DNA from: the human T2T-CHM13v2.0 reference genome, Homo sapiens
Assembly: GCA_009914755.4 (NCBI GenBank)
Contig: CP086569.2
Span: 23,744,001-23,808,000, forward strand
Length of the DNA: 64,000 nt
Direction: 5' to 3'
Shown: in pieces, positions 1-64,000 of the stretch
Numbering within the stretch: position 1 is the stretch's first letter
How the letters are laid out: each line of letters opens with the position of its first letter
Position numbers and translations under genes: made by a program
Notes under the pieces: generated by a model
Told to the model about the DNA's origin: nothing
Seen by the model: the letters and a program-made list of their open reading frames with translations, nothing else
Databases searched by the model: none

Positions 1-3000
1 AATCACTGTGACATATCACTGTGTCAACAACTTAGGTCACATAAATCTCCTCATTAGAATGGTCCCTGTGCACTGTCAGGGGCAGTAACATACAGTTGGG
101 CCAGGCACAAAGCTGATGATACTCTTTTGCTAGGGCCATGTCCTAAAAAGGGCATTATGACAAATTTCTGGGTCTTCACATAGGGGATTTTGCTCTACCG
201 CTTGGGTCATGCTTACCTGTATAGTGACATGTTGCTAGGCTAGGCACAAATGTATTGTTATTCTTTCACCAGGGCCAAGTCTCAGGGGGATATTGTGAAA
301 TATCTCTGGCCCTATCACTTAGGTGATGTGACTCCCTGCCTGGGTCCTGCCAACATAGAGCATTGAAACATAGGGGCAAAAACTGCACCTATTTGCTCTA
401 ACTCTCTTGCCTGGGTCCTGTCCTAAGGGGACCTTGTGAGATAGCTCAGAATCCAGCATCAACGTGATGTAGCTCTTTTGCCTGCTTTCACCCCACATGT
501 AAGACTGTGTCATATACCTAGGGAAGCACCTATATGATATGTGTTATGACTCTTCTCTTCTGCTTGAGCCCTGCCTACTTGGAATATTTGGCCATATATC
601 TGAGCTCCTGTCCTAGGTGATGTGACCCTGCTTTTCTGCCAGAGACTTTACGATGAGGTAATGTGAAATATTGCTAAGCTTGATACTTAGGAGATATGAC
701 TCTTCCTTTTTTCCCAAACTGTGCCCGTGAAAAGGAATTCTGACATATTGCTGGGCCCAGCACCCAGATGATGTTCCTCTGCTGCCTTGGTCCTTCACAG
801 AGAATTATGGCATACAGTTGGGCCCCCAACCCCGATGATGTAAGTTCCTGCCTGTGCCACAGCAACAGAAAGTATTTTAGCATATCTTGGTCCCATGTTG
901 TAGGTGTGTTTGCTCTCATGATTTATCTGTTTTTCTTCCATATTCGGGATTGTGTTATATTGCTGGGTCTAGCACCCAGTTAATGTAACCCCCATTTCTA
1001 CACCCTGCCTAGAGAGGGCATTGTGACACATTGCTTGGCACAATACCTAAATTGTGCTACCTTCTTGTCAAGTTTTTTCCTACAAATTGGATTATTAAAT
1101 TTACATTCCTTCTATTCAGAGGGATGATGGTCAAATTTTAATTGGGATTACACCAATAATAGATATGTTGCCTCTCATCACTATGCTTATGGCAATAGGT
1201 AAGGTTATGAGTTGCATATTTGTACAAAACTCACAGAATGTTACAACACTAACTCATATTCTATAAACTTATTAGGACAGGGCCCAGCAAAAGGTTAAGA
1301 TCATGATTCTTGGTTTCACATGCAGGTGAGAGCAAAAGTTATCACCATCCCACATTTACAGAGGCCACTGTCAAAGTACTGAGTATAACAAGTAAATAAA
1401 GAACAAAGATGGAATTTTGACTTTCATATATGGATCTTGCTACAGATGAGATGGTGGCTCATTTCTGGACCCAGATCACAGGCATAATAATCAGTCTCCC
1501 ATCTGAACCCAGTCTATAAGAGAGATGCTGACTATCATAACTGGGTTTAAAGCAGTATATAAGATTATGAGTCAATACGAGCATGTATGCCTTAGAGTAG
1601 GTTGCTACTCTTATGCATGTTGCATAAAGCCTTCGGATGCTGCAGAATGTGTCATACGATGATCTAGAAAACACATGAGATTGTGACTCTCACATACACA
1701 CCAAGCTAGCCCTTAAAGGTGTCACCCTAAAAGATGAAGAGATTGTGTCATATCTCTAGGCCCAGTACTCCTAGGTGTTGAGAATTTTCGGCTTAAATTC
1801 TTTACCATGGGTGCATTGTGACACATCACTGGGTTAAAATGATGAAAAGGTGACTCTTCCGCTTGGACCCTGGCACCAGGGGATATTATCACATATCTCT
1901 GGGTCTATCAGGTAGGTGATGTGTCTCTCCTCCCAGTGCCCTGCCCACAGGGGACACTGTGACATATTGCTAGATACAACATCTAGATAAAGCGAATCTC
2001 CTCTGCTGCCTGGATCCTGCCCACTGAAGAAATTGTGACATACCACTGAGTATAAAACCTAGATGATGTGACAGTACCCTTTGTTATGTACTCTGTCAAG
2101 AGAGGGAATTTTAATATGTTGTTGAACATGGCACCTGGAGGTGTGACTATCCACTATTTTTTCAACCATGTATACAGTGGGCATGATGACATATTATTTG
2201 AGATTGTACCCAAGTGATATAAGCCTCCGGTCTGGGTTGTGCCTACAGAGGAGATTATAAGGTATGCCTGGCTAAGGACCCAGATGATGTGATTCTACTG
2301 TCTTGTCTCTGCCCAAACATAAAATTGGGACTTACTCATGAAATCAGTTCATATGTGTAACAAAAACTTTCAAACGTTGACGCAGCCAAGGGAGATATTT
2401 TGGTTCTCGTTGCCAGTCTTATGGCCATGGATAAATTCTGAGACCTCCCACCTGTAACAATTCACAGAAAACTGTGCTACTCAGGTATATCACATAAATC
2501 ATGAGTGGTACAAAGAGTTTCATAACAGGCACCAACAACCAGGTGCTATTTTGAGTCTTGGATGCACACCCAGCTGACACGATTTTCATTCTCATACATA
2601 AACAGAGCCTACAAATGAGGTACTAAATTTCACACACATAAGCAGTTGAAATCTTAAAATTGTAACTCTCATACATGAATCTGATCCGCAGTTGGTTTGG
2701 TGGCATTTGAACGATGATTCAGCAAGCCTGTGGTGCTTTGAATCTACTAGTGGAGCACAATCTTCAAGTGGGATTGGGGCTCTTATACATGCATCTTGCC
2801 CATTGTTGAGACTCTGATGTCTGTACTTCGACCCAACTCACAGGAGATGTTGACTCTTACACCCGAAGGCAGGACTTGTGTGGGACTATGAAATGTATTT
2901 CTGAACATTTTCGAGTGTGTGCTTTAGAAGTATGACTTTGCCCAGTATCTGACTGTTTTGAATCTCCTTTCTAGGCCCACAGCACAGTTCGGATTGTGAC

Positions 3001-4799
3001 ATATGTGTGCTAAGCACCTAAGCAATATATGATATCTTCTTTGGCAGAGGGACCAAGGACATCTTTACATATCCCTGAAAGAAGCACCCAGCTGATGCAA
3101 AACCTTGGCCGGAAGCTTGCCTACAAAGAGCACTGTGGCTTTCATCAAGGTCCATCATATAAGTGATGTGACTTCCTTCTACTGCCTTGGCCTTGCACTT
3201 CTAGTGCATTGTTACACATAACTGGGTACTGCACCCATGTGATGGGACCCTTTGTTTGGAGGGGGTAGATTCTACCAATATAAAAACTGTATAATATATC
3301 ACTTGGCTCAGCACCTAGGTGATGTTTCTTCTCTCTTGACTGAGCCCTGACCACCAGAGAGATGGTGACATATAGGTGAAACCAGCACAAGGTGAGTTCA
3401 CTCTCCTGCCTTGGTCATAAACATAGGGGCCATTGTGACATATACCCAAGCCAATTGCCTAGGTGAGGTTTGTGTCCTCTCCTGCCTAAGCCCTGCCCAC
3501 AGGGGGTTTTAGATATATCACTGAAACCAACATCCGGGTTAAGTGACTCTTCTTCTAGAGGCCTGTACACAGCAAGGATTGTGACATTCAACTAGACAAG
3601 CATCCACTCAGGTGATGAGAATTTCCTTTTTTCTCCATGTTCACAGGTTATATTGTGTCATATATGTGAGAGCAGATCAAAGGCCTAATAACGACCATTG
3701 CACCTGGAGCCTGAAACTTTTTATAGGTGTTATTGTGACACTTTCCTTTGCCAATCTCCTGAGTGATTTAATAATCCTACTCAGTTATAGCTAACAGATG
3801 ACATTTTGACATATACCTGGACAAAAGCGTGATGATTTGACTCTCATGTTTTAACAGTGTCCTCAGAAGGGATCATAACATATTGCTGGATTCATCCTCT
3901 AGGTTGTGTGTCTCTCCTCTCCTGCCTGAATCCTGATTCTAGTGAAGATTTTAGCATTTCTATGCACTGGATCCAAATGACACAATTCTATTGCATGGGC
4001 CCTTTTCAACAGGAGGCATTGTGACATATCTCTGGGGCCATGATTTAGGTGACATGACTCTACTCTCCTTCCTGGGCATTCTCCACAGGGGTATTATGCC
4101 ATAGGGCTTTGCTTAAAACCCAAGTTTTGTGAATTTTCTGTTAGTGTCTTGCCTTCAAAGAGAATATTGGAATAATTCTGACTTAAAATTTAGGTGATGT
4201 GACTGTCCTGTCTGTTTAATAACCACAGAGGTAATGATGACATTTACCTAGGTACAGCTAACAGGCATGATAATGACTCTAATATGGGAACCCAGGCAAT
4301 AAGGTAAATTTTGACTTTTGTCACAAGATTTTGAGACATGAGTGATGTTAAGGACCTTCATCTGGTAAAAAGCTCACAGAAAATCATAACAAACACACAT
4401 AATTTATAACAACCTTGGGTTATATAGAGTGTCATAATAATGCCTAGCAGACAGAGAAAACTATGAGTCTCATATGCACACCCAAATAACAGTAAGGGCT
4501 TTCAACATCAAAGATGAATGAAAGCAACTATCCTACATAAAAAGAGGACATGTGTGGCATTGTAAATCTAATTCCTAGAATTTAATTCCATTGTGAATGT
4601 GATATAAATCTTTCCCAAGCACCTGTGTAATTTCACTCTTCAGATTGGGTCCAGCCTATATATGGAATTTTGATATCTACCTGGGCCAATTTTCAAGTGA
4701 TGTGACACTTCCGCCTGGGCTGTGCTCTCAATAAGAATTGTGACATCACTGGATCCAGCACCCAGGTGATGTTACATTCTTGCTGCACTATGCCCACCC
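1..4799. repeat. Beta satellite (BSR, Sau3A 68-bp family) tandem array, reverse-complement orientation relative to the conventional consensus
   Basis: Tandem ~68-73 bp units carrying the motifs attgtgacatatc and ccaggtgatgtgactctcctgcc...ctgcccacagg, which match the reverse complement of the beta-satellite monomer. Divergent-monomer blocks at about 1080-1830, 2290-3000 and 4240-4700. Confidence 0.85.
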
Positions 4800-5770
4800 C
4801 CGATAATTCAATGTTATTTCACGTAGGTTCTTTTCTATTTCCCTAAGTGTTGGCTGGTCTGAGAAATAAAGGGAAAGAGTACAAAAGAGACAAATTTTAA
4901 AGCTGGGTATCCGGGGGAGACATCAGACGTCGGCAGGTTCCCTGATGCCCCCTGAGCCATAAAACCAGCAAGGTTTTATTAGCAATTTTCAAAGGGGAGG
5001 GAGTGTATGAATAGGGTGTGGGTCACAGAGATCACATGCTTCAAGGTCAACAAAAGATCACAAGGCAGAAGGTCGGGGTGAGATCATGAGATCAGGGCAA
5101 GATTAGAATCACTAATGAACGTCCATGTCCAGCTGTGCACGCATTGTCATCTTAACAGGGTTCAAGGGCAGAGAACCGGTCTGACTAGATTTTGCCAGGC
5201 TGGCATGTCCTAATCCTAGCACGCCTGGGGATGCTGCTGGAGACTAGGGTGTATTTCATCCCTATCTATATCTGCATAAGGCAGACACTCCTAGGGTGTC
5301 CATTTTAGATGTTCCCCCCTGGGAATGCATTCTTTTCCCAGGGCTGTTAATTATTAATATTCCTTACTGGGGAAAGAATTCAGCGGTATTTATCTTACCC
5401 GTTTTCAGTAATAAGAGAAATATGGCTCTGTCCTGCCCAGCCCACAGGCCGCCAGACTTTAATGTTATCTCCCTTGTTCCCTGAAAATCGCTGTTACCCT
5501 GTTCTTAAGGTGCCCAGATTTCATATTGTTCAAACACACCTGCCCTACAAACATTTTGTGCAGGTAATGCAATCATCACAGGGTCCTAAGGTGACATACA
5601 TCCTCAGCTTATGAAGATGATGGGATTAAGAGATTAAAGTAAAGGCAGGCATAGGAAATTGTAAAAGTATTGATTGGGGAAGTAATAAATGTCCATGAAA
5701 TCTTCACAATTTATGTTCTTCTGCCATGGCTTCAGCCAGTCCCTCTGTTCGGGGTCCCTGATTTCCCTCA
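4800..5770 (-). mobile_element. Solo LTR inserted into the satellite; MER11-like (HERV-K HML-8 family) by motif recognition; ~970 bp
   Basis: The minus-strand reading begins TGTTGAGGGAAATCAGGGACCCCGAACAGAGGGACTGGCTGAAGCCATGGCAGAAGAAC and contains AATAAAACCTTGCTGG (polyA signal). The whole segment is absent from the paralogous satellite position (~49880), which delimits it as an insertion. Confidence 0.45.
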
Positions 5771-8700
5771 ACATCATTGTGACATTTCACTGTGTCCATC
5801 ACTTAGAAGAGGATGCCAGGGTCATGTAACAAGAGGGCATTTTGACATATCATAGGCCTATCATGTAGGTGATATGGCTCTTCTGCTTGGGACCTGCCCA
5901 CTTGAATAGTGACACATTGCCAGGCCAGGCACAAAAGTGATTGTACTCTTTTGCCAGGGCCATGCTTTAAAGAAGGCTTTATGACATATCTCTGAGCCTA
6001 TCACCTAGATTATATGACTTCTTGCTTTGCCTTGTCCACATGGATCTTTGTGATATAAGGGTGGAATCTGCACCTAGGTGATATAACTCTCTTGTCTGGG
6101 TCCTGTTCTAAGGGGGACTTATGAACATGTCAGGGCCCAGGACCAGATGATGTGGCTCTTTAGCCTGGTTTCTGCCCACATATTAATTTGTGATATATGC
6201 AAAAAGAAGCACCTATGTAATATGACTCTCTCTTTCTGCCTGAGCCTTGGCTACTTGTGACATTGGGCCATATCTGAGCCCATCATGGAAGTGATGTGAA
6301 TCCCTTCTGCTGCCTGGGTCCTTCATTTACAGTGCACTGTGACACAGAAGTGGGTACTGCACACAGGTGATGTGATTCTCCTTTTTGGGTTCTGCCAACA
6401 GGAAGTGATGTAACACATCACTTGGCTCAGCATGTAGGTGATGTTTCTTCACTTTTGCTTAGGCCCTGACCACACGGAGATTGTGGCCTGTTGCTGGACC
6501 CAGAAACAATGTGAAGGCACTCTCTAACATTGGTACTGCACATCAAAGACATTGTGAGACATATCTAGATAAATTCCTTAGGTCAAATGAGTGTCCTCTC
6601 TTGCTACAGTCCTGCCCACAGACGGGATTTGGATATGTCACTGCAGTCAGCATAAAGGTGATGTGGCTTTTCTGCCAGGGTCCTGCCCAGAAGGTGGATT
6701 GTGACATCTCACTGGTGCCACCTCCACATAGGTGACGTGACTTTCTTGCCTTCTCTATGGCCACAGTTGATATTATGCAATATACCAGAGAAAATTACAA
6801 AAGTCTAATAACAACTCATATGCCTGGTAATTGTGACAAGTACTTTTGCCCAGCTGCTGACTGACTTAGTATTTCTGCCTCTGTATAGCCCATAAATGAG
6901 ATTTTGACAAATAACTGTGCCGCACATATTAATGATTGCTTGTGTTATCTTAACAGTGTCCGCAGGGGGGAATTGTTAACATATTTCTGGACACATATTA
7001 TAGCTTACATGCCTCTCCTTTCCTGCCTGGACCCTGCTTCCTTTGGTAATTGTAGCTTTTCTAAACACTGTATCCAAATGATATGAATTTCTTGCTTGGG
7101 CCCTGCCAAAATGAGGCACTGTGACATATATTTGGGCCCACGATTTAGGTCATATAACTCTCCCCTCCTGCCTCGATACTGCTACAAATGACATTGTACC
7201 ACATAGCTGAACCTAGAACACAAGTTATGTAAAATTTCTGACAGTACCCTGCCTATTAAGAGAATATTGAAATATTTCTAGCCCAGTATTTAGGTGATGT
7301 GGCTGTTCTGCCTGCTTCATAACCACAGAGGGAATTGTAGCATATACTAGGCATGGCTCACAGGAATTATGACTCTCATATGTGGGCTCAGCCAATAGAA
7401 AATATTTTGACTCATAACTAACTTTAGGGACATGCGTGATGTCTTGGATCTCCTTTTTCTGCAAAGATCACAAGAGATTACAACACTCCACATATTTTAC
7501 AAGGTCTTTAGTTTATACAGACAGCATCAAAGCAGGGCTTGGCACACAGGTGAAATTGTGAGTCCTGTATACACACCGAGCCGTGTGTAAGGACTGTCAT
7601 TATTTCACAAGGATTAAGCCAGTTGTCACACATAAAAGCAAGATGTGTGGTATTGTAAATCTCACCTTTGGAATTTTCTGAAAATGTGATTTTGATATAA
7701 ATTTTTGCCAAGCTCCTGTGTAATTTGAGTCTCCAGGGTGGTCCTAGTCCATATATGGGATTCTGATATCTACTTAGGCCAAACTCTAAGTTATATGACT
7801 CTCCTTCATAGGCCCCTCTCTCAGTAAGGATTGTGATATATCACTGGATCTAGCACCCAAGTAATGTTACATTCTTGCCTGTGCCATGCCCACCCAAATT
7901 ATAGTGACATATTTCTGTGTCCACCTCATAGGTGATGTAACTCCTTTCTCTGGAATGGGCCGTGCACAAAGGAAGGATAGTGACATATTGCAAGGCCAGG
8001 CCCACAGGCAAGGATACTCTTTTGGCAGAGCCTTGCCCAAAGGAGGGCATTTTGACATAACTCTGGACCTATCACCTAGGAGATGTGGCTCTCCTGCTTG
8101 GGACCTGCCAACCTCGAGGTGAAATATTTCTTGGCCATGCACATAAGTAGTAGTACTCTTTTGCCAGGGCTATGCTTCATAGAGGACATTGTGATATATC
8201 TCTGGACCTATCTCCTAGGTGAAGTGACTCCTTTTTTGGGCCCTACCCACATGGAACATTGTGGCATAAGCAGAGAAACTGCACCTAGGTGATGTAGCTC
8301 TCTCTGCTGGGGGCTGTTTTAAGAGAGCCTTGTGCTATATCTCAGGACCCAGCACCCAAGTGATGTGGCTATTCTGCCTGCTTTCTGACCACATATTACC
8401 TGTGACATATTCCATGGAAAGAACATAAGTGATACGGCTCTTGTCATCTGCCTGAGTCCTGCATCCTGGGGACATTGTGACATATCTCTGAGCCCATGAC
8501 CTAAGTGATGTGACTCTTTTTCTGCCTGGGCATTCACAGTAGGAGGATTTGGGCACATTACTAAGCCCAGCACTCACAATATGTGACTCTCCCTTTTTTC
8601 CTGAATTATGCCACAATAAATGAAATTTTGACCTATTCCAGGGTCCATAGCCCAGATGATGTCACTCTACAACCTTGGTTCTGCATAGAGAGAAAATTAT

Positions 8701-9423
8701 GACATATGGCATATTGCTGGGCCAAGCACCCTTATGATGTGACTCTCCTGCCCGTTCTTGAGCCAATGAAGGTATTTTGACATATCTTAAGTCCATTATC
8801 TAGGTGTTTTGGCTCTCATAACTTGACTGGGTTTTTTCTGCATGTGGGATGGTGTCATAATGATGGGTCCAGCACCCAGTTAATTTGACCCAATTTCTTA
8901 TACCAGACATGGAAAAAGCATTGTTACATATTGCCTGGCAAAGCGTCTAAGTGATGTTACCCTTCTGCCTAGTTTTTTGCTCATATATGGGATTATGACA
9001 TATGCCTTTCTTCAGTTCACAGGCATAATGATTAAACTTATATTTGGATTCAGCCAATTAAAAAATCTTTTGCCTCTCAGTGTTAGGCTTAGGGCAATAA
9101 GTAAGGTCCTGGGTTGCATATTTTTCCAAGCTCACAGAAGTCTACAACACTAACTTATATTGTATAAACTCTGCTGGTAGAGAGCTTTATAACAGGGCCT
9201 GGCAAAAAGTTCAGAATGGGACTCTCATTTACACACCCAGATGAAATTAAAAGTTGTCACCATCCCACATTTATAATGCCCACTGTAGAAGTTCTGAGTC
9301 TAATGAGGGAATACATCACAAATTTGAAATTGGACCTTTTTTTTTTTTATTTGGATCTGGACACAGATGGGATGGTGACTTATTTCTGAACCGAGCCCAC
9401 AGGCATAATAATAGGTGTTCCTG
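5771..9423. repeat. Beta satellite array (continuation)
   Basis: Same 68-bp monomer family and orientation. Paralogous to 49900 onward in the right-hand array. Confidence 0.85.
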
Positions 9424-10330
<907 letters not shown>

Positions 10331-10693
10331 CTCCTCTCTATGCAAGAGTATATGTTTGTGCTGCATTCTATTTCATTACTTCGTATTCTACCTTTATTCT
10401 ACCAGTGCCAAAGTGCTTTGATTACTCTAGATTTTTGTATGTGTGTGTTTGGAAATTATTATGTGTAATGCTTCTAATATTTTTCTTCTTTTTAAAGTTT
10501 GTCAGGCTTTCCGTGGTCCCTTAAGATCTTACATAATTTTGTGAATTTTTTTCTATTTTTGGAAAACTCAAATTTAAAACTGAAAAGGGTCATGTTTTAT
10601 ATGTGGGTTACATTAAGCCACGAAGAAGCATGGACACATCACAATATTATGTCTTCCAACTCTTAAGAAGAGCATGCTCAAAATGTGTTGTTG

Positions 10694-11012
10694 GCCAGGT
10701 GTGGTGACTCATGCCTGTACTCTCAGCACTTTGGGATGCTGAGGAGGGTGTATGGAGACTTCAGGATATTGAGACCATCCTGGACAACATGGTGAAACCC
10801 TGTCTCTACTAAACTATAAAAAATATTTGTACTTTATGGTTGTGTGACTGTATTCTCAGCTACTCAGGAAACACGGTGGTTTGCATGCCTTTAATCCCAG
10901 CTACTCAAAAGGGTGAGGCTGGGGAACTGACTGAACCCGGGAGTTAGAGGTTGCAGTTAGCTGAGATTGTGTCAATGCCCTCCAGCCTAGGGACAGAGTG
11001 ATACTCCATCTC
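10694..11012 (+). mobile_element. Alu, diverged
   Basis: ggccaggtgtggtgactcatgcctgtactctcagcactttgggatgctgagg ... ctccagcctagggacagagtgatactccatctcaaaaacaaac. Confidence 0.8.
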
Positions 11013-11017
11013 AAAAA

Positions 11018-11020
<3 letters not shown>

Positions 11021-11064
<44 letters not shown>
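11021..11064. repeat. (AC)n dinucleotide microsatellite, ~22 units, abutting the Alu tail
   Basis: A pure acacac... run is visible directly in the sequence. Confidence 0.95.
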
Positions 11065-11069
<5 letters not shown>

Positions 11070-12532
11070 TTTCTCTGTTACGAATTTCTAGTTTTATTGC
11101 ATTTGCACTATAAATACTTGTAAAATTTTAATTTAAAAAATTATGAAGTCTTTTGTGGTGTCACACGTGGTCCACCTCACAAAATGATTTGTTAGCTATT
11201 GAAAAGAATGTGTGTTCAGTTTTCTATATATATTTGTTAGGTGTAATTATTGCATAGTGCATTCAACTTGTTCCTTCCCTTATTGATATTCTGTCTTGTT
11301 TTATTTATTCCTAAAAGCGGGATATTGATGTACCCTTCCATTATTATATTGCTGTCAATTTTGGCTTCAATTTTGTCAATGTTTACTTAATGTGTTTGAG
11401 AAAACTTTCATATATTTATAGATTCTCAGTGAATGATCTCTCTTACTAGAATTGAATGTCCTACTTGGTCTCTTGTAAATTGTCTTAAAGAAAATTTGGG
11501 GCGGTTCCAAGTGGCCGAATAGGAACAGCTCCAGTCTACAGCTCTCACATGAGTGATGACAAAGATGGCTGATTTCTGCATTTCCAACTGAGGTACCAGG
11601 TTCATCTCACTGGGGCTTGTCAGACAGTGGGTGCAGGACAGTGGGCACAGGTCACTGAGCATGAGCCAAAGCAGGGCGAGGCATTACCTCACCCAGGAAG
11701 TGCAAGGGATCAGGGAATTCCCTTTCCTAGCCAAGGGAAGCTATGACAGACATCACCTGGAAAATCGGGTCACTCCCAGCCTAATACTGCACTTTTCCAA
11801 TGGTCTTAGCAAATGGCACACCAGGAGATTATATCCCACGCATGGCTTGGAGGGTTCCACACCCATGAAGCCTCACTCGTTGCTAGCACAGCAGTCTAAG
11901 ATCAAACTGCAAGGTGGCAGCAAGGCTGGGGGAGGGGGATCCGCCATTGCTGAGGCTTGAGTAGGTAAACAAAGTGGCACAGAAGGTTGAACTGGGTGAA
12001 GCCCACCACAGCTCAAGGAGGCCTGCCTGCCTGTGTAGACTCCACCTCTGGGTGCAGGGCATAGCTGAACAACAGGCAGCAGAAACCTCTGCAGACTTAA
12101 AAGTTCCCATCTGACAGCTTTGAAGAGAGTAGTGGCTCTCCCAACAAAGAGTTTGAGATCTGAGAAAGGACAGACTGCCTCCTCAAGTGAGGCCCTGACC
12201 CCCAACTAGCCCAACAGGGAGGTACCCCCCAGCAGGGACAGACTGCAGCAGGGACAGACTGACACCTCACATGGCCGGGTATCCCTTTGAAATGAAGCTT
12301 CCAGAGGAACGATCAGGCAACAATATTTGCTGTTCAGCAATATTTGCTGTTCTGTCACCTCCACTGCTGATACCCAGGAAAACACGGTCTGGAATGGACC
12401 TCCAGCAAATACCAACAGACTTGAGGATCCTGACTGTTAGAAGGAAAACTAACAAACAGAAAGAACATCCACACAAAAACCCCATCTGTACGTCACCATG
12501 ATCAAAGACCAAAGGTAGATAAAACCACAAAG

Positions 12533-13284
12533 ATGGGGAAAAAACAGAGCAGAAAAGCTGAAAATTCTAAAAATCAGAGCACCTCTCCCCCTACAAAGGA
12601 ATGCAGCTCCTCACCAGCAATGGAACAAAGCTGGATGGAGAATGACTTTGGTGAGTTGAGAGAAGAAGGCTTCAGACTTCTCCAAGCTAAAGGAGGATGT
12701 TTGAACCCTCCACAAAGAAACTAAAAAACCTTGAAAAAAGATAAGACAAATGGCTAACTAGAATAACCAGTGTAGAGAAGTCCTCAAATGACCTGATGGA
12801 GCTGAAAACCATAGCACAAGAACTACACAATGAATGCAGAAGCTTCAGTAACTGGTTCAATCAACTGGAAGACAGGGTATCAGTGATTGAAGATCAGATG
12901 AATGAAATGAAGTGCAAAGAAAAGTTTAGAGAAAAAAGAGTAAGAAGAAATGAACAAAGCCTCCAAGAAGGATGGGACTATGTGAAAAGACCAAATCTAC
13001 GTCTGATTGGGGAGAAGGGAACCAAGTTGGAAAACACTCTGCAGGATATTATCCAGGAGAACTTCCCCAACCTAGCAAGGCAGGCCAACATTCAAATTCA
13101 GGAAATACAGAGAACGCCACAAAGATACACCTTGAGAAGACCAACTCCAAGACACATAATTGTCAGATTCGCCAAAGTTGAAATGAAGGAAAAAATATTA
13201 AGGGCAGCCAGAGACAAATGTCGGGTTACCCACAAAGGGAAGCCCATCAAGCTAACAGCTGATCTCTCAGCAGAAACTCTATAA
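12533..13284 (+). pseudogene. L1 ORF1p remnant (frameshifted)
   Basis: ORFs 12533..12724 (MGKKQSRKAENSKNQSTSPP...SWMENDFGELREEGF) and 12796..13284 (...RPNLRLIGEKGTKLENTLQDIIQENFPNLARQANIQIQEIQRTPQRY...IKLTADLSAETL) match the L1 ORF1p N- and C-terminal parts. They sit in different frames. Confidence 0.85.
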
Positions 13285-13589
13285 GCCAGAAGACAGTGGG
13301 AGCCAATATTCAACATTCTTAAAGAAAAGAATTTTCAACCCAGAATTTCATATCCAGTCAAATTAAGCTTCATAAGTGAAAGAGAAATAAAATCCTTTAG
13401 AGACAAGCAAATGCTGAGAGATTTTGTCACCACCAGGCCTGCCTTACAAGAGCTCTTGAAGGAAGCACTAAACATGGAAAGGAACAACTGGTACCAGCCA
13501 CTGCAAAAACATGCCAAATTTTAAAGACCTTCGATGATAGGAAGAAACTGCATCAACTAATGAGCAAAATAACCAGCTAACATCATAAT

Positions 13590-16500
13590 GACGGGATCAA
13601 ATTCGAGCATAACAATATCAACCTTAAGTACAAATGGGTTAAATGCTCGAATTAAAGACAGAGACTGGCAAATTGGATAAAGAGTCAAGACCCATCAGTG
13701 TGCTGTATTTAGGAGACTCATCTCACGTGCAGAGACACACGTAGACTCAACATAGATGGATGGAAGAAGATCTACCAAGCAAATAGAAAAAAAGGGGGGT
13801 GGAAGGGTTGCAATCCTGATTTCTGATAACACAGACCTTAAAACAACAAAGATCAAAAGAGACAAAGAAGGCTGTTGCATAATGGCAAAGGGATGAATTC
13901 AATGAGAAGAATTAACTATCCTAAATATATATGCACCCAATACAGGAGCACCCAGATTTATAAAGCAAGGCGTTAGAGACCTACACAGAGGCTTAAACTA
14001 CTACACAATAATAATGGGAGACTTTTTAACACCCCACCATCAACATTAGACAGATTAATGAGACAGAAAGTTAAAAAGGATATCCAGTAATAGAACTCAG
14101 CTCTGCACCAAGCGGACCTAATAGACATCTACAGAACTCTCCACCCCAAATCAACAGATATATGTTCTTTTCAGCACCACATCACACTTATTCCATAATT
14201 GACCACATAGTTGGAAGTAAAGCACACCTCGGCAAATGTAGAAGAGCAGAAATTATAAAAAACTGTCTCTCAGACCATAGGGCGATCAAACTAAAACTCC
14301 GGATTAAGAAACTCACTCAAAACTGCTCAACTACATGGGAACTGAACAACCTGCTCCTGAATGACTACTGTGTACATAAGAAAATGAAGGCAGAAATAAA
14401 GATGTTCTTTGAAACCAATGAGAACAAAGACACAACATATCAGAATCTCTGGGATACATTTAAAGCAGTGTGTAGAGGGAAATTTATAGCACTAAATGCC
14501 CATAAGAAATCATGAAAGATCTAAAGCTGACACCCTAACATCACTATTAACAGAACTAGAGAAACAAGAGCAAACACATTTAAAAGCTAGCAGAAGGCAA
14601 GAAATACCTAAGATCAGAGCAGAACTGAAGGAGACAGAGACACAAAAAACACTTCAAAAAATCAGTGAATCTGGGAGCTGGTTCTTTGAAAATATCACCA
14701 AAATTGATAGACTGCTAAGCAAGACTACTAAAGAAGAAAAGAGAGAAGAATCAAAGAGACACAATAAAAAGTTATATAGGGGATATCACAACCGATCCCA
14801 CAGAAATGGTAACTACCCTCAGAGAATACTAGAAACACCTCTATGCAAATAAATTAGGAAATCTAGAAGAAATGGATAAATTCCTTGACAAATACACCCT
14901 CCCAAGACTAAACCAAGAAGAAGTTGAATCCCTGAATAGACCAATAACAGACTCTGAATTTGAGACAATAATTAATCCCTATGAACAAAAAAAAGTCAAG
15001 GACGAGACAGATTCACAGCCGAATTCTGCCAGAGGTACAAGGAGGAGCTGGCACCATTCCTTCTGAAACTACTCCAATCATTAGAAAAAGAGGGAATCCT
15101 CCCTAATTCATTTTATGAAGCCAACAACATCCTGATACCAAAGCCAGCCAGAGACAGAACAAAAAAGAGAATTTTAGACCAATATCCCTGATGAACATCA
15201 ATGGAAAAATCCTCAGTAAAATACTGGTGAACCGAGTTTAGCAGCACATCAGAAAGCTTATCCACCACGATCAAGTTGGCTTCATCCAGGGGATGCAAGT
15301 CTTGTTCAACATATGCAAACCAATAAACGTAATACAACATATAAACAGAACCAAAGACAAAAACCACATGATTATCTCAATAGGTGCAGAAAAGGCCTTT
15401 GACAAAATTCAGCAGCCCTTCATGCTAAAAACTCTCAATAAATTAGGTATTGATGGGACGTACCTCAAAATAATAAGAGCTATTTATGACCAACCCACAG
15501 CCAATATCATACTGAATGTGCAAAAACTGGAAGCATTCCCTTTGAAAACTGGCACAAGTCAGGGATGGTCTCTCTCACCACTCCTGTTCAACATAGTGTT
15601 GGAAGTTCTGGCCAGGGCAATCAGGCAGGAGAAAGAAATTAATGGAATTCAATTAGTAAAAGAGGAAGTCAAATTGTCCCTGTTTGCAGATGATATGATT
15701 CTATATTCAGAAAACCCCATTGTCTCAGCCCAAAATCTCCTTAAGCTGATAAGCAACTTCCACAAAGTCTCAGGATGCAAAATCAATGTACAAAAATCAC
15801 AAGCATTCTTATACACCAATAACAGACAAACAGAGAGCCAAATCAAGAGTGAACTCCCATTCGCAATTGCTTGAAAAAGAAGAAAATACCTAGGAATCCA
15901 ACTTACAAGAGATGTGAAGGACCTCTTCAAGGAGCTCAAATCACTGCTCATTAAAATAAAAGAGGACACAAACAAATGGAAGAACATTCCATGCTCATGG
16001 ATAGGAAGAATCAATATCGTGAAAATGACCATACTGCCCAAGGTAATTTATAGATTCAATGCCATCGCCATCAAGCTACCAATGGCTTTCTTCACAGAAT
16101 TGGAAAAAATTACTTTAAAGATCATATGGAACCAAAAAAGAGACTGCATTGCCAAACGATCCTAAGCCAAAAGAACAGAGCTGGGGGCATCACACTACCT
16201 GACTTCAAACTATACTACAAGGCTACAGTCACCAAAACAGCATGGTACTGGTACCTAAATAGAGATATAGACCAATGGAATGGAACAGAGCCTTCAGAAA
16301 TGATACCACACAACTACAGCCAATTGATCTTTGACAAACCTGACAAAAACAAGAAATGGGGAAAGCATTCTCTATTTAATAAATGGTGCTGGGAAAACTG
16401 GCTAGCCATATGTAGAAAGCTGAAACTGGATCTCTTCATTACAGCTTATACAAAAATCAATTCAAGATGGATTAAAGACTTAAATGTTCTACCTAACACC

Positions 16501-17405
16501 ATAAAAACCCTAGAAGAAAACCTAGGCAGTACCATTCAGGACACAGACATGGGTAAGGACTTCATGTCTAAAACACCAAAAGCAATGGCAACAAAAGCCA
16601 AAATTGACACATGGGATCTAATCAAACTAAAGAGCCTCTACACAGCAAAAGAAACTACCATCACAGTGAACGGGCAACCTACAGAAGGGGAGAAATTTTT
16701 TGCAATCTACTCATCTGACAAAGGGCTAATATCCAGACTCTACAAAGAACTCAAACAAAGGTAAAAGCAAAAACAAACGACCTCATCAAAAAGTGGGTGA
16801 AGTATATGAACAGACACTTCTCAAAAGAAGACATTTATGCAGCCAACAGACACATGAAAAAATGCTCATCATCATGGCCAAAAAAGAAATGCAAATCAAA
16901 ACCACAATGAGATACCATGTCACACCAGTTAGAATGGTGATCATTAAAAAGTCAGGAAACTGCATGTGTTGGAGAGGATGTGGAGAAATAGGAACACTTT
17001 TACACTCTTGATGGGACTGTAAACTCGTTCAACCATTGCGGAAGACAGTGTGGTGATTCCTCAAGGATCTAGAACTAGAAATATCATTTGACCCAGCCAT
17101 GCCATTACCGGGTATATACCCAAAGAAGTATAAATCATGCTGCTATAAAGACACATGCACACGTATGTTTATTGTGGAACTATTCACAATAGCAAAGACT
17201 TGGAACCAACCCAAATGTCCAACAATGATAGACTGGATTAAGAAAATGTGGCACATATACACCATGGAATACTATGCAGCCATAAAAAAGGATGCATTCG
17301 TGTCCTTTGTAGGGACATGGATGAAGCTGGAAACCATTATTCTCAGCAAACTATTGCAAGGACAAAAAAAACAAACACCACATGCTCTCACTCATAGGTG
17401 GGAAT
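13590..17405 (+). pseudogene. L1 ORF2p (endonuclease-RT) remnant with multiple stops and frameshifts
   Basis: Starts atgacgggatcaaattcgagcataacaatatcaaccttaagtacaaatggg (MTGSNSSITISTLSTNGLNA). The ORF-track fragments 14162..14515, 15293..15874, 16126..16764 and 17099..17400 carry RT motifs (e.g. FADDMILY) and the C-terminal MEYYAAIKKD...SLIGGN-like end. Confidence 0.85.
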
Positions 17406-17689
17406 TGAACAATGAGAACACTTGGACACAGGATGGGGAACATCACACACCAGGGCCTGTCGTGGGATTGGAGATAGGGGGAGGGATAGAATTGGGAGAT
17501 ATTCCTAATGTAAATGATGAGTTAATGGGTGCAGCACACCAACATGGCACATGTATACATACCTACCAAACTTGCACGTTGCGCACATGTACCCTAGAAC
17601 TTCAGGTATTAAAAAAAGTAAATTTTATGAAATATCAGAGTTTTCAACTTAATAACTTGTTTCCTCTTTTCCACTCATTGGGTTAACAC

Positions 17690-20600
17690 TTACATGGAAT
17701 GTATTTCTCATCCTGTCATTTTCTGTCTTTTTTTAAATTAGATCTGAAGTGATTCTCTTGAAGACATGACATAGTTGATCTTAATATACATCATGATATA
17801 GTGAGAATTTTTTTTTTTTTTTTCGTTTTGAAGGTTACTTTTGCTGGGTGTGGTATTCTTGCTTAGACTCTTTTTTTCAGTGTTTTAACTATGTCATCCT
17901 GCTCCCATCTTGCCCAAAAAATTTATGTTCATAAATTTACTTGTAATCTTGCAGAAGCATGCATACAAATAACACATCTCTTTTATCTTCTTGCATTCCA
18001 GATTCTCTTCTTGTCTGTGAATTTCAAAATATTGTTTATGTTGTGTCTTATTAGAAATATTTTTGTGTTAATCTTCATTGTTATTTGCTGAGCTTCTTGA
18101 TTTCTTATATTTTTTACTAATGTTGAAGTCCATGTTAGTTTTTTTTTGGTACTTCTACTCTACAATTTTTATTTCTTTTTGTGATCTTTATCTTTGGTGA
18201 ATTCCTTTTTGTTATTTCATTTTTTATCTTTATTCTCATTTTCTCTTTCAGATGGTAATATTGATTTTTAGGGTAATTTTTTTCTTTTAAATATAGATCT
18301 AGACTTCAATTCAAATTATCACAGCTAATTTTTAAAACTCCATCTTTAAATAATTGTTTTCTGTATATTCCTTTTTATGTTTGATTGATCCATATTATCT
18401 TGATGTATTTCAATGTTTGCCTCACTGTCTAGGTGGGGAAGTTATCATGGATGATATTCCAAAATATGTATTTCAAGTTGTTTTCATTCCCCCCATCACT
18501 TTCAGGCACTCTCTTTAATCATGTATTTGGTTACTTTACATAATTAAATATTTCTCAGAGGTTTTGTTCATTTCTATTTATTCTTTTTTTACTATTCTTG
18601 TCTCTATTATTTCAGAAAGCCAGTCTTGAAACTCTGAAATTCTTTCTTCTGCTTAGCCAATTCTGCAGTAATATGTGTGAATAAATTATAAAGTTTTGTA
18701 TTCTGTTTTTCAGCTTTATCACACTGGCCACATTTTCCTCCAGATTGTTTGTTTTATCTGTCAGTTTCTGCAATTTTCCCTTCCTTGCATTGGTTTGCAA
18801 CTTACTTTTGTAGCTCAATGAAGCTTATTTCTATTCACATTCTGAATTCTATTTCTGTCTTCTTAGGTCTTGCTGGAAATGTAGGTTGGTTATTTGGATT
18901 AAATAAGTCACTCTAGCTTTTTTTTTTTTTCCCCAGCAGTTTTGCATTGATTTTGTCTCATCTTTGTAGGCATATATTTGAGGTTGCTGAACTTTGAATG
19001 AAGATTTTTTAATCATATTTTGATGTTCTTGAGTATCTGATTGTGGCATAAGGTGCTTTCATCCAACAGGCTTTGTTCTTGGGAGAAGTTTTTATTTTTT
19101 TATTTTTATTTTTTATATTTTTTGTGGAGGGGTTGGGGGAAGTGCTCAGCTCACAACTCAGAGGCTTCATACTCAGCGGGAATTGTATTGAGCCCCAACT
19201 CTCTTCCCTGTCTCTTTGATATTTGGAGTCTGCCACCCTGTTGGACTAAGTTTCTGCAGCTTCAGCAGAGTGCTAGTGGATATGGAGTTTCTGCCTGTCT
19301 TCACTTATTCATCTCAGTAGCAGGAGCAATGTAGCTGGGATGGGAGTAGGTGCACCTGCTGGAGACTGTGTGCTGTTGCAATAAATGTGGTGTTAGCATG
19401 TGGTAGGATGCTGACCAATGAAGGTTTGAAGCCTTCTTTTTGCCCCCTAAAGAAGAAGTGATTGTTCAGAATGTGGGAGGATACACTGTTCTCTGCACAG
19501 TGTTAGCATAAAGGTAGCAGTGAGTCTTTTTGGCTCTCTGCCCACCAAAGCTTTATCTACAATGGCAGCTGCTGGGTTGGCAGGAGCATACTGCATTCCC
19601 GTTTGCTAGTGGGCCAAGCAAAGCCAAATCTGCCTTTGAAGACATGTGCCAGTAAAGTAATATGAGGAGTTGCCATGTTTTCGAGGGAAAGTGCAGTGTG
19701 GGAAAGAAACATGTGGGCTGCTGCAGTCATAGGGGCTGCCTAGCTGTTGCTCTTCAGGAGTTATATGTGACCTACCAGTGCAGATGGTATGGTATGGGCT
19801 CTCAGTGTGCCTGAGACTGGCCTGTAAGGATCTGGGTGCCTGGGAGAGGCGGTAAACCACGGAGTGCTCAGTTAGACAAGCTTCTGATTTTCAAAGCTAT
19901 ATTACAGTAATTAGGTCCAACACTTCCCTAGGGCAAAACTCTCTTATGTGAAAAAGTTGCTGGTAGAGAAATGGCCATCACTGGCCACACCTTACTACAG
20001 ATGCCCTTGCACCAAACCCTCTGGTCACCACATAAGCTGGCTTGCTGCCCTACCTCTTTGCTGGTTTTCTGAAGGCTGCATCTAAGAGAGATGTAGGTCA
20101 GCAATCCCTCAGTACAGTCAGCCCATGATGAAAGATCTGTGATTTTGGTCAAGTTAGGGGTCAACTGTCTGGTGAGGAGCAGTGGGTAGTTTGTGGGACC
20201 CATGGTGAATGAACTGGCCTCCTCTCCTTGGGTAAACTGCAGCTTGTTTGATGTTTGAATAAGACACTCAGGGTTTTGGATTTTTCACTAGTCTAAGGGT
20301 AGCAAGGAAAGTTCTACTATAGAGGCAGTGGCAGAAATATTTTCAGTCGTTACTGGGGTCCCTGTCCAGGGAGTCGCTAAGTTGCTACTATCTCAATACC
20401 TCTGGCAGTGATTGGCTAGTGGCCCAGGCCTGGAGAACCTGTCCAGTGAGAATATATGAGAACAGGCACTCACATAACAGTATGGCCACTTTTCTGAAGG
20501 GCTGCCTCAGTATGCGAGGTGTCCATTGCCATTCCTAGTCACCTAAGATTTTCCAGTACTTGAAGTTACCACCACTGAATGTTGCTAAACTAAATAATTG

Positions 20601-21830
20601 CAGCGTGCCTTTTTTTTTCTGGGTGCTCAATCCCAGGGAGGTATAGACCTCTTTCCAACCCAATAGCACCTATAAGAGGTAGCTGGAATCCCTTGTTGAA
20701 ATTTCTTACTCAGTAAAGAGAACGTAATTGGGGAGCCACTTAAGAAAGCAGTCTAGCAACATTTTCATAGTACGTCTCTGCTGTGCAGAGGTACCACTTC
20801 CATCCACAGTTTATTTGGATTCTCCAAAGCCAGAAGGCTGGAACAGCCAAGTCACACACATAGGAAAAATTGCTGCTCACTCTTCCCTCTAGCAATTATA
20901 TCACAAAGAGGTTTCAAAATTCCATCGACCAAAGATCGTGGTCTTTGATCACAGCTACTACCAGTGGTGGTAGCTGCTCACTCTGGTTAGGAAGTCCTTT
21001 CCAGTTGCAAGAAATGAGATTGGGTACCTGATTTAACAGGCATTCTGGCCATGTCTTTTTAGAGCACCTATACTGTGCTAGGAGATTCTTTATTCCCCAC
21101 GTTAGCTTGGGCTTTTTAAAGCCTGAAGGCTGGAATGCCTAAGTTGCCCAAGCAGCTAAGGTGGTGTCCCACTCGACTTTCTGATAGCTCCATGCCAGGG
21201 AGGTCCAGTGCTGCTACCAATGGGCTGACCAGAATGCTAAGCCAATAAGTCTTACCCTGTGGGGCACTGTGGGCATGGGTCCTAAGACCTAAGACCATGA
21301 CTGGTCAGCCTCATGGATTCTGTCTCTTTTCTATGAATACTTACAGAAGTACAGATTCCTGCTTTACTGGAGTTGCAACTACTTTTTCTGGGAAGCCTGG
21401 AAAAACTGAGTACCTAAAGTTCTTGAATCTCTGCACAGGCCTCAGCAGCTGATCTCTGAGACTCCACGTAGCTCTGTGTGTTCAACTGAAGGCCTTGATG
21501 AAGCAGGTTCATGAATAGATCTCCTCACCTGAGGGTTGCAAAGATCTGTGGGAGAATCGTGGGTTCCCAGGGTCACACTTATACCCACTGCTTTATTGAG
21601 TGGGAATGTTTTCTTGGTTCCATGTTGTTCCCAGGTGGTTCACTGTCCTGCCTTGCTTTATTCCATTCTCCATAACTTAAGTTGTTTGATTTTTCCCAAT
21701 GCAAGCACCTGGGTGTTTCAGTTGAAGGTGATGTATTTATGCACAACTTGCATTCCTCTCTATGAGAACTACACAGACTAGCTGCTTCTCATCAGCAGTC
21801 TTGATCACTTTCCTATAACAGGGACCTAGT
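17690..21830. other. Degenerate, unclassified interspersed-repeat-like sequence (possibly old L1 fragments); no satellite periodicity
   Basis: AT-rich, with no long ORFs and no tandem periodicity. Some stretches are reminiscent of ancient L1 sequence, but I cannot classify them by eye. Confidence 0.2.
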
Positions 21831-23016
21831 TTTTAATATTAAAATAATTTAATATTTTTCAAAAGCAAATATTGATGTAATTTAACTCTTACATTTGTTG
21901 CTATGTCTTCATATCTAAAATATATGGGAAAGAACATGGACAATTGTTGCTCCACCAGAGTTATGAGAGGTTCTTCCATATTAGATGGACAGATTTATCT
22001 ATTTTGCAATGGAAGACTAAGAAAACTGAAATCTAATATACATGAAAAATTTCTAAGTGAAAAGGGCAAGTACTGGTTGGTTTATAACAGTATCATAGTG
22101 ACAGGATGATAGGAGTGTGGTAAGTGCTCAGGATAATATTATGCATAGTAATAGGAACAATTTGAATTTTAAACAAAAATTGCTTTACCATTTGCAAATT
22201 AAGGTAATTAAAATACAGTGAATTTAAAAATACCTTTTTAATGACAATGTGTGGACTTAATTTTTTTCAAATTAACCAGAATTGTTGTTATTGTGTTAAG
22301 GCTATTTTATATTGAATGTGTGTCTTGCCACTGATGTTATCGTATCTTACTCAAAGCTGTAAGTAACAGATGGTGACAATTTGCTATAGGGTCACAGTGA
22401 AATAACGTCTGTAGTCATTCTTTTGTCAGTGGTCTTTAACTTAAAATAATTTGGAAAATATGGTTTTTACAACTTACATTTATGTTTTTCTTGTAACTAA
22501 AGGTGATTATGATGGCTCTAATGGAGATTATATGAGTATAATGGAGCTACAGTCTTCTGAATTCTGAACAAGTGTTTACAAAATTTTATCCTACTTTTTT
22601 CTATTAAACATATGACTTCTCTGGTCTGCTAAACACATAAAGACCTTTAGCTTTAGTTTACATGAATTTAAATATAAGAGATATATTACTGTAAAATAAA
22701 CTTTAGGTGTGTAACAGATCTATAGCAAGTAATGAGAGTTATTTATGGCTGTGTATCTACTTTGAGAAGGAAAGAAAAATGTTAGAATGCAACAGATAAT
22801 TTTACAAGTGTTGATAACTTATCACCAAATAAAAAACTTCAACAATTTTGAAAGCAAATCTATTTTCTCAGCTTTGTGTTAAACTCATTTATTTAAAATA
22901 TTATTGCTCCTGGCTTAGAAAAATCTTGGGCAAATTCTGCTTTTTATGTTTGTCCCTTTGCCTGTTGCTAACTGTAGACATAATGTATAATTCTCTTTTC
23001 AGAAAATTCCGCAAAA

Positions 23017-23270
23017 CATTCTTTGGTGTGGGTGCAGTGGCTGACATCTGAAATCTCAGCACTTTGTGAGGCTGAGACAGGTGGATCACCAGAGACCAGG
23101 GGTTCAACACCAGCCAGGCCAACATACTGAAAGCCCATCTGTACTAAAAATACAAAAATTATCTGGGTGGGTGCGTGTAATCCCAGCTACACAGGAGGCT
23201 GAGGCAGAAGAATCACTTGAAACTGGGAAAGAGAGGTGGCAATGCACCTTCTGGAGCTGCAGGGTGGGCA
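23017..23270 (+). mobile_element. Alu fragment (3'-truncated)
   Basis: ggtgtgggtgcagtggctgacatctgaaatctcagcactttgtgaggctgagacaggtggatcaccag...gtaatcccagctacacaggaggctgaggcagaagaatcacttgaaactggg. Confidence 0.75.
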
Positions 23271-24582
23271 CTGCGCAGTGGCTTGGTAAAAGGAGGGTGA
23301 GCAGCCTCTCACTGAGGGGATTTCATTGCCCCTTATTCTGATGGGCAAATTGAGCCCCCAAAGCCACAAGCCAAGAGGGGCAAAAGCACTCATCTGAGGC
23401 AAGAACCTTTTTCTTTACAGGCTCCCTTAAGTTTCAGACTTCCCTGGGCTTGCCTGAATCCTCTCTGGGCTTGCCTTTAGAAAAAAGATTCTTCTTCCTT
23501 CTGATTGTAGGCAGAGAAGCAACCAGTCAGTTGTGGTAAGCCCACCCACAGCTTCTTTTGTGGGCCAACCTGGGCCTCTACACTCTACTGGACTGTAAAA
23601 CAGAAATTCTAGAGTCCAGAATTCACATTTTGTTCTAGAACAAGAGTTAAGCACCCAGGCCAGAGCAAAAGTGGGCCTGTTAATTCCGTGGCACAAATCC
23701 CAAATCAGAGAACTGGCTTGACTGTCCAGCTACACCCAGGCAGGGTTTGTACTGTTTCAAGTTGGTCCCATTCTCTTCCTGCCTCCTCAGCTACACCCAG
23801 GCAGGGTTTGTACTGTTTCAAACAGGTCCCATTCTCTTCCAGCCTCCCGTAACTTGCCATCTGTATCAGCTGTTTCTCTACCCTCCACACCCTATAATTT
23901 TTGAAATTCCTCTGAAGACTGCCTGAGCCAAACATCAAGGGTCACAGAGCTCTAGCCTACTCAGGCTGTGCCAGGAAGGGAGAGCTCACAACCTACCTTG
24001 ACACTTAAGAGTCATGTACAAATAGTAGCAACTCTAGGAGGAGGACTGTCACATACTCAGATCCTTTTCTGGTCTCCATAACAAAAGATATGTCAGAATG
24101 GCAAGGATAATAATACACAACCCTGGCAGTTCTCCCTTTTAAAGGGCAGCCTCAGCCTGGTCATTCTGAACCACAATTTTAGGGTTTATTTCAGCATGTC
24201 CCACCTTGTAAAATAGTACTGGAGCCCCAGAATGATATGATTGAGTGAAATTCTGGAGAAGGAGCACCTCAGCAGCCTGAATGAACCTATAATAGGAACA
24301 GATCCTACCAGCTAAGAAGCCATCTCATTAACTTAGATATCCATACCAGCAACGTGCACACACATCAGCCCCTTAAATAAAATCCTGTCAATGGAGTGAT
24401 TCAGGTAAAAGCAAAAATTTGTTTATCTAGAGTCTCAGGAAGAAGAACCTCTGTTGTCTGAATCAGAATATATGATGGATGCAACTGACAGTGTTAACTT
24501 TACTTGGGGATAGCTGGACATTAACCTTACATTAAAAGTGCTTCTGAGTGTTAAAACTTCCAAGTGACAAAAATCAAATTGT

Positions 24583-24897
24583 GGCCTGGCTGGGAGCAGT
24601 GGCTAATGCCTGTAATCCCAGAACTTAGTTAGTCCAAGCCAGGTGGATCATCAGAGGTCAGGAGTTCAAGATCAGCCTGACCAACATGGAGAAACCTCTT
24701 CTCTACTAAAAATACAGAGTTCAAGATAAGCCTGACCAACATGGAGAAACCTCTTCTCTACTAAATATACATCAGCCAGAGATTGTGGAACTTGCCTGTA
24801 ATCCCAGCTACATGGGAGGCTGAGACAGGAGAAGATCATGCCATTGCACCCCAGCCTGGTCAACAGAGTGAGATTTTGTCTCAAAGAAAAAAAAAAT
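24583..24897 (+). mobile_element. Alu with an internal ~47-bp tandem duplication (24672-24765)
   Basis: ggcctggctgggagcagtggctaatgcctgtaatcccagaac.... The segment gagttcaagat(c/a)agcctgaccaacatggagaaacctcttctctactaaa is present twice. The 3' end reads agtgagattttgtctcaaagaaaaaaaaaa. Confidence 0.85.
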
Positions 24898-26084
24898 CTA
24901 GTAGTGGCCAACCTAGAAGTTATTCTTTACCTATGAGGAACGTCTGAGACCCTGGTCTGTCCTATCCTGTGGCATGGAACACGGGCCACACAGAGGATTG
25001 AAGCCCTTTCATTTTTTGTTAAATAAAGGCTGACAGATGAAAGGTTGTTCAGACAAATGTGTTAAATAAAAATACTATACTAACTATAGGCTTTTTGCAA
25101 GTGGCTGTTGTTATCCTACTAAGCCCACTGACACTGGACTTTCTCCACTTTATGTAAGTCCAAAGTAAAACTCCATATCTCATTCACTGGTTCTGAGTCT
25201 ATTCTTTGACATCTTGAACCTCAAAACTCACCAAAGCATCAGCTATAGATGCAATTGTTCTCTTTACTACTCTCATTCAAGCCTCTTTTTTCAGATGAAC
25301 TTTCAGTGGAATACCAAGAAAGATGAACATGAAACACATCGTGGTCAGATGTAAGATTGATGCCAGAATAGGCAGTGACCACTTTCAAAGCAAAAGGGAG
25401 CATTTTTCTTTCCCCATGAGCAGCTCTCAACTTCTGTCATCATTTTCTGGTTTCAGTAATGGTTACATCCTGGCTCTGGAGGAACCATTGGCCCTGGGTA
25501 ATAAACATCTTCACTTAATCCTGGTGCAAAAAAGCTTTCTTTTGACAAATATGTCCTCTGTGATCACGAGCTTCTAAGCAATCTGGACAATGCCCAAACC
25601 AAAAAAAAAAAAAAAAAAAAACTATGAAAGAGAGATGAGTAGGTGTTAGGGAAACAACTTTCCACTTTTTTCTTTTGGCAAATTCAAACAATTTTGATGG
25701 TAGACAGATGTGCAGAAGAGGACAGCATAGTATAATTCCTCATCACATGAGTTTACAACCAAGAGTTTTCAGTCCTAACTATGAGAGCTCCAGATGAAAA
25801 CCAGAAGTTACTTCACTGTACATCTATTAATGTCTGATTGCACAGCTTTTTTTTATCATACTGAGGAGCCTTCACTGAGTATTTTTCCATTGAACATGTA
25901 GAGATAAACAGGAAAAGATAAAATAACAACTCCATAAATTTATTAAACAAGGTGTAGAAATGTTTATCTTCTCATATTATTACCATTTTCACACACACAT
26001 AATTGCATGTATATCTACCCATAAAGCTGAAATTTTCATAATAAATCTGTTATATGTCAAGTTTAAATTCAAAAAATATTTTTC

Positions 26085-26385
26085 AGTCAGTCGTGGTGGC
26101 TCACACCTGTAACCCTAGTACTTCAGGATCCTGAGGTGGATGGATCACTTGAGGTCAGGGGTTTCAAACCAGCCTGGTGAAACTATGTCTCCACTAAAAA
26201 TCCAAAAAAAAAAAAATTTTTCTGGGGATGGTGGTACATGCCTGTAATGCTACTTGGGAGGCTGAAGCCAGACAAGTTCTTGAATCTGAGATGTGGAGGC
26301 TGCAGTGATCCCAGATTGTGTCACCACACTGCAGGTGGAGTGACACCGCAAGATTCTGTCTCAAAAACAGACAAACAGAAAAATA
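26085..26385 (+). mobile_element. Alu, diverged
   Basis: gtcgtggtggctcacacctgtaaccctagtacttcaggatcctgaggtggatggatcacttgaggtcagg ... ctgtctcaaaaacagacaaacag. Confidence 0.75.
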
Positions 26386-26779
26386 TTTTTTCTTTCTTAC
26401 AACAAAAAGACACACATGTGTTCTAGATATGCCCTGGTGGAGTGGAGTGGGTGTGGAGCCTGTCTTTGTAAAGAAGGAAGAAGGGCCAGTACCCAGGATT
26501 ATGTGTGAAGGATGAATTGGCACACAAATAAAGGGGCAGCCAGGCCCTTGGCCTAGCAACACTGAAGCTTACAGGTGGCTTCGGAAAGCAGGATAAATAG
26601 CCCGTGGACTTAATGCTAGATGGCTCTGTAACAATGAAACATCTGCCCAGGGATCTTAGCAATCCTGCTAGAAGGCCCTGACTATACCCTGGATTGGAGA
26701 TACCTGAGGTAGAGTGGCTGCCAGAGAGCCTGAGCAAACACCAGTTTTGACCACTATGGCTGGGTCAATCTAAAATAGC

Positions 26780-27330
26780 TTATCTCTTCTGATTTACAAT
26801 ACAAAATATAGAAAAATAAAGTGAAAAAAGTAAAATCAAGAGAAAAAAATTAAAAAATAAGTTTAAAGTAATTAAAAATAGTAAAGACAAATAAACTGAA
26901 ACAAAATAGAGAAAAATAAAGAGAAATGTAATTAAGATCAGGGAAAGTAAATAAAATGAAGATGAAGAAAATAAATACAATAAAATTAAGAGAAATAAAC
27001 AGAAATGAAACAATTTGCAATAGAATAAAATAAAACTTTATGAATCAGGAGAAAAAATAAAAGTAAAAATAAAGATAAATATGGAGAAATAAAATAAAAT
27101 AATATAAAGGGATAAGAATGGGAGTAAATAAGATAAAAAAGAAATTAAATAAAATGTTTCAAACAAGACACAAATTGGAGAACATTTGAAATGAAGAGAC
27201 AATAATATAAAAAATAAAAGATAGAAACAAATTTAAATGCATAGAAAAAATGAAAGTAAATAAAAAATAAAAAAGAAAAAGAAAAATATATAGAAAAATA
27301 AAAGTTAAAGAGCAAAATAAGACCTGGGGA
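26780..27330. repeat. A-rich low-complexity tract (AAATA/AAAGA-like units), ~550 bp
   Basis: Continuous aaataaa / gaaaaa motifs. The FLFLF-type ORFs here are compositional artefacts. Confidence 0.8.
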
Positions 27331-27614
27331 TAATCTACAAAATGTTTCACCCAACAATTGCATAGTACATATTTCTATATACATTTGGCATGTTTTCTTA
27401 GATAGGCAAACTTTTAAGCTAGAATGCAAGTTTTAGCATATTTAAACTGACGGTAATCACAAAAAATATTATTTCTGACTACAATAAAATATAACTGGAA
27501 GTAAAAACCAAAAGAAAACTAGTATATCTGCATATACATGAAACCTAGACAAATTCTTGAGCATACTATTTTTCAAGAGTTAGAATAGGCAAGTTTCTTT
27601 AGATGTTAATTGTT

Positions 27615-28318
27615 TGGATTCACTCAGGCCGCTGGCAGAAATATTACAGGGAAGTATTAGGAAAAGTTATAAGGAATAGTAACAAACCTTTTTGGCAGGC
27701 TAAAAGGCTAAAATTATTATATAGCTTGTAATAATTGAACAGGCTGAAGGCAACCTCTTCTTACCTTAAAGCATTAGGTCATAGGGTAAATACTAGGGAC
27801 AACTGAGGCTTCTCCAGTTAAGTCTGTTTACTCTACCTCCACTAACTAAGATGGCTCTCTCCAGGGAGTTCGACCAGAGAAATTGCCCCCAATGGTATTT
27901 ACTTTAGACTGTGGTAACTGAGGTTTAATCATTCACAGAACTATTCTCTTAACAATGTTAATTATCCACAAGTGTGTTTACTCAAAGCTTCTGTGATTAA
28001 TTCTATACTAAATAAATGCCTGGAGGGTGAGTTGCTCAGGGTGGGCCTCCATTCTTTACAGGACTCTCCGTGGAGTCTGGGAGTGGCCTCGGACCCTCTG
28101 CTGCTGGCAAAGCAGGATATCTGTGTGTCAGGTAGTTTATTCACCCATCGCCAGGTCTGCAGTTGGAGCCCATTGTGTGAGGCAGTCTGTGAAGGAAGTG
28201 TGAGAACCACCCTCATGAGGAAAGCTGTAGAGGAAGAGTGAGGAATGCGACAGACTCCCTGAAAGCAAAGGTGGAAAAAGAATTCACGTGGTGAAGTCAG
28301 TGACTAATCAGTAAGTCA
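27615..28318 (+). mobile_element. 5' LTR of a class II (HERV-K-like) provirus remnant, followed by a tRNA-Lys-like PBS
   Basis: Direct repeat of 39925-40545 (~85-90% identical over ~600 bp). Starts TGGATTCACTCAGG and ends ...gtaagtCA. It is followed by t + TGGTGCCCACTCGAGGT at 28320, which partially matches the Lys PBS TGGCGCCCAACGTGGGG. Confidence 0.55.
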
Positions 28319-28502
28319 TTGGTGCCCACTCGAGGTTACCAAGTTCTGGGAGAAGTTGGGTCAAGCTGAGGTATTCTCATGGGACAACATTTATCAGCTC
28401 AACAGAAACAGTATATAAAAGTGTTGAAACAGTTGCTTAAGGCTAGTGGAGCATCAGTTTTGCAGGCTCAATTAGGGGACATAATGCAAACTGTTGTAAT
28501 CC

Positions 28503-29312
28503 TGAGAGGTAAAACTGGCTGGGCTTTGGGTGGGGTGGGGACTTGGAGAACTTTTCTATCTAGCTAAATGATTGTAAATGCACCACTCAGTGCTCTGTGT
28601 AGAGCTAATCAGGTAAGGGACTTGGAGAGCTTTTCTGTCTAGCTAAAGGATTGTAAATGCACCAATTGGTGCTCTGTGTCTAGCTAAATGTTTATAAATG
28701 CACCAATCTGCACTTGCTAAAAACAGACCGATCAGCACTCTGTAAAATGGAACAATCGGCAGGATGAGGGTGGGGACAAATAAGGGAATAAAAGCAGGCC
28801 ACCTCAGCCAGCAGTGGCAACCCACTCAGGTCCCCTTCCACACTGTGGAAGACCTGTTCTTTTGCTCTTTGCAATAAATCTTGCTGCTACTCAGTCTTTG
28901 GGTCCACACTACCTTTATGAGCTGTAACACTCACCATGAAGGCCTGCAGCTTCACTCCTGAAACCAGCAAGACCACAAACCCACCGGGAGGAACAAACAA
29001 CACTGGATGCACCACCTTTAAGAGCTGTAACACTCACTGTGAAGCTCTGCAGCTTCACTCCCGAAGTCAGCGAGACCATGAACCCACTGAGAGGAACAAA
29101 CAACTCCAGAAACACCAACTTTAAGAGCTGTAACACTCACTGTGAGGGTCTGCAACTTCACTCCTGAAGTCAGCGAGACCATGAACACCTGAAGGAACAA
29201 ACTCTGGACACACTGTCTTTAAGAACTGTAACAGTCACCGTGAGAGTCCATGGCTTCATTCTTGATGTCAGTGAGACCAAGAACCCATGGGAAGGAATCA
29301 ATTCCAGACACA
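28503..29312 (+). promoter_or_regulatory. HERV9 5' LTR (LTR12), ~810 bp, with 3-4 copies of a ~100-bp 3' VNTR unit
   Basis: Starts tgagaggtaaaactggctgggc and ends ggaatcaattccagacaca. Tandem units run over 28905-29290. Confidence 0.8.
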
Positions 29313-30434
29313 CTTTGGTGACCACAAAGGGACTATTGCCTATTGCCAAGCAGTGAGTACCATCGACCCCTTGTGCTTGCTATTCTGTCCTATTTTTCCT
29401 TAGAATTCTAGGGCTAAATAGCAGGCACCTGTCAGCCAGTTAAAAGCAACTAGCTTGGTCACTGAACTAAAGACATGGGTGCCAGGCTTTCTGGGAAAGG
29501 GCTCTCTAGCAACCCCAACTCTTCGGAGTTGGGAGTGTTGGTTTGCATGGAACTAGCTTCCACTTTCCCTGTACTTCTGGGCTGAGATGAGGGTTGATAG
29601 GAAAACCATTCAGCTCCATGGTCCCAACAACAAATTGGTTGACCCTGCAGCCATGGCGGAACTCTTAGTCATGTCGCCCAAGCGAGACTCTCCCATCTAT
29701 CCTATCTATCCTGAGCCTTGCCTCCTGGGTCCTAAAGCCTGTCAGACAATCTTCCTCTTGCTTCTGTTCTCTGAGGCTAGTCCTGCTTCTAAAAACCACT
29801 CCCTGTCTCTGGTGCTTTTCTAGTTTCTCCTGTAAGAACTATTTCTGGTATAAACTCCAGGACTCTATTCCCTTCTCCTGGCACTCAGGCTCAGCAATCA
29901 GAAAGAGAGAATTTTTGCCCAAAGCCCCATTTTAAGGGGGACTATCTGGAATTTTAGGATCCCTCCTCAGACAAACAGGCTTAACAAAACCTATTCCTGA
30001 AGCTAGGATATGGGACGCCTCAGAAATTGTATCTTTCTTATTCATATAAGTGAGGACAAAAGGCATCACTCTTCTGACTCTGGTGATCTCTTCCCTCCCT
30101 CAGGGTATGGCCCTCCACTTCATTTTTGGGGCATAACATCTTTATAGGACAAGGATAAATTCCCAATATTAACAGGATAATGCTTAGGACTCTAACAGGT
30201 TTTTGAGAATATGTCAGTAAGGGCCACTAAATCCGATTTTTCTCAGTCCTCTTTGTGGTCTGGGTGGACAGGCAAGGCTGCAGGTTTTGTTGTGGTCCAG
30301 GAGGAAAACCAGTGTTTCTGCTGCTGCATCAGTGAGCACAACTATTCTGATCAGCAGGGTCCAGGATCCATTGTGGGTTCTTGGGCAGGTGGAGAAACAA
30401 ACAAACAAAAAGAGTGGGCCGTTTTCTCTTTCGG

Positions 30435-31745
30435 ATGGGAAACACTCAGGCATTAACAGACCCACTCTTGCAATGCATCCTAAGCCATTGGGACCAATTT
30501 TACCCACAAACCCTGAAAAAGTGGTGGCTTATTTTTTTCTGCACTATGGCCAGGACCCAATATTCTCTCTCTGATGTGGAAAAATGGCCACCTGAGAGAA
30601 ATATAACTTACAATACTATACTGTAGCTTGACCTTTTCTGTAAGAGGTAAGGCAAAAGGAGTGCAATACCTTAAGTCCAAGTTTTCTTTTCATTGAAGGA
30701 GAATACAAAACTATGCAAAGCTTGCAATTTACATCCCACAGGAGGAACACTCAGCTTACCTGCATATCCTAGCCTCCCTATAGCTCCCCTTCCTATTAAT
30801 GATAAGCCTCCTCTAATCTCCCCTGCCCAGAAGGAAACAAGCAAAGAAATCTCCAAAGGAACACAACCCTTCCCCGGGCTATCGATTACATCCCCTTCAA
30901 GCTCTAGGGAGAGGGGAATTTGGCCCAACCTTGGTACATGTCCCCTTCTCCCTCTCTGATTTAAAGCAGATCAAGGTAGACCTGGGAAAGCTTTCAGATG
31001 ATCCTGATAGGTACATAGATGTCCCACAGGATCTAGGGCAAAGCCTCGATCTCACTTGGAGAGATGTCATGCTATTGGTAGATCAAACCCTGACCTTTAA
31101 TGAAAAGAATGTGGCTTTAGTTTTAGCCTGAGAGTTTGGAGATACCTTGTATCTTAGTCAAGTAAATGATAGAATGACAGCTGAAGAAAGGGAAAAATTC
31201 CCTACGGGTTGGCAAGCCATTCTCAGTGTGGATCCCTATTGGGACCTTGACTCAGATCATGGGGACAAGAGTCATAAACATCTGTTCACCTGTGTTCTAG
31301 AAGGACTAAGGAAAATTAGGAAAAAGCACATGAATTATTCAGTGATATCCACCATAACTCAGGGAAAGGAAGAAAATCCTTCTGCCTTCCTTGTGTGGCT
31401 AAGGGAGGCCTTAAGAAAATATACTGCCCTGTCACCCAAATCACTCAAGGGTCAATTGATTCTAAAAGATAAGTTTATTACCCAATCAGCCACAGACATC
31501 AGGAGAAACTCCAAAAGCAAGCCCTGGGCCCTGAACAAAATCTGGAGGCATTACTAAACCTGGCAACCTTGGTGTTCTATAATAGGGACCAAGAGGAACA
31601 GGCCCAAAAGGAAAAGTGAGATCAGAGAAATGCTGCTGCCTTAGTCATGGCCCTCAGACAAACAAACCTTGGTGTTTCAGAGAGGACAGAAAAGGGAGCA
31701 GGGCAATCACCCGGTAGGGCTTGTTATCAGTGTGGTTTACGAGGA
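30435..31745 (+). pseudogene. HERV9 gag remnant (MA-CA-NC), multiple frameshifts
   Basis: MGNTQALTDPLLQCILSHWDQF (start at ~30435). ORFs 30693..30959, 30931..31131 and 31147..31557 give gamma-retroviral MA/p12/CA-like sequence. The NC CCHC knuckle [13 protein letters not shown] at ~31725-31765 is interrupted by an Alu. Confidence 0.7.
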
Positions 31746-31768
31746 CACTTAAAAAAAAAGATCATCCA

Positions 31769-32228
<460 letters not shown>

Positions 32229-32229
32229 T

Positions 32230-34400
32230 CACCCTCACTGAGCCATGGGTATGCTTATCCATTAATGGCCAGGAAATTGGCTTCTTCCTGGACACTGATG
32301 CGGTCTTCTCGGTGTTAATCTCCTGTCCTGGACGACTGTCCTCAAGATCCGTTACCATCTGAAGAATGCTGGGACAGCCTGTAACCAGGTATTTCTCCCA
32401 ACTCCTCAGTTGTAATTGGGAGACTTTGCTCTTTTCACATGCCTTTCTTAATATGCCTGAAAGTCCCACACCCTTATTAGGGAGGGATATATTAGTCAAA
32501 GCTGGAGCTATTATCTACATGAATATGGGGAGCAAGTTACCCATTTGTTGTCTGTGGCTTGAGGAGGGAATTAACCCTGAAGTTTGGGCATTGGAAGGAC
32601 AATTTGGAAGGGCAAAATGCCTGCCCAGTCCAAATCAGGCTAAAAGATCCCACCACTTTTCCTTATCAAAGGCAATTTCCCTTAAGGCCTGAAGCTCATA
32701 GAGGATTACAGGATACTGTTAAACATTTAAAATCTTGAGCCTCAGTAAGGAAATGCAGCAGTCCCTGCAGCACTCCAATTCTAGGAGACCAAAACCCAGT
32801 CAGTGGAGACTAGTGCAAGATCTTAGACTCATCAGTGAGGCAGTAATTCCTCTATATCCAGTTGTACCCAACCCCTATACCCTGCTCTCTCAAATACCAG
32901 AGGAAGCAGAATGGTTCACAGCTCCGGACCTCAAGGATGCCTTCTTCTGTATTCCTCTGCCTCTGACTCCCACTTTCTCTTTGCCTTTGAGGATTCCACA
33001 GATCACACGTCCCAACTTACATGGAACGTCTTGCCTCAAGTGTTTAGGGATAGCCCTCATCTGTTTGGTCAGGCACTGGCCCAAGATCTAGGCCACTTGT
33101 CATGTCCAGGGACTCTGGTCCTTCAGCTTGTGGATGATTTACTTTTGGCTACTGGTTTGGAAGCCTCATGCCAGCAGGCTAGTCTAAATCTCTTGAACTT
33201 TCTAGCTAATCAAGGGTACAAGGTGTCTAGGTCAAAGGCCAAACTTTGCCTACAGCAGGTCAAATATTTAGGCCTAATCTTAGCCAGAGGGGCCAGGGCC
33301 CTCAGCAAGGAATGAAAACAGCCAATACTGGCTTATCCTCACCCCAAGACATTAAAACAGTTGCGGGGGTTCCTTAGAACCACCCACTTTTGCCGACTAT
33401 GGATCCCCAGATACAGCAAGATGGCCAGACCACTCTGTACGGTAATCAAGGAGACCCAAAGGGTAAATACTCATCTAGTAGAATGGGAACTAGGGGCAAA
33501 AGTACCCTTTAAAACCTTAAAGCAGGCGCTAGTACAGGCTCCCGGTTTAAGCCTTCCCACAGGACAAAACTTCTCTTTATATGTCACCAAGAGAGCAGGG
33601 ATAGCTCTTGGAGTTCTTACTTAGATTTGTGGAATAATCCCCCAACCAGTGGCATACCTAAGTAAGGAAATGGATGTAGTAGCAAAAGGCTGGCCTCACT
33701 GTTTATGGGTAGCTGTAGCAGTGGCTGTCTTAGTGTCAGAGGCTATCAAAATAATACAAGGAAAGGATCTCACTGTCTGGACTACTCATGATGTAAATGG
33801 CATACTAGGTGCCAAAGGAAGTTTATGGCTATCAGACAACCACTTGCTTAGATACCAGGTGCTACTCCTTGAGGCACTGGTGCTTCAAATATGTACATGC
33901 ATGGCCCTCAACCCTGCCGCTTTTCTCCCAGAGGATGGGGATCCAATCAAGCATGACTGCCAACAAATTATCGTCCAGACTTATGCCACACAAGATAATC
34001 TCTTAGAAGTCCCCTTAGGTAATCCTGACCTTAGCCTATATACTGATGGAAGTTCATTTGTGAAGAATGGGATACAAAGGGCAGGTTATGCCATAGTTAG
34101 TGATGTAACTATACTTAAAAGTAAGTGTTTTCCCCTAGAGACCAGAGCCCAGTAAGCAGAAATACTGGCACTTACCCAAGCCTTAGAACTGGGAAAGGGA
34201 AAAAGAATAAATGTGTATACAGATAGCAAGTATGCTCATCTGATCCTACATGCCCATGCTGCAATATGGAAAGAAAGGGAGTTCCTAACCTCTGGGGAAA
34301 CCCCCATTAAATGCCACAAGGAAATCATGGAGTTATTGCACACAGTGCAAAAACCCACGGAGGTGGCATGGCACTCTTACACTGCCAAAGCCATCAAAAG
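32230..34400 (+). pseudogene. HERV9 pro-pol remnant (protease, RT, RNase H); integrase largely deleted
   Basis: ORFs 32366..32692 (LGRDILVKAGAIIY, protease), 32735..33091 (TAPDLKDAFFCIPL), 32911..33315 (LVLQLVDDLLLA, the YXDD box), 33649..34155 (YTDGSSFVKNGIQRAGYAIV, RNase H) and 34213.. (MYTDSKYAHLILHAHAAIWKEREFLTSGETPIKCHKEIMELLH). A GA-rich tract at 34400-34620 replaces the integrase region. Confidence 0.7.
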
Positions 34401-34686
34401 GGGAAGGAGAGGGGAGAACAGTAGCATAAGCAGCTGGCAGAGGCAGGGAAAGACCAGCAGAAAGGAAAAAGAGGAAGAGACAGAAAGTCAGAGGGAGAGA
34501 GAGAGAGGAAGAGACAGACAGACAAAGAGGGAGTCAGAAAGACAGAAAGAGAGAGATGAAGGAGAAGTCAAAGAGAATGAAAGAGATATGGAAATAGTAA
34601 AGAAAAAACAGTATACCCTATTCCTTTAAAAGCCAGGGTAAATTTCTAAATATCTACCCAGCCAAGGCATATTCTTCTCCTGTGGA

Positions 34687-35375
34687 ATGTCAAACTATAT
34701 CTGCCTCCCCACTAACTGGACAGGCACCTGCACCTTAGTCTTTCTAAGTCCCAACATTAACATTGCCCCAGGAAATCAGGCCCTATCAGTGCCCCTCAAA
34801 GCTCAAGTCCATCATTGCAGGGCCATACAACTAATACCCCTACTTATAGGGTTAGAAATGGCCACTGCTACAAGAACCAGAATAGCAGGTTTATCTACTT
34901 CATTTTCTTACCATCACACACTCTCAAAGGATTTCTCAGATAGTTTGTGAGAAATAACAAAATCTATCCTTACTCTACAATCCCAGCTAGATTCTTTACC
35001 AGCAGTGACACTCCAAAACTGCAGAGGACTAGACCACCTCACTGCTGAGAAAGGAGGACTCTGCACCTTCTTAGGGGAAGAGAGTTGTTTTTACACTAAC
35101 CAGTGAGGCATAGTACGAGATGCTGCCTGGTGTTTACAGGAAAAGGCTTCTGAAATCAGACATCTTTCAAACCCTTATACCAACCTCTGGAGTTGGGCAA
35201 CATGGCTCCTCCCCTTTCTAGCTCCCATGGCAGCCATCTTGCCATTACTTGCCTTCGGGCCCTGTATTGTTAACCTTCTTGTCAAATTTCTTTCTTCTAG
35301 AATTGAGGCTATCAACCTAGAGATGGTCTTACAAATGGAACCCCAAATGAGCTCAACTAACAGCTTCTACTGAGG
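34687..35375 (+). pseudogene. HERV9 env remnant (mainly TM subunit)
   Basis: Translation around 34960-35100 gives [31 protein letters not shown], the gamma-type immunosuppressive domain and CX6CC motif, followed by a membrane anchor. The SU portion is mostly absent. Confidence 0.65.
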
Positions 35376-35539
35376 ACCCCTGGACCAACCTCCTGGCCCT
35401 TTCCGTGGCCTAAAGAGTTCCCCTCTGGAGGACACTACAACTGCAGCATAATTCTTTGCCCCTATCTAGCAGGAAGTAGCTAGAGAGGTCATTGGCCAAT
35501 TCCCAACAGCAGTTGAGATGTCCTGTTTAGAGAAGGGAT

Positions 35540-36109
35540 TGAGAGGTGAAGCTGGCTGGGCTTCTCAGTCAGATGGGGACTTGGAGAACTACTTTGTTTA
35601 GATAAAGGATTGTAAATGCACCAATCAGCACTCTGTGTCTAGCTAAAGGTTTGTAAATGCACCAATTAGTGCTCTGTGTCTAGCTAATTGGGTAGGAGAC
35701 TTGGTGAACTTTTCTGTCTAGCTAAAGGATTGTAAATGCACCAATCACGCTCTGTGTCTAGCTAAAGGTTTGTAAACACACCAATCAGCACTGGATAAAA
35801 ATGGATCAATCAGCACTCCGTAAAACAGACCAATCAGCACTCTGTGAAATGGACCACTCAGAAGGATGTGGGTGACACCAGATAAGAGAATAAAAGCAGG
35901 CCACCCGAGCCAGCAGCAGCAACCTGCTTTGGTTCCCTTCCATGCTGTGGAAGCTCTGCTCTTTCACTCTTTGCAATAAATCTTGCTGCTTCTCGCTCTT
36001 TGGGTCCGCACTACCTTTAGGAGCTATAACACTCACTGTGAAGGTCTGCATCTTCTTCTTGAAGACAGCAAGACCAATAACCCACTGGAAGGAATCAATT
36101 CTGGACACA
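35540..36109 (+). promoter_or_regulatory. HERV9 3' LTR (LTR12), ~570 bp, shorter VNTR than the 5' LTR; preceded by a PPT (agagaaggga)
   Basis: Starts tgagaggtgaagctggctgggcttctcagtcagatggggacttggagaac and ends ggaatcaattctggacaca, followed by ATCC. Confidence 0.8.
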
Positions 36110-36113
36110 ATCC

Positions 36114-39100
36114 CAAGATCATGGTTCCCAGAAAAAGGAACACTGGATGTAGTACTCTGAGAACAAGTGGGGATAAATCTTCAACATCAGACACAAAGGC
36201 AACAGGTCCCAGCTGTTATGGGCTTTCATTACAGCAGCCCTGTCTCCATTATACACAGAACAGACTATAAAGGGGAACGAGGAGGAAATGTCACCTGCCT
36301 TATCACCTCCTCTTCCGTCAGCCCTAATATTACTGAGCCAAAATAACAAAGAAGAAACAGATATTTTACCTGAGCCTTTTTCTTCAATACGTAAGAAAAA
36401 GGACCAGGAATACCCTCCAGTTATTAGTCCCTGTCTTCAGCTGGCAGCAATAAAAGGAGAGTTATTAGCCTGCCCGGTAATGCAAAATCAGCCAAGTAAT
36501 CAGGTACATAAAGGGTTAAGAATAATCACTAAAAGCCAGAGCCACAGGGCCAGGACAAGGAAGCAGTAAGTAGAAAGAAAAACTCCACCCACACTGTGAC
36601 AGAAGCAACAAAGAGCCAAGCTGCAGCCAGAGCTAGCCTGCTGCGAGTGGAACAGAAGCACACGTGACAAATTCCACCCAGGCCACATGTGTCCCACAGC
36701 TGGGGAAGGGAGCCAGCACAGGCAAAAAATGGCACAGGCAAAAATGGCGACTTTATAAATGTAAAGCAGTCACAGCGCCGGGACCTGCCTGCTCCTTTCT
36801 CTAACTCCACAGGCTATCCAAGACAAAATCTCATGTGCTGCTTGTTTACAAGCAACATCACAGATTATAGTTCTCAGCTAAAATTTAAGTAAAATGTAAG
36901 AATTAGAAAACCTCTTTCTAATAACCTCCACTGTTGTCATCTCTCTTCCACCCTGATGAAGCTCACCAAATTCAAGTAAAACAGTAACGTTTAAAGGTTG
37001 AGACATTACAAACAACCCATGAGTTAGTTTAGAAGTAGTTAAAAGCAAACTTTGTTTTTTAACTAGTAGAAAAAAAATTCCTGATTACATGATTATTCAT
37101 TTTATGGATGATATTTTACTAGCAGCCCCAACGGAGCCAATACCTTTAAATTTGTTTACCTCTGTCATAAGGAATACACAACTGAAAAGTTTAGTCACTG
37201 CACCTGAAAAAGTACCCATGTTCCCTCCTTGAAAATATCTTGGATATCTGTTAATCTCCTGGTCAGTAAGACCTCAAAAGTTTAACCTAAGTACTAACAA
37301 CTTACACACATTAAATGATTAGCAGAAATTATTGGACAATGTTACCTGGATTTCTCCCATTGTTGGAATTCCTACCAATAAACTACAAAACCTGTTCTCT
37401 ATCTTAAAGGGCAACCCAGCCCTCAATTCTCCCAGATATTTAACCCTTGCAGCAAAAAGGGAAATCAAGGAAATTGAGCAAGCCGTCTTTCAAAGGAAGC
37501 TAGATCGCATTGATCCACCGTATTCCAATCAGCTATTTATTTTTTCCACCTAACACTCCCCTACAGGGTTACTAGGACAAATGACTCCCAGGCTATGTTT
37601 CCTAGAATGGGTTTTTTGCCCCCATACCGGGACTAAAACACTGTCTCCTTATACTCAGTTAATTACTAAAGTCATCTATTCAGGTCACAAACGTTAAAAA
37701 TCAGTTGCGACATAACCGATATCATCATGATTCCTTTAAGTAAAGAGCAATTCAAAGCTTCATTATCTTTGTCAATACACCCACAAATAGTTTTATCTCA
37801 TTACACAGAGCAAATAAAGCACATCCTCCCTGCTGATAAAGTCTTTCATTTCTTATCTCATACTCCGGTAATAATGCCTACAAAAAGAGTTTACTCCCCT
37901 GTAACTAATGCTTTAACACGGTTTACTGATGGGTCCGCAAACATGGAAAAGCAGCAGTCTGGTAGAGACCATATAATTCAATCATGCAATCTGAGTTTAC
38001 TAGCAAACAGAAAGCTAAGGTTACTCTGTTTATTTATTAAAGAAGTTTTACAGCCTTAACTCTATTCTGGAGCCAGGACGGTTTACTCTTTCTCCAACTT
38101 CAGCAATTGGCTAGATCAACATACAAGTCCCATTTTTATTACACATATTTGAGCCCACAGCTTACTTCCTAGCCCATTGGCTTATGAGCAGTGATCAAGC
38201 AAACCTACAGGTTAAGCCATCACTGCTAGACCAAGCCACCCAATCGCATGAATTTTTCCATCCAAATTGAAGAAACTTATCAACTTACTCAGAGACTGGC
38301 TAAATAAATTATCCTACAATGCCCAGATTGCCAGCTCACAGGTAAGTCCCCTCCTTCAACAGGTGTTAACCCTAGGGAAACAGAACTTAACCTGCTATAG
38401 CAAACAGATGTTACACCCATACTTGAATTTGGAAAACTTAGATATGTACAAGTATCTATTGATACCAACACTCATTTAATTGCTGTCCAAGATCAGAGAG
38501 AAACAGAAAGGTTAAAGAGAGAAATAGAGGGGAAAAAAAAGAAAGACTAGAAAAACCAGAGGTCAAAGTCACAAAAAGTAAGACAAAGAAAAGACATAAA
38601 GAGAAAGAAATGTTAAGAAAGTTATAACCATTAGACTGCACCTTTATTAAGGAAGGTTATGAAAGAAATAAAGTTAAGGCATGTTGAAAATTGTCTGTGG
38701 AAGTCATAAAAACATTATAAAAAGAAAACTATTCAGGACATGTTGTATAATTTTGTTTTGAAAGTCTAAGCAAGTTTTAAAATGTTAATTGTTAACAAAA
38801 TTCTCTGAGTAAACATATTGACTAAAGTTAAAGATGTGTCATCCAACAATCATAGACTGGATTAAGAAAATGTGGCACATACACACCATGGAATACTATG
38901 CAGCCATAAAAAATGATGAGTTCATGTCCTTTGTAGGGACATGGATGAAATTGGAAATCATCATTCTCAGTAAACTATCGCAAGAACAAAAAACCAAACA
39001 CCGCATATTCTCACTCATAGGTGGGAATTGAACAATGAGAGCACATGGACACAGGAAGGGGAACATCACACTCTGGGGCCTGTTGTGGGGTGGGGGGAGG

Positions 39101-39924
39101 CGGGAGGGATAGCATTGGGAGATATGCCTAATGCTAGATGATGAGTTAGTGGGTGCAGCACACCAGCATGGCACATGTATACATATGTAACTAACCGGCA
39201 CATTGTGCACATGTACCCCAAAACTTAAAGTACAATAATAAAAATAAATTAATTTAAAAAAGATGTGTCATCCAGTTTTTCTGTAAACAAGACATTAAAA
39301 GCACAAGTTTTTCTTAAAGCACTAACCTGCTCTTTAACAAAGATTATGAGAGATATCTTAGCACAGACACAATCTCTACAATTTCCAATACACAAGCACC
39401 AGCCAAGACACTGCATCCTCATCAAAGGATTAAAAGAAGAAAAAACTCGAGCCAGCCTAGGAGAGACCCTGCAAGATGATGCAGCTTTATCAGAGAAAGA
39501 TGACTCAGAAGGCTATGCAAATCCTGCTTCTTTTTTATTCTCTCACTTTGTCTACTACCTGTATCTGCCAAGCTCTATTAAGCCCATCTTGTAACCTCCT
39601 TTGTTCTACCCTAGTACTTAGACTAACACCCCCTTTCCAGCTTCTAACAACATCACTGCTTAAATAAAAGGAAATCAACATTCCCCCAGTGAGGTTCCTC
39701 ATTAATAGCACAGAGTGAACTCAGATGGCAAGTAACTCTGCAAGTCACTCTGACTGGAAGAAGTGTTGTTAATTATACTCATGATTGTTTTGTGTTATTT
39801 GCTATTTATATGATGCAAAGCTGGAATAAGATCAGTGACCACCTCACCTGACAAACCTATGACTGCACATATCTGTGCTCTGCAATCAAAAACCTGATGC
39901 AGAAAAGAACAGAGAGGAGGATTT
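36114..39924 (+). mobile_element. Internal region of the class II (HERV-K-like) provirus remnant: gag, pol (RT with YMDD, RNase H, IN) and possible env fragments, heavily deleted
   Basis: A gag-like ORF lies at 36288..36569. Translation around 37090 gives IIHFMDDILLAAPTEP (RT). Around 37900 it gives RFTDGSANMEKQQSG (RNase H). Around 38300-38480 it gives CPDCQLTG...VSIDTNTHLIAV, which is integrase-like. A purine-rich PPT (gaaaagaacagagaggagg) precedes the 3' LTR. Confidence 0.55.
38846..39259 (+). mobile_element. 5'-truncated L1 3' fragment (ORF2 C-terminus plus 3'UTR, young L1PA-like) with a 15-bp TSD, aagatgtgtcatcca
   Basis: acaatcatagactggattaagaaaatgtggcacatacacaccatggaatactatgcagccataaaaaatgatgag...gcacatgtaccccaaaacttaaagtacaataataaaaataaattaatttaaaaaag. 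The TSD copies lie at 38831-38845 and 39260-39274. Confidence 0.85.
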
Positions 39925-40545
39925 TGAGATTCACTCAGGAGGATGGCAGAAATATTAAAAGAAAATAATTAGGGAAAGTTATAGGGAATAGTCACAGACT
40001 TTTGGAAGGCTGAAAGGTTGCATAGCTTGTAATAATTCAAGGGGCTGAAGGTAGTCGGTTTTAACCTTAAAGCATTTGGTCATAGGGTAAATGCTAAGGA
40101 CAATAGAGGCTTCCCCAATTAAGTTTTTTTACCCCACCTCCATTAACTAACCTTTAAGCCAGATGGTCCTTTCTGGGGAATGTCAACCAGGGAAATTGCC
40201 CCCACTGGCATTTACTTTAGACCGTGGTGCCTGAGGTTTCGTTATTCACAGAACTATTCTCTTAACCAGGTTAATTATCCACAAGTGTGTCTACTCAAAG
40301 CTTCTGTTAATAATTCTATACTAAATAAATGCCTGGAGTGCAAGTTGCTCAGGGCACAGCTGCCACTCTTTACAGGACTCCCTTTGGAGACTGTTAGTGG
40401 CCCCAGACCCTCAGCTGGACTTGAAAAGCAGAATATCTGTGTGACAGGGTACTTTATTCATCTGTCGCTCGGTCAGGGGTCTGCAAGGGACAGACTCCCT
40501 GCAGCTAATGCCCTCATGAAAAGAGTGGTGCCTCAGTTAATGGTA
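39925..40545 (+). mobile_element. 3' LTR of the class II (HERV-K-like) provirus remnant
   Basis: Direct repeat of 27615-28318. Starts TGAGATTCACTCAGG immediately after the PPT. Confidence 0.55.
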
Positions 40546-40593
40546 TTAGAAATGATCTACAGGTCAATGAGAACTCTTTCAAAGAGCCAATAG

Positions 40594-40629
40594 TTTTTTG
40601 TTGTTGTTGTTGTTTTTGTTTTTGTTTTG
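40594..40629. repeat. (T)n/(TTG)n simple repeat
   Basis: ttttttgttgttgttgttgtttttgtttttgtttt. Confidence 0.9.
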
Positions 40630-40672
40630 CAGAAGTAGTAAAATATTCTAAAATGTTTGAGTCAATATTTAG

Positions 40673-40928
40673 CTGTGTCACCCAGGCTGGAGTGCAATGC
40701 TATAATCATGGCTCACCATAGCCTTGACACATCAAGCTCAATTGATCCTCCCACCTCAGCTCCAGAAGTAGCTGAGACTGCAGGTGCATGCCACCATGCT
40801 CAGCAAGTTCTTGTATTTTTTGTAGATACAGGGTTTCACCATATTGCCCAGGCTGGTGTCAAACTACTGGGGTCCTGCAATCCACCTTCCTTGGCTTCCC
40901 AATGTATTGGGATCACAGGAGTAAGCCC
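40673..40928 (-). mobile_element. Alu, minus orientation, slightly truncated
   Basis: ctgtgtcacccaggctggagtgcaatgctataatcatggctcaccatagcc...gcccaggctggtgtcaaactactggggtcctgcaatccaccttccttggcttcccaatgtattgggatcacaggagtaagccc. Confidence 0.8.
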
Positions 40929-41964
40929 TCAAATATTGCACTATAATTTATGTAAACACTCAAAAACAAACAAAACAAAAAAAGTAGCAAAACAACTTTG
41001 GAAAAAAAGAATATACTTAGATAAATACTTTTTATTTCAAAACATATTGCCAAGTTACAGTAATCAAAATAGTGTGGTGCTGGCATAAAGACAGTTAAAT
41101 CAATGTTAAGGCAAATAACAGAGGCCAGAATGAAACCCACATGCATAAAATTCAGCTTATCTTAAACAAACGTTCTAATTCCTCATGTTGCAGAACGTTC
41201 TCCTTCAGCAAAATTGGGTTCTTGTCACATGACTAGGAAAGATTAGGCTCAGGGACACTCCTGAAGGATAAAGAGTAGAGCTGATTGGGTAAAAGAAAAG
41301 AAAAAAAGAAAAACTCTCAACGAAGTGAGTGGGAGTCGTGTTTACCAGGCCCCCACTTCACGGATTGCTGAACACCAGACCATCACACAGGAACTGATGA
41401 AGCCAGGCTCCTCCTCCCTGCACAAGGGGTAAAGTTTCCATGGCCTTCCAAGCCTCCACTCCCTTCCCCCAGTTTTCAGATGGAAATTATTCAAAGAGAA
41501 TCTGTTGGAAAAAGGCAGGCTTCATCTAGCACAAGCACTCGATTTTTCAGCCTTCAGGCTGTTTTAGGCTTGAAGATGGGGTTTTGTCCAAGACACTTGG
41601 CTGTTTTCTAACTCTGTTATTTTCCACTGTCAATAAGTATATCTAACTGCTGTTAGAATAAGGATAAAGATGAGGACAAAAACCACTTTTAAGTGCTTCC
41701 TGATGACAGGGGGCACTGTTGTGAAATAAATGGCAGTCAGTTATTCCTTAGAGGCCTAAGTGTCTCCAGTGAAAGGGGCCATTGTCTCAGCCTATGGTAG
41801 TGTGACTGTTTGAAGTTTGATAGCCTGAAGGTGAGGAGAATCAAACTGTGTTACTAAAAAGCACGTATTAAAATGAACCAAGGGAAATGTGGAAGAGACA
41901 GCTCAAAAAAAATCCAGGGTTTTCACCAGTTTGCATAGGTAGAGGGAGGCCAAAAGCCCAACAG

Positions 41965-41998
41965 GAAAAAATAAAAGAAAGAAAGAAAAAGAAAAGGA

Positions 41999-42074
<76 letters not shown>

Positions 42075-42076
42075 AA
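41965..42076. repeat. (GAAA)n tetranucleotide microsatellite (~20 pure units plus impure flank)
   Basis: gaaagaaagaaagaaag... is visible directly. ORF 41887..42240 (KERKKERKK) is its translation. Confidence 0.95.
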
Positions 42077-44639
42077 AAACTTTTACCCTTTTGACAGCAT
42101 ATGAGACTTCTGGGTTCTTTTCTCCTGGGTCCAATCCTAAGCTGTCCAGTTTAATGTTTGGGAAATTAACTCTTCCAAACTTGGAGGATGCATTGAAGAG
42201 GAATGTCCCAAAACATGGAGATGTGATTACCTATCTCTAAACAGCAAACGGAGGAGAAAAAATGAAAAGTTAGCATTTTTTCAAAGGAGTTCCAAGGGTT
42301 CAGGATGCATTCAAAATGGGTCTAGACTAAAAATGAATGGTTACTTATCTTGAAAGAGATAGAGGAGCAGGAGTCCCTGGCTCCTTTCTCTTCCTAGCAA
42401 TTTCCCAGGGTGTGTTGAGCTATAGGAGAAAGAATATTCTTTTTCCCACTTCAATCCTTGTATCCCCAAGTCCCACTGATTGTAACAGGGTGCCTCCCAT
42501 GGGTGTCGAGGCAGCTTTCACCAATGTTAACAGGGAGGCCTAAGGGGGTGGATATATCTGCTCTTACACATGTGTACCCTTTCTTCCCTGCTGTCAGTAG
42601 CTCTGGAGTTCACTGGACCTCATTTATGGCATGGATAGTAGCATAATCTTTATCCATGAAATCGGGGGCTTGGCTTAATCCCTGGGAATTAGTTATGCTC
42701 ACCAGCATTGTGCTTTTTTACCTCCATTATCACCTGCCTCTGGATTTCTCAAATTTTTTACTTTTTTCTATGGTGTCAAACAGAAGCTTAGAATTGAGGC
42801 TGGGGCAAAAATGTGTCTCAGGGCATTGCATGGACTCTTTATCATGAGCTGAATGCTAAGATGAAGCTGTGGAATTGAGTTCTTCTTCTACAAGGGTGAG
42901 AAAAGAATGACTGTGACATACTGAGGAAACTAGTGGCTATAGTTGTGCTTCATAAAATTTAGGTGGGCACCCTATATATTCCCATCACTCTGCAGAATTT
43001 GCAGGATAATTGTCCAGAATTATAATGTTAATCCAGATTTTCATGTGTACCAATTCATTTTTGTTTATTGTGGGCTGCAGTTGAAGATCATTAGTGGGGT
43101 CACAGAAATAAGCAAGATTGTTCTAAAAAGTAGGCAACAATGCAAAACTTGTGAGTTTAGAATTTAATGACAAATATATAATAAGTTGTGAAACATAAAC
43201 TTTATCCAGTCCTCTTCTATTAAAAAATAAATCATGATAGGACTGAGTTGTTTGTAAAATAAACTTTATTCTGATACTGGGCCTGATTATTTGCATAAAA
43301 TGCAGCAAGAATAATTATTTCTAGATAGGTCTTTTACATTGGCTTTGATGGAACTCTGTTCCACAAGAAATTTCAGATGGGACTTTCTAAAGTCAAGCCC
43401 AGCCACGGGTTTGTACAATCAGATAATTTTTAGTTGGGTGATTCTCTGCTCTTATGGTCCCAAGATAAACTTGGAGCTCCTGGGCCTGTCAGAAAGTGTC
43501 ATTATTTAGTTACCACAGATCAGGAACCCTGCTAAAGGACTGTTTAGATGAGGTATAAAGCCAATTTTTCCACTGGGATTTTCTTGGTTCTGCAAGTTGA
43601 TCTTGACTCCTTAAAGGGAAGCTTATTTTTTAGTCAAGGCCTTGTTCAAACAACCAGTTTCTCCAGTTGTGTTCTGTTGGAAGAGAAATTGGACTGTTAT
43701 TGCACTGATACAAACACCTATATTGCCACAAGTTAAGAACACTCACAACTATTTTTCGAATTCAGGAGAAGTCCTGCCGAGAAAGGCAAACGTGATCCAA
43801 ATTGTGCACACATGAGTACACCTTGCTCACATATTAAAGGCTGTAAGTATCTCAAGATGTTTCCTTGACTCTGGTAAATAATACAAGAATGAGTAATGTC
43901 TCAAACAAAAGTCAGAAGGGCTACTTCAATTTTCTATTAGTCCGGTCCATTCAGTCAACTCTTCTTTTGTTTGATATTCATACATATTTTAGCTCTTTGA
44001 GAGTCCTGTAAGTTTTTCCTGTATTTCAATGTCACAAGCTCCAAAGTTATCGGAAGCCTGCAATTGAGAGCACCTATTAAAGATCTATAGCTGATTAAAA
44101 AGCACTTCATAAAAAAATCAAAAAAGGAATAATTATCTGTGTATTACAAAGTGTGCAAGGTAGTTACAGTCAGAAATATGACAAAAATTTTCGTTATCTA
44201 TATGGTTTGCAATAAATTAACCTAACAACCTTAATTGTGGATGATAGCATATACTTCAGACATTAGAATTTTAGAAATCCCATATAATTTTAGAACATGT
44301 ATTAGTATTAGTCACCAAAATATCACCTAAAAATATTGAACACCATTTGGCAATTCCGTGTAACTAATCATGCCATATAATCCTGTTTATCTCTCTTGTT
44401 GATACTCTATGGGCCCTCTGTAGCATCCAAAAGCTAGAAATAAAGAAAGATAATTTTGTAACTACAGTGTGGTTTTGAGAAGGATGTTACAACTTAGAGG
44501 TTTAAAAATCCTGAAATAAAATTCCAGATTTTCCTAAATTACTTATTTAACAAAAATGATGACTTAGAAATGGAAAAGATATAATTTTTATAAATTATTT
44601 TATAATTCTTTACAAATGTTGGTAAGGAACAGATTAGTG

Positions 44640-47600
44640 CCTTAAGAGTACCTTGTTGGGCTTTTATTTCAATGTTCAATTTACAAGCATCTCACAGACA
44701 TGGTAATGACTGTCATATGTGGGCCTCACACATAGAAGTATTTTCAACTTCCATAAATTGCTTTTGAAACATGAATGATTAAATCTCTTTCTGGTAATAA
44801 AAAAGTTCAAAGAAGACTATAGCAGCCTCAAGTATTTTATAATGTCCTCAGCTTGTACAGAAATTGTTATGATGGAATGCAGCAGAAAGGCATAATTCTG
44901 AGTCTCATATGCACACTGATCTGACAGTAAGGAATGTCACCATCTTAAATATATGAAGCCAACTGTCACTCATAAAAACAACTAATGTGTGGTATTGTAA
45001 ATCTTACCCTGGGAGTTTTCCGCCAGTGTGCTTGTGATTTAATATTTTGTGAATCACCCATATGATTTGACTCTCTGGAAGGGTTTCAGCCCACATATGT
45101 TATTGTGGTATCTACCTGGGCCAACCTTGAGGTGATGTGACTCTCCCATCTGGGACCTACTCCCAGTAAAAATCACGAAAAATCACTACCTCCAGCACAC
45201 AGGTCATGTTATATTTTTGCCTAAGCTATGCCCACAGAAATTATTGTGACATATCACTGTGTCAGCCCTGTAGGTGATGCAACTCTCCTCATTAGATTGG
45301 GCTGTGCACAGAGTATGGTATACTCACATATGGCTGCACTAGGGTCACAGATGATGGAACTCCTTTGCTGGGACCTTATCCTAAAAAGGGTATTGTGACA
45401 AATCTCTTGGCCTATCCTCTAGGTGATATAACTTGCTGCTTGAGTCCTGCCACATGGAGCATTGTGACATAAGTGTGAAAACTGTAACTATTTGTTGTAA
45501 CTCTCTCACCCATGTCCTGTCCTAAGGGAGCATTGTGACATATCTCAGGAACCAGCATAAAGGTGAAGTGACTCTTTTGCCTGACTTCTCCTGATATGTT
45601 AGATTGTGTTATAAACCTAGGGAAGCACCTAGGTGATATGACTCTTCTCTTCTGCCTCAGCCCTGCCTACTTGAGACATTGGGTCATATATCTGAGCCTG
45701 TGTTCTAAGTGATGTGTCTGTTTTCTTCTGCCTGAGCCCTTACCGTGGGATGCTGTGACATATTGCTAAGCCCAATACTTAGATTAAATGACTGTTCTTT
45801 TTCCAAATCATGCCAATAAAATAAATTTTGCTGTATTGCAGGGTACAGCACCCAGATGATGTACCTTTTCTGCCTGAGTCCTGCAGAAAGAGATAATTAT
45901 GGCACATTGCTGGGCCCATCACCCTGAAGATATAACTCTCCTGCTTGTACCAGAGCAACTGAAAGTATTTTTATATATCTTGGGCCCATCCTGTAGGTGT
46001 TTTTGCTGTCCTTATTTGTTTGGGCTTGTTTTTCCACATTTGAGATTGTGTCATATTGCTGGGTCCAGCACTCCAGCACCCAGTTAATGTAACCCTCATT
46101 TCTAGACCCTGCCTAGAGAGGGTATTGTGACATATTGCTTGCCACAGCATGTAAGTTGTGCTACTTTTCCACTAAGTTTTTTTTTCTACAAATGAGATTA
46201 TGATACTTACATTGCTTCAACTCAGTGGCATCATGATCAAACATAATTGGCATTCCACCAATAGTAGACTTTTCCCTCTCATAGCTGTGCTTAGGGCAAT
46301 AGTTACAGTTATGAGATGCATATTTGCACAAAGCTCACAGAAATTTACAACACTAACTCATAGTCTATAAACTTGGGTGGTACACAGAGTTTTATAATAG
46401 AGCTCAGCAAAAGATTAAAATTGTGACCCTTGATTACAAATGCAGGTGAGAGAAAAAGTTTTTAGCATCTCATATTTATAAAGCCCACTGTTGAAGTTCT
46501 GACTCTAAGAAGTAAATAAAGTACAACGATGGAATTGTGACTCTCATATGTGGATCTTGCTACAGATGAGATGGTGACTCATTTCTGGACCCAGATTATA
46601 GGCACCATAATGGGTTTTCTGTCTGAACCCAGCCTATAAGAGAACTGTTGATTATCATAACAGGGTTTACATCAATATGTATGTTTTGGGTCAAACGAGC
46701 ATGTAGGCTTCAGAGTGGTTTGTAACACTAAGGTATTTTGCATAAAGCCTTCAGATGTTGTAGAGTGTCTCATAAGATGACTGAGAACACACTTGAGATT
46801 GTGACTCTTACATACATAACAAACTAACAGTTAAATGTGTCACCTAAAGGATAAATTGATAGTGTCATATGACAAAGCCCAGCACCCCGGTGTTGAGAGT
46901 CTTGGCTTAGATTCTTTCCCATGGGTGTATTGTGAAATATTGCTGGGTTAGAATCATAAAAAGGTGACTCTTCTTCACGGATCCAGCCAACAGGGGATAT
47001 TGTAACATATCTCTGGGCCTATCAGCTAGGTGATATGTCTCTCCTCTCACAGTGTTCTCTCACAGGGGACACCGACATTTTGCTGGATATAGTATCTAGG
47101 TAATGTGCTCTCCTCTCCTGCCTGGATCTCACCTACCTAGGAAATTGTGACATACCACTGAGTGCAAAACCTAGGTGGTGTGACTCTCCTCTTTGTGCTG
47201 GAATCTGCTATAAGAGGGAATTATAACATATTGCAGAGCCCAGCACCTAGGGAATGTGACTACCCTCTATTTTTTCAACCCTGTATACAATGGTCAAGAT
47301 GATATATTATTTGAGACTGTACCCAGGAGATATGAGCCTTCTGACTGGATCCTGCCTAAAAAGAAGATATAATGTATTTCTGGCTAAGGACACAGATGAT
47401 GTGACTTTTCTATCTTGTCTATGTCCAAAGATGAAATTCTAACATATACCTGGATTCAGCTGATATGCACAATAATAACTCATGCATGACCCATCCAAGG
47501 GAGATATTGTGAATCTCAGAGCCAGTTTATGGCCATGAGTAAAGTCTCAGATCTCTGTAAAATTAGATGTCTGTAAAAATTCAGACAAATGTATCCTACT

Positions 47601-50600
47601 CAGGTGTATCATTTAAGGTCTGTGTGGTACAAAGTGTGTCATAACAGGCACCAGCAACCAGGTGTTACACACATCGAGTTGTCACAGTTGTCATTTTCAC
47701 ACATGAACAGAGCCTATGAATGAGTTAAAAAATCTCACACACATAAGCAGTTGAAGCTGGAATTTGTTACCGTCATATATGAATCTGATCCACAGATGCT
47801 GTGGTGAAATTTACCCACGATTCTCCAGACCAGTGGTGCTTTGACTGTCCTACTGGAACACAACCTTCAATGTGATTGGGGCTGTTACACATGTATCTTG
47901 CCCATTGTTGAGATTATGACTTCTTTACTTCGACCCAACTCATAGGAGGTGTTGACTCTCATACCCGAAGCCAGAAGTTGTGTGGGCCTGTAAAATTTAT
48001 TTCTGAACATTTTCAAGTGTGTGATTGTGAAGTTTGACTTTGTCCAGCATCTGAGTATTTTGACTCTCCTTTCTAGGCCAAGCCTAGAAATTGTGACATA
48101 CATGCACCAGCACCTAAGCAATGTATAACAACTTTTTGTCAATGCAACTAGGGGCCCTTTTACATGTTACTGGTACCAGCAACCAGCTGGTGTGAAATGT
48201 TGGCCTAAACCCTGCCTACAAAGAGCATTATGGATTTTATCCAGATCCATCATGTAAATAATGTGAGTTCCTTCTACTGCCTTGGCCCTGCAATTATGCT
48301 GTATTGTGACACACTGCATTCAGGTGATGTGAGAGTTTTTGAGGGGAGTTCTGCCAATAGAAAGCTATGTAACAAATCACTTGGCTCAGCCCCTAGGTGC
48401 TGTTTCTCCTCTCTTGCCTTGACCCTGACCACCAGAGAGACTTTGACATATTGCTTAGCCCAGCACCAAGGTGAGTTCACTCTCCTGTCTTGATCCTGCA
48501 CACAATGGCCATTGTGACATATATCAAGGCCAATTGCCCATGTGCAGTTTGTCTCCTCTCTTGCCTAAGCCTTGCCAACAGAGAGGATTTAGATATGTCA
48601 CTGAAGCCAGCATCCAGGTGATTGACTCTTCTCCAAGAGTCCCACCCACAAGGAGAATTGTGAAATTTCACTGGACGTGCACACACTTAAATGATGTGAC
48701 TTTCCTTACTTTCTTCTCCTTCCCCACAAGTGGTAATGTGCCATATACTTGAGAACAAATAAAAGGTCTAATAATGACTCTTGTACCAGGAACCAGGTCA
48801 CGTGCAGGATTGTGACTCTCAACACTGAACCTTTTCACAGGTGTTATTCTGACGTTTATTTTTGCCCAGCTCTTGAGTCACTTAATAATCCTGCCTATTT
48901 AGAGTCCAGATGTGACATTTTTACATACAATTGGGCCAAAACCTTGGGGATTTGACTTTTGTCTTAACAGTGTTCTCCGAAGGGATCATAACATATCTCT
49001 GGACCTATGATCTAGGTTATGCGACTTTCCTCTCCTGACTGCACGCTGATTAAAGCAAAGAGTGTGGCATTTCTAAGCACGCATCCAAATGATATGACCC
49101 TTTTTCCTGGGCCATTACAACAGAAGGCATTATGATATATCTCTGCACCCATCATCTAGGTGATATGACTCTCCTCTCCTGCCCGGACACTCTTCACAAG
49201 TAACATTACAGCATAGAGCTTGGCATAACACCTAAGTTCTGTTACTTCTCCGTTAGGGCCTTGCATACAAAGAGAATATTGGAATATTTCTGGCTTAGGA
49301 TTTAGGTGATGTAGTGTCCTGCCTATTTAGTAACCACAGAGGGCATGGTGACATATACCTAGGCACAGCTAACAGGCATGATAATGACTCTCATATGTGG
49401 ACACAGCCAATAGGAGAAATTTTGACTCTTACAACTAGGTTTAGAGACATGAGTGACATGAAGCATCTCCTACTGTTAACAATGTCACAGAAGATTACAA
49501 CACTCACACCTTCTTATAACACCTGTAAGTAGTATAGAGAGTGTCATAGCAGGGCCTAGGATAAAGAGGAAATCGTGAGTCTCGTTTGGACACCCAGCTG
49601 ACTGGAAGGATTTTCACAATCACAGATGTATAAAAGCTACTGTTCTACATGAAAACAAGACACATGTGGCATTATAAGTCTAATCCCTAGAAATTTATTT
49701 TATCATGACTGTGATCTAAAACTCTTCCATGCGCTTTTTTGATTTCACTCTTTGGACTGGTTCCAGCCTACACATGGAATTTTGATATCTACCTGGGCCA
49801 ACATTGAAGTCTTGTGATTCTTCTGCCTGGCCTGCTCTCAGGAAGAATTGTGACATCATTGGATCCAGTACTTAGGTGACGTTACATTCATGCTTGCCCC
49901 ATGCCCACACACATCCTTGTGACATATTATGTTGTCCATCACTGAGGTGATATAACTTTCCTCTCTGAAACGGGCCCTGCACACAGGGCAGGAGAGTGAC
50001 ATATTCATAAGCCAGGCACACAGGTAATGATACTTTTCTTTGCCAGGGCCATGCACAAAAGATAAGATTATGACATGTTACAGGGCCTATTGTATAGGTG
50101 ATATGGCTCTCCTGCTTGAAAACTGCCCACTGGAATAGTGACATATTGCTAGACCAGGTGACAAAGGTGATTGTACTCTTTTGCCAAGACCATGGTTTCA
50201 GGAAGGTTATGTGACATATATCTGGGCCTATCACCTAGGTGATGTGAATTCCTTCATAGGCTGCCCACATGGAGCATTGTAACATAAGGGTGGAACCTGT
50301 TCCTAGGTGATGTAACTCTCTTGCCTAGGTCCTTTTCTAAGGGGGATTTGTGAATATCTCAGGACCCAGGACCAGGTGATGTGATTCTTCAGCCTGGCTT
50401 CTTCCCACATACTAAATTGTGACCTATACCTAAAGAAGCACCTAGGTGATACGACTCACTTTTTTTGCCTGAGCCCTGCCTACAAATGACTTTGGGTCAT
50501 ATCATTGAGCCCATGACCTAAGTAATTTGACTCACTTCTTCTGTCTGTAGTTTTACAGTGGGAGAATTGTGATGTATTGAGAAGCCCCGTACTTAGGTTG

Positions 50601-53600
50601 TGTGACTCTCATGTTCTTGCTAAAGAGTGCCCATGAACAGGGCTTTTGCTGTATATCAGGACCCAACACCCAGATAATATTACTCTTCTGCCTAGCTCAT
50701 GGATAAAGAGGGAATTGTGGCATATTGCTTGGCCCAGGACCCTAAGAATATGACTCTTCTGTCCATGCCAGGGCCACAGAAGGTATTTTGACATGTCTTT
50801 TGCTCATTCTGTAGGTACTTTGGCACTAACCAGTTTGCTGGGTTTCTTCCACGTATTTTTGTGTCACATTGTGGGTTCCAGCCCCCGGTTAATGTGACCC
50901 CATTTCTTAGGCTCTGCCTAGGGAGGGCACTATGATATATTGCTTGGCACAACACCTAAATGGTGTTAACCTTCTGCCTAGTTTTTTGCCCACAAATGGG
51001 ATTATGACATACACTTTGCTTCAGCTCCAAGGCATGATGATCAAGCTTATTGTGGGATTAAGCCAATAGGGGACATTTTACCTTTTACCCCTAGGTTTAG
51101 GTCAATAGTTAAGGACCTTCATTTCATATTTGTTCAAAGATCACAGAATTTTACAACATTAACTCATATCCTACATTCACAAAGCTTATTGCTGAAGTCC
51201 TGAATTGATCAAGTCAATAGAACCGAAAGTTTGAATTGTGACTCTCATAAGTGAATCTGACTACAGGTGAAATGGTGGATCATTTCTACACCCATCTCAC
51301 AGGCCTAATAATGGTCTCAACCCTGATGCCAGCCTGTAGGAGACATGTTGCCTGACATACCTCAGTTTAGGGCAATATGTAAGATTATGAGTCCATATAA
51401 ACATGTAGCCCACAGAAAGTTTTGCAACACTCATGCCTGTTGCGTAAAGTTTTCAGATGTTGTAGAGAGTATCATACAATGGCAAGCACACTTGGGAGAT
51501 TGTGACTGTCATATACACAACTAGATAACAGTTTATGATGTCATGCTTAAAGATGAGGAGATTATGCCACATCCCTTGGCTTAGTATACCGGTATTGAGA
51601 CTTTTTGGTTTAAATTCTTTTCCATGAGGTCATTGTTACATATCACTGGATCAGAACCATGACAATGTGACTCTTCTATCTTGGCCCTGCAAAGAGCAGA
51701 TATTTTCACATATCTCTGCATCTATTGGCTAAGTGACATTTCCCTCCTGCCAGTGCCCTGCCCACAGGGGACACTGTGACATATTGCTACATATAGCATC
51801 TAGGTAATGTGACCCTCCTCTCCTGGATGGATCCTGTTGACTGAAGAAATTGTGACATACCACTGAGCACAAAGTCTAGGTGACATGGCTCTCTTCTTTG
51901 TTGTGTACTCTGCCAAAAGAGGGAATTATTACATATTATTGAGCCCAGCATGCTCGTGGTCTAATTCTTTTTTTTTTTTTTTTCTTTGAAGATGTCTACA
52001 TTGGGCATGGTGACATATTACTTGAGGCTATACCCAGGTGATGTGGCTCTTCTTCCTGGTTTCTGCCCACATGTTAGATTGTGACATATAACTAGAGAAG
52101 AATATAAGTGATATAACTCTTCTTTTCTACCTGAGCCCTGCATACAGGGGCACCGGGATGTTTCTCTGAGCCCATGACCTAAGTGAAGTGACTCTCTTCT
52201 CCTGCCTGGTCTTTACAATGAGAGGATGGTGACATTGGTGACATATGGCTGAGCCCAGCACTCGGGTTATTAGACAAACAAAGATTTTGACCTATTGCAG
52301 GGCCAAGCATGCAGATAACATTACTCTTTTGCCTGGGTCCTGCACATATGAGGGATTATGGCATATTTCTGGGCCCAGCACCCTAATAATGTGACTCTCA
52401 TGGCTGACCCAAAGCCACAGAAGGTATTGTGATATATCCTGGGCCCATTCTGTTGGAATTTTGGCTTTCATTTCTAGGTTGTCTTTTTCCACATATGGGA
52501 TTTTGTCATATTGCAGTTCCAACACCCAGTTAATGTTACTCTAATCCCTATACCCTTCTTAGAGAGGACATTGTGACATGATGCTTGTCACAGCACCCAA
52601 GTGATGTTACCTTCCTGACTCACTTTTTGACCACAAATGGGACTATGTCCTACACCTTACTTCAGTTCACAGGCATGATGGTCAAACTCATGCTGGGATT
52701 CAGCCAGTAGGATACATTTTGCCATTCATTACTAGGCTTAGGGAAATAGATGAGGTCCTGGGTTTCATATTTGCATCAAACTCAAAAACTTTACACTAAC
52801 TCATAATGTATACATTTCTTGGGTTGTAAAGAGAGTTTTATGAAAGAGATCATCAAAAGTTTAGATTAGGACTCTCCGTTAGACACCCAGGTGAAAGCAA
52901 ATGTCGTCACCATCCCACATGTACAAAGCCCACTATTAAGTTCCTAAGTCTAAAAGTGAATAGAGAACAAAATTGGAGTTGTGATCTTCATATGTTGATC
53001 TGGCCTCAAATGGGAGGGTGACTCACTTCTGGATCCAGCTTACAGGCAAAATAAGGGGTCTCATCCCTGAACCTAGCCTACAGAAGATATGTTGACTATC
53101 GTATCTGGGTTTATGGCAGTATATAAGATAATGAATCCATACAAGCATGTTGGCCTCAGAGTGGTTTGCAACTCTCACGAATGCTGTATAAAGCCTTTGA
53201 AAGTTGTAGAGTGTGATACAATGATCCAGGAAACACATGAGATTGTGTTTCTCATATTCACACCCAGCTCACAGTGAATCATGTCACTCTGAAAGACAAG
53301 GAGTTCTGGCATATTACGAAGCCTGTTACCAAGATGTTGAGACTTTTTGGCTTAAATTCCTTCCCATGGATTCACTGTGACATATCACTGGGTTAGAATC
53401 ATAATAATGTGACTCTTCTGCCTTGACGCTGCCAAGAGGGAATATTATCACATATCTCTGGGTCTATAAGCTAGGTGATTTGTCTCTTCTTTTTGTGCCC
53501 TGTCCCCAGGGGACATTGTGAAATATCGGTTTACATAATATTTAGAAAATGTGACTATCCTCTCCTGCCTGGGCCCTGCTCACCATAGAAGTTGTGACAT

Positions 53601-56600
53601 ACCGCTGATTGCAAAATCTAGGAGATGTAGCTCTCCTTCATATTCTAGACTCTTCCAAAAGAAGGATTATTACATATTGCCGAGCTCAGCATCTAGGTGG
53701 TGGAACACTCCTCTTTTTCTTCTTTCCTGTCTTTAGTGGGCTTGGTGACATACTGTTTGAGGCTGTACCCAGGTGATGTGACTCTTCTGACTAGGCCCAG
53801 CCAAAAAATGAGTATATACTGTATCACTGGCTCAGCACTCAGGTGATGTGATGTTACCCTTCTGATTAGCCCCAGACTACAAACAAGATTATACTATATA
53901 ACTGGCTCAGCACCCAACTGATGTGACTCTCCTGGCATTTTTTCTGCTCACAGATCCAGCTGTGACATGTACCTTGTTTAAGCACACATGCACAATAATA
54001 ATTCTCATACCTGGACCCATCCAGTAGAGATAACTGACTCTCACAGCCAGTCTCACAGCCATTGGTAAAGTCCTGGGCTTTTCACTTGTATAAATTTCAC
54101 GAAGGATTATAACACTCAGGTATATCACATAAAGCCTTAATGATACAAAGAGTGTAATAACAGAAAGCAGCAATGAGGTGAGAACACTTGTATGTACACC
54201 TAGCTGACACGATTGACATTCTCCCACATGAACAGGGCCTAGGAATGAGGTAATAAATCATGCACATAAAAAGCAGTCAAAGATTGAAATAATTACTCTT
54301 ATACATGGATCTGATTCACAGGTGGTTTGGTAACATACGAACCATGATTCAACACACCTGTAGTGCTGACTCCCCTACTGGAAAACCATCTTCAAGTGAG
54401 ATTGGGGCTCTTATACATGAATCTTGCTCGTTGCTGAGATTGTGACTCCTCTGCTTCAACCCAACTCACAGAAAAATTGAATCACTTACACAAAAGAAAT
54501 ACTTGTGTGGGATGTGGAACTTATTTCCAAATCTTTCTGAGAATATAAAAGGGAGAGGTAACTTTGCCTAGCACATGAATCGTCTGACTCTCTTTTCTAA
54601 TCCCAGACTAGATTTTGCCATATGTGAAACAAGCACCTAAGAAACATATAATAGTTTCCAGAACTCCCACTGCAAAGGTCACTTTTATATATCACTGGGA
54701 CAATCACCTAAGTGATGTAAATTATCTGCTGAAAACTGCCTACAAGAATTGTGTCTTAAATCTAGGTACATCACATAAGTGTAGTGAGTCCCTTCTACTG
54801 TCTTGGCCCTGCACTTACACTGAAATGTGACACATAACTGGGTGCTGCACCCATGTGACATGATTCTCCTTTTTGAGCTCTGCTAACAGGAAGCATTGGA
54901 ACATATCACTTGGCTCAGCACCTAGGTGATGTTTCTTCATATTTTCTCTGGGCCCTGACCATGGGGAAATTGTGACATATTGCTGCACCCAGCACTAAGT
55001 TGTGGTCACTCTACAGCCTTGGTCTTGCACATGAGGGTCATTGTGACATATATCTGCACCAGTTGCCTAGGCTAAGTGGTTCTCCTCTCTTGCCAAAGTT
55101 CTGCCCACATAGTGAGTTTTGATATGTCACTGCAAGCAGCATGCAGGTGATGTGGCTTTTCTGCCAGGGTCCTGCCCGCAAAGTGTATTGTGACATTTTA
55201 CTGGACCCGCACACACATAGCTGATGTGACTTTCTTGGCTACTCTCTGGCCACAGGTTACATTCTTGTCTGCAGCATGCCCACAAAAATTATTGTGACAT
55301 ATTTCTGTGTCCACCTCATAGGTGATGTAACTTTCCTCTCTGGAATGGGCCCTGCTCAAAGAAAAGGTAGTGACATGATTCAAGACTGAGAACACAGGTG
55401 AGGCTACTCTTTTGCCAAAGCCATGCCCAAAGGAGAGGATTCTGATGTATCTCTGGTTATGTGGCTCTCCTGCTTGGGTATTGCCAACCTGGAGCGTGAC
55501 ATGTTTCTAGGCCAGGCACACAGGTGATGGTACTCTTTTGCCAGGGCCATGCCTCATAGAGGACTTTGTGACATATCTCTGGCCCTATCACCTAGGTGTA
55601 GTCCATTCCTCCTTAGGCACTACCCACATGGAGCATTGTGGCATAGGCAGAGAACCTGCATGTAGGTGACGTAACTCCATTGTCTGGCAGCTGTTCTAAG
55701 AGAGCCTTGTGAAATATCTCAGCATGCAGAACCCAAGCTATGTGGCTCTCCTGTCTGTTTTCTGCCCACATGTAACATTGTGATATATTCCTCAGGAAGC
55801 ACCTAGGTGATATGAATCTCCTTGACTGCCTGAGCCCTGCCTACTGGGGTCATTGGGATATATCTCTGAGCCCATGACCAAAGTCATATGGCTCTCTTGT
55901 ACCAGGGCCTTTAAAATGGTGGGATTGTGACATGTTTCTGAGCCCAACATTTACATCATGTGACTCTACTCTTTTTTCTGAACCGTGACCGCAAAGAAAT
56001 TTTGACCTATTGCACTCAGATGATGTTATTTTTCTGCCAGAGTCCTGAATAAAGATAAAATTATTGCAGATGGTCAGCTGAGCACCCTGATGATGGTACT
56101 GTCCTATCTGTGCCAGAGCCACAGAGAGTATTTTTGACATGTCTTCGGCTTTTTCTGTAGGAGTTTTGGCTCTTATCCCTTGGCTAATATTTTTCACATG
56201 TGGAATTCTGTAATATTGCTGGGCGCAGCACCCAGTTAATGTAACACTCCTTCCTAGGTTCTGCCTAGAGAGGGCATTGTGACATGTCGATTGCCATATC
56301 GCCTATGTGATGTTACTCTTTTTCCTAATTTTTTGCCCACAAATGGTATTATGACATATACCTTGCTACAGCTTACAGGTATGATGGTCTCTTATATTAG
56401 GATTCAGGCAATAGAAGATATTTTGCCTCTCATCGCTAGGCTTAGGGCAACATGTAAAATTCTGGGTTGGAAATTTCTTCAAAGCTCACAGAAGTTTACA
56501 ACACAAATTTGTCTTGTATAAACTACTTGGGTGATACAGGGTTTCATAACAAGGCCCAGCAAAGAGTTAAGATTGTGACTGTCAATTACACACCTAGGTG

Positions 56601-59522
56601 AAAGTAAAAGTCGTCACTATCCCACATTTACAAAGCCCACCGTTGATGTACTGAGTCTAACAAGTGAAAAGAATATAAAGATAAAATTGTGGCTCTCATA
56701 TATGGATCTGGCCACATGTGCGATTGTGACTCATTTTTGACCAAGCTCACAGACATTCCTGACATCAGCCTAAATAAGAGATGTTGGCTATCATACCTGT
56801 GCTTAAGGCAATATATAAGACTGTGATTTCATATAAGCATGTGGGCCTCAGAGTAGTTTGCAACTCTCACGCATGCTATATAAAGCCCTCAGACATTACA
56901 GAGGGTGTCATAGCATGGCCCAGCACACACGTGACATTGTGACTCATATACACACCAAGCTAACAGTTAAAGGTGTCACTCTCAAAGATGAGGAGATTGT
57001 GTCTTATCGCTGGTCCTAGTACCCAGGTGTTAAAACCTTTGCATAAATTGTTTCCCTTGTTTGCATTGTGATATATCCTGGGTTCAGAATCATAATAATG
57101 TGACTGCTCTACCTGGGCCCTGCCAAAAATGTATATTATCACAGATCTCTGAGCCTATCAGCTAGGTAATTTGTCTATTTTGCCCATGCTTTACCCTCAA
57201 GGAACATTATGACATATCTTGAAGTAACATCTGGAAGTGTGACGCTCGTCTCCTACCTGGGTCCTGACCGCAGAATGAATTGTGACATACGACGGAGTAC
57301 AAAACCTAGGTAATGCAACTCTCCTCCTTGTTCCAGAGTCAGCCAAAAGAGGTAATTACTACATATTGCTGAGCTCAGCACCTAGGTGGTGTGACTCTCC
57401 TTTTTTTCTTCAAACCTGTCTACAGTGGACATGATGCCGTAGTACTTGATACGGTACCCAGGTGATGTGACTCTTCTGACTTGGCCCTGCCTTTGAAGGA
57501 GTTTATAATGTATCCTGAGCTCAGAATCCACCTTGCTTCTGCTCACAGGTTAAATTGTGACATATAACTGGGTTCAGCTCACATGCACAAATAAAATTGT
57601 CATACCTAGAACCAGAAAGGAGAGATTTTTTGACTCCTATAGCCAGTCTTATGGCCACAAGTAAAGTACTGGGTCTCCTAATGGTATAAAGTTCACAGAG
57701 GATTATGACACTCTGGCATATTATATAAAGCCTGAGTGGTAAAAACAGTGTTATAACAGGGAACAGGAAGGAAGTATCATTGTGACTCTTGAATGCACAG
57801 CCAGCTGACCCGGTAGTCATTCTCTCACAAGAACAGGGCCTGCAAATAAGGCATTAAACCTCACAAAGAGAGCAGTCAAAAGTTAAAATTGCTCCTCTTC
57901 TATATGGGTAGTTTGGTGATGCACGATTGAGCACATCTGTGAGGCTGTGACTCCTCTGCTGGAACACATTCTTCAAGTGGAATTGGGCATCTTATACATG
58001 AAGCTTGCCCACTGTTGAGACTGTGACTCCTCTGCTTTGACCCAACTCACAGGAAGTGTTGACTCACATACAAAAATCCAGAACTTGTGTGGGACTGTGA
58101 AACTTATTTCTAAATATTTACTATCATGTGGTCAGGACATAAAAGTTAGCTGATCCCCTGAACAATTTGACGACCAAACACCTAAGTATAGATGCCTGGG
58201 TGTGCATACAAAGGGCAATTTTACATATTACAGGGATCAGCACCCATGTGATGTGAAATATTTGCCTTATCCCTGCCTATAAAAGACTTTGTGGCTTATA
58301 TCTAAGTTCATCATGTAAGTGATGTGACTGCTTTCTACTGCCTTGGCCCTGCACTTATAGTGCATTGTGACACATAACTGGATACTGCACCCAGGTGATG
58401 TGACTCTGCATTTTGGGTTCTGCCAACAGAAAGCTTTGTAACATATCACTTAATTCAGCACCTAGGTGATGTTTCTCCTTTCTTGTATCACCCTGACCGA
58501 AGGGGAGATTGTAACATTGCTAAACCCAGCACCAGGTGAGATCACTTTTATACCTTGGTTTTGCACATAGCGGCCAGTGTGACATATGTCTAAGCCAATT
58601 GCCTAGGTAAAGAGGGTCTCCTCACTTACCTAAGCCCTGCCCACATGGGGGATTTTGATATATCACTGCAACCAGCATCCAAGTGATGTGACACTCTTTC
58701 CAAGGCCCTGCTTACAAGAAAGATGACTACATCTCACTGGACCAGCACCCACCCAGGTGATGTGACCTTCCTCCTTGCTCTCTGTTTACAGGTGATATTG
58801 TGCCATATACCTGAGACCAGACAAAAGGACTAATCACGACTCTTAAATCTGGACCCAGGTCATATGCAAGATGGTTATTCCCATTCCTGGAACTTTCAAC
58901 CAGTGTTATTGTTATATATACTTTTGCCTAGCTCCTGAGTGATTTAATAATCCTGCCTAGGTGTAGCCCACAAATGAGATTTGGAAATATACCTCGGGTG
59001 ATCACCTTGGTGATTTGACTCTCCTGTCTTAACAATATCCTAAGGAAAGATTGTAACATGTCTCTGGACCCACCATCTAGTTACCTGACTCTCCTCTCCT
59101 GCCTGGACCCTGCTTCCACTGGGGATTATAGCTTTTCTAAGCACTGCATCTAAATGATATGACTCTCTTGCCTGGTCCTTTCAATGGGACACATTGTGAA
59201 ATATCTCTGGGCCTATTATTTAGGTGGTATGAGACTCCTCTTCTGTCTAGACACTGCCCACAAGGGGCATTATGCCATACATCTGGGTGTAACACCCAAG
59301 TTACAAAACTTTTCTGCAAGGAACTTGTCTACAAGAAAAATAATGGAAAATTTCTGGTTCAGCATTTAGATGACTTAGCTGTCATGCCTATTTCATTACC
59401 ACAGAGTAAATTGTGACCTATACATAGGCACAACTTACAGGTATAATGACTCTTTTATGTAGACCCCACAAATAAAAATAACTTTGACATTTCTAACTTA
59501 CTTTAGAAACACGAGTAAATTA
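44640..59522. repeat. Beta satellite array (right-hand block), same orientation as the left block, complex higher-order structure
   Basis: The same monomer family. Divergent-monomer blocks recur at about 44640-45060, 46150-46950, 47400-48200, 49330-49800, 50960-51650, 52600-53400, 53950-54600, 56290-57090 and 57560-58200. Region 45110-49880 is paralogous to 1-4800. Confidence 0.85.

Positions 59523-64000
<4,478 letters not shown>

What the first reader, a model, noticed from the sequence alone, without database searches (positions are those of the whole stretch)
1..4800. Multi-kb paralogy between the two satellite flanks (1-4800 versus 45110-49880; 44790-46185 versus 59870-61400 versus 1-1075)
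Reading the sequence, the left array from its start reproduces block for block the order of divergent and canonical monomer blocks found in the right array, at an offset of about 45.1 kb. Marker strings such as caagttttttcctacaaattggattatt (1075 versus 46185) and ccagtcttatggccatggataaattctgag (2400 versus 47510) recur in the same order. A second register, 59870-61400, matches the same start. This implies higher-order repeat units of many kb, or a segmental duplication of satellite plus island, with irregular sub-periods of about 1.6, 3.6-3.7, 4.8 and 5.1 kb between related blocks.
Basis: seen in the sequence. Interest (0 to 1): 0.5.

Follow-up and report, generated by a model that had tools for sequence, protein, structure and literature searches.

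The report
Decayed multi-kb repeat in beta-like satellite
The two repeat-rich flanks of this primate window are remnants of one very old, beta-satellite-like tandem array whose ~4.7-kb units and ~15-kb blocks of units were copied long ago and have since decayed; it is a real but ordinary, non-coding fossil of satellite evolution.

Summary
Self-BLAST gives long direct alignments:
- 288-4797 vs 45388-49908 (76-77% identity)
- 25-3683 vs 60350-63995 (78%)
- 45347-48766 vs 60574-63995 (78%)

Monomers (~70-76 bp, not 68) average 57% identity to one another. Positional homologues between copies A, B and C are 79-81% identical, and shifting the register by one monomer abolishes the signal.

Both flanks tile, all on the + strand, with one ~4.7-kb composite unit made of divergent beta-satellite-like monomers plus conserved non-monomer blocks. 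The 1.6, 3.6-3.7, 4.8 and 5.1 kb sub-periods are truncated unit copies, one carrying an Alu. Above that lies a ~15-kb super-unit (B-D-E-F, then C). The left array is a deleted copy of it (A, D-like, E-like, F-like).

The 34-kb island holds an L1, an LTR12-type provirus and Alus, and shares nothing with the arrays except Alus, so it was not duplicated. There are no ORFs, no Pfam hits, no conserved sub-block, and CpG is depleted: neutral decay.

Verdict: an ancient decayed higher-order tandem repeat, a known kind of structure. Low interest.

The parts
1..10343 (+). Left array: divergent beta-satellite-like monomers in ~4.7-kb composite units. A partly deleted copy of the ~15-kb super-unit.
   Evidence: The monomer HMM hits only 1-10343 and 45051-63975, and all significant hits are on the + strand. 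Tiling with unit B. Colinear chain to 45239-57339.
1..4797 (+). Unit copy A, cut by the window edge. Corresponds to unit B coordinates ~300-5113.
   Evidence: 76-77% identical to B and 78-79% to C. Positional monomer homologues are 79-81% identical.
4813..5772 (.). Copy-specific ~960-bp non-monomer insertion with TG...CA ends, a probable solo LTR. It sits at the A / D-like junction and is absent from the B/D junction.
   Evidence: Non-monomer gap 4797-5786 and sequence read. With it removed, the A-B alignment continues into 5814-6316 vs 50041-50547 (79.9%), differing by about one monomer. The LTR identity is inferred from the sequence only.
5787..6320 (+). Copy A'1, the paralogue of the start of D.
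   Evidence: 79% to D against 71-75% to all other copies. Block bootstrap 0.99.
6280..7553 (+). Copy A'2, unit coordinates ~3452-4780. Paralogue of the end of E.
   Evidence: 6281-6774 vs 54769-55263 is 77.6%. 77% to E against 70-72% to others; bootstrap 0.93 on 470 columns.
7554..10343 (+). Copy A'', unit coordinates 99-2403, F-like. Interrupted by an Alu at 9419-9755.
   Evidence: 7866-9406 vs 55256-56756 is 74.5%. Bootstrap for F as nearest copy is 0.94, but only 0.24 when E is included on fewer columns. Alu: two Metazoa_SRP-like arms. An approximately 15-bp target-site duplication is suggested by reading the alignment, and the site is empty in A, B, C and F.
10344..44687 (.). Island: not part of the paralogy. 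Contains:
- a full-length L1 (~11497-17700, + strand)
- an L1 ORF1 fragment (18435-18605, - strand)
- an LTR12-type provirus (~28500-36100)
- an L1 3' fragment (38843-39250)
- several Alus
   Evidence: Only Alu matches to either array. Pfam hits: Transposase_22, Tnp_22_trimer, RVT_1, Gag_p30, RNase_H. tblastn with the L1 translation. LTR tandem repeats.
44688..64000 (+). Right array: ~108 bp of a unit tail, then contiguous units B, D, E, F and C.
44796..49917 (+). Unit copy B, the reference unit. The true period is ~4.67-4.7 kb, because unit 4683-5122 repeats unit 1-440.
   Evidence: 49576-50145 = unit 104-676; 4367-4797 = unit 5-440. B-C 78.1%.
49576..52035 (+). Unit copy D, truncated to unit 104-2561.
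   Evidence: 70-72% identical to A, B and C.
52036..55255 (+). Unit copy E, unit 766-3909.
   Evidence: 72-73% identical to the other full copies.
55256..59516 (+). Unit copy F, unit ~290-4659, followed by an Alu at 59526-59831.
59871..64000 (+). Unit copy C, unit 1-3971, cut by the window end. It is the first unit of the next ~15-kb super-unit.
   Evidence: 44796-45427 vs 59871-60514 and 45347-48766 vs 60574-63995. A-C 79%.
1096..1460 (+). Example of a conserved non-monomer block inside the unit (paralogues 46170-46534 and 61432-61816). Others in copy A: 1531-1750, 2332-2775, 4244-4614.
   Evidence: No match to the monomer HMM even at E<=1000, apart from weak edge hits. Three-way alignment has 87% mean column identity.

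Best explanation
The two flanks are remnants of one ancient, non-coding, head-to-tail tandem array with three nested levels.

1. Highly divergent monomers of ~70-76 bp, related to primate beta satellite.
2. A ~4.7-kb composite unit of roughly 45-50 such monomers plus about 1.4 kb of non-monomer blocks. It was amplified in tandem first; these copies are now 70-73% identical.
3. A ~15-kb block of four units (B-D-E-F) that was duplicated later, at least twice. These copies are now 75-79% identical: A~B~C, A'1~D, A'2~E, A''~F.

The inferred mechanism is unequal crossing-over or replication-based tandem duplication. After that the array stopped being homogenised and decayed neutrally. It accumulated substitutions (K2P 0.25-0.28 among A, B and C), CpG loss, monomer-sized indels and multi-kb deletions. 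It also received copy-specific Alu and LTR-like insertions. A 34-kb cluster of L1, provirus and Alu insertions, together with about 2.2 kb of lost array, now separates the left and right parts.

Shown: the paralogy, the register, the unit tiling, the hierarchy of identities, the copy-specific insertions, and the absence of coding or conserved sub-blocks.

Inferred: the duplication mechanism, the former contiguity of the two arrays, and the age (tens of millions of years).
For: - Long direct alignments and dominant word-offset bins at 60.3, 15.2 and 45.1 kb.
- Monomers are 57% alike while positional homologues are 79-81% alike. The homologue is the best hit in 70 of 74 cases, and register shifts abolish the signal.
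- A single unit tiles both arrays, and all 272 monomer hits are on the + strand.
- Identity hierarchy and block bootstraps: A/B/C 78-79%; A'1-D 79% (0.99); A'2-E 77% (0.93); A''-F 75% (0.94); all other pairs 70-73%.
- Left versus right forms a colinear chain that continues across the unit boundary.
- The Alu in A'' has a probable target-site duplication, and the site is empty in A, B, C and F.
- The island shares only Alus with the arrays and is rich in transposable elements.
- Identity among A, B and C is flat at 71-84% per 200 columns where all three copies are in register (A position ~280 onward), with no conserved outlier.
- CpG observed/expected is 0.13-0.15.
- No ORF of 150 aa or more lies in the arrays, and the longest array ORFs have no Pfam hit.
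Against: - The A''-F pairing is weak. When E is included on the shared columns, the nearest copy is ambiguous (E 0.51, F 0.24).
- The left array ends at unit coordinate ~2403 and the right array begins at ~4571. The island is therefore not a clean insertion, so former contiguity is not proven.
- Only about 1.3 super-unit copies lie in the right array and one deleted copy in the left. The ~15-kb periodicity rests on few copies.
- Large parts of the island (18-28.5 kb and 36-44.7 kb) could not be classified with these tools.
Confidence: 0.8

Rival explanations
1. Dispersed (non-tandem) segmental duplication. A ~10-15 kb piece of the right array was copied and pasted about 45 kb upstream, on the other side of pre-existing non-satellite DNA, so the island is original sequence rather than an insertion.
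For: The unit coordinates do not join across the island: 2403 on the left edge against ~4571 on the right edge. Much of the island is unclassified.
Against: - Both arrays have the same orientation and the same colinear unit order.
- A, B and C are about equally distant from one another (76.6-79.4%). B and C are tandem neighbours at one super-unit spacing, so the simplest history is one tandem series.
- The recognisable island content is retroelements, which insert secondarily.
- No island sequence is duplicated.
Confidence: 0.13
2. The apparent paralogy is only the generic similarity of satellite monomers, that is, a ladder effect or chance.
For: Monomers of one family are present throughout both flanks.
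Against: - Shifting the register by 1-2 monomers drops identity from 79-81% to 55-59%.
- Non-monomer blocks recur in the same order.
- There is no short-range periodicity at monomer lags 1-8.
- The offset bins at 45.1, 15.2 and 60.3 kb dominate the word-pair histogram.
Confidence: 0.01
3. A functional macrosatellite or gene cluster, in which the units carry a conserved gene, ncRNA or regulatory module kept by selection.
For: The non-monomer block at 1040-1500 shows somewhat higher three-way identity (87% mean column identity; 81-83% pairwise).
Against: - No ORF of 150 aa or more lies in the arrays, and ORFs of 85 aa or more are not at paralogous positions and have no Pfam hits.
- No Rfam family reaches its gathering score.
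- The identity profile is flat where the three copies are in register. The slightly higher values fall in AT-rich, CpG-poor stretches, as expected from slower neutral decay.
- Copies carry large deletions and truncations.
Confidence: 0.04
4. Assembly artefact: a falsely duplicated or mis-joined repeat.
For: Short-read assemblers do confuse these copies. Metagenome contig L001 is a chimera of copy A and copy B.
Against: The copies differ by 21-24% and carry copy-specific Alu and LTR-like insertions and indels. False duplications are near-identical. L001 independently reproduces both A and B at 99-100% identity, so both exist in real DNA.
Confidence: 0.02

Closest known systems
Beta satellite (Sau3A family, BSR) arrays with higher-order repeats. 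Examples are pB3 and pB4 on chromosome 9 and the acrocentric chromosomes, and the beta-satellite higher-order repeats in the chimpanzee DUXY locus.
   Same: - Head-to-tail monomers of about 70 bp.
- The core ~57 nt of the window consensus matches the beta-satellite consensus as I recall it at 48 of 55 aligned bases.
- Multimeric higher-order organisation attributed to unequal crossing-over (PMC8125562; PMC2671837).
   Different: - Period is 70-76 bp, not 68.
- Only 24 of 213 monomers contain GATC, and the GATCAGTGC block is absent.
- Monomers are 57% alike here, against ~69-75% in the DUXY blocks.
- Unit copies are 70-79% alike rather than near-identical.
- GC is 44%, against 47-50% reported.
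Complex beta-satellite blocks between KRAB-ZNF duplicons in human 19p12 (Eichler et al. 1998, Genome Res 8:791). The paper is cited. Its details are recalled from memory, because the paper is not held.
   Same: Old, interspersed (not centromere-core) beta-satellite blocks of tens of kb with higher-order structure. As I recall, they were dated to early primate evolution, which fits the ~25% divergence seen here.
   Different: As I recall, the published blocks are inverted and symmetrical; here both arrays are direct. No zinc-finger motif occurs in the window. The chromosomal location of the window could not be determined.
Divergent alpha-satellite higher-order repeats (dHORs) and monomeric layers flanking active centromeres (T2T-CHM13; bioRxiv 10.1101/2021.07.12.452052).
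   Same: [quoted passage not shown] There is accumulation of mutations, deletions and L1 or other transposable-element insertions once homogenisation has stopped.
   Different: A different satellite family. The unit here is composite, with non-satellite blocks. No inversions are seen.
Composite satellites, and beta satellites that carry ancient transposable-element fragments inside the repeat unit (section 7).
   Same: The unit contains about 1.4 kb of non-monomer sequence that was amplified together with the monomers.
   Different: The non-monomer blocks could not be assigned to any transposable-element family with these tools. No LSau-like element was identified.

Membership tests
Canonical beta satellite (Sau3A / BSR) | Tandem monomer of about 68 bp | tested here: not met
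   Start-to-start spacing has modes at 70-71 (95 cases) and 74-76 (58 cases), with only 7 cases at 68. Autocorrelation peaks at 71 and 76. TRF reports no array.
Canonical beta satellite (Sau3A / BSR) | A Sau3A (GATC) site in nearly every monomer, and the conserved block GATCAGTGC | tested here: not met
   GATC is present in 24 of 213 monomers. GCACTGATC/GATCAGTGC at up to 1 mismatch gives 11 window matches against 15 expected by chance, and none lies in a monomer.
Canonical beta satellite (Sau3A / BSR) | Sequence homology to the family consensus | tested here: inconclusive
   The window consensus aligns to a consensus recalled from memory at 48 of 55 bases over 57 columns, score 68 against a shuffle maximum of 23. 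Only the first 9 bases of the recalled string are independently corroborated. No reference library (Dfam/Repbase) is available, and a text search for the sequence found nothing.
Canonical beta satellite (Sau3A / BSR) | GC-rich (about 47-50%) | tested here: not met
   Monomers are 43.9% GC. Arrays are 42-43% GC with CpG observed/expected 0.13-0.15. This is compatible with decay from a GC- and CpG-richer ancestor, but that is an inference.
Higher-order repeat (HOR) organisation | Monomers within a unit are far more divergent than corresponding monomers in different units, in a fixed register | tested here: met
   57% against 79-81%. The homologue is the best hit in 70 of 74 cases, and register shifts give 55-59%.
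Higher-order repeat (HOR) organisation | Units adjacent, head to tail | tested here: met
   B, D, E, F and C are contiguous on the + strand, as are A, A' and A''.
Higher-order repeat (HOR) organisation | High homogeneity between units (typically 95% or more in active HOR arrays) | tested here: not met
   70-79% identity between unit copies. It is therefore a decayed, no-longer-homogenised HOR, comparable to divergent alpha-satellite HORs (dHORs).
Segmental duplication (conventional definition: at least 1 kb and at least 90% identity) | At least 90% identity over at least 1 kb | tested here: not met
   The best long pair is 78.1% and gap-free identity is 76.6-79.4%.
   The island shares only Alu sequence with either array.
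19p12 ZNF-associated beta-satellite blocks | Blocks bound KRAB-ZNF duplicons and have inverted symmetrical structure | tested here: not met
   No C2H2 zinc-finger motif occurs in any frame of the window, and both arrays are direct. The genomic location beyond the window is not testable with these tools.
Composite satellite / macrosatellite | A multi-kb unit that includes non-satellite sequence amplified with it | tested here: met
   Non-monomer blocks occupy the same unit positions in A, B and C and do not match the monomer HMM.

The most novel reading that the evidence does not exclude
The arrays could be a fossil of a proto-beta-satellite: a 71/76-bp monomer form, lacking the Sau3A/GATCAGTGC block, organised as a 4.7-kb composite unit and a 15-kb super-unit. 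On this reading it predates the canonical 68-bp hominoid beta satellite and would document how that family arose. It might also have served as a substrate for local gene-family or duplicon expansion.
Probability: 0.12. Interest if true: 0.4.

Novelty: already known. Interest (0 to 1): 0.15.

Why it matters
Mostly as housekeeping. It also shows that the island is secondary transposable-element fill.

It flags a region where short-read assemblies switch between paralogues, as in the chimeric contig L001.

As a dated fossil it could help calibrate how beta-like satellites decay after homogenisation stops. Decayed higher-order satellite structure with transposable-element insertions is already well described, so a specialist would not be surprised.

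Tried and rejected
- Exact and up-to-3-mismatch searches for the two marker strings found only the original sites. The paralogous sites differ at a few positions plus small indels, and were found by local alignment.
- TRF finds no satellite array.
- Rfam at gathering threshold found nothing.
- A text search of the literature for beta-satellite consensus fragments found nothing. Waye & Willard 1989 and Eichler 1998 are not held.
- The metagenome scan with a unit motif returned one contig. It is a chimera of window copies A and B, not an independent paralogue.
- The bacterial and archaeal genome scan returned 5 hits. My own estimate is about 9 expected by chance for a pattern this specific. Of the five loci, only L002 was available to compare, and it has no similarity to the window.
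- Dimeric or short-range HOR hypothesis (71+76 = 147 bp): rejected. Short and long spacings follow each other at random (0.48 observed against 0.49 expected), and identity at monomer lags 1-8 is flat at 57-58%.
- Coding hypothesis: rejected.
- ZNF exons in the window: none.
- The bootstrap values printed with the NJ trees were mis-assigned after re-rooting and are not used. They were replaced by the column block bootstrap.


Full report
**Context.** The window is primate DNA.
- It carries dimeric 7SL-derived SINEs. Both arms of the element at 9424-9705 hit Metazoa_SRP below threshold, and the Alu sequence can be read at 10690-11015.
- It carries a full-length L1 whose 5' end lies near 11497. 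Pfam finds Transposase_22 and Tnp_22_trimer at 12796-13284 and RVT_1 at 15293-15874.
- It carries a gammaretrovirus-like provirus with Gag_p30, RVT_1 and RNase_H. It lies between two LTRs that contain LTR12-type internal tandem repeats (pair 28559-28996 vs 35638-36098). The LTR12 label rests on my reading of the repeat sequence.
- A low-coverage metagenome contig (L001) is 99-100% identical to parts of the window. The window's species is therefore a common host contaminant, most likely human. That attribution is an inference.

- Self-BLAST gives long direct alignments at the stated offsets: 287-3708 vs 45388-48791 (77.0%), 3711-4797 vs 48825-49908 (77.0%), 45347-48766 vs 60574-63995 (78.1%), 44796-45427 vs 59871-60514 (74.8%) and 25-3683 vs 60350-63995 (77.8%).
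At k=14 the three most populated 100-bp offset bins are 60300, 15200 and 45100, with 162, 137 and 126 word pairs. All offsets below 400 bp together give 165. The refutation condition (ladder only) is not met.
- The marker strings are exact only at 1069 and 2413 and have no other match within 3 mismatches. Their paralogous sites exist with a few mismatches plus small indels at 46174-46201, 61398-61424, 47522-47550 and 62758-62780.

**Is it more than satellite self-similarity?** Yes.
- I built a monomer profile iteratively from the window. The 73-position consensus is TATTTCTGGGCCCAGCACCTAGGTGATGTGACTCTCCTGCCTGGGCCCTGCCCACAGAGGCATTGTGACATAC.
- It finds 272 monomers, all on the + strand, and only in 1-10343 and 45051-63975.
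- Any two monomers are on average 57.3% identical, and adjacent ones 56.7%.
- Positional homologues between copies are 78.9% (A-B), 80.8% (A-C) and 80.7% (B-C) identical. The homologue is the best hit within the target copy in 70 of 74 cases. Shifting the register by one or two monomers returns identity to 55-59%.
- Non-monomer blocks do not match the profile even at E<=1000. They recur at the same unit positions in all three copies.

**Anatomy.**
- Taking 44796-49917 (B) as the reference, both arrays tile with one unit.
- Left array: 288-4797 = unit 593-5113 (A). 5938-6323 = 557-946 and 6280-7899 = 3452-5119 (A'). 7554-9420 = 99-1824 and 9753-10343 = 1814-2403 (A'', split by an Alu).
- Right array: B; then 49576-52067 = 104-2561 (D); 52036-55234 = 766-3909 (E); 55519-59516 = 551-4659 (F, followed by an Alu at 59526-59831); and 59871-63995 = 1-3971 (C).
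- Unit positions 4683-5122 repeat positions 1-440, so the true period is about 4.67-4.7 kb.
D to E is ~1.64-1.74 kb, E to F ~3.5-3.7 kb, B to D ~4.7-4.8 kb, and F to C ~5.05-5.16 kb including the Alu (offsets).
- There is no shorter higher-order structure. The 71- and 76-bp spacings are mixed at random, and identity at monomer lags 1-8 is flat.

**A second level.**
- In a global alignment of all copy pieces, A, B and C are 78-79% identical. A'1 (5787-6320) is closest to D (79%), A'2 (6280-7553) to E (77%), and A'' to F (75%). All other pairs are 70-73%.
- Block bootstraps on identical columns support A'1 to D (0.99), A'2 to E (0.93) and A'' to F (0.94). The last falls to 0.24 when E is added on fewer columns.
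- The best left-right matches form one colinear chain: 288-4797 to 45388-49908; 5814-6316 to 50041-50547; 6281-6774 to 54769-55263; 7866-9406 to 55256-56756; 9776-10349 to 56768-57339.
- Once the copy-specific ~960-bp insertion at 4813-5772 is removed, the A-B alignment runs straight across the unit boundary into D, differing by about one monomer. The duplicated segment is therefore larger than one unit.
- With C restarting the B pattern 15.07-15.23 kb after B, this indicates a ~15-kb super-unit (B-D-E-F). The window holds about 1.3 tandem copies of it on the right and one internally deleted copy on the left.
- Relative to the right copy, the left copy lacks 50547-54769. Relative to the left copy, the right copy lacks the equivalent of 6774-7866.

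**Decay and timing.**
- A, B and C are roughly equidistant: gap-free identity 76.6-79.4% and K2P 0.245-0.284.
- The identity profile is flat at 71-84% per 200 columns where all three copies are in register, with no conserved outlier. In the first ~280 positions of A, the B copy is out of register because of a ~138-bp indel.
- CpG observed/expected is 0.13-0.15.
- The Alu in A'' has a probable target-site duplication, and the site is empty in A, B, C and F. It therefore inserted after the amplifications. The window's Alus are themselves only 77-83% identical to each other.
- A naive clock (K/2 per lineage at 1-2.2e-9 per site per year) gives about 60-130 Myr. Faster CpG decay inflates this figure. 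I infer only 'tens of millions of years, before at least some old Alu insertions'.

**The island (10344-44687).**
- It shares nothing with the arrays except Alus, so it is not part of the duplication.
- Its recognisable content is retroelements.
- The left array stops at unit coordinate ~2403. The right array starts with ~108 bp of a unit tail (~4571 onward) before B. If the arrays were once contiguous, about 2.2 kb was lost. Contiguity is therefore inferred, not shown.

**Function.** None is indicated.
- There are no ORFs of 150 aa or more in the arrays.
- ORFs of 85 aa or more are not at paralogous positions and have no Pfam hits.
- No Rfam family reaches its gathering score.
- There are no zinc-finger motifs.

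**Comparison with known families.**
- The monomer core aligns to the beta-satellite consensus as I remember it at 48 of 55 bases, score 68 against a shuffle maximum of 23. The recalled string is only partly corroborated, by the published GATCAGTGC block.
- The defining features of canonical beta satellite are not met. These are the 68-bp period, a Sau3A site in nearly every unit, the GATCAGTGC block, and 47-50% GC.
- I therefore call it beta-satellite-related and highly divergent, not a canonical member.
- The organisation meets the structural definition of a higher-order repeat, but not the homogeneity of active ones. It behaves like the divergent HORs described for alpha satellite, where periodicity is partly destroyed and transposable elements accumulate.
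- Old beta-satellite blocks with complex higher-order structure are described for 19p12 (Eichler 1998, cited; details from memory). I could not place the window there. It has no ZNF exon, and its two arrays are direct rather than inverted.

**Verdict.** The structure is a known kind of satellite fossil and is of low interest.

Noticed in passing
L001 (metagenome contig ERZ781270 NODE_12115, 1652 bp) vs window ~500-1450 and ~46600-47133: The contig is a chimera. About 950 alignment columns are 99-100% identical to copy A, and the last ~570 are 99-100% identical to copy B. The first ~150 columns match no window copy well (75-80%). This is host-DNA contamination in which a short-read assembler switched between the 77%-identical paralogues.
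   Followed up: yes
window 11497-17700 (+): A full-length L1 whose 5' UTR starts near 11497 (ggggcggttccaagtggccgaataggaacagctcc). It has an ORF1 fragment of 162 aa (Transposase_22 and the trimerisation domain) and an RT fragment. A separate L1 ORF1 piece lies on the minus strand at 18435-18605, and an L1 3' piece lies at 38843-39250 (87% identical to 17218-17624).
   Followed up: partly
window ~28500-36100 (+): A provirus with Gag_p30, RVT_1 and RNase_H fragments. It is flanked by LTRs carrying LTR12-type internal tandem repeats (79-bp and 103-bp units at 28538-29287; 41- and 24-bp units at 35595-35861). An Alu is inserted inside it at 31765-32080. The LTR pair aligns at only ~80%, probably because of repeat-number differences.
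   Followed up: partly
window 4813-5772: A ~960-bp insertion present only in the left array, at the A / D-like junction. It begins TGTTATTT and ends CTCAACA, so it is probably a solo LTR. No clear target-site duplication is visible and its family was not identified.
   Followed up: partly
window 9419-9755 and 59526-59831: Two Alus inserted into the arrays at non-homologous unit positions (~1824 and ~4660). The first has a probable ~15-bp degenerate target-site duplication, and the site is empty in four paralogues.
   Followed up: yes
window 45239-45388 vs 1-288 and 60325-60610: Copy B is shifted by about 138 bp (roughly two monomers) relative to A and C near the unit start. As a result the A-B alignment at offset 45100 only begins at 288, and 1-212 instead aligns to 45239-45450 at 72%.
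   Followed up: partly
window 27613-28143 vs 39923-40460: A direct repeat of ~530 bp at 80% identity inside the island, of unknown family. One copy lies just upstream of the provirus 5' LTR.
   Followed up: no
window 11017-11065 and 41974-42076: Microsatellites: (AC)24 directly after the Alu at 10685-11015, and (AAAG)26.
   Followed up: no
window 9624-9683 (-) and 9556-9607 (+): Sub-threshold Rfam hits to mir-3135 and mir-1268 inside the Alu. These are Alu-derived miRNA families, so the hits reflect the Alu and not a miRNA gene.
   Followed up: no

What the first reader, a model, noticed from the sequence alone, without database searches (positions are those of the whole stretch)
27615..40545. 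Three-level nested retroelement: an AluY inside a HERV9 provirus inside a HERV-K-like provirus, plus an L1 3' fragment
A ~0.7-kb direct repeat, with a TG start, a CA end, a Lys-like PBS after the 5' copy and a PPT before the 3' copy, frames about 4.9 kb of betaretrovirus-like internal sequence carrying an FMDD RT box. A HERV9 provirus with a perfect ATCC TSD sits 180 bp downstream of the 5' LTR end, in the leader. The nesting gives a clean relative chronology: the HERV-K-like provirus is older than the HERV9 insertion, which is older than the AluYa5-like insertion. All TSDs are readable.
Basis: partly seen in the sequence, partly recalled or inferred. Interest (0 to 1): 0.55.

Follow-up and report, generated by a model that had tools for sequence, protein, structure and literature searches.

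The report
Nested ancient retrovirus copies, human DNA
This stretch is an ordinary pile-up of dead mobile elements in primate (evidently human) DNA: an old HERV-K(HML-5) provirus was hit first by a HERV9 provirus, which was later hit by a young AluYa5, and it separately took up a truncated L1 tail.

Summary
The nested structure is real, and all four target-site duplications (TSDs) can be read.

**Outer element.** It is a heavily deleted betaretrovirus-like provirus at 27611-40535.
- Its TSD is the 6-bp GTTAAT.
- Its LTRs are 708 and 615 bp long and differ at about 16% of sites.
- Its RT matches the HERV-K RT structure (E 9e-43). Its integrase N-terminus matches MMTV integrase (E 2e-13).
- Of 13 published HML Env consensuses, only the HML-5 ones hit its env remnants (E down to 8e-17). 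I therefore assign it to HERV-K(HML-5), that is HERVK22/LTR22.

**HERV9 insertion.** A HERV9/LTR12 provirus lies at 28503-36109 with the 4-bp TSD ATCC. It sits in codon 42 of the outer gag matrix gene, not in the leader.

**Alu and L1.**
- An Alu at 31769-32049 differs at 2 positions from the AluYa5 consensus as I recall it. It lies in the HERV9 nucleocapsid zinc knuckle.
- A 413-bp L1 3' end at 38846-39258, with a 16-bp TSD, lies in the outer provirus after the integrase break.

- The outer provirus has about 3.6 kb of its own internal sequence, not 4.9 kb.
- The PBS is too decayed to call Lys-like.
- The two LTR pairs are equally diverged, so only the nesting orders the first two events.

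This is ordinary, known repeat biology and of low interest.

The parts
27605..27610 (+). 5' copy of the outer provirus target-site duplication, GTTAAT
   Evidence: It directly precedes the TG at 27611 and is identical to 40536-40541. Six bp is the betaretrovirus TSD size (established knowledge).
27611..28318 (+). Outer 5' LTR (LTR22-type, HML-5), 708 bp, TG...CA
   Evidence: It aligns with 39921-40535. The core of 538 sites has p = 0.160 and K2P 0.182. The HML5d Env consensus read-through matches from 27611. An AATAAA lies at about 28013.
28320..28337 (+). Outer primer-binding site, TGGTGCCCACTCGAGGTT (decayed)
   Evidence: It starts one base after the LTR. It is 4-5 edits from Met-like, His-like and Lys-like PBS motifs, so the tRNA cannot be assigned.
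28379..28502 (+). Outer gag start (matrix, MGQHLSAQQ...), first 41 codons, cut by the HERV9 insertion
   Evidence: Translation. Alone it gives a weak Gag_p10 hit of 16 bits. Joined to 36114 onward it gives 41.4 bits, E 1.4e-10, with the frame preserved.
28499..28502 (+). 5' copy of the HERV9 TSD, ATCC
   Evidence: Identical to 36110-36113. Four bp is the gammaretrovirus-type TSD size (established knowledge).
28503..29312 (+). HERV9 5' LTR (LTR12-type), 810 bp. It has roughly 40- and 80-bp U3 repeats and four copies of a 103-bp U5 repeat.
   Evidence: Repeat families D1 and D2. 78.5% identity over 461 bp to the published HERV9 consensus LTR, E 1.5e-103.
29316..29333 (+). HERV9 primer-binding site, TGGTGACCACAAAGGGAC
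   Evidence: This exact 18-mer occurs 15 times in the PBS field of Vargiu 2016 Table S1; the rows shown are HERVW (taxorder 10310), typed R by RetroTector and W by tRNA match. The paper says this R/W ambiguity mainly affects HERV9 and HERVW. It differs at 1 position from tggtgaccacgaagggac.
29313..35539 (+). HERV9 internal region: leader, gag, pro, RT, RNase H and env TM. Integrase and most of env SU are missing.
   Evidence: Pfam hits: Gag_p30 1e-15, RVT_1 3e-10, RNase_H 3e-9, TLV_coat 6e-11 and 4e-7. The leader is 81% identical over 577 bp to the HERV9 consensus, E 4e-149.
31751..31768 (+). 5' copy of the Alu TSD, A9-GATCATCCA
   Evidence: The same string follows the Alu at about 32051-32068.
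31769..32049 (+). AluYa5-type Alu (281-bp body) inserted in the first nucleocapsid zinc knuckle of HERV9 gag ([13 protein letters not shown]|)
   Evidence: It has 2 differences from the AluYa5 consensus and 7 from AluY, including all five Ya5 diagnostic bases. The consensuses are from my memory. Other Alus in the window differ from Ya5 at 47-104 positions.
35540..36109 (+). HERV9 3' LTR (LTR12-type), 570 bp, with a single U5 repeat unit, ending ...GGACACA
   Evidence: It aligns with the 5' LTR at p = 0.167 and K2P 0.192 over 504 sites. 78.6% identity over 510 bp to the HERV9 consensus, E 7e-114.
36110..36113 (+). 3' copy of the HERV9 TSD, ATCC
36114..36566 (+). Rest of the outer gag matrix region (…RSWFPEKGTLD…GNRSQLLWAFITAALSPLY…), with frameshifts
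36739..38179 (+). Outer pol: RT (FMDD at 37098-37121), thumb, connection and RNase H, with stops and frameshifts. Capsid, nucleocapsid, dUTPase and protease gave no match and appear to be deleted between about 36570 and 36740.
   Evidence: RVT_thumb E 8e-21. The best PDB hit is HERV-K RT 7sr6 at E 9e-43, against 1e-9 for HIV-1 RT. The connection domain matches 7sr6 at E 4e-11.
38244..38490 (+). Outer integrase N-terminus (HHCC zinc domain and the start of the catalytic core); homology stops at about 38475
   Evidence: MMTV integrase structures 5cz2, 3jca and 7usf, E 2e-13 to 5e-13.
38830..38845 (+). 5' copy of the L1 TSD, AAAGATGTGTCATCCA
   Evidence: Identical to 39259-39274 and preceded by TT.
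38846..39258 (+). 5'-truncated L1 (L1PA-type): the last 61 codons of ORF2, the 3' UTR and a decayed A-rich tail
   Evidence: 57 of 61 residues are identical to residues 1215-1275 of human LINE-1 ORF2p, E 7e-34.
39259..39274 (+). 3' copy of the L1 TSD
39476..39920 (+). Outer env remnants (signal-peptide and N-terminal SU piece, then the TM membrane anchor and tail) and the polypurine tract. Most of env is deleted.
   Evidence: tblastn with published HML Env consensuses. HML5d hits 39757-39966 at E 8e-17, HML5f hits 39532-39778 at E 1e-14, HML5b at E 1e-12 and HML5a at E 1e-11. No consensus from HML1-4 or HML6-10 hits the outer provirus; their best hit anywhere in the window is E 0.05.
39921..40535 (+). 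Outer 3' LTR, 615 bp, shorter than the 5' LTR by about 90 bp near its 3' end, ending CA
40536..40541 (+). 3' copy of the outer TSD, GTTAAT

Best explanation
Four successive retroelement insertions were fixed at one primate locus. None of them now has an intact gene.

1. A betaretrovirus of the HERV-K(HML-5)/HERVK22 group integrated, duplicating GTTAAT. It later lost capsid, nucleocapsid, protease, the integrase C-terminus and most of env.
2. A gammaretrovirus-like HERV9 (LTR12) integrated into codon 42 of its gag matrix gene, duplicating ATCC. It later lost integrase and env SU, and three of the four U5 repeat units in its 3' LTR.
3. L1 machinery inserted a 413-bp 5'-truncated L1PA tail into the HML-5 body. 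The target is TT|AAAG and the TSD is 16 bp.
4. The same machinery much later inserted an AluYa5 into the HERV9 nucleocapsid region, at a TT|AAAA target.

Shown here: the anatomy, the boundaries, the TSDs, the family-level homologies and the nesting order.
Inferred: the mechanisms, which follow from the established behaviour of these families, and the absolute ages. Using T = K/2r with r = 2.3-5e-9 per site per year, both proviruses date to roughly 18-42 My. The Alu is a few My old at most.
For: - Repeat pairs and divergence.
- Junctions and all four TSDs.
- Rejoining the two gag pieces across the HERV9 restores the frame and raises the Pfam Gag_p10 score from 16 to 41 bits.
- Outer pol is betaretroviral: RVT_thumb, HERV-K RT 7sr6 at E 9e-43, MMTV integrase at E 2e-13.
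- Outer env and the LTR start match only HML-5 Env consensuses from Vargiu et al. 2016, Additional file 4.
- The inner element has gamma-type Pfam domains. Its LTRs and leader match the published HERV9 consensus at E 1e-103 to 4e-149. Its exact PBS 18-mer is on record in HERVW-supergroup chains.
- L1 ORF2p C-terminus, 57 of 61 identical.
- Alu, 2 differences from Ya5.
- No Rfam family reaches threshold in 26000-42000.
Against: - No RepeatMasker or Dfam run was possible. The LTR22 subfamily, the LTR12 subfamily and the L1PA subfamily are therefore unnamed.
- The HML-5 assignment rests on env, the LTR start and general pol similarity, not on a pol phylogeny. Mosaic HERVs are common (PMC4724089).
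- The exact 3' end of the outer 3' LTR is ambiguous in alignment.
- About 0.5 kb (38476-38829 and 39275-39440) between the integrase break and env is unassigned.
- The Alu consensuses used are recalled from memory, not taken from a database.
- The inner LTR pair is not less diverged than the outer pair, so the clock gives no independent support for the order.
Confidence: 0.93

Rival explanations
1. The outer 0.6-0.7-kb repeats are a non-LTR segmental or tandem duplication that happens to flank retroviral debris.
For: The 3' copy is about 90 bp shorter, and the repeat ends align poorly.
Against: - The repeat has TG...CA termini flanked by a perfect 6-bp GTTAAT.
- A TGG 18-mer starts one base after the 5' copy, and a purine tract sits directly before the 3' copy.
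- gag starts 61 bp after the 5' LTR.
- The start of the repeat is co-linear with a published HML-5 env-to-LTR read-through.
Confidence: 0.01
2. The outer element is a betaretrovirus-like provirus of another HML group, or a mosaic whose pol comes from a different group than its env and LTRs.
For: - pol was compared only with HML-2 RT and MMTV integrase structures. No HML-5 pol reference was available.
- Vargiu et al. report that mosaics are common.
- The PBS cannot be typed.
Against: - Only HML-5 Env consensuses match, at four separate places.
- The LTR start matches the HML5d read-through at both LTRs.
- Nothing in pol suggests a junction.
Confidence: 0.05
3. The inner element is not HERV9 proper but a sister of the HERVW9 supergroup, such as HERV-W/LTR17 or HERV30.
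For: - The exact PBS string is shown in Table S1 in chains of taxorder 10310, which is HERVW.
- Identity to the HERV9 consensus is only 78-81%.
Against: - Both LTRs match the HERV9 consensus LTR over 460-510 bp at E 1e-103 to 7e-114, including the repeated GGGGACTTGGAGAAC...CACCAATCAGC U3 units and the repeated U5 units.
- The low identity fits an old copy whose own LTRs differ by 17%.
Confidence: 0.04
4. The HML-5 LTRs come from two different proviruses joined by recombination, so the pair does not date one integration.
For: The LTRs differ by 16% and in length.
Against: Identical 6-bp flanks indicate a single integration event. Recombination between proviruses normally leaves non-matching flanks.
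Confidence: 0.02

Closest known systems
HERV-K(HML-5), also called HERVK22-int with LTR22-type LTRs
   Same: - Env remnants and the LTR start match only HML-5 consensuses.
- pol is betaretroviral, with HERV-K RT and MMTV integrase as best hits.
- gag has a Gag_p10 matrix domain.
- The TSD is 6 bp.
- LTR divergence of 16% lies inside the 8-23% reported for HML5/HML6 (PMC4724089).
   Different: - Only about 3.6 kb of internal sequence survives.
- The PBS has decayed beyond recognition, whereas the group consensus is reported to match tRNA-Met (PMC3778440).
- The LTR22 subfamily is not determined.
HERV9 / ERV9 with LTR12 LTRs
   Same: - The LTR architecture is that of LTR12, with U3 tandem repeats carrying CCAAT-type motifs and U5 repeats of about 103 bp.
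- The LTRs and leader are homologous to the published HERV9 consensus.
- The PBS is of the Arg/Trp type and the TSD is 4 bp.
- gag, pol and env are gamma-type.
   Different: - It is an old, diverged copy, about 20% from the consensus, with LTRs 17% apart.
- It lacks integrase and env SU.
- Its LTRs are unequal in length (810 against 570 bp).
AluYa5
   Same: All five Ya5 diagnostic bases are present, and there are only 2 other differences over 281 bp (the consensus is recalled from memory). It has a TT|AAAA target and a TSD.
   Different: The A-tail cannot be separated from the A-run of the TSD and is at most about 10 A, which is short for a young Alu.
5'-truncated L1PA insertion
   Same: It has the ORF2 C-terminus, a 3' UTR, an A-rich tail, a 16-bp TSD and a TT|AAAG target.
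   Different: Only 413 bp is present. The subfamily was not determined. By my recollection of the 3' UTR sequence it is not L1HS.

Membership tests
LTR provirus (any retrovirus) | Two direct LTRs with TG...CA ends, flanked by a short identical TSD | tested here: met
   Outer element: 27611-28318 and 39921-40535 with GTTAAT on both sides. Inner element: 28503-29312 and 35540-36109 with ATCC on both sides.
LTR provirus (any retrovirus) | A PBS just after the 5' LTR and a PPT just before the 3' LTR | tested here: met
   Outer element: TGG 18-mer at 28320 and purine tract at 39901-39920. Inner element: PBS at 29316, with only a short purine run (AGAGAAGGGA) before the 3' LTR at 35540.
Betaretrovirus-like / HERV-K (HML) supergroup | pol is most similar to betaretroviral pol | tested here: met
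   HERV-K RT 7sr6 at E 9e-43 against HIV RT at 1e-9, with no MLV-type RT listed among the 60 best rows of 184 matches. MMTV integrase at E 2e-13.
Betaretrovirus-like / HERV-K (HML) supergroup | Gag_p10-type matrix protein and a 6-bp TSD | tested here: met
   Gag_p10 at 41.4 bits against a cutoff of 23.9. GTTAAT on both sides.
Betaretrovirus-like / HERV-K (HML) supergroup | dUTPase in pro and two nucleocapsid zinc knuckles | tested here: inconclusive
   No match to capsid, nucleocapsid, dUTPase or protease was found between about 36570 and 36740 in this copy. The region appears deleted, so the feature cannot be scored.
HERV-K(HML-5) / HERVK22 | Env of the HML-5 type | tested here: met
   Only the hml5a, b, d and f consensuses hit the outer provirus (E 1e-11 to 8e-17). 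The HML1-4 and HML6-10 consensuses reach no better than E 0.05 anywhere in the window, and never inside the outer provirus.
HERV-K(HML-5) / HERVK22 | LTR22-family LTR | tested here: inconclusive
   Only the first 57 bp or so could be compared, through the HML5d env read-through (13 of 19 residues at 27611-27667 and the matching 3' copy). No LTR22 consensus was available.
HERV-K(HML-5) / HERVK22 | PBS complementary to tRNA-Met (group consensus, PMC3778440) | tested here: inconclusive
   The 18-mer is 4-5 edits from the Met-like motifs in Vargiu Table S6, and equally far from His-like and Lys-like motifs.
HERV-K(HML-5) / HERVK22 | pol clusters with HML-5 in a phylogeny | not testable with these tools
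   The stored copy of the consensus file (Vargiu Additional file 3) is cut off before the HML groups.
HERV9 / LTR12 | LTR and leader homologous to the HERV9 consensus | tested here: met
   LTRs at E 1.5e-103 and 7e-114, leader at E 4e-149.
HERV9 / LTR12 | Gammaretrovirus-type genes and a 4-bp TSD | tested here: met
   Gag_p30, RVT_1, RNase_H and TLV_coat. ATCC on both sides.
AluYa5 | Five diagnostic substitutions relative to AluY | tested here: met
   All five are present at positions 89, 96, 145, 174 and 237. The reference consensuses are from my memory, not from a database.
L1 retrotransposition product | L1 3' end with an A-rich tail, a TSD and a TT|AAAA-like target | tested here: met
   ORF2p residues 1215-1275. 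16-bp TSD preceded by TT.

The most novel reading that the evidence does not exclude
The inner (necessarily younger) HERV9 has LTRs at least as diverged as those of its HML-5 host: K2P 0.192 against 0.182, and 0.176 against 0.166 at non-CpG sites. The most novel reading not excluded is that this HML-5 copy integrated late, at about the time of the earliest ERV9 activity in catarrhines. HML-5 would then have stayed infectious far longer than the quoted age of about 55 My. A separate possibility is that the AluYa5 is a human-specific, perhaps still polymorphic, insertion with an unusually short A-tail.
Probability: 0.15. Interest if true: 0.15.

Novelty: already known. Interest (0 to 1): 0.07.

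Why it matters
It matters little beyond annotation. Nested insertions like this give a parsimony-based order of events. This one is also a small worked example of LTR divergence failing to resolve an order that nesting makes certain. The AluYa5 could serve as a lineage or population marker. The two LTR12 copies are potential regulatory elements, but nothing here shows activity.

Tried and rejected
- I searched the rest of the window for more copies of the outer LTR, to fix its 3' end. There were none.
- I looked for the outer PBS in the tables of Vargiu et al. 2016, hoping to identify the locus. It is absent from the stored parts.
- I tried to obtain an HML-5 pol or LTR consensus. Additional file 3 is truncated before the HML groups, and Lavie et al. 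2004 is not held.
- I checked whether this is the MHC class II HERVK22 described in PMC8193847. That locus is LTR12 (526 bp) plus HERVK22 (6.8 kb), a different structure.
- An Rfam scan of 26000-42000 found nothing.
- The two purine-rich tracts (about 34440-34630 and 38490-38620) are not similar to each other or to anything else in the window.
- The remaining question, the subfamily names, would not be answered by them.
Full report
**Observation**

The window carries two nested pairs of direct repeats.
- The outer pair aligns over 27613-28161 and 39923-40485. A local alignment gives 85% identity. MAFFT gives 538 aligned sites, p = 0.160, K2P 0.182, and 0.166 at non-CpG sites.
- The inner pair is 28503-29312 against 35540-36109, with 504 aligned sites, p = 0.167, K2P 0.192, and 0.176 at non-CpG sites.

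Neither pair recurs elsewhere in the 64 kb. Repeats of this length and identity cannot arise by chance.

**Boundaries of the outer element**

Position 40545 does not end in CA. Reading the junctions gives TTAGAT-GTTAAT|TGTTTGGATTC on the left and GGTGCCTCA|GTTAAT-GGTATT on the right. That is a TG...CA element at 27611-40535, flanked by a perfect 6-bp GTTAAT.

The left boundary has independent support. One published HML-5 Env consensus (hml5d, Vargiu et al. 2016, Additional file 4) reads through the polypurine tract into its LTR. That read-through aligns to the window starting exactly at 27611, and at the corresponding point of the 3' copy.

The 3' LTR is 615 bp against 708 bp. Its last 50 bp or so can be aligned to the 5' LTR in two ways. 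The right boundary therefore rests mainly on the CA plus GTTAAT. A GTTAAT preceded by CA within the roughly 75 bp where homology fades is expected about once in a thousand trials (my estimate).

**What the outer element is**

- A TGG-initiated 18-mer starts one base after the 5' LTR.
- An ATG at 28379 opens MGQHLSAQQKQYIKVLKQLL..., a betaretroviral-looking matrix start.
- Pfam finds RVT_thumb (E 8e-21) and a partial RVT_1 around the FMDD box.
- Against all PDB sequences, the RT palm, thumb and connection piece hits the HERV-K RT structure 7sr6 at E 9e-43, and HIV-1 RT only at 1e-9.
- The connection domain hits 7sr6 again, at E 4e-11.
- The HHCC and early-core part of integrase hits MMTV integrase (5cz2, 3jca, 7usf) at E 2e-13.

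To name the group I took the Env subgroup consensuses for HML1 to HML10 from Vargiu et al. and ran tblastn against the whole window. Only HML-5 consensuses hit the outer provirus:

| Consensus | E-value | Window position |
|---|---|---|
| hml5d | 8e-17 | 39757-39966 |
| hml5f | 1e-14 | 39532-39778 |
| hml5b | 1e-12 | 39757-39918 |
| hml5a | 1e-11 | 39516-39778 |

The best hit of any other HML group anywhere in the window is E 0.05, and it lies outside the outer provirus. I therefore assign the outer element to HERV-K(HML-5). In Repbase terms this is HERVK22 with LTR22A/B/C LTRs (supplement text).

HML-5 is described as the oldest HERV-K group, about 55 My old, with a consensus PBS identical to tRNA-Met (PMC3778440). 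The PBS here, TGGTGCCCACTCGAGGTT, is 4-5 edits from Met-like, His-like and Lys-like motifs alike. 'Lys-like' is therefore not supported, and the tRNA cannot be assigned.

Only 3,562 bp of HML-5 internal sequence survives. It consists of:
- the matrix region;
- RT from about 36739, then RNase H;
- the first 80 codons or so of integrase;
- two env pieces.

Capsid, nucleocapsid, dUTPase/protease, the rest of integrase and most of env gave no match and appear to be gone.

**The HERV9 insertion**

The inner element runs from 28503 (TGAGAGG...) to 36109 (...GGACACA), with ATCC on both sides. It does not lie in the leader. The gag ATG is at 28379, so the insertion falls in codon 42.

Removing the element and one ATCC joins ...MQTVVI to PRSWFPEKGTLD... 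in frame. The Pfam Gag_p10 score rises from 16.2 bits for the upstream piece alone to 41.4 bits, E 1.4e-10. This is strong evidence for a precise integration into an already resident gag gene.

The inner genes are gamma-type:

| Pfam domain | E-value |
|---|---|
| Gag_p30 | 1e-15 |
| RVT_1 | 3e-10 |
| RNase_H | 3e-9 |
| TLV_coat | 6e-11 and 4e-7 |

The LTRs carry the U3 tandem units (GGGGACTTGGAGAAC...GCACCAATCAGC) and 103-bp U5 repeats. Against the published HERV9 consensus:
- the leader is 81% identical over 577 bp (E 4e-149);
- the LTRs are about 78.5% identical over 460-510 bp (E 1e-103 to 7e-114).

The PBS TGGTGACCACAAAGGGAC occurs verbatim 15 times in Vargiu's Table S1. The rows shown are HERVW chains, typed R or W. 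Integrase and env SU are missing; a purine-rich tract at about 34440-34630 sits where they should be. The 3' LTR has one U5 repeat unit where the 5' LTR has four.

**The Alu**

The Alu body is 31769-32049. It is flanked by A9-10GATCATCCA. It is inserted after [13 protein letters not shown], the first nucleocapsid zinc knuckle of HERV9 gag.

It differs at 2 positions from the AluYa5 consensus and at 7 from AluY, and it has all five Ya5 diagnostic bases. Both consensuses are recalled from memory. Other Alus in the window differ from Ya5 at 47-104 positions. The copy is therefore very young. Together with the L1PA and HERV content, this points to a human or very close source.

**The L1 fragment**

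The L1 fragment is 38846-39258. Its last 61 codons are 57/61 identical to residues 1215-1275 of human ORF2p (E 7e-34). A 3' UTR and a decayed A-rich tail follow. A perfect 16-bp AAAGATGTGTCATCCA flanks it, and the upstream copy is preceded by TT. It lies in the HML-5 body, downstream of the point where integrase homology stops.

**Chronology**

Nesting gives HML-5, then HERV9, then AluYa5, with the L1 some time after HML-5. The LTR clock does not add to this, because the inner pair is not less diverged than the outer pair. With r = 2.3-5e-9 per site per year (quoted in PMC3778440) and T = K/2r, both proviruses come out at roughly 18-42 My. Either the two integrations were close in time or the clock is too noisy at this depth. 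The Alu, at 0.7% from its consensus, is a few My old at most.

**Verdict**

The corrections are:
- the boundaries and the TSD of the outer element;
- 3.6 kb of internal sequence, not 4.9 kb;
- insertion into gag matrix, not the leader;
- a PBS that is not demonstrably Lys-like;
- an outer family that can be named as HML-5.

Every component belongs to a well-known family and behaves as expected. Nothing suggests function or novelty. An Rfam scan of the region found nothing. Interest is low.

Noticed in passing
window 32050-32068: The AluYa5 has no separable poly(A) tail. After ...GTCTC come 10 A and then GATCATCCA, while the upstream TSD copy is 9 A and then GATCATCCA. The tail is therefore between about 1 and 10 A, which is short for such a young Alu.
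   Followed up: partly
window 34440-34630: A purine-rich, low-complexity tract in the HERV9 (translating as ...RERERGRDRQTKRESERQKERDEGE...) sits exactly where integrase and env SU (about 2 kb) are missing. It is not similar to anything else in the window.
   Followed up: partly
window 38476-38829 and 39275-39440: About 0.5 kb of AT- and purine-rich sequence lies between the integrase break and the env start of the HML-5. It has no protein or DNA match in anything I could search. It may be decayed pol or another old insertion.
   Followed up: partly
window 31751-31768 vs 38830-38845: The Alu TSD (A9GATCATCCA) and the L1 TSD (AAAGATGTGTCATCCA) share AAAGAT...CATCCA, and the HERV9 TSD is ATCC. 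This is probably coincidence plus the preference of the L1 endonuclease.
   Followed up: no
window 28907-29313 vs 36009-36109: The 103-bp U5 repeat of LTR12 is present four times in the 5' LTR and once in the 3' LTR, so the two LTRs of one provirus differ by 240 bp in length.
   Followed up: yes
window 29245-29310 (minus strand): The C-terminal 22 residues of the published single-member 'hml5b' Env consensus match the antisense strand of the LTR12 U5 repeat at 82%. That published putein evidently runs into an LTR12 at its own locus.
   Followed up: no
window 17223-17624: A second L1 3' end, 86% identical to the one in the provirus.
   Followed up: no
window 9423-9703, 10693-11012, 23030-23244, 24588-24833, 26092-26362, 40672-40927 (minus), 59526-59801: Older Alu copies, 67-83% identical to the Ya5 copy.
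   Followed up: no
window 26780-27310: A long A-rich, low-GC (about 29%) low-complexity stretch lies just upstream of the provirus.
   Followed up: no
window 40596-40632: A (GTT)n/(GTTTT)n microsatellite lies about 60 bp after the provirus. An antisense Alu follows it.
   Followed up: no
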